In this document: in pieces, positions 1 through 64,000 of the stretch
Position numbering within the stretch: position 1 is the stretch's first letter
How the letters are laid out: each line of letters begins with the position of its first letter
Source: Takakia lepidozioides
Lineage: Eukaryota; Plantae; Bryophyta
Direction: 5' to 3'
Assembly (NCBI GenBank): GCA_030704615.1
Contig: CM060731.1
Span: forward strand, 80,476,001 to 80,540,000
Length of the DNA: 64,000 bases
Notes under the pieces: generated by a model
Seen by the model: only the letters and a program-made list of their open reading frames with translations
What the model was told of the DNA's origin: nothing
Databases searched by the model: none
Program-made: the position numbers and the translations under genes

Positions 1-133
1 AATTCCAACCGATGGGATGAGAAATTACGATGTTGTAGGATGAATGCTATAGAAGAAAGGGTACGTGTACATGGGTCAAGACTCAAGACTCAAGATGTCG
101 GTGTAGGGAAAGGTCCGAGTGAAGGGGGTTCCT

Positions 134-385
134 AATTTGAGGGCCCCCAGCCATGACGTGAACTAGTCAACCACATGTCGTATGCACCATGTTCTACATG
201 GCCACATGAAGTTGGTATAGGGGAAAACCGGAGTAGAGGGCATTCCTGATTTGAGGGCCCCAAGCCATGCCGTGAACGTTCCAACCAGTCAACCACATGT
301 CGTGTGCACCATGTTTTGCATGGCCGGGTGAGTTTGGTGTAGGGGAGGCCGGAGTGGAGGGCGTTCCTGATTTGGGGCCCCAGCC
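134..385. repeat. Degenerate tandem duplication (~115-bp unit, about 2.3 copies)
   Basis: ATTTGAGGGCCCC(C/A)AGCCATG...AGTCAACCACATGTCGT..GCACCATGTT recurs at ~136 and ~249, with a partial third start at ~370. Confidence 0.6.
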
Positions 386-2810
386 CTACAGCGCTAGCCG
401 AAGGGGAAGGCCTGAAAACTAGGAGGGCCTTTACTGACGTATGTAAATCTTTGGAGTACTTGAGGATTTTTTCAACGCGCCAAAGATTTATGCTTGTTGG
501 CAAGAGTAAATACAGCGGACCTATGAATGTGGTAGTAGACAATAGTTCGGACTTGATATTAAAGGTTGTCGCAACATAAAGCACACACTACCATGTGTAA
601 TAACTTTGAAGTGGGGTACCTTAAAAAAAAAAAAAAAAAAGATGGAAGTCATGTGAAGCCTCAAAGTGAGCGTGAAGAATATGAACCGACTTTTAACAAC
701 AAGGGGCAAGCAAGAAGAGACGAGCAGTGCGCGAGAGGAGGGTCATCGCGGGGTTTTCTGACACAAGAGCTCTCATCCACAGCGTGCTTGACACGAATTC
801 ACATATACTGCAACACCAAAGTACCCAAAGTACACCGCTTGACCTGTGTCATGCCGCCGCTTTATACGAAACCCTAGCTGCTTGCTTGTATGCCGCGTGG
901 CGAGGCGCAATCAGCTGAGCCCGCGGGGCCTGTTTCTAGCCTTGGATCAAGCGGATGGCCCAGATGCTCCCACCATCCTAACTAACCCCTAGCCTAACCA
1001 TGAGTGTAACCGTTTAATGGTACACTAAGCCAAAAATTTATACGGATGAATGAGTATTGTCGCACGGATGAAATAGGAAAATTAGGGATGAGGAGAGTTT
1101 GGGCCATCACAGCCCTTTATATCATCATTAAAGAACGTGGAAAAATTAACCATGTTAGGAGGCCATGAAAGACGTGTACATCAAAAAACTCATGGGGTGA
1201 CACCCAGATACTGTCCACTGAGGGGATGCTTAAGTGCAAAGCCAGGGAGAGTCTGTCTTTATTATAGTAAGTGAGAATGGGGCTGTAAGTTCGAAACCAG
1301 ATGCAGAGGAAAAAGAGGCCGGCACCAAAAGAGCTCCTGGCATATGTATGGTTGACTAGATGATTAGTGAACTGAGTAGGCTGTCCTAAACAACAAACTG
1401 TGAAGGCACAATCATAGGTACTTGGGGAATGTATGGGGGCAGAGCCGAGTCTGAACTAGGAAGAGTCATTAATTGTATGCCATGGATTAAAGACCAGAAA
1501 AGCTACCAGCTAGACTGTGCAGAGAAACAACAGATATCAATCTTCTACCCCTTTCGACTAAGGGTTCAAAATCAGTGGGCTTTGATTCTTGAATCCATGT
1601 TCTTCCAATGATGCCAAGTTATCTCCTCATTGTGTTCCTTCCACTAGAGATGGCCATTGGCTAGGGGCCGGGGCTTGAGGGATCACTTGCCGGATGATGC
1701 CTTGGTGAGCCCATGCAGCATCAAAGGTCGAGGGGAGGGCTCGCCGTTTGGCTTCAGCACATATGCATACTGCCAACAAAAGCAATTTCCTCAATTTCCT
1801 TCCCTCGAGAATTAGATCAAAATATATTCGGGCAACATGTGGACTACCAACCGGTAGAAACTTGTAGGATAAAGCAGCCCTAGAAGGTGCTTCACTTGTT
1901 TGAGCATTTTGTCATGGAGGCGTTAATCCTAGTGGTGAAGGCGAGAACAAGGGGTTGTGTGGAAGTGTGGACCCCACACCAAGCATTTATGGAACATCAA
2001 TGAGACATGACTAGAATACAAACAAAATGAAGAATACCATACTCTGAGAGCATAGTATGTGTACATATAGACAACCAGCATGTAGTGTGGGCACATACCA
2101 CGTTGGATGTGGTTGTGGGTTCAAACCACGGTCTAGTGTGTCATGAAGGTGTCCACCTTTCAACTGGAAGGCAGTAGCCCTCCCTTGTGGTGAAGTGACA
2201 CCATAAGTTACGCTCCTTACAGGAGGCGTCATACTTTTGTGTACATAGACCATACAGACAAAGAGAAATTCTCTCGACCGTACGATCAATCAGCATCGAA
2301 GGGTACCTGCTCTGGATTCTAGGGTTTACGGGTAATCTCAGCCATACGTTCTCCTGAGAATCGCCAGTGGGGAACACCTGTTACGCTTTGGAACGGGCCC
2401 TGGTAGGCACCTGTTCCACCTGGCCGAATGCAGGCTCGCGGACTCGACCGCATTCCTATGTGGAACAGTAGGGCCCATTCCATAGTACAGAGCGGACTGT
2501 AAGCTGAGGTGGAAAATTTCTACTGCCTTTCATGCACAGTAAGTTAAGCCCCTTTGTTTCAGGGTTTCACCTGATCTCAACAACACACTCGGCTCCTACG
2601 TTGCCTCATTCCGGTGAAACCCCGGGCTTATCAAACACGTAAAAACCTCATTAGAAAATCCTAGTGTATTTTGTGGGGCTTTAAGAAGCATAATTCCCGT
2701 TTATCCTGTTATGCCGTTGAGCCCATGGGCTTGGGCCCGTAATCTCAGATTACGCATAAAAAGACCGGTAAATTCTGGACCTTGTAACCTTCTTTTCTCA
2801 ACATAACATG

Positions 2811-3108
2811 AACATAATGGTTTTGAAAATAGATATTACCTCAATAATTATTTTGACCTCCCTCAAAAACTATTGTTGAAGTAATTTTCCTTTAAAACAA
2901 AACATAATGGTTTTGAAAACAGATATTACCTCAACAATTATTTTTGACCTCCCTCAAAACTATTGTTGAGGTAATTTTCTTTTAAAACAAACATACTGGT
3001 TTTGAAAACAGATATTACCTCAACAATTGTTTTTGACCTTCCTTAAAAAACTACTCCCTCAAAAACTATTGTTGAGGTAATTTTATTTAAAAAAACATAA
3101 TGGTTGAT
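2811..3108. repeat. Tandem repeat, ~88-90-bp unit x3+, with an internal inverted repeat
   Basis: AACATAATGGTTTTGAAAAYAGATATTACCTCAAYAATT...ATTGTTGAGGTAATTTT starts at 2811, 2901 and ~2990. Confidence 0.85.
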
Positions 3109-3170
3109 AAGTAATAAAACAAAGATATGTTATAATATTTTTGCTCTATAGGAATAACAATTATCTAGGG

Positions 3171-3432
3171 TCGATTGTATGGAGCCCAGATTAACCCCTA
3201 ATGGACGAGGCGACCCGTTTCGGGTCGCGTCAGAATCATCCACGATGGCAAATCGTTGGATGACCTTGGATGAAAAACTTTCTGAATGAAAGTTGTGCGC
3301 CTCGATTGTATGGAGCCCAGATTAACCCCTAATGGACGAGGCGACCAGTTTCGGGTCGCGTCAGAATCATCCACGATGGCAAATCGTTGGATGACCTTGG
3401 ATGAAAAACTTTCTGAATGAAAGTTGTGCGCC
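3171..3432. repeat. Near-perfect 131-bp tandem duplication
   Basis: TCGATTGTATGGAGCCCAG...AAAGTTGTGCGCC starts at 3171 and 3302. Confidence 0.9.
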
Positions 3433-4520
3433 TTGATGTCATGCACCTGCCCGTCCTTATGGCACCCTAAAATATTAAAAGCCCTGCCGTCAGTAATTTT
3501 TTTAATGTGCATGACATTAATTGGTCGTCCAGCAGCTTTGACTTAGCGTGGCAGGCTGAAGGGGTGACAACAAGGCAAAAGTACAAATGGAAACAAATGC
3601 AAATCTCTGCCTGAATTTTTGTTAGAATTCTGAATTTCTTTTTGGAGGTAGTAGTTCATCATTCAAGGAACACTTTCACCGCAACAATTGTGATTCCAAG
3701 GAAATTTCGACCCCCTAAGCCTGAATTACATGTCATTTGAGCTTCATGGTGTGTTTTGACCCCCTTGTATTTCTCTACAAAGCAACCTTATCAAAATTTT
3801 GGAATTCTGCTTTGAAATTTTGGGGCAACATGCTTTAGGTGCCACATAATTGGAATCTGGATGGGGTCTTGTGAGGAAAAAATAATTTGTCGATCCAATT
3901 TCCTGGTCAAATAATTTTTCCACTCTAAATTTGGAGTGTACCCCAAATTTTGGGCTTGCAAATTTCTTATAATCTTCCAAACGACACGGTGGAATGAGCT
4001 ACCCGCCAGTTGGTAACGAAATTGTCGAAATTTTCACAGAAGCAGGTAGGGTTTAGGTGGATGAAGTAGGTAGCCTCCCATTCATACGGTTCATCCCTGT
4101 GGATGTTAGTTTCCCGAGAGATATACCCTCATCCGTGAGGGTATGTCCGGTTTTGGAGGGGGCCCACCAAAAACTGCCTCGTCCATTAGAGGTTAATGAC
4201 ATTGGCCTTTTTATGGTAGCCACTTTGTTGCAATATAAGGGCCCTTCCAGCCAGATTTATCTGAACATGTGTTGCCCTTGCAATGTCTTCTTGGTCATAT
4301 ATGGTCGCCATATTGCGACAGTATGGTGCGTAGCTGTAGCCACGTTTTATCCACGTGGAAAACAGCTGGTTCGCCACCTACGCACTCTACCCCACCAGTT
4401 TATAGCCACATGGCCGTTGTACATGAAATGAAAAAAATGGGCTGATGTGGAAAGATTTGCTAAGAATGTGGTTACAAAATATAAGCTAGTGTCAACCTGC
4501 GTTTCGTATTAGGTGAAGTC

Positions 4521-4999
4521 GGCTCAGAATTTTGTGTGGCCTCGTCGTTATGAGGCTGGTCAAACGACCGTCAGGCCGTCTCATTACTATAGGAGCAAAC
4601 TACCTTTCATGCGTCAAGGACTTAGAATTTTTTTGGCATATGAATTCTACAACTACCTCCATGCAGGTAGTTTTAGGATTTTCTACATGAAGGTAGTTGC
4701 AAAACCAAGCTGAACTACCTGCATGAGAGTAGTTGCATACCACCCATGGAGGTAGCTACAGTAAGCGCCATCCACCGGAACTACGTTCAAGGAGTGGAAC
4801 CCAAAACTTGCATTGCCACATTACCATTGACCTACCACCAGACCACAACCTCCGCCCGTGCTAGTAATCTGACGTTTTTTCAATATATAAGAGAAACAGG
4901 GGAATAGGTATCGTTTTAATGTAGCGGGGCCGCTATCAGGTCTTGTCCCCTCTGCACCCTGCGGCCTCATTACGACGAGGCCACACAAAATTCTGAGGC
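4521..4999. mobile_element. MITE with ~36-bp TIRs (Mutator- or hAT-like)
   Basis: Left GGCTCAGAATTTTGTGTGGCCTCGTCGTTATGAGGC is inverted at the right (GCCTCATTACGACGAGGCCACACAAAATTCTGAGGC). Flanking direct repeat GTGAAGTC at 4513-4520 and 5001-5008. Confidence 0.8.
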
Positions 5000-7277
5000 A
5001 GTGAAGTCCTGCAACGAGTGCTTTACGCGATTCAAGATTCCATAGCCCCCAAGGCGGTAGCCGGAGGGTGTGGGAATCTTGAATCGCGTAAAGCCCGAGT
5101 TAGAGGACTTTACCTCACGTAAAACTGAATGCATATCCAGAATATGCAAAATTACAAAGTTACGTTTAAGGGCTTCCATCCCCTTTCTTTTAAAAATGTT
5201 TTTAAGTGTAAATTTTCATAGAGCCAAGATTTCATAACATTATGAGTAACATAACAAAAAACCATTTAACATTTATCCAGGGTTGACTGTAGTCCACTTT
5301 GGATGGGACACATGGCAATAACGGATTTTTTTAAATTTTTTAATAAAAAGGGGACGGAGGCCCTTGTACTCAAATTAAATAAATATATTGCGTCTTGGGC
5401 CCAAAAGGCACTGAGTTGCAGATGCGAAAAATTCAATCTGAACCTGCAGAGACAACAGTGATGCCTCTTGCAATCTGAACATGCAAGGGGGAACTAATAC
5501 TAAGCTACTAGGTCCAAAACAGACTGTCTAGGCAGCATGCCCCAATGAAAATTGCCCAAATACCAAATGTCAACGTCGATATTTTCACTACACGTGGTAT
5601 TTTCCTTGAAGTCCCTCCCAATAAACAAGCGAACACTAAACGAACCTGGCGACGCACATGAACTCAAGGCACAACATAGTAGGCAATGAACTCAGAGTGA
5701 TTGCCACCGCGCAGTGGCGACGGCCACCCCCTCCAGCCCTAAAACGCTTGGTGAACGGACGGCCCAGGGCGGTTCACGTGGCGAGATCCCCCATGGCGAC
5801 CACGCCAACAGGCGCAGGCCATTGGATGGCGGATGCCAGGGGATCCTGTTCCTAGGCGCCAAGGGGTGGTTCCCTTGGTGCTTTATGGTGACACTCTGCC
5901 AGGGAACGTGCGCTTTCTGGCTTTTTTTTCGTTTTTTCCCCTGTTTTTTTTACAAGGGCGTGTCGCAGCCCACAAAGTTCGAGTGCTTTCTGGTTTTATT
6001 TCGCCTAAAAAATATGGGTTGTTCCACATGTCTTTCTTTTTCTCTTAGAAGAGTCTCTTTATCTTAGAAAGATCTGTATAGGAAAAGGATGCCAAGGCCG
6101 CAGACAGCCCTGGCCAGCAAAAGGAATTCCCAAGTTGCTATACGTAACTTAGGTACTGCATTGCAGCGTGGCCGCTCGGGCCGTAGCAGAGAGCTATATG
6201 TGGCGAGACGTCGAGCCAGCCTGCTTACAGCCCGTGGCGGTCGCGCTCCAATGCGCTGTGGGACGTAATGTCACTGACGACGGTAAAGTTGAGCAAGTCA
6301 CTGAGGTCATAAAGTGACCAGGTGAGTAGGTCCTTCGCATTCCAAAAGATTTATGTTTAATATCTGCTCCTCCCAGAGGAGAAGAGCCCGATTGACGAGG
6401 GAGGGACGTCCCACTAAAACGCGGGACAATACGCACCGGTGGAACCCCCTTGAAGGGGGGGGTGGGGGGAGGGCAATATGCAACGGTGGAATGCACCGTC
6501 AAATCTTCACGTGCTTTATGCAGGGCGCCCTTGGGCCTAATGCCCTTAAATCCAGGGACCCCTCCCCTCGAGGCCTTCCCCTATACCTATCACATCACAA
6601 AGGACACGAGATAAAAAACCTGCATAGCTTATAAAAAGACACAAGAAGGACACAAAATACGAGATGAAAAGAATGACACATGCTACAGGAAATAGCCGGC
6701 CTCCTCGTAGGCAATCAAAACGTGCCACGTCCTCGACATGCTCCTGTCAGTGCAATACAGGAAAGGAAATAATTGACTTTACGCCACACCTAAGCTTACA
6801 AGGTGCTTCACCTAGTTGAGCTTTTGCCACAAGGGACCTCGCCAGCCTGGCCAGGGCCCTTACGCAGCATAAGCATCCCTCGGTAATATTCTGTAGGGTT
6901 TGGACTCTGCCAAGGCGTTCCACGAGTTAACGGCAGGCTAGAACGCAGCCCCCAGAGTACAACTCTAGTGGGCACACGCCTTACCGCGCGTGAAGCAGAG
7001 GGTGAAAATTGGACACGTGTCCTTTTCCAATTAAGCGCCCTGCCAAGCTGTACAGGGCTCTTGTATTGTGTAGACTCGCGACAACCAAGTTGTAGCCGCG
7101 TGCTAATGGGCACATAATGATTTTCCAGCTTTTCTCCTTTGTTTTTTCAGTCAGAATTTTCGGATGCAGGGTCTCCCTGTAAGGCTGGGTCCTTGTAAGG
7201 CCGGGTCCTTTTCTTTTCCTTTCTTTATCTTTCTATTTCTTTACTTCTTGTCCTGGGGTTGAGTCTTTCTCTATCTA

Positions 7278-8007
7278 CCGTCCCTGGAAACCGTTTAGGC
7301 GATAATTAATTCACAATGAAAGTGCCTAATCAATTCTGTGAATTTTTCAGATTTTGGCCTAATTGTTGGGAAATTATTGGACCAAAGTGCCTAATGCCCA
7401 AAAATTCCACCAAAAAACTTGCAAGCCTCTTCTCATGTTGTTTTCAAAATTTCTTTGAACAAAAATCAATACAAATATATGCGTGCGGAAATAACTAGCC
7501 TACCAGCCTACCACAACTCAAGAGTACCATTATGTAAGAGGTTTGACCATGGACCGGCATACCAATATGAAAACCAGTGTACCCAATGACCAATGTATCA
7601 AAGCCCTGAACGAGCGTGCCTACCCAATGACCAATGTACCAAAGCCCTGTAGCAACGTGCCTACACTAGTGTGGACTAATATTGAACTCACCTAAAGTGT
7701 GAGAGCGAAGGGAGAGCTTGTCTCTACCTGCTTGAGACTTGGAGCACCGCGTGTAACAAAGAGGGGCATTTTTAGGGTTTCAAAGGAAATGAAAGGTAGC
7801 TGGAGCCTGGAAGGGCCCATGGGCATTGGGTGTCTATTTTGTAATTTTATTCTTAAGAAAATAAATGTTTTCTCTTCTCACGAGCCTAATTCTAAAACAT
7901 TATAGCATGAAGATGCCTAATTTGAGAAATTGTTTTCAAAACAAGCCTAATTTTCTGATTGATTGATTTTATTATTAGGCGCAAAAATGCCTAAACTCCG
8001 GGGACGG
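7278..8007. mobile_element. Tc1/mariner-type MITE
   Basis: TA|CCGTCCC..GTTTAGGC ... GCCTAAAC..GGGACGG|TA termini with a TA target duplication. AT-rich interior with repeated GCCTAA motifs. Confidence 0.65.
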
Positions 8008-9862
8008 TATCAGTTAAAGAAATAAGCTGAAAAGAAGAAAGTTGGAAGATCTTTACGCTGGGGAAGTCACTGTCCCTCAGTACTTCCGCCTTTTTCTGAT
8101 CTGCCTCAAAAGGCCTGGGCCAGTAACTTCTCCTATGCTTATCACACAATGTAACTTAGGGCCGCGGGTACCATTCACATGAGCTAATAAAACTACGAAC
8201 TACAAAGGGATTTTACGATTTTACCTGCTTTACGCTTTGGGAGCGCCATGAAAAGACAAAGGAAAAAAACCGCAATGATACTTTTGCGGTCGGGTCTCCA
8301 TTCCCTTCTCCTGGCGGCCAAATCAGCAACATGACAAAACAGATGTTTTCCAAGTTGATGTACCAGGGATGTGACTCCTGTCACTCGTGGGGTAAGGGGG
8401 AGTTAACCTGCGCTTAATGACACCGCACTGCACCGCACGTGTGACATCAACATTGCAACTGCAGTACAACTACAGTACCACTGCAGCTAACTGGGCTCAC
8501 TTAAGGCGACAGCTGTGACCTGCCCACCTCGTCCATGTGTTCTTTGTCGAGCTGAAAATACTGAATATATGAAGGTAAGACCATATATGATGTTGCAAAT
8601 GTTATTTGTGAAAAATAACAACCTTACTAAGTCAACATGGACCGTCTGGTCTCAACAGTCAACCGCCCTCTTCACCCAAAAAAAAGGTATTGTAAAAAGG
8701 GTGTGTGCACTTTCGATCAAACTCGGTCTTACCATCTCTATAAACGCCAAAAGAGGCGTGGGCCACATATGATAACACGCCAAAAAGCAAGAGGTTGGTA
8801 GGGAGAGTATTTTTGGATGAGGGGTGCCGTGTGTCCGAGGGAACAAAATGATTGAAGTGCTCGTCTTCCGATGTTGATGCCGTTTGTTGTGATCAAACGA
8901 TCACACCCACGCATAAACTGCGCGTTTCCAAGTGTCATGTCATCCCCTCTTTTTTTTTTCCAATTCTATTGCCTTCCAATTTCTTGATTGAGATAAAACT
9001 TTTTCTTAAAAAAACAACTTTAGATCTAAACGAAATTTTCGTCCTAAATTTTACATATTATATAGATTTTCTTAAATGTGAACAAAATTTAGACCTCTTA
9101 TTCTAGTAAGGATCTAAGTTTACAATAAGGAGTTTCTTGATAAATATGTGTGGAACGTGAATCACATTAAGTACCGAGAGAGATTGGACGAAAGCATGTA
9201 CACGTTCAAATTAAATCTGGACGGGCGGGGGTTGGCGAGGGCCCACTTGGTATTTCATTTTGTTCATAACTTGTTTATGTTTTTTAAATTATTACGTTAA
9301 GAATTAAAGGTTGGGGCTGCAGACGGCGGGCGACGGATGGAGAGGACGGCGACGGACGAAGAGGGACGGAAGGACAGGAGGACGGGATGGGTCCACGAAG
9401 GGGGCGGTGGGCAGGTGGCAGGTGGGACGTGGACTCCGGTGCGAGTGAAAATCGACGGTGAGGAATGGGGTCCGTCGCCGTCGATCGCAGGGCAACGCGA
9501 AGGGCGTGGCCCGCGCCGGGCTGCCACCTTGTGTGGAAAGGGCAGAAAGGCATCCCTTGTGACTGTAGGGCACTCTTTGTGGCGTGCAGTGTATGATCAG
9601 CACGCTGTGTGTCTTGTGTTAACTGTCGCTGATCAGAGCAGATCTGCATTGCCTCCACAACGGTATCTTTTTCAGCTTCTCTATCTGGGCTCTCTGTCCC
9701 TCGCATATGTTGTTCTTAGACAGTCTGTGTACCTTCAGATGAGCAGAGAGGCGAGGTGGAAGGAGGCGAGGGGGTTTTGAAGGTTCGGCAGCTCCCTCTC
9801 TCTGGTACAGGAAGAAGAAGAGTGGTGGTTGGCAGCGAGTAGCAATGCGGTGGAATTTGGGT

Positions 9863-12534
9863 ATGGCGATTTCCTTAGCCGTAGCTGGGATCGACGGAGT
9901 TGTGGCCGCTGCTGCCGAGGGGGAGGCGAAGTTTGGCTTCTTCAATGCGGCAACAATTTTACAGGTTATGTTTGTTGCAGTTGTAGTTGGTCTCATCATC
10001 ATGAAGGTGAAGGAGGCGAAGCTGAATCTACCGCCGGGCCCCATCGCGCTACCGATAGTTGGCAACTGGTTGCAGGTTGGTGTTGATTGGGCCCTGTAAC
10101 GACGGGAATGTTTTCTTGTGTGGGCGCTCTTATTGGAACCGTGTTTCTCTTGCCTCGTCTGGTTGCATAGATGGATTTGCTGATATGGGAATTGGTCGAG
10201 GGTGATTGGTTTTATACCAGTACGCAGATCTGCCCCGTATTCCGCATTTCCAAATGAGGATCGGGTTGAGAGCAAGTCTGTCAGACTTCTATATGCCTCC
10301 CCTCTAATGTTGTCATCACAACTTTGTGCAAGTCGTGGTCTCCAATGAGGACAAAAGATGTGTTCATTTTGTCCTTGCGGCCTTCGTAGTGGCGCCGGTT
10401 AGACGGACATCTGTCGGCCGACCCTTCAACTTTTGCTTTGTCTGCTGTCTGATGGAACTGATTCTACAGTAAGATGAGCCCAATTTTTTTTCGATGTCTT
10501 CTGGTCTCTGATGTACATTTTCCTCTGCAGGTTGGAGATGATCTGAACCATCGGAATCTTGCTGAGATGTCCAAAAAGTACGGTGATTTGTTCTTGCTGC
10601 GAATGGGGCAGAGGAACTTGGTGGTAATCTCCTCTCCAGAGCTTGCTAAAACTGTACTTCACACCCAAGGTGTCGAGTTTGGCTCCAGGACACGGAACGT
10701 AGTCTTCGACATCTTCACGGACAACGGCAACGACATGGTGTTCACAGTTTATGGTGAGCACTGGCGCAGAATGCGACGCATCATGACCGTCCCCTTCTTC
10801 ACCAACAAGGTTGTCCAAAGCTCAAGGTTCGGGTGGGAGAGTGAGATCGACTCTGTGATTAAGGATTTGAAGGCGCGTCCCGAAGCTTCAACGACCGGAG
10901 TTGTGATAAGGAAAAGGTTGCAGCTGATGATGTACAATATCATGTACCGCATGATGTTTGATTCGCGATTTGAATCTGAAGACGACCCCCTGTATGTGAG
11001 GCTGAAGGCATTGAATGGGGAGAGGAGTCGGCTTGCACAGAGTTTTGAGTACAACTATGGTGACTTCATCCCCATCTTGCGGCCATTCTTGAGGGGCTAC
11101 TTGAAAATCTGCAAGGAGGTCAAAGAACGGCGATTGGCACTGTTCAAGGAGCATTTCGTCGAGGAGCGCAAGTAAGTGGCTGTTTTTCTCTACATGCTAA
11201 TGTTGAGCGGTTCCTGTCTCTTGTAATGGTGGTGTCCTCCATGCTGCCAGCCAGGATGGAGGGAAGGTTATATAGCCTGAACGTTGTTGATCTCTTGCGA
11301 ATATCCCCGTCTAATCACTAACTAATATGAAATGGAATGGTATTGATTGGTGTAGCCTTGTAAACCTGTTGTAAAGAAGTAAGTATAACAGTTGACATAT
11401 GGGTCTTGCAGGAAGTTGATGAGGTTGCAGGGCAGCAGCGCAGAGAGTGACAGGTGTGCCATTGATCATATTCTCGATGCACAGAAAAGGGGGGAGATCA
11501 ATGAGGATAATGTGCTCCTCATTGTTGAAAATATCAATGTTGCAGGTTGGGTCTTAACTCCTGATGTCCTGTCATTTTTTTAAGCTAGCTGTGGCTTGTT
11601 GAGTAGAAGTAGCTTGCTTATGGCGTAAAAAGGCTGCTCTTTTGGAGGAGAGGGAGGTAGTAACTGTTTTAGGTCAAGCAATAAGAGACTCACTGTAAGC
11701 AGAAAGATGAGATCAAAGCTAGTGCATCAATGGAGGATGGTTGCAGGTAGCAAATTCTGTAATTCTACTGTTTCTTCATCACCTGCTAGTGTGTACTACA
11801 TGGCCCAGCATGTTGCTGAGTATAGTGATCAGTTACCCACTGCTAACTGCTAAGTCTGCTGCATGTGACTCCTACTCCAGGCCCTTCTTGCAGTTCTCTC
11901 TCATCCTCCCTAACACATGCCATGTGGGACTGACGCAGCAATCGAGACAACACTCTGGTCGATTGAGTGGGGAGTGGCTGAGCTTGCTAACAATCCTAAA
12001 ATGCAGAACCAAATTCGCCTTGAGCTTGATACTGCTCTGGGAAAGGGCATCTTGATTGAGGAACCTGATACAAATGACAACAAGCTGCCATACCTCTCTG
12101 CTTTTGTGAAGGAGATTATGCGGATGCACATGGCAATCCCACTTCTTGTGCCTCACATGAATCTGCATGCTGCAAAACTGGCAGGTTATGATATCCCTGC
12201 TGAGACGAAAGTCCTGGTCAATGCCTGGTGGATTGGAAACAATCCGAAATACTGGGATAAACCCGAGGAATTTATGCCAGAGCGCTTTCTGAACGAAAAG
12301 ATTGAAGCTAGTGGCAATGACTTCCGATTCCTGCCCTTTGGGGTAGGCCGGCGAGCCTGCCCTGGACTGATCATTGCCATGCCACTATTGTCCCTAGTGC
12401 TTGGTCGGCTGGTTCAAACGTTTGAGATTCTACCCCCACCTGGTGTTGATAAGCTGGATATGTCTGAAAAGGGGGGACAATTCAGTCTTCACATTGCAAA
12501 TCACTCTACAGTGGTGGTGAGGCCTAGGGCCTAA
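9863..12534 (+). CDS. C4H: Cinnamate 4-hydroxylase (cytochrome P450 CYP73A). Exons 9863-10075, 10531-11171, 11412-11545, 11939-12534 (alternative in-frame ATG at 9845)
   Basis: N-terminal TM anchor, LPPGP hinge, GNWLQ|[45 protein letters not shown]-helix ENINVA|AIETT, ExxR (EIMR), PERF and heme motif [11 protein letters not shown]. All three introns are GT..AG and splice in frame. Confidence 0.96.
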
Positions 12535-12599
12535 CCGATCACTGGCTGGGAGGAGATATTAATCGATAGTTCAGTCACAACCAACTTTTAGTTCGGGAG

Positions 12600-12999
12600 G
12601 AAGTGGTAGTGTATTGCAGAGATATCTCCCCAATAGAAAGAGTAAGGACCAAAAAATGTTTGTTATCAAAAACTGCTTCTCAATGGAATATGTGCACATG
12701 TGTAACATGGACAGATCTGTACATTTAGCCCTCAAAAGGCTTATACACCTCCAGCTACCTTTTCCTTTACAACTTGAACAATTCTGATTCTGCTTTGAAG
12801 TGGTAGTGGGTAGTGTATTACAGAGATATCTCACCAATAGAAAGAGTAAGGAAGAGTAAGGACCAAAAAATTGTTATCAACAACTGCTGCTCAATGGAAT
12901 GTCCACATGTGTAACATGGACAGATTTGTACATTTAGCCGCCAAAGGCTTATAAGGCTTACCTTTTCATTCACAACTTGAACATTTCTGATTCTGCTTT
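12600..12999. repeat. ~200-bp tandem duplication directly downstream of the C4H stop
   Basis: GAAGTGGTAG..GTATT.CAGAGATATCTC..CAATAGAAAGAGTAAGGA...ACAACTTGAACA.TTCTGATTCTGCTT occurs twice (starts ~12600 and ~12797). Confidence 0.85.
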
Positions 13000-13064
13000 A
13001 CTTCTATAGTGCTTTATGTTGGCCACCTTTGAGGACTCGGCCGCCACACTTTTCCCCTTGCCTC

Positions 13065-13849
13065 GGGTTCAGGGTTTAGCAACGCCCTATTCACCTGGAG
13101 CAAACAGCTAAAATATGTCTAGCTCCCATCCTGTGGGTACTTTACCGAAAGCTGGTTGATGCACTATGTGACAAAAGCAATGGCGATTTGTGCGGGTAAA
13201 ATCGCAGATCCATCGACGTGCTGTACCACTCCCCAAATCTGCTGGCTGGTGGGAGTGCTTGTGGCTAAAAGGGCCACTGTCCCAGTTGGACCCCCTTTTC
13301 GTAATGTCACGAAGGGGGGAGCATGCACAGGTAGTTCCATGTGCCCGCACAGCGACACAGTAATAGCCGGTCGTGCAGCTGCATGCAACCTCCGCCTCAA
13401 TGTGAGGCCTTGGTTGATCGATCCCGCTGTTTTCATTATGACGGGCCCTAGCAGGTCAAAAATACAGTTCGACCTCATTCAAGCTCCACGTCACATTCTG
13501 TCTGGTCTTCCGCGGAAGACCACCTGACCACACCTGATCGGCCGGTGAAAACAACAAAATGGATTTGGACGTGGGGGTGGCACATTGCAGGACCAATAAA
13601 TTGGTGGACGCATGTTAGCCAATGGGAGTTCCCATGCAAAGAAAAGTGATGAGGTGGTAAAAACAACAAAATGGAATCGGAGGTTGGGGTGGCACAAGGA
13701 ATGACCATCCAAATAGTCAATGAATTGGACTGTTGGTCAATCCAGTCTTGGATGAAATCAGCAAAGGGGAAAAGTGACACTAATGAGACACTAAAGAACC
13801 TGCAAAGTGACACTTTCCCGTGAATAGGGCGTTGCTAAACCCTGAACCC
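13065..13849. mobile_element. Non-autonomous TIR element with perfect 30-bp TIRs
   Basis: GGGTTCAGGGTTTAGCAACGCCCTATTCAC at 13065 and its exact reverse complement at 13820-13849. No clear TSD. Confidence 0.8.
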
Positions 13850-14789
13850 TGCCCTAAAGAGCCTTCTTCCTTGTGGTCACACCCTACCAACTGATGAAGT
13901 CAAGGTTGGGTTTTGAAGCTCAGTGGGGCCTTTCTAAGTCCAAGCCCACCCAGAACTCTTTATGGGTCTGGTAGGACTCCACCTAGTCCCTTAAAGTGGG
14001 AAGTTAGGAAATCGGGTCCCAATCTTTGACTATCATCTGCTACAACCAACCCACAAACGACGATACCTTCAATTATAATGTTATAGGACCCATCTCCAAG
14101 AGGAGGCACTATCCAAAAAGTATCTCAGTTCCGCCCAGTTTTGGTTGGAGTTTTTGTTTTATTTTAGTTTATTGGCTTCTCTTTATTCTAAAGAAGAGAC
14201 TACGCATCAGTGTCAAAAATCGCTAAGCCCCCCTTTCCTAGGTGTGACCTCCTCTCCTTTGCTTCAAAATAGTTTCATGATGCACTTTTTCCAAATAACA
14301 CCTCCCTCAGGTAATTTCCAATGTTGGACTAATATATAGGTGAAGGACGGGTATATGCACTGATCTTAGATACCAGACGAGTTTTGTACCATATGGGATA
14401 ATATTTGGCCATATACCAGACCAGACTCCTATCAGTTTTTTCATACTAGCCACAATAGGTCTCGGGTTCAAACTTCTCCAAGTACAATAAAATGGATAGG
14501 AAGGTCTTTGGCTTATTAGGGTTAGTAGCGAGCTAGGGATAGCACGTGGCAGCCATAGTAATGATTTTTTTTAATTATAGTAATGCACCGTGCCACGTGG
14601 CGTGACGCGGCGCGACATATAGTATGATTTTTTATTTTATTTTTATTTAAAAACAAATTGAGGAATTGCGTCTCGTCACATGGCGCCGCGCGGTAATATG
14701 TATACAGAGTGCCAAGTGAGCAGATACATACCTGACTGTAATATATGTCTTAGTGGCATATATGAGAGGGATGTCTGAGATGACATGGT

Positions 14790-15539
14790 TTTGGTGACTG
14801 TAGAATCATGTAGTCATATTTGATAGGTATGACTGAAATCGCAGTCATAACTGAAGTGGTAAAAACCAGTGTTGCGCGGATATTTGATTCAGCCTCAAAC
14901 CCCCGGCGGGTCCCAATCCGGATATATATATATATATCTGTCGGATCAAATATCCGCCTCTCATAAGAACCGCCGGATCTGAAAAGATGGGATAGAACTG
15001 GTGATTTTTTATTATTTTTTTAATTTGATTTGGAACTGGTGGCCAAAAGAAGCAGGTTATGAACCCATATATCTGGCATTGAAAACCTGAGGTTATAATC
15101 CGGATAATAGCCCGTTATTCGTTCACTTGACATAAAGGAGGCGGGCCATAGTCATGAGCTGGCCTCTCTTCATTTCATTTCTACTCATCAGGTTCAAAGG
15201 GGCAAGTTTAAGAGGGGCACGCAGTTTTTCATTATTTCTAAATACATTAGATTTTTAGTTTGGGTTATTTTATGTTATTAAGATAAAATTAGATTTGTTT
15301 GATAACCGCATACTGAACCGTCGGAGGGCATCCTGACATAAACTCCATTTGTCCATAACCGCATAGTGTTAAATTTTGCATTTGTTGCCAACCGGCAGGA
15401 TATCAGAAACGGAAAAGCTCCAAAATCCCGGAACCGGAGGATATGAACACAAAGTTAAAGTTAAACATCCGTAACCGGCTGACATTAAGAAAATCAAATA
15501 ATTGCACAACATTGGTAAAAACCAGGATCTGTTGTAGTG
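14790..15539. mobile_element. Right terminus of a CACTA element, interrupted by a hAT MITE
   Basis: Ends in GATCTGTTGTAGTG (15539), like the right end at 35751. ATGAC/GTCAT subterminal motifs at 14790-14850. Confidence 0.55.
14867..15514. mobile_element. hAT-type MITE
   Basis: CAGTGTTGCGC...GCACAACATTG termini with 8-bp TSD GTAAAAAC (14859-14866 and 15515-15522). Confidence 0.8.
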
Positions 15540-15559
15540 ACATCTACCAAAGGATTTTT

Positions 15560-16890
15560 CAAACATATAACCACTACATACGAAGGCATATCACAATTAC
15601 CTACAATCAACTCAATCATTTGTCTCTAATCTGATCTATTTTTATTCTCAAACATGTGCATATCAAGATTGACACAGCCGAACATCAAACTCCATACATC
15701 ATCCCTAAAACCTCATGGGGTAACAACTCACAATTTGCTCTCTTTGACCCTAACAACATTAACTATAAACATACAACCCTAAAATATTTTATGGAATACA
15801 ATATCTCGACTATCTCACAGCTTACTGAAGCATCTGGAACCAAGCTCCTCAGCCCACAAGACTTCCACATATGTTACCCTAAACTGGCATTGAGATCCTA
15901 ACATATCCGCTTACGCCATCTTCAAACCCTTTTTTTGCCATCCCACTCCAAAAATGTTCTCATGCATGTCCCCCCAACTGCGCTAAATTCCGACGCCATC
16001 CACAAGAACTTTTACCACAATTTCCATCAACACCTTTGTGAACGCAAATCACTAATTTGTTCAGACTCCATGCCACTCCACATCCATCTTCGCTCCCAAT
16101 ACACACATACATATGATAATGACAACATAGCCACTACAAACCCTTCACTTTCAACAAATAGTACTACTACATCAAAAGCGTATAAACTCGAACAAATTCA
16201 AGGCATTAAACGCAAGACTCGTATAAATAAATACGGTGCAACATGTTCTACCATCCTATCGTACTGTAAATGTGCAACTTCTCTAACAAGTATCTCTCAT
16301 AGGAACGGGAATACAATCTCTTTGCAACCATGAAGATCATTATAAACCAAAAAGCAATTTCCATTGCAATCATCCCACAATTCATGGTCTTTGTATAGCT
16401 TGATAACCAAGGAGTATGACAACTTCAAAAACTCCTCTTATGATACCCAACCTCTAGATGGTTTAACCTCATTAATGTTGACACCTTCGAGGATCAACTT
16501 CGAGGATCAGCTGCTTGAATGTACGTGTATATTATACCCATGCACATGTTGGTATGCCGATGCCTTGATATTTTGCTAGTACATGGACTCTCAATATCCC
16601 CCCCACCTCCAATATGACCTTGCAGCCCTTCCACCATTTATATTGTGGAATATACATTTTGCCATGATCGATACCCAGACCACTCTATTCTCAACAAGCA
16701 AGGAAAGTATGACCCCTTAAGTCAGGCCTTTTGCAGTCGGGGATGACACGTTGCACCACTCATTATTGTTATTGTTGGAGATAGAGGGGGTGGTTATAGC
16801 CACAACGTTCAAATCCTACACCTACCTCTAAAAATACCTCATAAGACCACACTAGCACTCTTTTGAAACCTTCACTTTATAGCTATCACA
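15560..16890 (+). pseudogene. Decayed non-LTR retrotransposon fragment (C-terminal restriction-like endonuclease type)
   Basis: AC-rich broken frames. The 3' part reads roughly K..YDPLSQAF..RG*HVAPLIIVIVGDRGG, like the K..KY..L..GW...G.RG end of RLE domains. Confidence 0.4.
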
Positions 16891-17421
16891 CTCAGCAAAA
16901 GAAAAATTGAAAATGACCAACTGGAGGCATTGTGTTTTGTTTCACATGCAGAAATGGGCTTTCCGGAACAGACATTGGTGATGCTTCCAGGCTCTGACCA
17001 TGGATTCCTTGGAGTTTGTTACTTTTGAGACCAGTTTGATTTAAACGAACCATTTCAACCAAACGATAATGAGATTTGGGACAAGCAGGTTGGTCTAGAT
17101 TTTCTTTGTCCTCCCCCCCCAAGAAAACACCAGCCCAACATCTGATCCTTGAGGGGGCGAAATAAACCCCTTTTCTGAGCCATGGAGGCAGTAGAGGGGC
17201 AAAGCCCTAGCCTGAAGGCAGATAGACTGATGACAAAGACTTGAACCTAGACCCAAAGGCCAGTATACAAATGACTTACCACTGGCCACAGCCTGGTGTT
17301 GTGTGTGACCTTTAAATTTGTTAGGGTATGATATTTTCCCCTCATTTATGGTGAGTTGTTATATATCTATAAATGTTGTGTTTTCCTTATTCTCCATGCA
17401 TAACATCTAAAGAGGGTTGAT

Positions 17422-18751
17422 TGTAAGGGGAGGAACCACATTATTAATGCCCCTAATTGAAGTCACAACCGGAATTAATGTCGAACCAAAATGCAATTAA
17501 TGCAACCAAAGTACTTGACACCACTCTATTAATGCAGCCAAACCCACTCATTCTTTTGTTACTACTACTATTTGGCCTATGTGGCAAGTTTTGTTATGGG
17601 TGAAATGATTTGCTAGATTAACTGTCTTGCTTTTCACGGGTCTTGTAGGATTTATTGTGTCATATATTAATTCACATGTGATTCCCCGCCCTCTATTATG
17701 TCATGTGTTAGTACTTCAATTTTTCATGTATTTGCCTTTATGGCCTCCTTGCATGGTTGTTTCCGTCCATGCCTTTTTTTAATACAATTGACAAGGCAAT
17801 TTTGTCCAACCCCTTATATATATATATGATTTGAGCCTTGGAGGGAAGGGTTGGGCAACTATATTGCCCCAGTTTCCGACTGTTAGAAGGTGTCCACCTT
17901 CCAAACTAGCTCTTCGGGGTGAAAGTGACATCATAAGTTACGCTTGCTTCGGCAAGAGTCTTCCAGCTCTTTTTTGAAGAGAAATCAAAAGAGAGAGAGA
18001 GAAGACACTCGTTGTAGTTGGCGTACCCGAGAGCCCCTTCAGGTTACGACTTATGCTTTTTTGGAGGGTGGGCCCTATAAATTATCATCTTTAATGCTTA
18101 CCTCCTTCATTTCCACACAAACATTTGTGTCATTCGTTGTATATTGATGTGCTTTCCATAACATGGCATGGCTGAAACATGTGTCTGCATAAAAAGCAAG
18201 TTGCATAGGTGTACATGATATTGCGGAAGTATGTGGACAACGGTGACTGTTCCTAGGTTGGCGCCTTCAATATCTTTTACATAAACCACAACCATATTGT
18301 TGATGAGATCGAATGAATCTAAAATATGTTTTCTGAGTGCGGCCATAGTGACTCATGCCATTGTGTCAAGAGCCTCAAATAATCTAAGTGTAAATATATG
18401 ATAATGAACCCAAAACTTTGATATGAAATAAATGACAATAGTGAAGGTATCAAAGCCAGCTTGAGACATGATCCATAAGTCAAGCAAAGCCATTGTAATT
18501 ACACAACCAGCTACAAGGAAAGAGAAAACATATTGTTCAATGGTCGCCGATTGTGAACAAGTTGTTGCAAGAAAGAAAATACAATTTCACCACATTGTCT
18601 CATCACCATGCAAAGCCATGCATTACCTATATTATTAAAATTGACGTGCACTTGTTCATATACTCCAATAAACTCTCGGTCGCTTAGTGTGCCCCCCTCA
18701 AGTTTACTAAAACTCCCTATATATGTTATGTAGGTGGCGGTGGGTGTTACA
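17422..18751 (+). mobile_element. Probable LTR (~1.33 kb) of a truncated or solo retroelement
   Basis: TGTAA...TTACA termini, a preceding purine tract AAAGAGGG and a TATA-like (TA)n at ~17815. An internal segment (17885-17945) is similar to 2146-2215. Confidence 0.5.
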
Positions 18752-19229
18752 CAAATAGGCCCTTAAGTTTGGAGCACCATAAAAAAAAACCCTCAGTTCT
18801 ACCTTGTGGGAGCCGCAGTGGGTCTTGACCCAGTCCCTATGGCCCCAATTACCTACGGTGAGTGCCAAGACTCCCCAACTATTCCCACCTCGAGTTCTTA
18901 AGCTATTGGCGATTAGTATATCGCTCGCCCCCGCTATGCTTCTACGATCCCACCACTCGCATCCCGACAAAGGGTCTCCTCCTAGGAAGGACTTTTGGAT
19001 TTTTTAGTGTCTTAGAGGTGTCTTAGCCACTCAATTGGCCCACTCCCTTTATTGGTTCCTCACTCAAGATGAGACCACGCATCAATGTTGTAACAAGTGA
19101 AGATCCTAATGTAGCTTTACTAGAAAATGCCTAAATGCAGATGAGGTACCTACAGAACTAGTTTTTATCTTTTGTTTGAAGAATATGTGTCACTTTGATA
19201 TGAAGAACACAGTGGTTTAGTACGCTCGT

Positions 19230-21346
19230 AAAGAAGAAAATCTCGGCCCCCGTTGAAGTCATTGATGGACGACCATTAGCATCAGGAAATGTGGACCATG
19301 AAACTCGACCACTTGAAGTGAAGTTTAAAGATCAAGCATCATATATTGTTTTCAATGTCATCCAGTCTCCAACGAATCCTGTGATCCTTGGACTTCCCTG
19401 GTTCGTACTTCACAATCCCGACATCGACTGGCAATCGCGAAAAATTTCTGCAAGACAAAAATGTAGAAATAGCAAAGGTATTCAACCCCTATTCCTTGGA
19501 GCTAGAACTTTCATGAGAGCTACCAAAAAGGAGGCGGCATTTGCACTTTATGCAACTCCGATCAAGACCACAACAGACAAAGGTACTTCAACATTACCCG
19601 CTCAATATCAAGATTTCAAAGATGTCTTCGAGAAGAAAAATGCAGACATATTGCCAGATCATCGACCTTATGACTATGCAATTGAGTTACAAGAAGGAGC
19701 CCAACCACCATTTGGCCCAATTTATAACTTATCCCAGATGGAGTTGGCTGCATTACGTGAATACATTGATGAAAATTTGTCGAAGCACTTCATCCGATAT
19801 TCAAAATCACCCGCGGGGACGCCTATCTTGTTTGTGAAAAAGAAGGACGGATCATTACGCATGTGTGTCGACTATCGCGATCTCAACAAAGTCACAATCA
19901 AGAATCGTTATCCGTTGCCGCTGATTTATGGGCTTCTCGACCAGCTGGGACGAGCGAAGATTTTCACCAAAATCGACTTGAGATGAGCTTATAACCTTGT
20001 ACGGATAAAAGAAGGAGACGAATGGAAAACAGCTTTTCGAACAAGGTATGGACATTTTGAATACAGTGTTATGTCTTTCGGTCTTACAAATGCTCCAACA
20101 ATTTTCCAACATATGATGAATGACATCTTTCGAGAATTTTTAGATGATTTTGTAGTCATCTATTTGGACGACATTTTGATATTTTCACATAATGAAGAAG
20201 AAAATGGCCGCCATGTACGACTTAGCCTTGATAAATTAAGAGAAAAAAGACTATATGCCAAGTTGGAGAAATGTCTTTTTCCATCAATCTGAGGTCGAAT
20301 TTTTGGGCTATATTATTCCGACAAATGCGTCTTTATGGATCAGAAGAAAATACAGACCATCATCGAGTGGATTAAACCAACTTCGGTCCGAGATGTACAA
20401 TGTTTTCTGGGCTTTGCAAATTTCTATAGAATCTTCATCAATGACTACTCCAAAATTGCTGCACCATTGACATGACTAACATGGAAGGACAAATTTGTAT
20501 GGGACGAGAAGGCTGACCAGGCATTTGAAAGGCTGAAGCAGGCATTTACAACGGCTCCCATACTGGTACATGCAGACCCATCTAAACCATTCTTCTTAGA
20601 AGCAGATGCATCGGATTTTGCACTTGGCGCGGTACTCTCTCAATACGGTACAGATGACCGACTCCACCCTGTTGGTTTTCGTTCTCGCAAATTTTCCGCT
20701 GCAGAGATCAATTATGAAATTCATGACAAAGAACTTCTAGCGATTATCGATGTTTTTGAGGAGTGACGACATCTATTGGAGGGAGCTAAACATCAGGTCA
20801 CTGTCTATACCGATCACAAAAACCTCGAATATTTTATGAGTGCTCGTGTTTTGAATCGACGTCAAGCGAGATGGAGTATGTCACTAGCAAGGTTTGATTT
20901 TGTTATTACCTACCGTTCCGGACTTCTTCAAGGAAAACCAGATGTTATTTCTCGACGATCGTATCTTGAGCCAAAAGAAGGGGATGCAGCTTTTGACCAA
21001 CAAAAATCCATCATCCTGAAACCAGCAAATCTCCAATTGAATATGTTATCCATATCCACCAATGACGATGCAGAGGTCATAAAGGAGATTCGGGAAGCAC
21101 TGAAGAGCAACCATTTTGCTACGACACTACGAAGTCAACTAAATCAACCTCGAGACAACCCACAAATTACTGCGTGGTCCCAAGTTCAAGGTGTTGGACA
21201 CTATCGATGGTTACAGGGACCTATAAATCATTTGAGTCAAGAACGAAGAGCCGAATACTTGACAAGTACCATTCGTCGGATTTTGGATTTTCTCCAACTC
21301 TAAGCAAGTCCAAGATTTTACCGCTCCTCGAGGAACTCGGCGCTAG
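19230..21346 (+). pseudogene. Ty3/Gypsy chromovirus-type (Tcn1-like) pol remnant: protease end, RT, RNase H; integrase deleted
   Basis: [42 protein letters not shown] (20161), EADASDFA, YTDHKNL. Stops at 19984 and 20764, plus frameshifts. Confidence 0.92.
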
Positions 21347-21358
21347 AGGAGGCGGTGA

Positions 21359-21840
21359 TGTCACGAACATAGCCCAGAGGAACTTACCAAGAGTAAATAC
21401 CAGAAGTTACCAAGTTACCATGTTACCGAAAGTTATCATGACTTATCGTGATTTATCATGATCTACCATGATTTATCATTACTTACCAAGTTACCGTGAG
21501 TTTACCAAATTACCAGGAGTAACTTGGGAAACTACTCAGGAAGCTTCATTTGGAGGAAACTTCTCCATCAAGATACCTCATTTGTTTAAGGAAGCTTCTC
21601 CATCAAGAAACCTTTGTTTAATCTTGGAAACTTCTCCAGCAAGAAATCTCCATAGGGGAAGCTTCTTGGGGAAGCTTCTTAGTAGCCAGTATATATAGGA
21701 GGCGAGACTGGACACTCTTCAGTCTCGCCAACACAAGTTCAAGCTACTCTTGTTCCAAGTCCAATACTCCAGTCCAGTTTCCAGTATCTAGTATTCCAGT
21801 CCAGTTTCCAGCATTCCAGTATCCGAGTCGAGTTCCAGTA
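21359..21840 (+). mobile_element. 3' LTR of the Ty3 remnant (right end uncertain)
   Basis: PPT AGAGGAGGCGGTGA is followed directly by TGTCACG. TATATATAGG at ~21690. Internal AGTTACC and TCCAGT microrepeats. Confidence 0.7.
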
Positions 21841-21849
21841 TTTTGTACT

Positions 21850-23516
21850 CTTGTCCATTGTTATAAAGATCATCTTGATTCATCTTCACCTACCATGCAT
21901 TCGGCCACGCCGACCTTGACTTCTTGTCTAGTCTTGTACCTCTAGTCTGATCTCTTGTTTGTGTTATGTCATGTTCTCGTCCTTGACACTATCTGTGGAT
22001 GGATTCCATCTTTGCAATGATTCGTGGACCAATTTATTTCCGGCCAGAATCCCTCAAGCAGATGAATACGCTCGGGAGTTTCTGAAATTGGTTTATCCAG
22101 CTCGGCGAGAATGTTTCCCCAGTACTAGTCGTATTGTTCCATTCGACCTCTGTAATGATCGTCAAGCATCATTCATTTCGTCCAAAAATGAATTTTTATT
22201 TCATTCTTGATGAATGACTGTTTTTTGGAGGAGTAGTCTCCGACTCCCAAGATAGGTCTCCTTGGAATGGCGTCTGGGTCTCCTTCAGGGAGCTTGGGAG
22301 TCCCGTCAGGATTGGACTTCCACATCTTCACGCTATTGTTTGTTGGAAGTCAATCCGAATCAGTAGCTGACTTCTCGTACTTCATGACGGACCAGCCCTC
22401 TGCATCCTTAAAAAAGCGGAAGACGTGCATCTCCAAAATCCCGACCAACGCCCCCTTTCCATCCAGAATACAGCCGTTTACAAAATTCTTGAAGTCGGGA
22501 ATCTTCTGAATAATCTGTGGAATGAACTGCAGATCTTGCAAGGTCATGAATGACCTCATCAAATCCGAAAGAATGTAGGTGCTTCGTTTCTTTAGCTTCT
22601 TCGAAAGGTAGTTGAAGAACCCGTCGATGTCCTCATGGGTGTGTCCGACCATAAACCCTAGCTAGATCTCTTCAAAAACATCTTTGGCGGTCAGGAGGGA
22701 TAGAAAAGCAAGCATCCATCTATTCTTATTGTCTTTCGCGGAGTTGTCCATTTGCAAGTACAGTCTTCTCGGAAGTGAATGAGCACCACATTTATCTTCC
22801 GGCCTACATGGTTTAAGAGCATCCAAACATCTCAATTTACCTCTTAAAAGTGATTCGAAAAACTCGTTTTGAAGTCGGTAATCAAAAATGTTCCTGGACT
22901 CGTGACAGATTGGCTTCTCCAGCTGGCGCAGACAACGTGCCAAAGAACCAATTGTAAAGTTTGAATTTCCCTTCCAGAACTCAAGAGAATATTGACCGTA
23001 AGCTCCATCACCGTGTCCGTGCGTGACCATTCCCGTTAGTGAAACTGGAAGCTGACCCAATCCAGAAATCATCTTGTTTGGAGTCTGGAGCCTTGGAATA
23101 GCTGTTTTCTTATGATCCATTTTGGAAGATCCAGATCCTCCAGTAAGTATTCTGGTGACAAGAACTCCAACATCGTCCTCTCCCAGTTTGTCATTGAGGA
23201 TCACCTCGTCCGGAATGCAAGCTTGAATCCTCCCCTCGAACAGTGCAGTACCCCCATCTTCACCCAACAGTATGCACTGCAAGTTTTTCCAGTTGTTTCT
23301 TCCAAGTCCTCCGCTCGGATTCTCAGAACTCTTCGATGGTCTGTGGTTTGATTCATCCTCGTCGACGTCAGAAATTTCGGCAGTATACCTTGTCTCCGGC
23401 GTAAAATCAGGATTCATGTCATGCCCTCCTTGATACTCGTTATTCTCCGCATGAATTTCGCCAACATTCCACACCACCGGGGTCCCAATTGCCTCCTTCA
23501 AGGTGTCAGCATCCAT
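21850..23516 (-). pseudogene. Sola-like DDD transposase, disrupted
   Basis: Motifs KMDHKKTAIPR, LYLQMDNSAKDNKNRWMLAFL and F(M)VGHTHEDIDGFF. In-frame TAG at 22662-22664 and an apparent internal deletion near 23125. Confidence 0.75.
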
Positions 23517-23951
23517 ATGTCCATAAGGGGTGGTTTGTGGTCCTAGTTTAATGGTGCTGCTAGATTATTAGGGTTATGGATTAGGGTTATGGCGGGTTAG
23601 GATCATGGTTTTGTGCGATTGGTTTTTCGAATTTCCGATATTCGGGCCTAGTAGACGCTACTCTAGTAGACTAGTCTCCGTAGACCTCTAGACCTCTAGT
23701 AGATCTCCATAAACTCCGGCAGGACGTACCACACGAACCTCGTCTGCCCAGTGGAGGTTCAGACGAGGTTCCTGCGTGTTACTATGCGAAGGCACAACAT
23801 ATGGATGTATTGAGATAGATTTATGTCAGTGCCTCCCATGCGTTGATTTTTTGTTCTGTCTGTATAAAAAAGAAGGTGCGTAGGAGTGCACACGGTGGCC
23901 AAAGATGGTTCTGAGACCGTCGTCGATATCTGTAAGAGGCCAAGGAGATAG

Positions 23952-24464
23952 AATCCAGTAAACATCAACGAAGCAGTAAATCAAGACACATTACTAGTTT
24001 TGTCGAAAACAAAAACCTTCAAGAAGAGATATGAGAATCAAATTTCAGATGTGGGCTCTGACGTGCGAACCTTCATAAATCCGGGCACTGACGAATCAAT
24101 GTTCGAGGGAATTATTCGACGGGAGACAACGGAGGAAACCGAGGAAGAGAAAGATGAAAGTATTGACTGCAATCTTTAGTCTGATTCAGATGATCACATT
24201 TCTGTACGAGATAGTGAACAATCCCCTGGATCCGTCCTTCCGTCCTCTCCCGGATACAGTCCTGACTCTCTGCAGTATCCAGTATATGTACTTGTAATTT
24301 CTCCAGAATATGTCACTGCTGATTCTCCAGAATACGTCCCTGCAGATTCTCCTCAGTACGTCCCTGAAGATTCTCCAGAATACATCTCTGGAGATTCTCC
24401 GACATATACCCCTAGAGAGTACTCCCCCGAAACCCTCAGGATGATTCGAGAGAGCCTCCTATAG
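23952..24464 (+). pseudogene. Acidic ORF ending in SPxYxP repeats (24-bp tandem unit)
   Basis: One frame with an internal TAG at 24177 reads ...PSSPGYSPDS...SPEYVTADSPEYVPADSPQYVPEDSPEYISGDSPTYTPREYSPE...LL*. Confidence 0.6.
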
Positions 24465-24739
24465 TTATTGTACATAAGAAAATGAAGGGATGAACCTCAA
24501 CTTACAAGAATATATCGAGTTCTTGTAGGTATTAGGTATTAGGTATTCGAACAATTTTGAGACTGGATGATGTATGGAATGGCGAGACAAGCCTTCTCTG
24601 AATAAATGTTTTTTCCTTCTAATGAGTGAAATCTTTTTTTCCTCCTGAATTGAATTGTTTTATCTGTCACCTATGAGAGTGTGTAGTGGTGAACCTCCAC
24701 TGGACAGTGGAGGTTAATGTCCCAGGAGTTTTGTATGGT

Positions 24740-27700
24740 TGTTATGATATGTGTCTGACGACCGAGGTGGTTTGTTGTGTCGACAACAACATCACCCCCA
24801 GGGATTGTATTGTTGGAATGTGCAAACCAAACTGTGGTTCATTTGTTTCTCGAAAATCTTCGAATTTCAAGAATGATCACCTGGCAATTTTTGAGCTCAA
24901 CCCGGAAATCACAGAATGGGGCATTGTCCCCGTTGGAACACCTCCGGACCATAAATTCCGGTTCCACTACAAGATTGGTGCACAGGTCGCTGAGCTCAAA
25001 TATGCAAATGTGGTCGACGTAGAGCTGGAGAGGAAGGTGGAATTTCCGATGCTGGTCATTTTCATGATGGAAGATGGTAGATTTCCAAGAATGTTTGGCT
25101 TCAAACTGGAGGTACGACTTCTAAGGAAGGCCATGATGAGAGAGTCCATTCGGACGGGGTTCACATATTGCGACGAAGGTACTCAATTTACAGATGCAGG
25201 TTTTTGCATGGCTTGGGGTATTTTCTTGGATGTGCTTTACTTAAAGGGTAAGGAGATTGCAAAGACGCGGGAGGAGGATGCTGCAAGAGCGCGGCCAAGG
25301 AAGGGAAAACAGAAATCCACTAACGCTGGTGGTGATGAGAATGAAGCCGGGACATCAGGGGGAAAGAAGAAACAAAAGGAGGAGATGGATCCCGCTTTCA
25401 TGACAGATAACAATAAACCCAAGGCTGCAGACATCTTCGACAAAGAGAAGTGTGAGAAGATGCAGGAGAGGCTGGAGCAAGACTACAAGGACATGTTTCC
25501 TTTTGGGTTTGAGGCGACCCAGGACGTCAAAGTTTCCATGATGGAGCTTGCTCCCAGGGATATGGTGTACATGCCCCTAAATGTTAAGCACAAAGACGAA
25601 GTCGAAGCGCGTCTTTACCATCTCCGGGTGTTCGACTCCAAACATCCAGTTTATTTGATTCCCGCAAACCCCGAGAAGCCTATGGAGGTTTCTAGTTCGA
25701 AACCGCGAAACTGGAAGGAGGTGGAAAAGTCCAGATTCTTCATCATCGGTGGACAACACACGATCATTGCTGCCAAGGTAAATTTCTCCAAAAAATCCAA
25801 TTTTTGTAACAATATGAACCTCCACTGGACAGTGGAGGTTCATGAACTTTAAACAACATGCTTGTTAGGTCGCTATCATTTCTGACCTTATTCAATTCTG
25901 TCGCAGGAACTTGTGCAAGACGTGGACGACAACAATCTTAAGAAATACTACTCTGACTGGCCCTCAAAGATTATATGGTCAAAGGATCTGATGAGGCTCG
26001 TGAAGCTATCTAAGCTCCTAAACGACCCGAATAAGGCGCAAAAATTTGACACAACATTCCCCGAGAAAGTTGCACATGCCCGGAATTTCTTCGAGCTGAG
26101 GTGGAGGCCGAAAAAGTACAACGATCACACAACGAAGTCGGAGACTAGACAATGGAAGGTAAATGATTCATTGTGTTTTTTGTTCCTTTTGCTAGAAAAC
26201 CAAAATATTTTCAAGCTCGGATTTAATGTGACGAACGGAAAGTTCCATCATTCAAATATTCGATTTGTTGAAGTCTTATGTAATGTCTGTTGTTTCGTAA
26301 TGAGGTGCTTCTCCACTTGGAACAATTTCGCAAATGTGCCGATAAAATACTTGAAAAAACCATATGACCATGAAAACTTGATGCTTTGGATGACGCTTGC
26401 AAAAGATTTCACGGTCTTCTGGTATTTCACGGATTTTGTAGGCACATTTGTGGAACTGTTCCTAGTGGAGAACATGAACAGATTGGATAAATTTGACTTG
26501 GAGGAGCACCGCATTACGAAGCAGGAGACACTACATAAAAAGCTTCAAATTACAAGGCACGACAGGATGGACGGAAATGAATTGGCAATCGAATCATCCT
26601 TTGGAGTATAGTATAATTCACATGATAGTTGTAACTTTTGTTTCATCTCAAAAATCAAAAATCAAATATCGAATGAAATGTATAATTTTGGCCCTGATCG
26701 TTTTCGCAGGAATTTATGCAAGCATGTCAACTCATACTGGAGATGAGTAGCGTGAAGGAGACCATGGTTCTAGTTCTCTGTGACGAAGACGTATGGAACC
26801 TCTGGGAGGAAGTGTTCAAACAGTGGGAACAAGAAAAACTTATTGATATTTTCGGGATTCAGTGCAAGGGTGAATAGCTACCGCTGAATAAAATCGCTAT
26901 TGCGAAACTGCAAGGACTTAATAGCAGGCAGTTAAAAAGAGTGGCGGAGAAAATCCTGAACAGGGACATTTGCATTCGGGGAATGAAATTCAAGGGCGTG
27001 GACAAATCCAAAAATACAATGAGCGCGTATATTGACCAAATGAAATTGCGACGGTTTATTATCGATGATGTAATGGAGGTCTTAGGGTGGCCTCGGAAGA
27101 GCAAACAGAACTCGGAACCATACACCAAACTGGAATGGCGTGATGTGAAAAAAAAATACAACTTCAACAAAGCTGAGTTTGAAACTTTTCAAGATCGGCT
27201 CGGGAACGACTACATTGTAAGCAAACAGAAGATGAATATGGAGACGCAGCCAATGACTGCTGCCTTCAAAAAGTATGTCTTGTCGTGCAAGCAGACCTTT
27301 GATGATAACCAGAATGCCCTGGCGATTCTATGTACGAGCTTCAGGTCCCATTACACACAGCTAGGGGGAAACCAAAAATTTGTTGATGCCAGATCACGGT
27401 TGGGACTTGCACCGAAGAAACGGTTTGACGACATATCAATGGTGTTCGTCAATACAGTTTGTGATGATGACTCTGTTGTCTTCGAGGCAAATGACTACTC
27501 CAATATCCTGGATGCTTTTATGGCTAGGAAGCTCATGTCCAGTGCTTTTGTGTTTTTCTCAACACAAGAATCATTGGGAAATCTTGTGTCATACATCCGG
27601 AATGGTCCTGGATCAAAGTCGTTTATTATCCGACATGGTTATTACATTCCCGGTGAGTTTGAATCACCTTACAAGAGCTGCACGACTATATTCTCCCGGA

Positions 27701-28749
27701 CAGTCCTCTGTCTCGACTACGTATTTCCGGCAACAGCTGAGGAGATGGTGAATCCGGACGATCACATTCAAACTGTTTTGTTAACGCCGGACCCAATTAA
27801 TCCCGTTATCCAAGGACCAGATGTAGACCCGACCTCGCAGGAGAAGGAGTGCAGGACTTACACTCATGAGCTGAGGGCGGACACCGACGATTACCTGGTT
27901 TTTTTTTTTTGCAAGGATGGGATGTCTTGTGTGAACGTTTTCGGAGGAGTGGCAATGACGTACGTTCTGCTTATAAGGGGATTTTGCTTCGTTTTGGAAT
28001 TTTCTGTGGTTGCAGTTTGCCGGATTCAACTCTCCTATTTTTTCTACGTTGTCGAGATAGAGTGTTTAAACAGTGTCTGTTTTCTCACAAGTTTTCTGCT
28101 ATTCTGTTATTGGAGTTCTGGGTGTTTTTGGTGTTTGTTATTCAGGAGTTTGGTGTGTTTTTCGGTTGTCTCAAAAGAATGCCTAACCCTTTCAATTTTT
28201 CGATGGTTGCAGTTCGTCGGCTTTATTTTGATTTCATTGTTTGGTTTCATTGCAGGAAAAAAATATTCGTGTGCTTGACATAAACTATGTAACGAAAAAA
28301 AAGTTTGTAGAAGCAAGGTGGAGGCTTATTTCAAGATGCTTCAGATTGATAATCAGACTATCGCCGGAGACGGAGATGACGGAGACTCGCTGCAAGATGA
28401 CGAAGTGGACGAAGAAGAAGATGACGAAGGACACGACAAAGAGCAGGACGAGGAAAAGGAGGAGAAACAAGAACAAGATGAGGAGGAAGAGAAAGACGAA
28501 CATGAAGACGAAGATGAGAACATGAAAATCGTCACCGAAGACCAGGGGCAGATGCGACTGATGTGGGAAAGGGAAAGAGAGGGCCAGGAAATTTTCGGGT
28601 TGGATACACTTGGTAGTACTCCAAATACCCAAGAACGAGTTGTGCCAGAAAGTGTACACAATCTGGACAGCTCTTCCTCCAGTTCCGATAACACCACGAA
28701 TAAAAATCCGGCTTCTCCAGGGGGGGGAGAAGCGACATCGACGGAGTAG
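24740..28749 (+). pseudogene. Multi-exon cargo gene: ParB/Srx-like domain, possible degenerate beta-class amino-MTase fold, acidic tract. Exons approx. 24740-25777, 25907-26158, 26710-27977, 28256-28749
   Basis: FFIIGGQHTIIAAK|ELV...LSKLLNDPN. GT-AG introns 25778-25906 and 26159-26709 splice in frame. Later YLVFFFCKDGMSCVNVFGG..T....R|KKIF, then a D/E-rich tract. In-frame TAG at 26875. Confidence 0.6.
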
Positions 28750-30149
28750 TTGAAACCTTAGCTCAAGGGTTCACACCTGTGGAAGGTGACGAGCCTTTGA
28801 TTATGTCACCGGATCCCGTTAACAATCCTCGAGAGGTGGTGTCCCAGAATGTCACCCAGGAAGTGGTTCTGGATGTAGGTAACGAATGACAATTAGTGAA
28901 TTTTTATTCGTACACACTCCAGAATAGAATATGACAATATTGTAATTATACATACTTGTGAGTGGAATAATCCGAATGTTTTTTCCATTTCCTTTGTTCT
29001 GGACTTTCGAATAAAACATATTTCCACCCGGATACATATTTCCGTTCGCACATCCTTGTGGACAACCACTAACTGTTTCGATACTTTTCTTGTAGATCCA
29101 AGAATCCCAATCGGAGGAAATGACACACACACAAACTGGCTCAAAGGAGACTCAAACGGTGAAGAGACACGTGGATCTGACAGTGAGGGCCAGGTCATCT
29201 GAGCTGGTTCCGCAAGAAACCTCCACTGTCTAGTCGACGTTGCCATCTGCAGGGAATGAGTCGGAGAATCCTCCTACTCGTGGGGAAGTAGAAGAGAAGC
29301 ACGTAATCCAACAACAGATCCCGATTCAGGTACTACATTGGCTTTATTCTTATTACTCTTATTATTGGTCTTTGAGTCTCATCTTCGGTATTGCTCAATT
29401 CGGTAATTTTGTCGGATCATTTTGACGACCATACTCCTCATCCGTGAAATTCCTTAATTTCCTATAGATTCATGAGACGACGTCTGAGGAGATCAACACT
29501 ACAACAGAACGCGGTATATCTGACTGCGAGGCCGCGGTAGTCATGGTTTTCCTGACTTTGACCATGACTTCCCTATATTTTTAGACCAAAGGGGGCTTCA
29601 CGTAGTAGTTGAAATGACTGCGTGACTACGTAGTCCTCTGGATGACTACGTTGGTAGACTTTGTCATGACTACATGGCTCCGCACTAGACGGAAGGTTGG
29701 TCAACGATGGTTGACCAGCGCGAGGTCACCACCAAACAGTCGTTGGAATGGCTCCTAGTGTGAAGCCTGGTAGCCAAAAGGTTTTTTTTTTTTTTTAAAG
29801 TTGCTTATAGGGTTGCCCATTAGAGGACCGGGACTTAGTTTTTTTTTCTTTTTTCTCCTGCGCGGTTTCTTAGTATCGAGCTGTTGTGTCATGGAACGCG
29901 AGGATCGCAGGATAGGGCGTGGGATGGAGGCTTTGTATCGAGCTACTGATGCGGGGCGAAGCGCAACCTGCACCGCAACCGCAATGGGCTCTTGGCTCAT
30001 GTTATCTTGGGAGAGTCAGCTTGGCTTGGGAGTCCGTGTTTCAATTTTACCTTTGTGGAAAAGGGTAAAAGGTCCATGGTGACATTGTCAAATTTAGGGT
30101 ATCCAGAAACAGATGTGGTAGTATTGAGGATACAAAGGGAGTGTTTGAG

Positions 30150-32390
30150 AATATGGCTGAACGAACCTAGAGTGTGATGATCGCGGGATATGCCCCAGCA
30201 TGGATGTGGGATGGAGGCATTGGAGACCTATGAGCAAATGATGTGGGAAGGGTAAAGGCAAACCAGGTCACGTTCGTTTGTAGATGCAATGCGTGTGCGA
30301 GCCTGGCAGCCCTGGAAAAGGGCAAAGAGGCCATGCTGACATCATCAAAGCTGGAATTGTATGAGATGTCATTCCAAACGATACCCTGGTAGACATGTAT
30401 GCCAAATGTGGCAGCATCGAAGCTGCAAAGAGAAGGCAAATACTACTTCCATTGAGCGTTTTTATTTGTCTTCCTAGTGCAGATGCTTGGGTGCAACACA
30501 GTACAACACAATCCCTATTTTATGAACGAGCGTTGATCACGTGGATTTAATGATGGCAGGATTCTTCTTCGACCTGTTTCAGCCTGGTTGCTTTCCCATC
30601 AGACTCGGCCCTGGATTGCTCAGAGCAGAGCTGGCATATTGAGGGTTTTACAGATCCTTCACGATGATGGGACAAACCGCGATCGCAAGGTGTGGTTTTT
30701 TTTTAATGTACGATGTGAAGAAGTTTGTCCATCCTGCAAATGTGGGCTCTTGGCTCTTGGCAAGAAAGCTGGAAAGCAGGTGCACACTCACATTGTCCAA
30801 AGTGGATTCACGCCGAACGTTTTTCTACTCAACACCCTTGTCAACATGTATGTTAAGGGGAGCATCATGGATAATCACCAAGTGTTCAACACAGAATGCC
30901 TCAACGATCTTTGATCACGTGGAATATAATGTTGGCAGGATTTACCAAGCATGGGCGTGGTACGAATGCCTTGGAGACCTATGAGCAAATGATGCGCGAA
31001 GGGGTGAGACCAACCACATCACGTTTGTTTGTGTTTGCAATGCGTGTGCAAGCCTGGAAAAAGGGAAAGAGGTCCATGGCTTTGGAGGCTTTGGAGACCT
31101 ATGAGCTAAGAGGCTTGGAGACCTATGAGCAAATGATGGGGGAAGGGGTGAAGCCCAGCCACATCATTGTGTGCATTAGCAATGCTCGTGCAAGCCTGGC
31201 AGCCCTGGAGAAGGGCAAAGAGGTGCATGGCGATATCATCAAAGCTGGAATTGTACCAAATGTCATTCCGAACACTGCCCTGGCAGCTCTGGAAAAGGGG
31301 AAAGAGGTCCATGGTGACATCTTCAGAGCTGGAATTGTACCAAATGTCATTCTGAGGCATACCCTGGTGGGCATGTATGCAAAGTGGGTGCATCGAGCCC
31401 TGGACAAGGGCAAAGAGGTGCATGGCGATATCATCAAAGCTGGAATTGTACCAAATGTCATTCTGAACACTGCCCTGGCAGCTCTGGAAAAGAGGAAAGA
31501 GGTCCATGGCGACATCTTCAGAGCTGGAATTGTACCAAATGTCATTCTGAGGCATACCCTAGTGGACATGTATGCAAAGTGGGTGCATCGAGCCCTAGAC
31601 AAGGGCAAAGAGGTGCATGGCGATATCATCAAAGCTGGAATTGTACCAAATGTCATTCCGAACACTGCCTTGGCAGCTCTGGAAAAGGGGAAAGAGGTCC
31701 ATGGTGACATCTTCAGAGCTGGAATTGTACCAAATGTCATTCTGAGGCATACCCTAGTGGACATGTATGCAAAGTGGGTGCATCGAGCCCTGGACAAGGG
31801 CAAAGAGGTGCATGGCGATATCATCAAAGCTGGAATTGTACCAAATGTCATTCCGAACACTGCCTTGGCAGCTTTGGAAAAGGGGAAAGAGGTCCATGGT
31901 GACATCTTCAGAGCTGGAATTGTACCAAATGTCATTCTGAGGCATACCCTAGTGGACATGTATGCAAAGTGGGTGCATCGAGCCCTAGAGAAGGGCAAAG
32001 AGGTGCATGGCGATATCATCAAAGCTGGAATTGTACCAAATGTCATTCCGAACACTGCCTTGGCAGCTCTGGAAAAGGGGAAAGAGGTCCATGGCGATAT
32101 CTTCAGAGCTGGAATTGTGCCAAATGACATTCTGAACAATACCCTAGTGGACATGTATGCAAAATGTGGGTGCATCGAGGATGCAAAGGGAGTGTTCGAC
32201 ACTATGGCTGAATGAGATGTGGTGTCGTGGAGTGCGTGCTTGCAGGGTATGCACAGCAGGGACGTGGGATGGAGGCTTTGGAGACCTATGAGCAAATGAT
32301 GGGGGTAGGGGTGAAGCCCGGGAAAAGGGCAAAGAGGTGCATGGGGATATCATCAAAACTGGAATTGTACCATAGTCATTCTGAACACAA
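30150..32390 (+). pseudogene. Rearranged PLS-class PPR gene fragments, including the 30896-32215 ORF
   Basis: ITWNIMLAGFTKHGRG..ALETYEQM..EGVKP, LEKGKEVHGDIIKAG, NTLVDMYAKCGCIEDAKGVFDTM. Frameshifted, with no E/DYW domain. Confidence 0.88.
31201..32165 (+). repeat. In-frame 195-bp tandem repeat x5 (87+108-bp subunits)
   Basis: Units start at 31201, 31396, 31591, 31786 and 31981 and are nearly identical. Confidence 0.95.
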
Positions 32391-32609
32391 CCGGTAACCA
32401 ATCCATTCATTGGCTGCATTGTTGTGTCAAAAGTCCATGTGTAGACTAGAATCCACATGTTCAATGGTGGGAAGGGAAAACTGTTCTTGCTGCCCAAAGC
32501 ATGTGATAGTCACAAGCCTAGCAATTGTCTCTGAAAAATGATGGATGACTGGTGCCTTGGTTACAGCATCCACCCTTGTCAACTCTTGCGATGTTGCAAT
32601 GAAATATAC
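32391..32609 (-). pseudogene. Captured ABCC/MRP transporter exon fragment (TMD2)
   Basis: YFIATSQELTRVDAVTKAPVIHHFSETIA...LHMDF/HNNAANEWIGYR, preceded by a TTGCAG splice acceptor. Confidence 0.85.
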
Positions 32610-34159
32610 CTGCAACAAGCATTGATTAGAAGTTAGCTTTCCTTCCATGTCAGCTGCTAGCAGCAAGGCAAGGATGTATGCATGATTTGTGTAAAGTCAT
32701 GGACAACTGAAGAGCAGGGATAGAGTGGGGGTCCAGATTCATCTAAGAAGGTCAGGTTTCAAGCTCCAGATTACCTATCATTCCCTGTGGAAGGACAAGT
32801 ACAAGAAACAGATGGTCAAGTGGAAGCCGCATCAGCAGCGACACAATTGATAAAATCAGGCATTGTTAATGAAGGCGCCTTCTTCAACACATTTCACCTA
32901 TTTTTCCTTCTTATCAGAGTTGGCACTCTATTTTCATGTTCAATAGCTACAAGAAACCTGCATGGGTAGATGGTCAACTGGAAGCTGCAGCAGCAGCGGC
33001 GGAATTGATAAAATCAGGCACTGCTAATGAAGGCACCTTCTTCAACACATTTCACCCTATTTTTCCCTCTTATCAGTAGCGGCTCTAAATTTTCATGTTG
33101 AATTCTGCAAGTTAGCTGGTTGAGTGAACCTTTGTAGTTTGGAGTGACTTTTGACATGATACTGCCAATGTGACAACAGGAAAGAATCCAGAAACAGGTA
33201 ACAAAGACCACAAGAAGCTGTGGAGTGAATACTTTTCTGACCCCAGTCAACGGTGGGACAATCAAGGCAAAAAGGTGAATGCCTATTGGATTACAGAGAG
33301 TAGAAGATGCAATTGAGCATAGGAACTGGTGTGATAAGTTGAGTTGGGCGTTTCCCAGAACAATTCGAGGCTTTCATTGTCATCTGCTAGCAGCAAGGCA
33401 AGGATGAATGCATGATTTGTGCATATCAGGCATGGATACCTGAAGGAGCAGAGATAGAGTGTGGGTCCAGAATCATCCAAGAGGGCCAGCAAGAGGGCAG
33501 CTCTTTGTGTGCTTGATTCTCACTCCCATTTGGTGTTTGTCGTGGTCTCCTTGGCAGGATTTCCCACCATAGCCCCTTTCTTCCAAGCAGCCAGTTGTCA
33601 ACCTTGCTCTCCCATCCTTCACCCTCTTCGTCAGTGAAGTACTTCCTTTCTCCTTTTTCATGTTCCAGCCATTTAGGTGGTTTCTCCCTCAATACTGCCT
33701 TCATTTGCTGCATTGCCATGCATTTACTCTCTGTGGTTTTAATTTGCTCATGCCCAACAGTTGGAAGAATTCCATGTGTTGGGCTAATTCCACTCTGAGT
33801 TGCAATTTCCATTCTTTTCAGTGCTTCTCACAGGCTGGTTTTTGCTGGAACAGGTCTGTCCTCTTCACTTAAGTTTTCCTCTCCTCATCATATCTTCTCC
33901 AAATCTGGTCACAGGCATCCTCATTTCCTTCTGTCTTTGGCGCATCATTGACTGTCCCTTGTGGTTCAGCTCTTGTTTGTGTGTCTCCATAAAAGGGACA
34001 TCCTTCGTGTGGTGGAATGCTGCTCACAAGAATTGTTTGTTGTGGGCTTCTTTGCAGGATTTTTCAGCTCTGTTCTTCCCTCTTCACCTTTCCTCCTTTC
34101 AGGTGCTCATCCTCTCAATTCTAGTGCCTTTGTTTGCTGCATTGCAGTGTGGTTCCTCC

Positions 34160-34360
34160 GTGTGCACATGATCCATTTCTCCACAGTGTGGAGAGACGGT
34201 CTATGGCTCCCACTCTGGGGATCAAGGGAAAGATTTGGAGAGTTGTCCATAATTTGCATGCTCACACCAAAATGTTGTGTCAACGGTTAATGGACAGAAG
34301 TCTAACTTCTATGACATAGACCAAGGTGTGGCTCAAGGATGTACCCCCTCCCACTTTCAT
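34160..34360 (+). pseudogene. Short LINE reverse transcriptase fragment
   Basis: (D)TVWRDGLW..L...GIKGKIWRVVHNL...GVAQGC, resembling RT motifs 3-4. Confidence 0.5.
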
Positions 34361-34909
34361 GTTGAATTATTCAAGTAAGCTAATTGGGTGGATGCAACTC
34401 ACATGTATGCTGAGTGCAGGAGCCTCGTGGATGTAGCAGGAAGCAATAGCAGCAATTGCACACTTGATAAAATCGGGTACCCTCATCTTCAATACATTTC
34501 AGCCTGTTCTGTCCTCTTTTCAGAGTAGTCCCTAATTGTCCAGCGAAGGGGAGGATGTATATGGATTATGAGTGTTGTGGTAGGGATAGCTAAAGGGGCA
34601 CACAAAGTAGGGCTGGTTCTATTTTCAGTGCACATGGTGCTACTTACAAAATTATTCAATCAGAAATACAGGGTGATGAACTTGTGCCCTTAGACTGTAT
34701 TTTGAGGAGCTAGATTCTGGGACAGCAGAGCTATTTTGTAAATCTGACTGGCAATTGTTTAAGAGAATCTCTTTTTACATCTGCTGTTGGCTTCAGTGTC
34801 TCTGTTATGTCCTTTGCACTTTGTCACTTTGTTCTTTCTTGTGAATGATGGTGTGTTATGATTTTCCAAATAATATTAAAAACCAAATTCTCAAACAACT
34901 AATTTGATG

Positions 34910-35480
34910 CCACGCGTCCAACCCAACCCAACAAACCACTTTACAGTAGGCACCATGACTACACAACATCGCATCATACATTGACATGTGTCATATCCTT
35001 GGAAAAACACATGGCAACGAGCTCCTACAGGCATAGTCATGGGAATGACTTTAAATACATTTAAAATTTAAAATAAACTAATCATATGATGCCACGGGTC
35101 CAAATATCAACATGTTGGTAGTCAAGATAATGACTGCAAGGCCTCCTCATAAATATGCCACGTGTCAATTTTTGGAGATGCTATATGGCGTAGATCCACG
35201 ACACGCGTCCAACCCAACAAACCACTTCACAGTAGGCACCATGACTACACAACATCGCATCATACATTGACATGTATTATATCCTTGGAAAAACACATGG
35301 CAACGAGCTCCTACAGGCATAGTCATGGGAATGACTTTAAATACATTTAAAATTTAAAATAAACTAATCATATGATGCCACGGGTCCAGATATCAACATG
35401 TTGGTAGTCAAGATAATGACTGCAAGGCCTCCTCATAATATGCCACGTGTCAATTTTTGGAGATGTCATATGGCGCACAT
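34910..35480. repeat. ~290-bp tandem duplication inside the CACTA
   Basis: CACGCGTCCAACCCAAC...TGCCACGTGTCAATTTTTGGAGATG starts at ~34911 and ~35202. Confidence 0.9.
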
Positions 35481-36149
35481 CCACAAAAACCTCCTGGACT
35501 TATTAAAAAGAGACACGTGTACAGTTTGCAGCAGCACACTAAGTCATGTATGGTAGAAGTACATATGACTGCCAAATGACAGTAAGATGTATCACTTGGT
35601 TCATCTTACTACAGTCATACGTGACCGACCATCATGTACTCATTATATTCACTTGGTTTGCACGACTTAAAGTCATTGCAGTCATATGTATCGTTTATGA
35701 CTACGAGATAGTCATATATACAGTCATATATACCACGATCTTGTTGTAGTGTAAACACACACGGACCGACTCCAACGAGACTGAGACGGTGAAGAGAATA
35801 GTGGATCGGACAGTCACTGTCGCACTATCTGATCCGGTTCTGCAAGTAATCTCCACTGGACAGTTGAGGTTGACATCTGCTACCACAGAGATGGAGGATA
35901 CCGTTTCCCGTAGAGATGGGAAAGAGGAGGAGCAGCCTGCTCAAGGATCCCAACAGCCCTCCCCCCAAAAACGGTAATGCTTTCAACTCCATTTTTCCGT
36001 TTCTCTACATTGGGATTACTGAAATTGAAATTAATAATGAACTCTTATGTTATTCCACAAGACAACAAGCATTACCCTCCAGTCGACTATTCCATTTCTG
36101 TCAATCCAAACGATCTGCATTCCCTTCCTTGGGGACCGAACGGATGCCG

Positions 36150-36850
36150 GCCAGGATACTACGTCCTGGTCTGGGACATCGGTTGCCTTTGTGAGGTTTA
36201 CCTAAAGGATGGAAAGAAATCCCCTCCTGCCACGCAGCCTTGTATCTCCGCAGGGAAATTCAAGTTAGCTACGCGAAACGGTCTTGACGAATTCATTAAG
36301 TGGGTCGTCAAAAAGTTTGCCGTTTGTTTTTGGAATACGGGACCTGAAATGAACGTCGAGACTATCGCCAAGGCTGTGTTCGGGAAGTACTATTCCCAAG
36401 TTAGAACTTACAGCAGTGACAATTCCGTCATGCATAGATCGACATTCAACGAAAAATGGCCTAAAGCTCCAAAAAATCCCATCTACTTTAAACGTCTTTA
36501 CGATATTTTCGCTGAGGAAGACCCGACAGCTTACAAATCCAATACTCTCCTCATCGACACTGTAGACAATATGTACAAGTCCTACTTGAACCCGTTAGGA
36601 CATACCATCTTCTTTCCAAAATATAAAGCGCTCGTGGACCCTGACAGAGATAAGTTTCTACTGGAAGAGCTCAAGCCTTACCTTAAACATGTTCCGGTTA
36701 TCCGGGATGGATGTCATGCCATTCAACGAGCTACATCCGTTCGGTGTTACGAAGGATTTCTTCGAGGACGACCCAACGGTCAAATTTCTTAGAGACTTTG
36801 ATTATAGGTGGCAGAAGTTCCTTAGGAATCACGAGTTGCGTGCCGCTACA
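36150..36850 (+). pseudogene. FCP1/NIF-like HAD domain, copy 1 (divergent)
   Basis: YVLVWDIG..., AVCFWNT, YFKRLYDIF, SNTLLID...YKSYLNP, DKFLLEELKPYL. Confidence 0.6.
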
Positions 36851-37024
36851 TTGGGACATAAAATATTTCAATTGAGTTTGGTGAACCTCGGCTGTCCAGT
36901 GGACGTTCTTGTTCACTTGCCCGGTGTCGGTTTTTCCAATGCATTGTATTATTCATTTTTTATCATCCTAAGTATGAATGACTCTCTGGCAGATGGGAGC
37001 ACCTGTTTCTCCTCTTGCGCAAGG

Positions 37025-37724
37025 GTTGCGTTTGATTATTTTTGACGTGAATGGAGTCTTGTGCAAAATCTTGAAGCACCAGAAGAGCTACAATGTCCCC
37101 CGGTTTTCAGAATCAGACTACAGAATTCCAGCTCTTGTCAGATTCCGACTTGTCTGTAGACGGGAGAAATATCGCGAAGTGTAGACAGAGTTGCACAAAC
37201 ACTTCAGGTTAGGGATTTGGAGCTCTATGATGTACAAGAACTTGCAGCCCATCCTAGATTTTTTGCTTCGTGGTCTCTCTCAACCGGCCTTCGTTATGTC
37301 TCAAGAGGATTGTATTTCATGTCCTACTTCGGTTCACCCTCAATTCAAATCAGGATTGGACCCTCCTCATTTGTTTTTGAAGCCACTGGTCAAGGTCTGG
37401 CAGAGATTTGGTGGACAATACACAGAGAGTAACAATCTGCTCATTGACGACACTGCCATGAAGTGTGTATTGAACCGGCCCGACTCATGTCTTGTTCTCA
37501 AACCGTTCCAGACCGTGGAGACTGATGGTTGCTATCTTCTCAAGGTTCTTCAGACCTATTTGCTTGGAATGAGGAAACATCCCACTATTTCAAGCTATCT
37601 TAGGAAAAAAATGATAGGGTTAAGTTTCTTTCCCTATGTTTCAAACGATCCCAAATTTAGCCCACTCTGGGATTTTATTGAGGACAACGGTTTTAAGAGT
37701 CTCAGATATGATGCTTCAAAATAA
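37025..37724 (+). pseudogene. FCP1/NIF-like HAD domain, copy 2
   Basis: LIIFDVNGVL, FRLGIWSS, FLKPLVKVW, NLLIDDTAMKCVLN. In-frame TAG at 37182. Confidence 0.75.
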
Positions 37725-39239
37725 AATTATTTTTTATCAATCCCATCTCACTCGAGCTATTGAATATCTTCATGGTTTCTGATTTTCATTGCCTTGTAAT
37801 CACACACGTATTAGATATGGTACTCTCATTTTCACTCATTTTCTGTTGAATTCTTGACGCACATTCCAGGCAATCCCAAGACTCTGATACATGCCTTCAT
37901 ACGGGGACATGACTATATCCAGTGACCTCCACTGTTCAGTGGAGGTTCACATTCCTGCACTCCCAGATTTATGATTATGTCTCTTTGGCAGGTTCAAGGA
38001 GATGCTGACGACGTCAACGGTTCCTCAAGTCCCCTAAGGGAACCCTCCGGATCAGCAGTGAGTCGAAGTATTGAAGGCTTTCTGAGGGTTCACGATGGTG
38101 CTCAAATTGAGGGTGGATCCTTGGTCAGACCCTTCTCCTCTCGGGAAGCGGGCGACACTCTTCTCCTCTCGGGTCTTCCTGGGTGTAAAATCCAAGGTGC
38201 AGGTGAAGAACAGAAATATCCCGGAAACTTTATCGAGCTTTCCCAACATTCCTCACCCTCCCCATTCAGTACGCAGGGTCTAGTCTATCCAACCCGCAGG
38301 GCAACCGTCGGGGACTTGGCTGCGGCTCCACTGCACCTTGTTCTGTCTCTTCCTCGCATATCTCCCCAGCATGAGGGTTGGACAGCCCAAATCCGCAGGA
38401 GTCATGTGACTTAAACTCATTTCTTGCTCCTTGCTCATTCTCCTAGTTTCACTTAGTTTGGGGTCTGATATTCATATGTCGCTCCAGGTCAGAAAATCTG
38501 CAGATTATGACCTTCCTGTCAAACGACGTCTGCATTGGAATGCAGTTCCGAGGTAAATTATTCATTCGTTGCGTTTTCATTCCATCCAGGATGTCGAGTG
38601 CTCAAGGGATAATTTTTTGTGCTTGCCTGTTATTGCCCCTCCACTCCCCCCATCGTTCAATGGCAAAACATCTCCAACATTGACACAGCCTGACCCTGAA
38701 CTGGTGGCACAATGTTCTGCACCAAAGAGGCGAAAAGAGCCCCCGAGCCATTTCCTTCCTCTGCAGGAAATCTTTCCAACAGACAAAAGGCTGACAAGAA
38801 AAAAAGAGCGGACTCCAAACACATGAGGACTCCCTCGGATGTTGTGGCGCCTTGTCAATCCAAGCCCACGGGAATCGGACATTGTTCCTCTGCGAGACCT
38901 TCAATGGTAAATTTCAAAACCATTTCCCCACTTTCGTTTGCAGTTTGTTTTGCGGTCCCAAACTAACTCCGTAATTTTTATACAAGCGAGTATGGAGCCG
39001 CAGTTCTTGAATACGCCTCCCGACAAGGTGCGTCCACGAACCTCCACTTGACAGCCGACGTTCATCGTTTCATGATCTCCAACTGTTCGATATATCACTC
39101 TTGGTCCTTTACAGTAGTCCATTGTCGGGACTTATGTCTCGGCAAACGTAGAGGTCACTCTGAAACTAACAAACACTATGTACATCAGGTTGTTTCTGAC
39201 AGCGGGAACACTGAAATTTATTTCTTTAAATTGTGCAGG

Positions 39240-39990
39240 ATGGCATCGTCCATCAACCTTCATCTGCCACATCGGGGAAGAGGAAACAGATGTTGTTAAT
39301 ATTGAATGTCAACGGACTCCTCTACTACCGGCCACCTCCAACTGGCGGTGAATTGTTTAAGGAGAGATTTCGTTTCAGGAAAGTTACAGTTCATGTTCCC
39401 GACAGACCTTTTGTGGTTCCCCGGCCCGGAGTCTTGGAGTTTCTCAACCTTGCGTTGATGCATTTTCACGTGGCGGTTTGGTCATGTGCTGAAAGAGATG
39501 TTCTTTGTAGGATGCTCGAGTGCTTAGTTTCCATGAAAATTGCGAAGAAGTTTTGCTTCATTTGGTCAGCTGAGGATTGCAAAGACACTACCGGTTACAT
39601 AATGCTTGGGATGAAATATCTCGTTAAGGATATTCGCAATGTTCTTGCCAAGTACCCTGGTACACCCTTTGCAACGCAGAGACAAATACTCCTTGTCGAT
39701 GATGAGCCATAAAAAAGCCTCCGAAACCCACCAAATACTGGATTCTTCCTTATTTCATACAAGCCATCACCAGAGGGCTTGGTTGACCAGGATGATATGA
39801 CAAAAGCTGTGTGGCCATATATATTGAAAATGACTGCAGCTTCAACAATCGTAGATTACATTAGCGAGAACTCTGCCAAGTGTTCTCGTAAGCCTATTGA
39901 TCGCGACCACGCCTATTAGGCTTGGTATGGAAGATATGTTGATCCTCGTGTTTGGATCCCACAACAAAATGAACCTGATTACCTTGGTAT
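39240..39990 (+). pseudogene. FCP1/NIF-like HAD domain, copy 3
   Basis: LLILNVNGLL, PRPGVLEFL, FHVAVWSCA, YLVKDI, ILLVDDEP*KSLRNP. Confidence 0.75.
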
Positions 39991-42014
39991 GTACTTATCT
40001 CACTGTTTGTTGTTTATAGAGAATTTGATCTTGAAAGTGTCTTCCACTTGCACTTTTACCTTATCATTTTTTCTACAAATCTTCCACATTTCAGCTGACA
40101 TTTGTCATATGAAAAATTGTTTTGCCCAATCACATTTAAGGAGCGAATTCGAAAAGAAGAAGAAGAGCTTCGTGATTGGCAAGAATGGCGGGCTTCCCGG
40201 CAGGCTTCAAGCGCATCAAGAGATTCAACAAGTAGAGTTCCAAGTAACATTTCGGATGATAATGTTACTACTAGGTTCGAGTTCTCTGAAAGTATATCCG
40301 TTTCCTCTAGTGCGGAGACCGTTGCAAGTGGTTGTGGTAACCGAAGGTGTCTTCGACCACATGCCTTGATTGCGAGCCGTTTGGGAGGAGGCTCTGTAAT
40401 ATTAATGGGTTAGTGTAAGCCGTTGTATGGCTTCAAGCCGATGGATAACATTGTCCAACGGATGTGAACGGATGTACACTTGACGTTACATTATGTCTGA
40501 CTGCAACGCCAAAGTTGCAATCTCTAATAAAATATAAATGTTTATCATCAATGTATGCGGACTCATTCTTTCATGTCATCCTCTTCATCACATGCCATGA
40601 TTGTCCTATGTTTGGTTTTGTATGTCATCTGATATGGCAACCATTTTGTGCAAAAAGTTTTACATATCAGACCTCACATCATCGTGTAATTTATTGCATC
40701 CTCCCATTTTTTTCGTGAACGTCAACTTGGCAGTGGATGTTCTTCTAAAACCACAATACATACTTATATTGTCTCCAAAAAATGTTTGGAGGATTATCGT
40801 TCATGGTTATATTGTGCATAAAATAGCCAAATAATAATATATATCGCTTTATTTCAATAATAAATTTTGTTTATTCATATTCTTCATATTATTTCTGGAC
40901 CAAACAAAAGTCCATAATTAGTTAAAATAGTGTTGCCAACGCATGACGACTCTATGACTTATTCGAGACCCTATCCACTAATTTCGGCAATATTGACGTG
41001 TAGCAAATTCACGAGGGGCTGTAATGTGGAGCTAAAAGTAACATATCCCTCCAGAGGATGGAATATCTTGCATGTAGTTGCTATGGCGCCTCGCCGACCT
41101 TTAGGGATACCATTCAAATTAGGTGAACACTAGTGTGGTTCTCTTCTTGGATTTGTTGTGTTGTATGGTATGGTGTAGAGTTTGCTCCCACTTGAGTTGG
41201 CCTAAGTACCAGAGACTGCGGTTCCAAGTTGCTTCAATGCTCTTCAGTTTTAGGAAGAACTTCTTGAACTGGGCTCTCAAATGGTCGAAATGTACTCATG
41301 TTTTTCTAAGATGTGATTCTTCTTGTTATGGTTTAATTTCTACTCATGCAAGGAAATACTAGAAGTTGGAAACTGATAGACTCCTTCTATTCAACCCTAA
41401 TAACTTTCTCATATTAATTTTGTTGTGAACTTGAACATTGCATGTAGATAATCTTGAAGGGATAATGGTAGTGCCTTAGGCCCTCCTTGATTAGCTTTGG
41501 CCTCAGAAATGATCTGAAGCGAATTGCATAGATATTGAGTTTTGAATGTTGCTTCATGCGCATTATGGTTAAATGAGCATTGCATGGCTTCTGAGCGCTC
41601 GTTGTCGTGGATGGTTCACGACTTATTTAGTATGAAGAACTTGTTTTTTTAATTTCCAATAAATCAAGAACATTTGTACTTCACTAGTCTGTCGATTATT
41701 TTTGTAATACTAGGAGGTTCATGTGGATCCAACATTGACGAGAAGGAAATTATCTTAGCAAGATTATTGTTGTTTGGAAAGAGGGCATAGTTGCACAAAT
41801 GGATGTGACATAGCGCTAACACGTCAGCATCACGTCCAAAAACAGACGTTATCTCTCGTAAGTTTTTTATTTATTTTAAAAGAAAAAATTGATTTTTATT
41901 GGTTAAATTTTATTCTAGGTATCGAGGTGGCTGGACCATGGACTGCACACGTGGATGTAACTTTCATTATACACATCTATCTTACTGGAATTAGTTTTTT
42001 TAAACTTAGCAATT

Positions 42015-43365
42015 TAGTTGCGACGTTGAGTTTTGGCGGTCGCTTGAATTTTATAAATTTTATAAATTAAGTGTGACCGCTAATATTTGGTAGTCATGCC
42101 TACTAAAAGAATAAAAAAATACGTGCCACTACAAGTATTAGCAATCACACTTATTAAAAGGATAAATAATTACATGCGACCGTCAAAGTTAGCAGTCAAA
42201 CCAATTTATGGAATTTTTTTTCCCCAAGAAATGATGCAACCGCCAACTCTAGGGGTTGTATCTATTTTTAAAAAAAAAAGTTACGTGCGACTACAAGAAT
42301 TAGCAGTCGCACCAATTTATGATAATATATGTATATGGCAAAATTTAGCTATATATATATATATATATATTCAAAAATTGGTGTTACCGCCAATGTTGGC
42401 GGTCGTACCTATTAAGAAAATAAATAATTACGTGCGACCACAAGAATTAGTGGTCGTACTTTTTTAAATTTTCAAAAATTGGTTCGACTGCCAACTTTGG
42501 TGGTCTCACCTATTAAAAAATATAAAAAATTATGGCGACTGCAAGAATTAATGATCGCACCAATTTGTTTTTTGAAAAATATGCGACCGCCAAATTTTGT
42601 CAGTCTCATGTATTCTTTAAAAAAACGATTACATGCAATCGCTGAATTTTGGGAATCGCACGTATTTTCTTAAAAACAAAATTACATGCGACCGCCAAGT
42701 TTGGACCAGTGTTGGGCGGTTCTTTGGTTTTGGGTGAAAGAACTGCTGGTTCCAGGAATTTCACTGAACCGGGGGTTCTCTAATGGCTATTTTTCATAAT
42801 AACCTGACCTACGTGTTGGAATGAGAGGGGAGGGTAAGGGTAACTGCAGCTATCACATAATTGTGCATAAGGGTAGTTATCTAGGGTCAATCTGAAAATG
42901 ACCTTCAATTATTGTGGGGTTGGATTTTTTGTCATACATGCACATTTTCTATTTAGTTTGTCCATAACAACTTTTTGAATTCAGAACCGGGAGGGAACCG
43001 GGTCATCTCTTAGTTCCCTATATGGTTCTCTTCCCATATACCCAAGCACTCGATTTGGAGGGTAATTGCATGAAAGAACCGATATAGGACATACCCATGA
43101 TAATGTAACTCAAATATATACACCCTCCATCGTAAGTTTTGTAACTCTCCATATTTTGAAAGACCCGCCCTGGAGGTTCTCTATTTACCTTTCACAAGAT
43201 ACAACCTACCCTGCACGTTCTACCCAAAACCAGAGAACCGCCCAACACTGGTTTGGACGGTCGCACATGTTTTCCTTAGAAACAAATTACATGCGACCGC
43301 CGATATTGGCGGTCACAATTATTTTTTTAATTTTTAATTACGTGCGACTTCCAATATTTGGCCGT
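42015..43365. repeat. Array of degenerate ~55-60-bp palindromic units (GCGACCGCCAA...TTGGCGGTCGC), probably a TE subterminal region
   Basis: TACRTGCGACYRCMA...TGGYGGTCGYA recurs more than 10 times, separated by A/T runs. Confidence 0.7.
42707..43250. mobile_element. hAT-type MITE
   Basis: TIR CAGTGTTGGGCGGTTCT / AGAACCGCCCAACACTG with 8-bp TSD GTTTGGAC (42699-42706 and 43251-43258). Confidence 0.9.
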
Positions 43366-44599
43366 TACAGCAGCATCCCTCGTCTACACTCCTTCCTATG
43401 ACAGAAGGCATGATTTGTCCATGGACATAAGTTTGTCAAAACCAGATCTCAATCAAGATTTAGAAGTACTCAACATTCCAGACTAATACGAAAACAAGTG
43501 TGGATTAGAGAGAACAGATAATGGTTAACCTTCATAAGTCACAAATACTTAGAGTGTGGAGTTTGTTGATCTCACTCTTCCCAGGTTTTTCCCACTCCTT
43601 GTCCTTCAATCCGTGGGATTGCAGTAGACGGTGGGTTTACCTCCTCGTGAGTCGAACAACCATACTTTTGTGGTGTTGATGCGTAATAGCGAGAAATCCT
43701 CTCATTTGTAATCGGCAGTAGTGAGAAATTACCAAGTGGAGAGTGTCTTCTTCCAAAAATCCACATGCACAAGTTCCCCATTCTCTGATTAAGATGAAAT
43801 CCAAGTGTGCAATGCGATCTCCTCGTTGTAAATGTAAGACCCGCTCTCTCAAGGTCCTAGCATGATAGACAATAAGGTCGGCTCTGTCCGTCTTCCCTCA
43901 ATCGTTGATCCTTATTCAGAGGTTGTTGTTCATGTAGTTCAAGGATGCGCTATGAACGAAGGTGCTCAATCTGTCGAAACACTTCATCAGGGATTAAAAC
44001 AATCGGGTCTATAGCGACTCCCTCTAATATTTCCTCTTTCCAACGTGCCTCATACTCCTTAAATGACGTGGGTCAGTATCTTCACACAAAAACAATGGTG
44101 AACCTTGGTGAATTGTGTGTCATTCACGTGCTGCAATGTAAGGAGATCGAGAAGTAGCGTAAAAACCAGTAGGACGTGGGGAATATCTCATATGGTTTTA
44201 AATTAGCATAAGCACCCGCGGGGATAAACACTGGTGCCCACACCAGAGATGGGCGGTGGAGAAGCCAAAGGAGACACAAATGTAGAAGAGGAATCAGCAG
44301 CAAGTACCTGCAAGACCATCGTAGCAAATGTGAAAGCACCGCACGTTGAAGCATGCGAAAGCATATGTGAAGAGAACAAAAACACCCAAGTTAGACTGCA
44401 AAGGTCAAGTGGATGCAAAGTAAGCATTGACATCAAACATAAATAATCAGCAGTAACAAAACACTTATCAAATTTGTTGATGCAGGCGCCCAAACTCCAG
44501 CATTGCAGCTCCTCCATACCAGCACCTGCAAGAATGCAACCCTAGATCAAAACCAAATACATTCAAAGATGGAGACTGAGCCAAAACCCAGAAAAAAAA

Positions 44600-44878
44600 T
44601 TAAAAAAAAAAAAAATTCTGAGTTTAGAAGCTTATCCTTACTTGTCGTCCTCAAACAGTCTGCTTCCTCAATCAAGTCCTCATTCTCATCAACTAGTATG
44701 TCATCGTCTGCTTCAACTAGCTTATAATCAACACGGGCATCACATGGCCAGTTTTTGTAAACCATTACCAATTTGTCCAGATTATCTACTCGGGTAGACA
44801 ACTTCGTCTAAGAGTAGTCATCACATTTGCCACGAAGGAAATTCTTTCCATCTCAATCTGCGAACCAAGTATTCCAAG
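44600..44878 (-). pseudogene. hAT transposase C-terminus (dimerisation domain); continues at 56652-56900
   Basis: Removing the retroelement restores W..HETRFPNVGFL..QILGILGSQIEMERI....NVMTTLRR..L.VDNLDKLVMVYKNWP.D. Confidence 0.8.
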
Positions 44879-44882
44879 AATT

Positions 44883-45223
44883 TGTCAAGTTAAATAAGCA
44901 CAGTGTGAAAACAGCTAGAATAAAACTAGTTATTTGTATTTAACACTTGGATTTAGGTCAAGTGTTAAATCAGGTGTCAAGTTTAGTTTGACACCTGGTC
45001 CGTCTTATCTTCACGAGAGCGGCAGTCGCGCGGCTCATCTTTCTCGAGTTGAGCCTGCGCGACCGAGCTCCTTCATCGCTTCAGATATGAGTGTGCTTAT
45101 GATGGGAGTGTAGGTTGTTGTGGGGTGGAGTCCCCATAGCTTGGGGTGCCCCTGGCTCGACTACTATTTGAAAGAGTGATGATGGTTTTGGTTTTCCAAG
45201 TGTGTTCGTTGGTTTTTCTATCA
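44883..45223 (+). repeat. 5' partial LTR (segment B, 341 bp)
   Basis: Matches 56221-56561 with a single substitution seen (G at 45170 vs C). Confidence 0.95.
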
Positions 45224-45237
45224 CTCGAGAAAGATGA
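45223..45237 (+). promoter_or_regulatory. Self-priming primer-binding site (Tf1-like)
   Basis: ACTCGAGAAAGATGA is the exact reverse complement of LTR 45035-45049 (TCATCTTTCTCGAGT). There is no TGG-initiated tRNA PBS. Confidence 0.75.
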
Positions 45238-45449
45238 CTCTATCTAGTTTTCCAGTGCTAAGCTAGATATTATGTTTTTGTTTTTTAAGCACTATGATAA
45301 TATAGCTTGGTCACAGGGATTAGAACAGGAGGCTTGAGATGTTGTTGCGATTTTCTGTCAACCTGTGGATACATCTAAGAGTGGGGTGTGTAGGCTGCGC
45401 TGCTGACTGCTTGGCTGGATGAGAGCCGTGCACCGCCGTAGGTAGGGAA

Positions 45450-45790
45450 GGCGTTAGCTGATCTGAAGAATCGAGCTGATTCTGCTGTCTGCACCAGCAA
45501 GAGAAATCTGGAGGATGGTACCGACCAGGCAGAGAATCTTGGCTCGACTATCCGACAGCAGGCTAAGAATCTGAAAGAAACTGTCCTTGGCTCCACATCC
45601 GATGCCAAGAAGGGTACTGAGAGTAACGTTGGTAAGGCCAAAAACTCCACCGAAGGGTGCTAGCAAGGATTTCCGTTCCACCATATCAGACGCTGCGCAA
45701 ACCAGTCAGGAGAAGACAAGTGAAGCTGCCAGCAACGTCCAAGACGTTGTTTCAAGAGGCACAGGAGGCCTTCAGAAGGGGAGAAGAAGG
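45450..45790 (+). pseudogene. Captured LEA-like hydrophilic protein fragment
   Basis: ADLKNRADSA...DQAENLGSTIRQQAKNLKETV...DAKKGTESNVGKAKNS / TISDAAQTSQEKTSEAASNVQD; A/K/E/T/S-rich and helical in character. Confidence 0.5.
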
Positions 45791-45859
45791 TGAAGGATTT
45801 GGTAGCAAAGATATGAGCGCACATCGTGAGGCATTACGCAGGCTGGTGGAGTGCATGGG

Positions 45860-46319
45860 TTCTTCAAAACAAGTGCTCCAGGCCAGTTCCAAAAACAGAG
45901 CAATCCACGAAAGAAAAACCAGTGTCCATGCGAGATTCGTTCTTCTTCTGTGCAGTCAGTGAACCGAAGGTCTTCAGAAGCACGTCTTGGTCATCAAAAA
46001 CACCTGCAGTGTCGTTCCAAGAAATGATGGTGTTGAACATACCATCTCCCCTGAATGTGATAGATATTGCCGGGCAAATGACCGCTTGAAACTGCGCTTG
46101 AAAATCCAGCAGACAACGCTAGTGCATTGCTCTCCGAAGCAGGAACGTCGTCTGGTCAGATGTCTCCGCAATGTAGCTCAACCAGTTGTCGAAATCAGTA
46201 TTGACAGGCTCGTCAGGGTAGGTGGAGTCGATCTCAGCGCAGGTGCTCCCCATCCATGCCACGAAGGCCAGCAGAACCCACAGGCAGGGTCGCCCCGACA
46301 TTTGTCTCCCATCGAACAA
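45860..46319 (-). pseudogene. Captured pectin methylesterase fragments (catalytic core deleted)
   Basis: Signal-like LWVLLAFVAW...DFDNWL, then ITFRGDG.FNTIISWNDTA...LKTF joined directly to GSLTAQK....MDTGFSFVDC..FGTG. Confidence 0.8.
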
Positions 46320-47278
46320 CCTGGTAGAGGAAGACAGTCTTCAATGAAAGCCCCCCATGTGATCCCAGCATGAGGGTGAAGAGACAGATGTGCGAGTCGT
46401 GCTCGAAATTGTCAATCTTAGTGCGGAAAGTAGGGATTGGGCTGTTGTCAATTGGATTTTTCGCCATGAAGATATCAATGTCATTTGCAGTTATCCATAA
46501 GGATTCCATATTGATGCCGTCATTTGCCGTGACAAGAAATGAAGGGGAGGGAAGTCGCCTGTAAATCATGGGAGTGATGCAGGTAGACTTGGGGTCAGCT
46601 TGAGAGAGGTTGAGTGGACAACCTTTGAGAGCAAGGGCTGGGAAGGGCTGAGCAGAACCAGGAGCTGGTAGGAGCTGACGGAGCAGCACCAGGAGCAGGC
46701 ATCTCTGCTGCATGGCTTTGGAGATTGACGAGCATGCAAGCTGCTCATGCGCAACCCTTTGATCAGGTCTTTGATCGGCCAAATCGGTCAACACCCCACA
46801 CCACCTCCTTGTTCCTGCTTGCTCGCGCAGGCTTGGCCATCGCTGCCCTCGTCTGCGTCCGCCTTGCCTCTCTCTCTCCCTGGGCGATGGCGAACATGAA
46901 GCCCCGTGAGAGCAAAGACCCGGAGTCAGCATAGTCGGGGAACGGCCTCGGGAACCCGTAGATAACCAGGGAACAGGGAACCTAGACAAGTATTTTTTTT
47001 TTTAAAAAGAAAAAAAAGGGGGCCTTTTGATCTAATTTAAATGTTTAAAGAGCCTGGTTGGTCATATCTTTGTCAAATGAGCTCCGTTTGACTCAGTTTT
47101 TGAGGGGATAGCTGCAGAAAGGGGAAATCTACCTACCTAGACCTGGTTTCTGTTTTTGGGACTCTGCTAAAAATCTATGGAATTTTAGAGTGTGAGTGTG
47201 CCATAAAAGATCCACAATCCTGTCTCTAGAACCTGTGCTGGTCTATATGAGAGACAAATCTGTGGATGTACTCCTTGC

Positions 47279-48028
47279 ATGGCTGGGGGAAATGAGGACG
47301 TAATTGAAGGGCAAGTCTCTTCTCTTAGCCTGTGCACACAAGGGGACAGGATTTATGTTTCCCAAGGAACTCAGACTGATTTGAGTGGAGAACAGTTGGA
47401 CGAGTTGATTGCATACTGGGAGTCAGGCATTAACAGTAGACAACAAACTGCTGTAGTTGGCATTGAGGGCCTCAATATCGCCTTGGACAGTCAGAACTCG
47501 GTTGGAGCCAGCAGTTCTGCAGCTGTAGGTGAAATACCAAAGTGGGTGAAAGCTAGGCTTGGAACACAGCCAAAGACAGCCCCGGGGACCAAGGTGTTCA
47601 GCCACAAGGCTGTGGTGTACTGGAGCAGAGGAGCAGGAGCTACACAAGTTTGTGCAATCAGACATGGTTGCAGCCGGATACGCTCTACACAGGGCAACCA
47701 CGAGCGGGGGTTCATCAGCAATGACATGTTTGTTGTGCGTGAAGGAGATGCAGTCATTCGCAATGAGGACACCCGCAACCGTCTCAAAGCTTTCGAGTTG
47801 AGAGACTATCAGACCCTACCTTTGTTTTCTTTAGTGTTCAGTGAGCGGGAGATAGGGGAGTATTGCTTTGTCTCTACCTGGCAGAAAGAGGAGGAGGGTT
47901 GGTTAGAGCGAGCTACTGTAGCTTGGGACAAGGTTAGTGGCAGGTTTCTGGACATAGATATACCTCCTACACCTTACCATCATGCAGAGCGAGGCACTTT
48001 GAGAGAAGTCTGGCAGTTGATAGCATAG
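47279..48028 (+). CDS. Intact 249-aa extra ORF upstream of gag, unknown function
   Basis: Uninterrupted ATG-to-TAG frame with globular-looking composition. No motif recognised. Confidence 0.5.
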   Translation: MAGGNEDVIEGQVSSLSLCTQGDRIYVSQGTQTDLSGEQLDELIAYWESGINSRQQTAVVGIEGLNIALDSQNSVGASSSAAVGEIPKWVKARLGTQPKTAPGTKVFSHKAVVYWSRGAGATQVCAIRHGCSRIRSTQGNHERGFISNDMFVVREGDAVIRNEDTRNRLKAFELRDYQTLPLFSLVFSEREIGEYCFVSTWQKEEEGWLERATVAWDKVSGRFLDIDIPPTPYHHAERGTLREVWQLIA

Positions 48029-48763
48029 ATCAGGATTAGATCTTGCTTGGTCGGGCTTCTATTCTTCCCCTCCATCTCTGTACTATTTTCATTACCTTGT
48101 ACTTGTAGTTGCCAAAGCCTCTCTTGGTGGAGGCCAGTCAGTCCGGGGTTTTGGGCTGGGATATTCTGCAGGATCAGCATTGCAGCTGGATTTTGGTGTG
48201 GGGGTGTTGATGTTTTGATTTCTTGTGTTTGGATCCCCCCCAACACCTGCATGCTTGACTGTGCGCCATGTTGGTTTTGTGTGGGCGCTTGCTTTCATAG
48301 GGATTAGGCCGGATTTGATCACGGTCAATCCTAGAGTATGCTATCGGTGGTGAGGCTGGAGTGATGACCAGCAAGACCACCAGTGTTTCTTCTATGGTGA
48401 GGCTGGGTTGATGACCAGCCAACCATAGGAGTTCTTGCGGTGGATGCAGGTGCAGGTGCCCTGAGCCATTGGGATATGACCCTTAAAACTGCAACAGGTG
48501 CCCACCCGTGTCACTATTAGATTAGTATTAGAGCCTTATAGTGTCACGTGGAGGAGGTGCACATTGTGAGTGTCATTACGGAGTTACCCAAGGGTGGTGA
48601 GGGGAGTACGGCTACAGGCAGTAACAGTGAGAGTGGGTTCACAAGACGAGGTATTCGGTTCAGACCACCTTCACCGCCACCCTCAATTACTGTAGAGTCA
48701 GACACAGACTCGGAGGCTTCATCAATAGGTGTGCACTTTCATTCGCCATTGTTGTGGGACGAC

Positions 48764-50148
48764 ATGGAGGAGATGTATGGAGCTACCAAGGGGCCTCGTA
48801 GGTACTCTGGAGCTGTGGGCACAATCGAGTTGGATGACTTTATCCAGAGTTCGACAGCTGGTGTGATTTGCAGCAGATGCGCAATCCACAGCTATTCACC
48901 CCATTCATGGTGTGGAAGGGACTGTTCCAGCATTTGGAAGGCCCGCCTATGGACGATTACCACGAGTTCAGGCGAGGACATGAAGCAGAGATTGAGGAGT
49001 GGAGGATGTATTGGTCACCTGACTACGTCTCCATTACTCGAGGCACGACGCGACCAGTAGCTGCATCGGTACCAATAGCTCCCACTGCCAGCACTAGTAG
49101 TGGAGCAGGTAGTGCTGGTACTTCTGCAGGTGGTACCAGTTCAAAAGGTGCTACTACTCCTCCTGCCACAACTGCAACACATGTGCCTAGATTCAACCCG
49201 GTGGTGGAGTTCTTCCAGGAGTTGCGGAGGAACTACCAAGGTGTACGGACAGAGAAGCTGCGAAGTTTGCAAGACTTCCAGCGCAAACCCAGTGAGAGCC
49301 TGCGAGAGGCGTACACTCGTATGAGGCGCTTGATAAGTGTGACCCAAGGGGTTACTGAAGCTCAGGCAATCCAGTTTTGGTATGGAATTCTGGACAAGGA
49401 GCTCAGGAGAAGGGTGCGAGATGCAACCCTGTTACAAGCAGCCCAACCCACATTAGCAGATGTGTTTTTGCTGGCTGAGCAGATTGAGCTCAACATGGTG
49501 GAGGAGCGAGTTGTTACAATTGGATTTGGCAAGGACATGCCTGTACGGGGCACAGCTGTCAGCCCACAAGCACAAGGGACTGCCCAACAGCGTGGTCAGG
49601 GGGGCAAGGTTGCCCAGCCCAAGTTCCATGGAGCTTACAGGGGACCTCAGGTGCAGAGGCCCGTGGCATCTTTTGCAGGCCAACAGCAACCAGGGGTGAT
49701 ATGTTGGACATGTGGAGGACCCCATGTCAAGAGAGATTGCCCAGAGAGTGGCAGAAGGCCGGCACAAGCACAGCCTGCACAGTTACAGTGTGGGCATTGT
49801 GGCAAGTATGGGCATGGAGATGCCCAGTGTTATGACTTGCATCCTGAGTTGCGCCCAGGCCAGTTCCAAGGGAACAATGGTGGCCGGGGGCGAGGTGGAC
49901 CAGCCCAGAGAGGACGAGGTGGTCGGGCACGAGGTGCAGGCCAAGGGCAAGCTCAACATGGCCAAGGACGCGGAGGTCAGGGCGTTGATCAAGGCATGGC
50001 CAACCGGCTTCAGCAGCTAGAGCAGAGGCTCGCTGCCATGGCTATAGCTCAGGCGGTACCGGCTCCCAGGCGGGATGGTCCACCTCCTGCTCCTGAGGGA
50101 GGAGATATGGGAGGCATGGGATTATGTGCGGAGCAGCACTACCATTAG
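48764..50148 (+). CDS. gag: Gag with two zinc knuckles (frameshift ~48845; the frame may begin upstream ~48548)
   Basis: QRKPSESLREAYTRM capsid-like motif, CWTCGGPHVKRDC, CGHCGKYGHGDAQC and an RGG-rich tail. Confidence 0.88.
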
Positions 50149-50699
50149 AGTAGGTGGAGTCTGCTGCAGCTGTGACTCGAGGAGCAGCACGAGTTCCTGA
50201 GCCACGAGGTGCAGAGGTGGAATTGGATCCACAGCGTGGGGAGGCAAGCCGTCAGGCGAGGCTTCCTCAGTCATTCACATTGGCGGAGACTGTGTCGACG
50301 CCATCCATGGCACCTAGTTCTTGCCCGACTGTTACCGAGGCGGAGGTTACTATGCCATTGGGGAGAGCTACACGTGCAGCATTGACTCCTGCTGCCAAGG
50401 CTAGTGCGGCCGGTGTGTTATTGGGGGCAGCCACCTCTGTGTGTCAGGCCCCACTGTTCTCGGCAACGATGATTGCGACGCCGGGGGTGAGACCAGCTGC
50501 AGTGTTCAGATTAGCAGCAACACTCTGTGAGAGTGGGGAGGTCACTTCATCTTCTGCGGAGTTAGTGGAAGGTGTAGTGGCAGATGGATCCTCGGATTTG
50601 AGGGTCAAGACTGCCACGGCTGCGCCATGGCAAGTTGCAGCTGCCAGGTTGACGGAGCTGCCAGCTAGGCCAGCCATTGAGCGCGCCATGGTGACACCT

Positions 50700-51130
50700 G
50701 GAGTTGTCTTGTTAGACAACCAGGGAGGCATTTTCACTTTGAGTGGACCGGCAGGCAAGAAGTACCGGCCACTGCGGGTCTTGTTGGACTCAGGAGCTCA
50801 GCCACTGATGTTGGGCAGAGCTGCTATTGCAGGTTTGGGCCTCATGGAGGCGGATATGGAGCCTTGTCATTTCCAGATACAGACATCTCTGGGAGGATCA
50901 GAGCAGGCTCGCGGCATGACACGACATCAGTTGGCTATTAGACTGCAGCCGGATCATCCTGTAGATGGCTCAGTGATGCGAGCCAAGGCCATTGTGACAG
51001 ACGCGGTCTCTTACGATGTCCTCGTTGGTGGGGCAGTGTTATACCCCATGGGCTTCACCCTGGATTTCTGGGAGGAGTCAGCATCCTACAGGCCTGGATG
51101 GCAGTCAGGGGATGGTCGCCGTGCACAGCT
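50700..51130 (+). CDS. Aspartic protease domain of pol
   Basis: VLLDSGAQ catalytic motif and YDVLVGG. Confidence 0.85.
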
Positions 51131-51489
51131 CTCTGTGACATTCATTGGGGGTATTGCGCTGCCCAGCGGGGCAAGATGCCAACACTAGCCGCCTTCACAG
51201 CTGCCGTTAGTTGGCCTGGAGAGTTGCTGGAAGGCAATGCCCATGCAGAGGATGTGCCACCTCCAGCAGAGCAGGATGACATGCATGGTATGGCGGAGTT
51301 GCCTGCCATGGTTGCTCACACTCCGTTGTGGGGTACGAGCAAGATTTGCAGCAGCTGCTGATGGACGGGTGCAACAAGCTTGGGAAGAAGCTTTTGTACC
51401 GTCAGGAGAGGAGGAGAGTGCGGTGATTGCACCAGGGCCACCTCAGTTGTTGCCATTGGACACCACACCTCTTGTGTGGCAGCGGCCGG

Positions 51490-52440
51490 ATGAAGGCATT
51501 TGCCTTCTGGACTTGTTTGGCGGGATCAGCACCGGATTGGCTGCTGTGCTACAGGCAGGTGTGCGGGTAGGCGTTACTGTATGTGGAGAGGGATGAGACT
51601 GCACGACGCGTCTCACTGCGCCATGTGGCTCAGTTGGTACAGCAGTATCCTGACTTGTTGCATGTGTCTGCAGTTCGTGGATACCACAAGCCTTGCCAGC
51701 AGACATTTCCTTGTGGGGCGCAAGATTTGGAGCAAGTTGGCTCCATTGATCTGATAGTGGCAGGTTGGCCCTGCCAAGGGCATTCATCAGCCAGGCATGG
51801 CAATGGATTGCGAGACTCGAGGACGGGTCTGTTTTGGGAGATGGTGCGGATTTTGCGCTGCTTGCAGCTTCATCAAGCTGTATCTCAAGCATACATCTTG
51901 GAGAATGTACCACTGATGGGTGATTCTCGGGCCAGGGTGATGGCCAGTGTGCATCAAGTCTGGTCGTGGCTTGGGTCAGCAGTGTTTGCTGGATGCAGCT
52001 GCAGTGGGGTCACGGGCTCATCGTCCACGACTATGGTGGACTAACTTGATGCCACCCGCACTGCTCAAGCGTGCATTTGATGGGGTGCAGCGGCCAGCAC
52101 ACCTCACCGTGGATGGCATTTTGGACACAGGAAGGCAGTCTCAACGTGTGAGACACGATGACCGTTCGCCTTTGGCAGTGGTCAACAGGGTGGGTCAACC
52201 ACGAGCAGCATTACCTACACTGCTCAGCTTCCCAGGATCCCATGCTTTTCGGGATGGTGGACCTGGCCTCCTGTGGGATGCTCAGTTGCAGCAGTTAGTG
52301 GAGCCTAATGCCGACGAGCGAGAGCGGGCTATGGGGTTTTCCACTGGGACCACGGCGGTGCCTTCTCTTTCTGAGGCATCACGTCGTCAGGTGTTGGGGC
52401 AAGCAATGGATCTCAATTGCTTGACCTGGATTGTCAGCTT
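51490..52440 (+). CDS. DNMT3-like DNA (cytosine-5) methyltransferase domain within pol (frameshifts ~51575 and ~51980)
   Basis: Motif I LLDLFGG, II YVERD, IV DLIVAGWPCQG, V RTGLFWE, VI YILENV, VIII AHRPRLWWTN, IX ERERAMGF..GTT, X RRQVLGQAM. Confidence 0.93.
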
Positions 52441-52899
52441 GGCTATGGCTGAGCAACGTAGAGTGCGGAGTGCACTTCCCTTGACGGTCTCTCTGCCTAC
52501 CGAGACGGTACAGGCAGCGAGTGGGGGCGAGCCGGTGAGGACCACGAGGTGTAGACATCCATGGCACATGTGGGAGGTGCTCGAGGTTCAGAGGGAGTTG
52601 GCAGCGAAGGCAGCTGTGATGGATGAGGTTGGGGATTCTTCTCGGGATGAGGAGGTTCTCAATGATGAGATGATGGGGCAGGATGAGGCCTTGTCATTGA
52701 CTGAGCAGGAAGGGGTACTGCTCAAGAGGTTGCAGCATAGCAACCACGGGACGCGTCCTCTACCTCTAAGCCCACTGGACTTAAGGTTGCAGTTACGGAG
52801 GACAATTGGGAGCCTGACATTGGACCCATTGTCACCGGAGGAGAGAGACGACGTATACGGCGGTTCCTGAGGGCTTATAGGAATTGCTTTGCCTTCAGT

Positions 52900-55873
52900 T
52901 TGAAGGACTTGGGAGCACTGAAGGGTCAAGAGATCCGTATTGAGTTGGCCACTGACACGCCAATCTTTCGGAGACCCTATAGATACAGTGACATGGAGAG
53001 GTCTTTGATTCAGATGAGGACTCAAGATCTCTGGGAGGCAGGTTTGGTGGAGCTCTCTGGTGGAGAGTATGCTTCAGCCACAGTGATGCCAGCTAAGAAG
53101 GATGTCTATGGCAATTGGACAGAGAGACGTATGTGCGGTGATTACCGGCCTGTAAATCGTCAGACCAAGTCCGATAGGTATGCCATGCCAACACCAGAGG
53201 AGATCTTTGATGCCATTGGGCATTCCAAGGTCTTTAGCACGTTGGATTTACGATCCGGATATCACCAGTTGCCGATCAAGGAGGCGGATAAGCAAAAGAC
53301 GACATTCTGGGGGATCAATGAGCACGGGAAGGATTGCCTATACCAGTGGCGGTTCTTACCATTTGGGCTTAAAAACGCTCCCGCTGAGTTTCAAAGAGTC
53401 ATGGACAGGATTCTAGCAGGGGTGGAGTTTGCTCGGTGCTACATAGATGACATCATCATCTTTAGTGCTACGGTGGAGGAGCATGAGAGACACCTTCAGG
53501 GGGTATTTGAGCGCTTAAGGACGCACGGATTGAAGTTACATCCGGGCAAGTGCAAGTTTTTCCACAACCAGATTGAGTATCTGGGTCACATGATATATCC
53601 TGGAGGATTGGGGGTACAGCAGACTAAGGTAGAGTCCATTGCACAGGTTCCACGCCCCACGGATGTGAGCCGAGTTCGAGCTTTCATGGGGTTAGCAAAC
53701 TATTACAGACGGTTTGTTAAGGGATTTAGTGCCATTGCAAAGGCTCTAACCAAGCTGACCAAGGTGGACCAGGAGTGGCAGTGGGAAGATGAGCAAGAAC
53801 AAGCTTTTCAAGAGCTCAAGGCGAGGTTGACCTCGGCGCCCATCTTGAGACGACCTATCAGGGGGCGTCCTTTTCAGCTGCATACAGATTGGAGCATGCT
53901 GGGGCTTGGAGCGGTGCTCACACAGGTGGATGATGAGGGAAGAGAGTTCGTAGTGGCTTATGCTAGCCGCTCGAACAATGCTGCAGAGTCTAAGTATAGC
54001 TCATATGAGGGAGAATGCTTAGCTGCAGTGTGGGCCGTGGCACACTTCAGGTGCTATCTATACGGCAATCTCTTCACCCTTGTCACGGATCACCAACCAC
54101 TCAAGTGGTTGATGGAGTCAGACAAGCTTACGGGGAAGCTTGCACGGTGGGCACTCATCCTTCAAGAGTATGACTTCCAGGTGGTGCATCGACCGGGTTT
54201 GGTCAATCGCAATGCAGATGGGTTGAGTCGCAATCCATGCACGAGCCAGCAGGATGACACTGGAGCTCGGTGGCATGGTGAGACGGACGAGGAGATGGTG
54301 CCCGGATGGCATGCATCTGCATTTCTGTGTATCTTGGCAGCGGAAGGCCAGGTTGGACATGCAACAGGGATGACTGTAGATCAAGTGTCTGAGGACCCTG
54401 AGGCCAGCAATGAGCAAGGTGGCGCCAAAGATATACATGAGGATTCAGTTGTGTTGGACTACCTCCGCACTGGAGACACGGCAGCCACTGTGACTGCCAA
54501 GGAGAGGGATCGGATCCTACAACGAGCCAAGAGGTTCAAGTGGGAGGGGACACACCTGCTCCGAGTGTGGGAGGATGGTCGAGTGAGGATTGTGCCTCAC
54601 CCAACACAGCGGGCACGGTTAGTGCGGCATGCCCATGAGGAGTTGGGGCATTTTGGGGTGCGACGCACTCATAGTCTACTGCAGGGGCAATATTGGTGGC
54701 GTGGTATGCACACAGAGGTGCAACAATTTGTGGCTAGGTGCATGGTGTGTGACAGGGTGCGTGCTTCATTCAACGCCCCTACTCCACAATTGCACCCTCT
54801 TCCGATCATGGGATTGGGCTACAGGTGGAGTCTTGACTTCGCAGGGCCGTTGCCACTGACCATGCGCCACAACAAGTACGTATTGGTGATGGTGGAGCAC
54901 TTCTCCAAGTGGATTGAATTGGTTCCATTGCCTGATAAGGCTAGTGAGGGAGCTGCGTATGCATTCCTGGATTGTGTGCTTAGCCGATTCGGTGCTCCAG
55001 CTGAGGTACTCACGGACCAAGGGAGAGAGTTCTTGGGGGAGTTTCAGGCTTTGTGTGAAAGGCCTTGATAGACCACCGCACCACTTCTCGGGATCATCCT
55101 GAGGCCGATGGCTTGGCAGAGAGAGTTGTTCAGACAGTAAAGAGGGGTTTGCGCAAGTATGGCTTGCAGAAGCACACCTAGGAGATTGGGACCTTCAGTT
55201 ACCCTGGTTAGCCATGGGCTACAGGTTCAGCAAGCAAGCATCACTTGCCTCCTTCTCACCATACTTTCTTCTCTTTGGCCGAGAGCCGGATTTGCCTACA
55301 TCCATTCGCAGAGAAGCTGCTACAGTTCTTAACCTTGACGGTCCGGACGTGTGGGCACGTGCATGTGAGCAGCGTGCAGAGTTGTTCAAGAGAGTCATGC
55401 CCATGGCTTTTGAGAACCTTGCCATTGCACAACATCGTGATACGTTGAGGTATGCTACCATACGTGGTGGGGGCTATCGTCCTGGGGTTCGGAGATTCAA
55501 CCCTGGTGACTATGTCTATCTGCAGCAGACTGCTCCTACGACCCTGGATGTGACTGCAGGACGTGTTATTTTGAGGGTTCGAGAGGTCTTGCCCTCAGGC
55601 GTCTTGGTCTTGGAGGGTCGGGATGGCATAACTTGGAAGGACCATGTGCGTAATTGTGCGCCATGTCACCTTCTGAATGTCGATGGCAGGATTGACCCAA
55701 ACCTGGCAGTGGTATCTGCAGGTTTGAGGTGCATGTTGTGTGGGTCTGCTAAAGGGGCAGCCACCATGCTGGTGTGTGATCGATGCTCTAGAGGTTGGCA
55801 TATGGGATGCTTGACTCCACCTCTTGAGATGGTTCCAGATGGGGATTGGTTATGTCCACATTGCATTGGATAA
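52900..55873 (+). CDS. pol: RT-RNase H-integrase-PHD (frameshifts ~55060 and ~55180)
   Basis: RMCGDYR, LDLRSGYHQ, LPFGLKNAP, YIDD; HTDWS, TDHQPL; H..H..CMVC, SLDFAG, LTDQG; C-terminal C4HC3 CMLC..CDRC..WH..C..CPHC. Confidence 0.95.
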
Positions 55874-56133
55874 TGGGAGTGGATACAACCATGGAAGGCT
55901 AACAAGAAACGCAAGGCCCAGCTACTAGAAGACCTTGAACACGCGAGATCCTGCCTCAAGTTCACAGATTGCAAGACGGCGACTAACGATGGGGCTACTC
56001 TTGTACCCGACCTCTTGGTCTATAGAGTTTGAGTACAATAGGGACAGTGATAGAGGACTTAGTACGGTTGTGGCTATTTCATCTTGTAGCTATCTGGAGG
56101 TAGAGGGACCTAACCACCAGCTAGGGGGGCGAT

Positions 56134-56647
56134 TGTGGCAGACTACTTTATTGTGCATATATGTGTGGTGTGGTTTGGACAGCGATGTAGTTGTGTAGCG
56201 ATATGTATGCGCACGACAGCTGTCAAGTTAAATAAGCACAGTGTGAAAACAGCTAGAATAAAACTAGTTATTTGTATTTAACACTTGGATTTAGGTCAAG
56301 TGTTAAATCAGGTGTCAAGTTTAGTTTGACACCTGGTCCGTCTTATCTTCACGAGAGCGGCAGTCGCGCGGCTCATCTTTCTCGAGTTGAGCCTGCGCGA
56401 CCGAGCTCCTTCATCGCTTCAGATATGAGTGTGCTTATGATGGGAGTGTAGGTTGTTGTGGGGTGGAGTCCCCATAGCTTGGGGTGCCCCTGGCTCGACT
56501 ACTATTTCAAAGAGTGATGATGGTTTTGGTTTTCCAAGTGTGTTCGTTGGTTTTTCTATCATTGTGGCAGACTACTTTATTGTGCATATATGTGTGGTGT
56601 GGTTTGGACAGCGATGTAGTTGTGTAGCGATATGTATGCGCACGACA
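56134..56647 (+). repeat. Complete 3' LTR (A+GC+B, 56134-56561, 428 bp) followed by a second copy of A (56563-56647)
   Basis: TGTGGCAGAC starts directly after the PPT and the LTR ends at CTATCA. The 85-bp segment A is identical at 56134-56218 and 56563-56647. Confidence 0.93.
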
Positions 56648-56929
56648 AATTTGACAAGAACCCAACATTAGGGAACCGTGTCTCATGCTCAAACCAACAT
56701 TCGTTGGATCAAGTTTCTCAACATTGTCAATGAGAACTCAGCCTTCAATAAGCCCTCATTGGGCTCCTCAGTGGAGGCAGCTAATATACCAAAAAATCCA
56801 TGTGAGGGTAGCTCAGGAGTGGGTGGATGCGGAGCTATGCCACCTTTAGGGTTCAAGTGGTCAATCACAGTGGTCAATAGTGACAAGAATACAATTGAAT
56901 CATATTAGAGAGAGAAGACTTCGGCCTAA

Positions 56930-58430
56930 ACCGGCATAACTAAGAGCCACTTCACCTTGCTGCTACTGCCCCCTTTCGGGGGTGGGTCCTATAAGAAAGA
57001 CGGGTGTCCAGGAGGACACCAGATAACATGGGGATAAAGAGGTACCATTGGTACCCCTGAGATACCTAGGGTACCGTCGTAGGGCTGGATTCCAGTTGCC
57101 GTTTGTTAGTAATAATGGTTGTGAGTGAGCGGAGCGCCGTGAGGTGGATGGCTTTGAAACATTTGTGGATAGGGGGGATGGGGATTTTGAAGTTGTCATG
57201 CAGAGCAGCGATACTAACATTGTGGATACCACCCCTGGTTCCGGTATGTCAACTCTATGAGATGTATAGTGAATTTTGGAGAGGGTGCAGTGGGTGGTGG
57301 TGTGTTAGTGGGTAGGGCAATTGCATGGTACGGTGGACCAAAAGCGACAGATTTTTCCTCCATGAAAGTCCATATAAGTACCTCAAATTGAGGGAATTTA
57401 TCCAAATATTTAAATTTAGATTATAGATATGATATATTTAACACTTTTAGTAAAAAGTCTCACCCCAAATATGCTAGAATGTTTTTATTAGAAATTTTAG
57501 TATTTAATTCTGAAAATATAAAATCATTTTTTTATTTCTAATAATTATAGATTTTTGAATTTTTTCCATATATCACTTGGCACCTCTAGATCATGGGTTT
57601 TTACACATTTTTAATAATGATGATATCCCAAAAGCCTCTAAATGAGGATGATGTACATTAGGGAAAATAGACCCAGTTTGGGCCCAGTGTTTAGTATAAA
57701 TTTGTCCATACCTCTCATTCCTTGATGTTTTTAGTCCATATAAAAGTGCATTGGGTAGCTTTAAAAAATGGCACCCCTAATGTGTTTTTTTTTTTGCTAT
57801 CACTTAGGTGTATATGATGTTTTTTTAGTCCATATGGTTTTTCATGTGTAACACTGCAGTCCATAAGATTCAACTTTAAGAGTCCATAGCTCTTTCATAG
57901 ATGATTTTTTTTGCAACAAAAAAATTGGATTATGTCTCTACTGTAGTTACAAATCTTAGACTGTATAAACTTGTATGAAATATTGAGTTGTGATTTTACT
58001 ATAAAAGGTACCATGAATGGAGGTCACTGCAGAAACTGCCATGTTACGCAGTTTTTGGTCCACCGTAGCCTGCAACTACCCGGTAGTCCTAGGACAAGTA
58101 GGATATCAGGGAAGAGCCTGGCGGGGCAGGTGCATGGTGAGTGGGTACATGCGCAGGGAAGCAACCATGGCGGTACAGTGTGATCTGGTGGGCGTCCTTG
58201 ATAGGTACCTGCGTTAATGAGTGAGTACCACCTAATTTCAGGACGGCTAAGAAGGAGTTTATGGATGTGCCAGACTGCATGGTTGTGACGAGTGATATGT
58301 AGGCCATGGATGATTGGGTGGGTACATTGGCTAAGGAGATGTGGCCAGGTGTCACGTGCATGGTGGGTATTAGAGCACAGTGGGCAATAGGGGGATGGGA
58401 AGAGGCGCAACCAGAAGATATGTTTACGTG
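56930..58430 (-). pseudogene. RLE-type non-LTR retrotransposon 3' fragment inserted in the hAT, split by an AT-rich insert (~57400-58020)
   Basis: CPLC...DTWPHLLSQC (zinc knuckle), RHNHAV, PDILLV, then IHLIELTY. Confidence 0.65.
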
Positions 58431-60050
58431 AATCATATTCTTGCACCAGACATTCAGCTGACACCCTACCAATGTAATCAACAATGCACTGTAAGCCTTT
58501 GAAACATGGATCCAATATTAAGGCTAACATTTTATGTGCCTTGTTCTCAATGAAATATTCGGCAAATGAAAGAAATGGGCGAAGAACCTCTGTGACTTGG
58601 AGGGCCATGCGAGCCTAAAACAGCTCTATTTCCTGCTCAAAGGATCCACATCGCAAGGGTGGCACATGAACCGCCCTTACTTCCATAATCTTCATCATCT
58701 CTATCATGATAGCCAAGCTATCAGAGAGGGCATCTGAGAGCAGCCAGTAACCCTTCCGTTGGTTCAGAATGCATTGGTGCACTACAGGTGTCAAAGATTC
58801 CTCCATGGCTTTGGCTATGGCCCATGTCCGCGCACTGGGAACCTTAGTCTACAAGGCAGCAGATTGCCATGTGTAGTAGATATTGATGGCATTAGCATAT
58901 GCCAAAGTCTCTTGGAACATGACTTTCGAAGCAAATCTTGTCTTGACAAGGAACCTGAGTTTTCTCTTGGGCAGGTCTGCATCCACATGCCTTCTCCCAC
59001 TCCGACTTATATTACCCTTACTATTTTTTTTGTCCAAGTAATGGTTTTCTGCAAGGTTGCCTGAGCCTCTTTCAAGCTCACCTCAATCATACCACCACTG
59101 ACATTCTCTTCATTTGTTGCGTACTGGCATGCCCAAAGCAAGACCATAGGGCTCTAACAGCTTCAAAGGATCACATTTCACCACTGAACTTAGGGTAGAT
59201 TGCAAAGTCTGAAGGTTAGCCCCTTCATCCTTTACATAAGTTATCACGTCCTTATCTGATAGCTTGAATCGAGCCAGCAGAGCTCTCACAAGTGGCTACA
59301 AGAGCAACTCCAGATGTATCTAGAGCTTCAAATTTGACAACTTGTAATATGACATGGACACCAAACCTCATTGATAAAGTTTATCACAAGTGCAAAGGTG
59401 TCATGCCCTGATCTGGACATCCACAAGTCAAAGGAGCAAGTCATAGTGGAGCGGCAGAGGCTATGGCAAGTAGAACATACGTGTCCATCGTTTTCTTGAA
59501 CAAAGTAGGTAGATGGTCTTTCACAAGCTGTTTTCTGCTAGCTGGAAATACAACCTGACCACATTGTCTCATGACTAATATGCAGAGCCAGGGATTCTCA
59601 ACAACTGACAAGGGCATGTACCCTTTACAGACCATAAGCATCAGATGTTCAATGAACCTCAGTTGGGCACGATTATCTTTCATATATGGCCTACAATTGC
59701 CAAAGAACGATGTGATAGCATTCGAAGGCACAAATTGTCGTTTTTTGGTTTTCTCACATTTATAGCTACCCTTATTTACAACAATTTCCCTATGGGCTTT
59801 GAATTTTGCAAGATCAGATCCATGCTCATTAGAGACATGTTTCTTCATTACAATTATGCCATGATCTGGATTGTAATTTACAAATTAGCCTTTTCTGGTC
59901 GTGGTTGAGTTACTGAGAGCTATGAGCATTCTCCTCTGAATGACACATTATGCACCTCATTATGTCTCATTGACCTCTACCTTAGCATTTGCATCATTCA
60001 TGACAAAAAATGCCCAATACTCAGAACCTCTATGATATGGGAGCAAAAAT
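58430..60050 (-). pseudogene. hAT transposase N-terminal and central portion, degraded
   Basis: MKKHVSNEH (BED-like end), KGYMPLSVVENPWL, FDLWMSR, LQKTITW...GKG, LALILDP.FK.L. Confidence 0.8.
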
Positions 60051-62299
60051 CCCTGATTGGCAACCAAAACTTATAAGCGGTGGTGCCAGAGAGCCTCCTC
60101 CTCAACAATTCGGTCCTCTTACGCCGTACCACCAGCTTGCAGGACCTCCTCGCTTGTCACCGCCTGTCTCCAAGTCCTCTATATAATACCCAACAAATAA
60201 CAACAATGTTTCAATCTCACTAACCTCTAAAGTGTCCAAAGAAATCCATCTCCCCCAGCTAACCTTGTCACAAACTTGTCAATATTGCAAAACAAGCACT
60301 CAACATCATATTCTACAAGCAACTGATTGCAACAAGCACCAAATATGGGCAAGAGGAGCACAAAGCAGCACTTGAAACAGCCTCCTTGCTTGATGCCGCA
60401 TTGAAAGCCAACAAACCACCTTCATTGCGATCTCCTCCGTAGCAAAAATCAAAGCCAAGAATCTCACCAAAGCTGCCGCCGTCTCTACGCTAAACGCCTC
60501 CACATTGATACCTGAACGACGATACCAGCAACCGAGTTTGAGCGACAAAACAAATAACAACATTGTCATGGTTTTAGTCATGGTTATCTAGAATTACCTA
60601 CTTCTAGTTAACTAGGACATTTTAGATATTTATATTTATATTTTGTGTGTTGGGACTTCATTTGGTCTCACATGCCAAGTGAGATGTCGAGCCTCACTTG
60701 AGACATGGAGATAGGTTTTCCCCTTGTGAGTGTTGAGGAGGCTCATCTTCTTGTAGTTGAGCCTCCATGAGCTTCTCTCACCTCCATAGCTCTAGGTATT
60801 GAGAGGGAATGTGTTGAGGGCTTTGTAGGGTGGATTCCTTTAGCAAAGGTGCCCTTGGCTTGACTTAGTTTATGTGATAGAGTGGATTTCACTTGGAAGG
60901 ACTAGGGCTTGTTCTTCATGTGATTGCTTCATGCTTTGAGAGCTTTCATTGTCTTCTACTTCTCTCATTTCTCATCTCTTATCACTACAAGAAGATCACC
61001 TTATGCTTGTGAGTGCGGAGTGTAAGGATTAGTTTTGCACTTGTATTTTAAAGAGGTTGAGAGCTAGGAGAATTTAGCTCTTGTATCACAAGGCTTGCAA
61101 GGGGTTGCAAGGAAAGGTGCTCGAGTATTGCATGCACCAAGGAGTTGGAGAGCTTGAGAAGAAAGCTCTTGAGTCACAAGATTTTGCAAGGATTGTAAGG
61201 AGGAAGTCTTGTGTGTGTGGAAGCATGGATTCTAGGGTTTGAGAATCCTTTGTATGCATTATGGAGTCGATGGTGTGCGCCATGGCTTGTGGAGAGTGAC
61301 TAAAGGCTTGTTAGTGCTCATTTCACTATCAAGCTAGGGTAAAGCAAGTTCAAAGTGTGGATGTTGTGGAAGAGAAGCCAAGGAGCTATATATGCTTGGG
61401 CTTGAAGACAACAAGGGCAAGCACTTGGAGAGCACTAAAAAGCTCAAGAGGTTTTGAAAGGGAGCATGTGAAGAAATCTTCCAATCATGGTGGTGTGGAG
61501 CCAAGCTTAGGGTGCCATTGGAAGGGCTTGGAGAACATGTGGTGGGAAATCCTTGAAGGGAAATCATCATTCAATGTATGCATAGCTTCACCATAACTAT
61601 GTAATGTGACAAGAGGGGGAGGCAATACTTGGCTATTCATGCTCTTGGTAGTGCGAGCTTTGTGGTGGATAGTTGACCAAGCAAGTGGTGCATGTGTGGA
61701 ACATGCTTGCTTGAGTTTGTAAGTTCAAGTTTGAGAAGGGGAGCTCTTGAACTAGCAAGAGGTGAAGGCCTTTGAGATCCATTTGTGTGTGAAGTGTGGA
61801 GAGGTGTTGATTCATGTTATGATGAAGGAGATCAACACATAGGCCAAGAGGTCATGAAACATGCATTTAAATGACCACGGGGAGCACATGGATGATGGAT
61901 TGGTGCAAGACCCCAAATGAGGCATATGGCGTGAGAGTGGGATCCAAGGCGGATTGCTTGGGAGCATTATTGTAAGTGACAAGCATTGCTCCTACACATT
62001 GAGATAATTTGTGTTGATTTGGAGCAATTGTCAAGTGATGAGGAGACAAATGCATGATTGCTCGGCAATGGAGATATGGTAGTTTGCAATCAAATCCCAA
62101 GGACTAGAAGGGGGATTGATTTGGTGGACAATGACTTGCAAGTTGAGTTGGACCACTCTTGGTTGCACATTGGGGTGGAAAAGAGCAAGAAGATGCCTCT
62201 TATGACCACCTAGAGACCATATTTTTGCTTGAGTAGAAGCATAGAAGTCAAGGACTTGCATTCTAGCTCTTCATTACAAACCCTAGTAGTGTATGCTCA

Positions 62300-62695
62300 G
62301 ACTATACCTCTGTTAGTATACCAAACAGGAGCTTGTCCCTTTGACTATACCTCTGTTGAGGTATCACCATATGTGAACCATAATGTGAGACTATACCTTT
62401 GTTAGTATACCAAACAAGAGCTTGTCCATTTTACTATACCTCTATTGAGGTATCACCATATGTGAACCCTAATCAGCTGAGACTATACCTCTGTTAGTAT
62501 ACCAAACAGGAGCTTGTCCCTTTTACTATACCTCTGTTGAGGTATCACCATATGTGGACCCTAATCAGCTCAGACTATACCTCTGTTAGTATACCAAACA
62601 GAACCCTCATTTTCAGACTATACCTCTGTAAAGGTATCATCAACATAAGGGACCCTAGCAATCCCAGACTATACCTCTCTTAAGGTATCAACAGT
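62300..62695. repeat. Tandem array (~90-bp units of two ~45-bp hairpin subunits)
   Basis: Core GACTATACCTCTGTT(G)AG(G)TAT occurs about 9 times. Units start at 62300, 62389, 62481 and 62573. Confidence 0.9.
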
Positions 62696-62719
62696 GAAAG
62701 GACTTAGTGAAATTTAAGG

Positions 62720-62865
62720 GCCTTTGGAGGATTGTTTGGAAGATATTTGAGGGCCCTTGGAGGAGTATTTGGAGGATCTTTGGGGTCCTTGGAGGAGTGT
62801 TTGGAGGATCTTTGGGGTCCTTGGAGGATCTTTGGGGTCCTTGGAGGACCCTTCGAGGAGCTTTG
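62720..62865. repeat. Short degenerate tandem repeat TTGGAGGATCTTTGGGGTCC
   Basis: About 20-bp unit repeated 4-5 times. Confidence 0.8.
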
Positions 62866-63708
62866 GTGGACAATGTTGAAGAGCTCTTGAAGGATTGATT
62901 GAGGGATATTGAAGGATACTTGCCACGGCCATACAAGCGAGTGGATAGAGACAGGAGGGAGAGTGGTGGGATGAGAGCATTCTGGGGTTAGGAATTGCTT
63001 TAGTTTCTCTTCTCCATAGTCTTTCACCCTCTCTGTAGGCCAAAACCTTTCCGTAGGTGGAGGCAAGAGTCAGTCCGGGTATGGGCTGGGGTGTCCTTGC
63101 AGGAGCGACACTGTGGAGTGTTTTTGGTGTGGGGGAGTTGCTGTCTTGATTTTCTTGTGTTTGGATCCCCTCCACACCTGCATGCTTGACTGTGCGCCAT
63201 GTTAGCTTTGTGTGGGCGCTTGTTTTCATAGGAGGTTGGTCCGGATTTGATCACCGGCCAATCCTAGAGTATGCTGTCGGTGGTGAGGCTGAAGTGATGA
63301 CCAACAAGACCACTAGTGTTTCTTCTATGGTGAGGCTGGGTTGATGACCAGCAGACCATAGGAGTGCTTGCGGTGGATGCAGGTGCAGGTACAGGTCTAC
63401 GTTAGAAACCTATTATTCCTGCTTGAACCAGTAGCCGCAACAGGTTCTTTACCCGGTTACCTTGTAGAAAGTGGGGATTAGAGACAGGTTGACAACCGGT
63501 TGGGTTGTGAGTTTTCATCACGGAGGTGCCACCAGCTACTGAGGGGAGTGCCGGTACAAGCACCAGCGATACTAGTAGGTACACAAGACAAGGTGTGCGG
63601 TTTAGGCCACTTTCACCTTCAGTGTCTTCTGAGGAAGGTTCAGACTCGGAGTCAGGAGGATTCTCGCCCAGGGTGCAAGTCATTTCCGTGCCATTGTTGT
63701 GGGACACG

Positions 63709-64000
63709 ATGGAGGAGATGTATGGGGCTACCAAGGGGCCACGTAGGTACTCTGGAGCTGTGGGCACCATCGAGCTTGATGACTTTATACAAGAGTTTGA
63801 CAGTTGGTGTGATTTGCAGCAAATGCGCAATCCACAACTGTTTACGCCATTTATGGCGTGGAAGGGGCTATTCCAGCACCTTGAGGGGCCGCCCATGGAT
63901 GATTACCATGAATTTCGGCGGGGACATGCGGTGGAGATTGAGGAGTGGCGAGAGTATTGGTCACCTAACTATGTCTCAATCACAAGAGGCACAAGGGCAG
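63709..64000 (+). CDS. gag: Gag N-terminus of the second element (runs off the window)
   Basis: Open frame homologous to 48764-49050, without the frameshift seen there. Confidence 0.85.
   Translation, partial: MEEMYGATKGPRRYSGAVGTIELDDFIQEFDSWCDLQQMRNPQLFTPFMAWKGLFQHLEGPPMDDYHEFRRGHAVEIEEWREYWSPNYVSITRGTRA

Follow-up and report, generated by a model that had tools for sequence, protein, structure and literature searches.

A probable self-primed Gypsy lineage with split terminal repeats in Takakia lepidozioides

Introduction

How is reverse transcription primed in a retrotransposon whose 5′ repeat is not followed by a tRNA-type primer binding site (PBS), and how do the ends of such an element arise? 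The question is raised by a stretch of 64,000 nucleotides from Takakia lepidozioides (contig CM060731.1, positions 80,476,001 to 80,540,000; hereafter the window), in which two related elements were recognised. Priming by the element's own RNA is established for Tf1 (PMC6317226, PMC7175516, PMC4600332, bioRxiv 10.1101/2022.12.06.519325) and a survey of plant elements predicted it for 12% of them, chiefly Tcn1 and TAR (PMC6317226). Self-priming and the A-B-A-B repeat layout have each been published separately. In the literature searched, which excluded Repbase and subscription journals, no work was found that links self-priming or an internal cut site to the present lineage, or that combines the two.

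Results

Two elements of one Gypsy lineage

Element 1 (44883-56647; the features of both elements are on the forward strand except the palindrome, which has no strand) encodes gag-like, protease-like, cytosine methyltransferase, reverse transcriptase (RT), RNase H, integrase and PHD regions in broken frames. The gag-like and protease-like region (48104-51188, several broken frames) carries CCHC-like and DSG motifs and matches protein P0022; no Pfam match was obtained for it. The C5 cytosine methyltransferase region lies in split frames at 51206-52432 (PF00145, E 3.1e-12; tblastn with P0022 and P0009). RT, RNase H, integrase and a C-terminal PHD finger occupy 52741-55873, a region without a chromodomain match. 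The order protease-RT-RNase H-integrase is that of Ty3/Gypsy (Metaviridae), and among solved structures the RT is most like that of Ty3. A cytosine methyltransferase within pol, here PF00145 between protease and RT, is a feature of the streptophyte Gypsy-DNMT3 group, and DIRS-like A-B-A-B repeats are a second one. Element 1, a Gypsy element with a cytosine methyltransferase and a PHD finger, fits this group.

The closest named proteins belong to liverworts (the best at 65-76% identity), followed by Klebsormidium and Closterium. PF00628 or PF00145 is present in many relatives, and the closest full-length ones list PF00628 and no PF00385. In a quick, midpoint-rooted tree of 37 RT/RNase H rows, which held no Tf1 or Tcn1 reference, element 1 was placed beside Calypogeia and Marchantia proteins, in a clade of 27 rows that includes Klebsormidium (SH-aLRT 99) and is separate from the chromodomain and SH3_Tf2 rows. 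A scan of viral contigs gave no match.

Element 2 begins with a repeat A at 60565-60984, its left end inferred from TGTCA and with no B before it; its 3′ end falls outside the window. The original prediction treated the two elements as members of one family. They do belong to one lineage, with gag regions 76.8% identical, but blast aligns their repeats over short stretches only (25 nt; one weak match of 64 nt for element 1). Since gag can be aligned and the repeat barely so, element 2 is taken to represent a second family of the same lineage. Its leader contains tandem repeats of about 92 bp (62283-62691).

Elsewhere in the window, a PPR gene (30194-32372) shows recent internal expansion, with five copies of 195-bp units that are mostly 97% alike. 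A more distant RT region (19204-21147) has 27-31% identity to the lineage proteins. Cytochrome P450 pieces (10462-12534), a DUF7869 ORF (22665-23564) and a NIF-like phosphatase ORF (35914-36789) were also seen, and dispersed repeats of about 50-100 bp at 42077-43348 are possibly subterminal repeats of a DNA transposon.

Repeat layout of element 1

Between two 4-bp target site duplications (AATT at 44879-44882 and 56648-56651), element 1 has the order A1, PBS, internal region, polypurine tract (PPT), B1, GC, A2, B2, that is A-internal-B-A-B. Repeat A1 (44883-45223), which comprises the promoter part, R and U5, begins with the TGTC half of a palindrome and is 99.7% identical to A2 (56221-56561). 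Contigs of other copies from the same organism likewise begin at 44883. What had been described as the 5′ LTR ahead of the PBS is therefore not an LTR; it is repeat A, one half of the LTR of reverse transcription. The left half of that LTR is B1 (56132-56218), which directly follows the PPT (56123-56131, kept in relatives). At the B1-A2 joint lies the palindrome GACAGCTGTC (56215-56224), organised as GACA|GC|TGTC. It is thus inside the LTR, its halves are the two ends of integrated copies, and it is proposed to be an internal att site. A2 is followed by B2 (56561-56647), the right end of the element, with terminal GACA. At the A2-B2 joint (56557-56567) the end at which the minus strand starts appears to have been joined to that at which the plus strand starts.

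The repeats of element 1 are near-identical (A 340/341, B 87/87) despite the broken gag, protease, methyltransferase and integrase frames; recent mobilisation in trans, or indels introduced by the assembly, could account for this.

The PBS is complementary to a segment of the element's own repeat

Both PBS start at the terminal A of the 5′ repeat and neither opens with TGG, so that the absence of a TGG-type site claimed in the original prediction is true of both elements. The terminal A can be assigned to either end, which leaves a one-base ambiguity in the register. The predicted pairing was likewise exact. In element 1 the reverse complement of the PBS (45223-45237) is found at 45035-45049, with 15/15 matches. 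In element 2, where both partners were said to have changed and still to pair, the reverse complement of the PBS (60984-60996) is found at 60745-60757 (13/13). The 12-nt hairpin loops of the two elements differ at four positions, and all four changes are mirrored in the PBS. In both elements the last base of the complementary segment, a T, adjoins TGAGCC. The segment lies within a hairpin, as claimed, with the correction that the hairpin of element 1 starts at 45025 and not at 45026 (45025-45063; element 2, 60737-60766).

When the repeats were shuffled (approximate dinucleotide shuffle), a 12/12 match to the PBS was reached in 0/300 cases for each window element. The motif GGCTCA-N8-16-TGAGCC occurs only three times within the window, at 45032, at 56370 (the 3′ copy) and at 60740. 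A rule-based scan of 1,528,994 bases (the window and 79 related loci, both strands) returned 17 rows, of which 14 are boundaries between repeat A and PBS in elements of this lineage and three are unrelated; inside the window it returned the two known PBS sites and no others. A T-to-C variant at 45041, within the primer segment, was seen in contigs of two runs from the same organism, which at that place do not extend to a PBS.

Priming by a host tRNA or tRNA half, with the match to the LTR as a by-product or as a pairing of another kind such as dimerisation, appears very improbable. The PBS lacks TGG and overlaps the terminal A of the repeat, and the four PBS types in the lineage differ at several of 12 positions, each matching its own LTR. 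No tRNA genes were found within the window, and an Rfam search of 44800-45500 gave nothing at gathering score (one match, E 0.31, far below it).

Primer and PBS change together in relatives

The 79 related loci were collected in a metagenome scan. Of 16 5′ copies in the main relative family, 13 have their best PBS match in the same register, and 11 of these 13 pair at 10-12 of 12 positions. The primer segment is absent from the remaining three (L002, L024 and L038), whose 5′ repeat A lacks the hairpin together with the segment and is followed by an intact PBS; the 3′ copy of L002 retains the segment. The loss in these three was possibly caused by deletion at the hairpin after insertion. Primer and PBS are altered together in a subfamily consisting of L053 and L012. 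L028, in the same register, represents a fourth family: its primer and its 3′ arm are distinct, and its match to the PBS extends over 16 nt.

Covariation across the family LTRs was examined in an alignment of 14 sequences, made up of elements 1 and 2 and of 12 relatives whose hairpin is intact; L002, L003, L024, L038, duplicates and L028 were left out. In the primer/PBS helix 94.8% of cells are paired, and compensatory changes on both sides were observed in 7/11 pairs. The whole 17-pair structure is 93.7% paired compared with 26-56% in slid controls; the 12 aligned relatives are close kin, and the shuffle control therefore overstates independence. Copying of the primer into the next PBS, as in Tf1, should produce covariation of this kind; in Tf1 about half of the cDNA retains a copy of the PBS (PMC11042837).

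The length of the PBS match varies among copies from 12 to more than 20 nt, and longer copies of the LTR are found within the PBS of L058 (about 21 nt) and L011 (22/24 pairs). At L077 (3361-3878), the 3′ A is followed by the PBS and by the reverse complement of A(1-180), which ends with GACA at the flank. The direct and inverted copies of A differ at 12/180 positions, which argues against a library chimera. L077 is an aged record of a polymerase that continued past the LTR end and entered the primer segment in the exact register. Either fold-back of plus-strand DNA or the copying of an unusually long primer could have produced it.

The tRNA-independent self-priming put forward in the original prediction is supported by the same register in four families, the covarying pairs, the longer LTR copies in the PBS and the fold-back at L077. 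Self-priming of reverse transcription by LTR-derived RNA of the element itself is thus considered highly probable.

Predicted transcription start and the role of the hairpin

The PBS core shared by the relatives is 12 nt long. A TATA sequence is located 29-31 nt upstream of the first A of the primer in 5/8 sequences checked; none was found in the 45 nt before the primer in either window element or in L039. By analogy with the TATA spacing in relatives, transcription is predicted to start at A45037 and A60745, inside the hairpin, which would give 13-nt primers (45037-45049 and 60745-60757). For element 1 this differs from the original prediction, which put the start near 45035. A start at 45037 removes the 5′ arm of the hairpin, which is therefore probably not part of the priming structure.

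When RNA folding was begun at the predicted start, the primer/PBS duplex formed in 6/6 elements folded, element 2 (from 60745) among them. When the upstream arm was included, the primer segment was held in the hairpin; in the unconstrained fold of element 2 with this arm the hairpin formed (z -0.23) with no long-range duplex. The energies of hairpin versus primer/PBS duplex in the window are -23.0 versus -18.3 kcal/mol for element 1 and -17.9 versus -16.7 kcal/mol for element 2. Because the segment is hairpin-bound with the arm and duplexed with the PBS without it, the hairpin is read as a cage. In the two settings that keep the upstream arm, the 3′ copy and plus-strand DNA, it is predicted to hold the primer-like sequence.

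The same hairpin could be read differently. An LTR-derived primer might come from the 3′ copy, as a cleaved or terminated RNA end in A2 or from a second RNA, the hairpin presenting the primer or marking the cut, and the RNA 5′ end would then have no part in priming. Retention of the hairpin in all four families, its stability in the window, at least equal to that of the primer/PBS duplex, and the variable length of the PBS match are in keeping with such a source, as is L077, in which the segment was copied back to the very start of A. Fold-back of plus-strand DNA, however, explains L077 equally well, and the PBS core of the relatives stops at 12 nt, where the TATA spacing places the start. A primer from the 3′ copy is accordingly judged unlikely, and priming by the RNA 5′ end is the preferred reading.

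A conserved U5 motif, GGCTYGAC (45154-45161), emerged from the folds as a candidate pairing partner of the bases just past the primer. L028 shows matching changes in this pairing; the energy of the helix is no better than in shuffles. In six sequences, 12 flanking duplexes of the kind found in the Tf1 'pretzel' were evaluated. For two of them 10 or fewer of 200 shuffles were as good (3 and 10), and for the remainder 15-108 of 200.

Additional short hairpins are present in repeat A upstream of the predicted start (44938-44997 and 60675-60700); those of element 1 have arms of 12 bp and 10 bp.

Ends and forms of inserted copies

Inserted copies start with TGTC and end with GACA (TG...CA ends) and are flanked by 4-bp duplications. 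Duplications of 4 bp were found in 11/11 elements with both ends (nine exact, two with one mismatch), and none of the 11 gave a 5-bp match. In the main relative family 3′ ends could be read at 41 loci, which correspond to 33 separate insertions. The terminal form is B in 20 of these, B-A-B in 11, B-A-truncated B in one and B-A followed by an inverted A in one. All 15 distinct 5′ ends begin at A, and B before A was seen in 0/15. The palindrome was found in the window, in the main relative family and in L029, and with one change in L028. When B1 and B2 were compared in nine elements, to see whether each cycle makes B2 anew from B1, the element's own pair was the best match in two, tied in two and lost in five.

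Chance matching or an assembly artefact has a negligible probability as the source of these observations. The relatives do come from short-read metagenome assemblies, and L028 resembles a collapsed repeat. Nevertheless, loci that share an insertion flank agree in their terminal form in 7/7 groups, target duplications flank the forms, and no shuffled repeat reproduced the PBS match.

Since the PPT adjoins B and the PBS adjoins A, standard reverse transcription would yield B-GC-A at both ends. In the window and in most relatives, the A|B joint consists of the C at the end of the repeat and the A that follows the PPT. It reads as the right cDNA end joined to the left cDNA end, to the base. Errors at the joint, an insertion in L002 and an extra G (a retained PPT base) in L008, resemble those of end-joining.

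Could the split ends form without a free circle? Self-priming would stand in that case, and head-to-tail cDNA dimers, or a splint or strand-jump step, would precede cutting of the palindrome by integrase. The strict absence of B before A (0/15) is easier to reconcile with a directional process than with a symmetric circle. From a two-LTR circle that is symmetric, A-B-A-internal-B would be expected as well; it was not seen among the 15 5′ ends, and this asymmetry counts against the circle. For A-B-A-B tyrosine-recombinase elements a splint or strand-jump step has been proposed; the rve integrase and the 4-bp duplications of the present element do not point to a tyrosine recombinase. The match of the joint to the predicted cDNA ends to the base, with its insertion and retained-PPT errors, also speaks against a route without a circle, which is regarded as rather unlikely. 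Joining of the two cDNA ends, probably as a circle, is retained as the preferred reading.

An internally deleted short member (L060/L061, 9653-12630), in which A and PBS stand directly before a partial RT, ends in B and has a near-exact 4-bp duplication. The proposed cut site (56213-56224) has an adjacent CG and contains CAG/CTG. It is a matter of speculation that the element's own methyltransferase might bias the choice of palindrome through methylation there.

Discussion

The observations can be arranged into a model which, taken as a whole, is considered likely, with less confidence than self-priming by itself: the first 12-13 nt of the element's own RNA prime reverse transcription, and integrase cuts the palindrome inside the LTR, probably in a circle. 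Transcription would start at the A inside the hairpin, and the RNA 5′ end, freed of the upstream arm, would pair with the PBS. By analogy with Tf1, in which the primer is cut after nt 11 (PMC7175516), RNase H would cleave just ahead of TGAGCC and free the 3′ end. The primer would then be copied into the plus strand, which would keep PBS and LTR in step and explain the covariation. The layout shows that PPT and PBS delimit an LTR of B-GC-A. Its two cDNA ends would be joined at A|B, probably as a circle, and a single cut at the B-GC-A palindrome beside the PBS-side repeat would produce A-internal-B-A-B with the TGTC and GACA ends and the 4-bp duplications of inserted copies. No other form would retain a 3′-terminal R repeat. 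A-internal-B, devoid of this repeat, would result from cutting at both palindromes or from a one-LTR circle. That form needs no circle, and recombination between B1 and B2 after insertion could be an alternative source of it.

A wider claim is advanced tentatively, at somewhat less than even confidence. A widespread streptophyte Gypsy lineage may have gained self-priming independently of Tf1/sushi and moved its integrase site into an LTR palindrome; it may require a circle with joined ends, so that only the permuted A-internal-B-A-B provirus transposes again. It would then be an LTR element that uses a DDE integrase and passes through a DIRS-like, circular life cycle. End-joined cDNA would be the productive route, with a 10-bp target for integrase, and the DIRS-like repeats of KnitGypsy-Dnmt3 would be explained. 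A probably independent case of self-priming would be added in a Gypsy lineage without a chromodomain. In practice, LTR-finding software can be expected to set the element ends wrongly, because A1 and A2 resemble LTRs and the target duplication flanks B2.

Comparison with known systems

The streptophyte Gypsy-DNMT3 elements, with KnitGypsy-Dnmt3 among them, resemble element 1 in combining a Gypsy pol and a cytosine methyltransferase with DIRS-type A-coding-B-A-B repeats (PMC5890265). The layout of KnitGypsy-Dnmt3 is given in a figure legend, with no mechanism for it, and the account of the element there does not describe a PBS, a priming mode or a target duplication (PMC5890265); the window lineage, by contrast, is found in a land plant. 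Klebsormidium proteins share the clade of element 1 in the quick tree and are not necessarily copies of KnitGypsy-Dnmt3.

As in Tf1/sushi and plant Tcn1 elements, the PBS directly follows the repeat, shows complementarity to roughly 11-13 nt of the LTR and carries no tRNA signal. Tcn1 elements have a chromodomain and 5-bp duplications in 100% of cases, and the way they were detected gives them a full LTR at each end (PMC6317226), whereas the present elements have a PHD finger, a methyltransferase, 4-bp duplications and split repeats. Neither an integrase chromodomain, nor a 5-bp duplication, nor terminal LTRs bounded by PBS and PPT were found, and membership in Tf1/sushi/Tcn1 was rejected on the absence of the chromodomain, the 4-bp duplication and the split repeats. 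The three-duplex 'pretzel' of Tf1 is not clearly present. The main text of the plant survey mentions neither Klebsormidium nor Marchantia (PMC6317226). Self-priming outside Tf1/sushi was also predicted for the TAR (Houba/Osr-1) Copia elements, which differ from the present ones in Copia domain order, ordinary LTRs and 5-bp duplications (PMC6317226).

Other Gypsy groups were considered. Troyka, which has CG...CG ends and a 3-bp duplication and is restricted to animals (PMC12440569), was excluded by the TG...CA ends and 4-bp duplication of the element. The non-chromoviruses Phygy and Selgy, with PBS for tRNA-Trp or tRNA-Ala, are alike in having a 4-bp duplication and were excluded by the lack of a TGG-type PBS.

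In PAT and Ngaro, the A-B-A-B repeats form the integration site at the B|A joint. The same split direct repeats, A-coding-B-A-B, are seen in SymbioDIRS-Dnmt3 (PMC5890265) and other A-B-A-B tyrosine-recombinase elements. Element 1 differs from these in its DDE integrase, protease, PBS, PPT and target duplications. DIRS, PAT and Ngaro were excluded by the rve integrase and the 4-bp duplications, and no recombinase family was found in nine element ORFs scanned.

For the proposed cut, the nearest parallels are retroviral. In foamy virus, 2-LTR circles are cut by integrase at a palindrome (PMC1180852), and two-LTR circles, long considered dead ends, are reported in HIV-1 as no more than a reserve route (PMC4372172). 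In both viruses, as in the model, integrase cuts a palindrome of circular cDNA before integration, and there the palindrome is the LTR-LTR junction, so that a normal provirus results (PMC1180852, PMC4372172). In the present lineage, by contrast, the palindrome lies inside the LTR, away from the joint of the ends; its cutting would yield a permuted provirus, and a start with a full LTR was seen in 0/15 of the 5′ ends.

What the first reader, a model, noticed from the sequence alone, without database searches (positions are those of the whole stretch)
55725..55873. Integrase ends in a PHD finger: chromatin reader and methylation writer in one element
Seen: CMLC-x8-MLVCDRC-x3-WHMGC-LTPPLEMVPDGDWLCPHC, a canonical C4HC3 PHD, in frame at the integrase C-terminus where chromoviruses carry a chromodomain. 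Established: PHD fingers of this style read the H3 tail, and the ADD (PHD-like) domain of animal DNMT3 reads H3K4me0. Inference: the element may be targeted to H3K4-unmethylated chromatin, fitting its insertion into a dead hAT, and so mimic DNMT3 reader-writer logic.
Basis: partly seen in the sequence, partly recalled or inferred. Interest (0 to 1): 0.72.

Follow-up and report, generated by a model that had tools for sequence, protein, structure and literature searches.

The report
Methylase-carrying retrotransposon with PHD-tipped integrase
This is a broken copy of a plant jumping gene whose integrase ends in a real PHD zinc finger that likely tethers insertion to histone tails, while its DNA methylase likely acts separately on the element's own DNA, and its split end repeats suggest that it inserts from an end-joined, likely circular copy.

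Summary
The PHD is real (55730-55864, Pfam E 5e-11) and conserved: 27 of 31 related loci found with a PHD-free query carry it. It ends the integrase of an 11.8-kb Ty3/gypsy element (44883-56647, 4-bp target duplication) that also encodes a DNMT3-type methylase and sits in a dead hAT. This copy is broken; two frameshifts part the PHD from the integrase core. The kind is known: Gypsy-DNMT3 with DIRS-like repeats (Klebsormidium), PHD-bearing Gypsy (Chlamydomonas), reader-plus-methylase LTRs (EpiLTRs). The DNMT3 'reader-writer' reading is weak: methylase and PHD lie about 1,100 codons apart across a conserved stop, some relatives keep the PHD without a methylase, and the PHD keeps the H3 A1-R2 pocket but lacks both the K4me3 cage and the acidic K4me0 contacts. 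More striking: the ends run A-internal-B-A-B, with integrase-type ends (CA-NN-TG) inside the LTR and a blunt U5-U3 joint, shared by relatives. This implies integration from end-joined, likely 2-LTR-circle, cDNA (inferred, untested).

The parts
44879..44882 (+). left 4-bp target-site duplication (AATT)
   Evidence: matches 56648-56651
44883..45223 (+). repeat A1 (distal U3-R-U5; begins TGTC, ends CA); left end of the element
   Evidence: 340/341 identical to A2
45035..45048 (+). 14-nt complement of the primer-binding site; inferred transcript 5' end (self-priming)
   Evidence: the pairing is kept with a different sequence in L020 and L037
45224..45237 (+). primer-binding site, self-priming type (inferred)
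48542..50148 (+). gag with zinc knuckles, frameshifted near 48840
   Evidence: (PF03732 E 0.002, weak)
50154..51188 (+). aspartic protease (LLDSGA)
   Evidence: PF13650 E 0.015, weak
51500..52460 (+). DNMT3-type C5 methyltransferase, motifs I, II, IV (PC), VI (ENV), VIII, IX, X present, spread over three frames
   Evidence: intact relative P0124 best matches DNMT3A/B in the PDB, E 1.7e-8
52738..52746 (+). TAG CAA CCA: stop between Gag-PR-DNMT and RT-RH-IN-PHD; leaky stop or re-initiation site (inferred)
52800..54240 (+). reverse transcriptase (YIDD) and RNase H
   Evidence: E 3.5e-32; 4.9e-36
54590..55729 (+). integrase: H2C2, DDE core, C-terminal domain; frameshifts near 55058 and 55173
55730..55864 (+). 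C4HC3 PHD finger ending the integrase (the finding)
56123..56132 (+). polypurine tract
56133..56218 (+). repeat B1 (proximal U3, 86 bp, ends CACGACA)
   Evidence: 100% identical to B2
56215..56224 (+). palindromic joint GACA-GC-TGTC between B1 and A2: predicted integrase cut site inside the LTR
56221..56561 (+). repeat A2
56562..56647 (+). repeat B2, joined bluntly to the end of A2; ends GACA, right end of the element
56648..56651 (+). right target-site duplication (AATT)
44652..60103 (-). dead hAT transposase gene, split in its dimerisation domain by the retroelement

Best explanation
[quoted passage not shown] Steps. Shown: domain order Gag-PR-DNMT3 / stop / RT-RH-IN-PHD; conservation of the PHD; split repeats A-internal-B-A-B with 4-bp duplication; this copy is broken, and young by its repeats. 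Inferred: the RNA starts inside A1 and primes itself at the site behind A1; the stop makes DNMT3 a Gag-level, particle-borne protein and IN-PHD a rarer read-through or re-initiation product; the protease would part them; reverse transcription gives a cDNA with two full B-NN-A LTRs; its ends are joined bluntly (the A2|B2 joint); integrase cuts CA^NN-TG in the left LTR with a 2-nt stagger, which yields ordinary TG...CA ends, and inserts with a 4-bp duplication. The PHD would bind H3 Ala1-Arg2-Thr3 weakly, disfavour K4me3 for lack of a cage, and so bias insertion away from active promoters. The window copy was likely copied in trans from a damaged template, or carries assembly indels.
For: PHD; 27 of 31 loci with at least 200 nt behind the integrase C-terminal match carry it, 1 part, 3 none, and these loci were found with a PHD-free RT-IN query; 116 of 120 listed longer homologues carry PF00628 (biased, query held the PHD); pN/pS 0.39 (22 loci) against 0.16-0.23 for five other domains. 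Pocket: aligned to KDM5A PHD1, L309, P331, G333, W335, D312, V330 are kept, the residues that bioRxiv 715474 assigns to H3 A1, R2, T3. Separation from DNMT: stop TAR-CAA-CCC at the junction in 17 of 48 loci and TAG-CAA-CCA in the window, in frame with the methylase in 9 of 11 loci read; ORF1 proteins end about 80 aa after the methylase, ORF2 proteins begin before RT; P0100 and P0110 run from protease to PHD without a methylase and nest among methylase-bearing elements. Ends:: joint CA-NN-TG in 9 loci (5 insertions), always 2 nt; four insertions go on to B2; 5 of 5 visible left ends start at A with no B before; duplications TCTC (L009), TGTG (L013), AATT (window), 3 of 4 in L020. Precedents: PMC5890265 (self-methylation proposed; DIRS-like repeats), PMC9940879 (PHD in Gypsy-7a, intergenic bias 2.6-fold), PMC4372172 abstract (HIV integrase can open 2-LTR circles).
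Against: No binding, insertion-site, methylation or circle data exist here. The PHD lacks D292, E305, D306 and D315 of KDM5A (D292A and E305A each cost about 6-fold, and D315A also weakens binding; neutralising the BAZ2A acidic pair costs 17-fold), so it may bind H3 poorly or bind something else; it is the least constrained domain measured (pS near saturation, loci not independent). Four proteins carry the methylase upstream of RT with no stop, and 28 of 199 carry it between RNase H and integrase, next to IN-PHD, which leaves room for coupling in those. The stop context is not the exact TMV CAA-UYA. KnitGypsy DNMT showed no activity in yeast, called inconclusive. 14 loci (13 insertions) end A-internal-B, which needs no circle and may be double cuts of linear cDNA, B1-B2 recombination or assembly collapse. 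The loci come from one metagenome scan and probably from a few related hosts.
Confidence: 0.6

Rival explanations
1. One reading: the PHD reads H3K4me0 and steers or licenses the element's own DNMT3 at the insertion site, as the ADD domain does for animal DNMT3.
For: PHD and DNMT3 occur together over a deep lineage; in 28 of 199 proteins (named ones: Pleodorina; Volvox fragment) the methylase lies directly before IN-PHD in one ORF; catalytic motifs are kept in both layouts; plant and protist DNMT3s lack ADD (PMC12344493); no K4me3 cage; algal-type PHDs keep an acidic patch (77 of 84 have at least one D/E there).
Against: In this layout about 1,100 codons, a stop, RT and RNase H part the two; 23 of 26 PHDs of this C-terminal type have no acidic residue in the K4 wall; PHD persists without methylase; no ADD match in Pfam or among the 60 of 82 PDB hits shown.
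Confidence: 0.15
2. The PHD of the land-plant branch is a weakened or re-purposed module: it binds H3 little and serves as a structural cap or binds a host protein; insertion in TE-rich DNA reflects selection and genome make-up.
For: Loss of four acidic contacts; highest pN/pS; no sequence preference in the first 4 nt behind 17 element ends; one flank holds a PPR-like reading frame (L001).
Against: All eight Zn ligands and the A1/R2 pocket are kept (D after C3 in 25 of 26, W 26 of 26, P 25 of 26); L037 also lies in a hAT like the window's, though two cases prove nothing.
Confidence: 0.2
3. The split ends are a chance product (auto-integration, recombination, assembly error) and the family integrates as an ordinary linear cDNA.
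Against: Same layout in another species with intact duplication (L009), same 2-nt joint in five insertions, no ordinary end among 5 left and 18 right ends, and the same layout reported for KnitGypsy-Dnmt3.
Confidence: 0.05

Closest known systems
KnitGypsy-Dnmt3 of Klebsormidium nitens (de Mendoza 2018, PMC5890265; abstract, passages, one part of the main text and a supplement search seen; figures not held)
   Same: Ty3/gypsy domain set with a non-rearranged DNMT3-type methylase in the polyprotein region; repeats arranged as in DIRS (A1...B-A2-B); a K. nitens integrase is a 50% hit (P0119).
   Different: Here in land plants (hits named Marchantia, Calypogeia, Riccia, Sphagnum) and, in a second layout, green algae; the text and held supplements never mention a PHD (Fig. 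4c unseen); methylase ends ORF1 before a stop; the paper's text offers no mechanism for the repeats.
PHD-bearing Gypsy elements of Chlamydomonas: Gypsy-7a_cRei (PMC9940879, passages) and REM1 (not held; known through citations and recall)
   Same: PHD in an LTR retrotransposon, proposed to guide or soften insertion; Gypsy-7a inserts between genes 2.6 times more than chance.
   Different: No methylase reported for them; REM1 is described with a truncated, reversed integrase module plus chromodomain.
EpiLTRs (bioRxiv 10.64898/2026.05.21.726589, passages)
   Same: One LTR element with a histone reader and a DNA methyltransferase.
   Different: Chromodomain, DAM and a DNMT4-related enzyme there; PHD and DNMT3 here; the preprint calls them distinct from streptophyte Gypsy-DNMT3.
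Chromoviruses, Tcn1/Tf1-Sushi type (REXdb, PMC6317226, passages)
   Same: Reader domain behind the integrase C-terminal domain; self-priming primer site.
   Different: PHD instead of chromodomain; split repeats; RT only 31-35% like the window's own Tcn1-like copy at 19.7-21 kb; REXdb text has no 'PHD' or 'methyltransferase'.
PAT/TOC1/Ngaro split-direct-repeat DIRS elements (layout recalled; A1, A2, B described in the peer-review file of PMC5890265)
   Same: A-internal-B-A-B layout; an internal joint holds the information for both ends.
   Different: DDE integrase and 4-bp duplication here, not a tyrosine recombinase.
KDM5A/B PHD1, BAZ2A/B, CHD4, UHRF1 PHD fingers (bioRxiv 715474, PMC5415848, passages)
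   Same: Best PDB matches (E 1e-16 to 1e-9); A1, R2, T3 pocket kept; no methyl-lysine cage.
   Different: Acidic K4/R8 wall and N-terminal Asp missing.

Membership tests
PHD finger | C4HC3 zinc ligands with canonical spacing and core Trp | tested here: met
H3K4me3-reading PHD | conserved cage Trp (two before the His; position recalled, requirement from PMC5415848) | tested here: not met
   Gly in the window and in 26 of 26 of this type
H3K4me0-reading PHD (KDM5A/BAZ2A type) | H3 A1 pocket and R2-binding Asp | tested here: met
   L, P, G, W and D312 equivalents kept
H3K4me0-reading PHD (KDM5A/BAZ2A type) | acidic K4 contacts (D292, E305, D306 equivalents) | tested here: not met
   Ala at all three in the window; 23 of 26 without an acidic wall
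H3K4me0-reading PHD (KDM5A/BAZ2A type) | measured binding sensitive to K4 methylation | not testable with these tools
   needs peptide binding
ADD domain of DNMT3 | extra GATA-like finger, fused directly before the methylase (recalled) | tested here: not met
   single PHD about 1,100 codons downstream, no ADD match
Ty3/gypsy LTR retrotransposon | PR-RT-RH-IN order, DDE integrase, PPT, primer site, target duplication | tested here: met
   relative P0004 best matches Ty3 Pol, E 1e-91
Gypsy-DNMT3 (KnitGypsy-Dnmt3 kind) | intronless DNMT3-type methylase in the polyprotein region | tested here: met
Gypsy-DNMT3 (KnitGypsy-Dnmt3 kind) | DIRS-like split repeats with Gypsy domains | tested here: met
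Gypsy-DNMT3 (KnitGypsy-Dnmt3 kind) | RT or DNMT groups with the K. nitens elements in a tree | not tested
   no K. nitens RT or DNMT among the hits; only integrase P0119
Chromovirus (REXdb) | chromodomain behind the integrase | tested here: not met
Chromovirus (REXdb) | placement in the REXdb RT-RH-INT tree | not testable with these tools
   REXdb sequence file too large to read
DIRS/PAT/Ngaro | tyrosine recombinase instead of DDE integrase | tested here: not met
   rve and H2C2 found, no recombinase match in the ORFs scanned
EpiLTR | DAM plus DNMT plus chromodomain | tested here: not met
hAT transposon (the target) | transposase with PF05699 dimerisation domain, continuous across the insertion | tested here: met
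   shown through relatives P0202 and P0206; the window's own pieces gave no Pfam match

The most novel reading that the evidence does not exclude
A green-lineage clade of DDE-integrase retrotransposons, from algae to bryophytes, has moved its integrase attachment sites inside the LTR, so that only an end-joined 2-LTR circle opened at CA-NN-TG gives a copy able to transpose again. It packs a DNMT3 that methylates the cDNA and tethers the circle to nucleosomes through a PHD on the integrase; in the algal layout DNMT3-IN-PHD may act as one reader-writer-inserter.
Probability: 0.45. Interest if true: 0.78.

Novelty: new variant of a known kind. Interest (0 to 1): 0.5.

Why it matters
The PHD alone is ordinary: readers on retrotransposon integrases are known. 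The value lies in the combination. 2-LTR circles are long held to be dead ends or at most a reserve for retroviruses (PMC4372172, abstract); a natural family whose competent copies would have to come from such a circle makes circle integration directly testable with short DNA substrates. Gypsy-DNMT3, described in one alga, turns out to be common in liverwort and moss genomes (Marchantia included, a tractable model) and in green algae, where many of its methylases are annotated as hypothetical host genes and could inflate or confuse DNMT inventories. Standard LTR finders would take A1/A2 as the LTRs and miss the true right end. Two layouts, and relatives that lost the methylase, give a natural comparison for whether reader and writer are coupled.

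Tried and rejected
No whole genome is held, so copy number, ends and insertion sites in this genome were not counted. Viral contigs held no relative. Earlier-findings look-ups returned nothing. Sequencing runs: no RNA holder listed; X7 is only guessed to be RNA, so nothing is said on expression. Reads at the left end of the element were not obtained; that end rests on the window and on five related insertions. In one search my PHD and integrase-N queries were in a wrong frame and the locus PHD print-out inherited that; both were redone, and one search is used only for repeats and domain order. In one search the middle methylase query was in a wrong frame and gave nothing. The hAT was not found by Pfam on window pieces or by the word-index search, only through representatives. 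The ESM Atlas gave no credible match for the ORF at 47207-48028. A fold search of the model could not be run, so the SH3-like label of the domain before the PHD rests on secondary structure and recall. No complex prediction was run: a PHD-H3 pair would pass by likeness to solved structures and would not tell K4 states apart. CpG o/e (element 0.50, hAT 0.30, PPR 0.41) says nothing on self-methylation. The RT tree has a very long outgroup and open deep nodes and the DNMT tree no host outgroup, so neither gives the order of events or a single origin; P0180 was mislabelled 'up' there. Literature: ten searches found no paper that describes PHD plus DNMT3 in one Gypsy element, the family in bryophytes, or an internal attachment site; the library lacks most subscription papers, REM1 (2005) and Sanchez and Zhou (2011) were not held, figures (notably Fig. 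4c of PMC5890265), Craig's thesis, Repbase entries, two REXdb files and bioRxiv supplements were not seen and may already show the PHD or the end structure.

Full report
Observation. Pfam PHD matches over the whole profile at E 5.1e-11. An AlphaFold2 model on a 65-row alignment (mean pLDDT 82.9, pTM 0.43) shows helices, a small beta-strand domain and then the PHD at pLDDT 89-96. The PHD is in frame only with the integrase C-terminal part: the catalytic Asp-Asp lie in frame +1, the Glu in +3 and the PHD in +2. Contigs of four runs hold sibling sequences that differ by single-base indels at these and other breaks, so the family is multi-copy and this copy, or its assembly, is damaged.

The element. 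It spans 44883-56647 between AATT duplications. It encodes Gag, protease, a C5 methyltransferase, RT, RNase H, integrase and PHD, with at least eight frame breaks. The methylase keeps motifs I to X. An intact Marchantia relative best matches DNMT3A/B in the PDB (E 1.7e-8), and a relative's Pol best matches Ty3. The insertion splits the dimerisation domain of a dead hAT. The window is land-plant DNA (a P450 and a PPR gene, labels recalled), and the nearest named hits are liverworts and Sphagnum. No genome is held.

Conservation of the PHD. 116 of 120 listed longer homologues carry PF00628 (110 by my pattern), but that query held the PHD. The unbiased test is the 48 loci found with an RT-integrase query: 36 reach the integrase C-terminal domain, 5 end within 200 nt and were set aside, and of the other 31, 27 carry the PHD (5 with a frameshift), 1 a part, 3 none. 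Against these loci pN/pS is 0.39 for the PHD and 0.16-0.23 for the integrase core and C-terminal domain, RT, RNase H and the methylase C-half (rough, pS near saturation, loci related).

What it could read. The best PDB matches are CHD4, PHF12, KDM5A/B PHD1, ATXR5, DPF3, BHC80, BAZ2 and UHRF1. Using the KDM5A contacts in bioRxiv 715474, the window keeps the H3 Ala1 pocket (L309, P331, G333, W335), the Arg2 Asp (D312) and the Thr3 contact (V330). It has Ala at D292, E305 and D306 and Ser at D315. PMC5415848 reports that the acidic wall and the methyl-lysine Trp exclude each other and that neutralising the wall weakens binding up to 17-fold. The 26 PHDs that end the protein have Gly at the cage position (26 of 26) and no acidic wall (23 of 26), whereas 77 of 84 PHDs with a C-terminal extension have at least one acidic residue there. 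Inference: binding to the free H3 N-terminus, not K4me3; K4me0 selectivity and affinity are uncertain.

Reader-writer coupling. Two layouts exist among 199 proteins. In the window's, ORF1 is Gag-PR-DNMT3 and ORF2 is RT-RH-IN-PHD. A stop followed by CAA-CC lies at the junction in 17 of 48 loci (many do not reach it; not counted) and in the window, in the methylase frame in 9 of 11 loci read. It resembles, but is not, the TMV CAA-UYA leaky context (PMC2754532); an ATG two codons on in the relatives allows re-initiation instead. Four proteins have this order without a stop. In the second layout (28 proteins; named: Pleodorina, with a Volvox fragment) the methylase lies between RNase H and integrase. 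Catalytic motifs are kept in both. P0100 and P0110 run from protease to PHD with no methylase and nest among methylase-bearing elements. So the PHD goes with the integrase and does not need the methylase, and the methylase has moved relative to it. ADD-like coupling is unlikely in this layout and open in the algal one.

The ends. A1 (44883-45223) equals A2 (56221-56561) at 340 of 341 bases; an 86-bp B lies before A2 and again after it, 100% identical. The polypurine tract precedes B1. A 14-nt site behind A1 pairs with 45035-45048 inside A1, and the pairing holds with another sequence in L020 and L037, as in self-priming Tcn1/Tf1 elements (PMC6317226). The LTR defined by reverse transcription is thus B-GC-A, but the integrated ends are the start of A (TGTC) and the end of B (GACA). 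The B1|A2 joint is GACA-GC-TGTC; A2|B2 is a blunt U5-U3 joint. In relatives the joint is CA-NN-TG with exactly two bases in 9 loci (5 insertions); four go on to B2 and one (L030) folds back. 14 loci (13 insertions) end right after B. Five of five left ends start at A. Duplications match in L009 and L013 and in 3 of 4 bases in L020. No ordinary end was seen. The simplest route to A-int-B-A-B is end-joining of a two-LTR cDNA (circle or head-to-tail dimer) and a 2-nt staggered cut in the left LTR; cutting both sites would give the A-int-B form, which lacks a 3' R. Recombination or assembly collapse could also give that form. This is inference from geometry.

What is known. PMC5890265 describes KnitGypsy-Dnmt3 with DIRS-like repeats and proposes self-methylation of cDNA; its methylase was inactive in yeast, which the authors call inconclusive. 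PMC9940879 reports a PHD in Chlamydomonas Gypsy-7a with an intergenic bias. PMC6673714 calls retrotransposon PHDs widespread, and bioRxiv 2021.11.30.470311 finds PHD and chromo the commonest transposon fusions. The 2026 EpiLTR preprint describes chromodomain plus DAM plus DNMT. I saw passages of these, not figures. Ten searches found no text on PHD plus DNMT3 in one Gypsy element, on the family in bryophytes, or on internal attachment sites; unseen figures, a thesis and Repbase may hold them.

Verdict. Observation partly confirmed, interpretation partly supported. A land-plant member of the Gypsy-DNMT3 kind with a PHD-tipped integrase: new variant of a known kind. Best explanation 0.6 (tether plus separate cDNA methylase plus end-joined precursor); DNMT3-like coupling 0.15; weakened or re-purposed PHD 0.2; chance ends 0.05. 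Interest 0.5, carried more by the end structure and the breadth of the clade than by the PHD.

Noticed in passing
window 45224-48540: The leader between A1 and gag is about 3.3 kb, against about 1.2 kb in L009, and has no match in the 48 loci. It holds a LEA-like low-complexity frame (45442-45790, label recalled), an antisense fragment with a weak pectinesterase match (45864-46200, E 0.018) and a 273-aa ORF without Pfam or Atlas match (47207-48028): possibly captured host gene pieces.
   Followed up: partly
window 63034-64000: A second, 82-94% related copy of the leader and gag start, running off the window, preceded by tandem repeats and another element rather than by repeat A.
   Followed up: no
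L030:3350-3880: After B-GC-A and the primer site the sequence folds back into an inverted copy of the first half of A and ends in TGACA: an aberrant cDNA or assembly product that still ends at an integrase-type end.
   Followed up: partly
L037:2580-3612; L020:12631-13300: L037's element sits in a hAT related to the window's (tblastx E 2e-10); L020's flank looks hAT-like by eye, without Pfam support.
   Followed up: partly
P0032, P0038, P0029, P0047, P0078, P0039: Algal-type members carry DNMT3 between RNase H and integrase and 100-450 residues behind the PHD, some with weak Tudor-like (PF21743) or G-patch matches.
   Followed up: partly
P0121-P0199: Many 'hypothetical' gene models of Marchantia, Calypogeia, Riccia and Sphagnum are the Gag-PR-DNMT3 ORF of this family.
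   Followed up: partly
window 19204-21460: Decayed Ty3/gypsy copy of the Tcn1/chromovirus look (label recalled), 31-35% identical to the family's RT.
   Followed up: no
window 30196-32372: PPR-like frame with a tandem array of 195-bp units at 97% identity, a recent internal expansion.
   Followed up: no
window 10462-12534: Cytochrome P450 gene that looks like cinnamate 4-hydroxylase (recalled), in line with a land plant.
   Followed up: no
window 58024-58430 and 56700-58000: A LINE-like zinc-finger fragment and other DNA interrupt the same hAT; a second hAT relic lies at 18087-18630.
   Followed up: no
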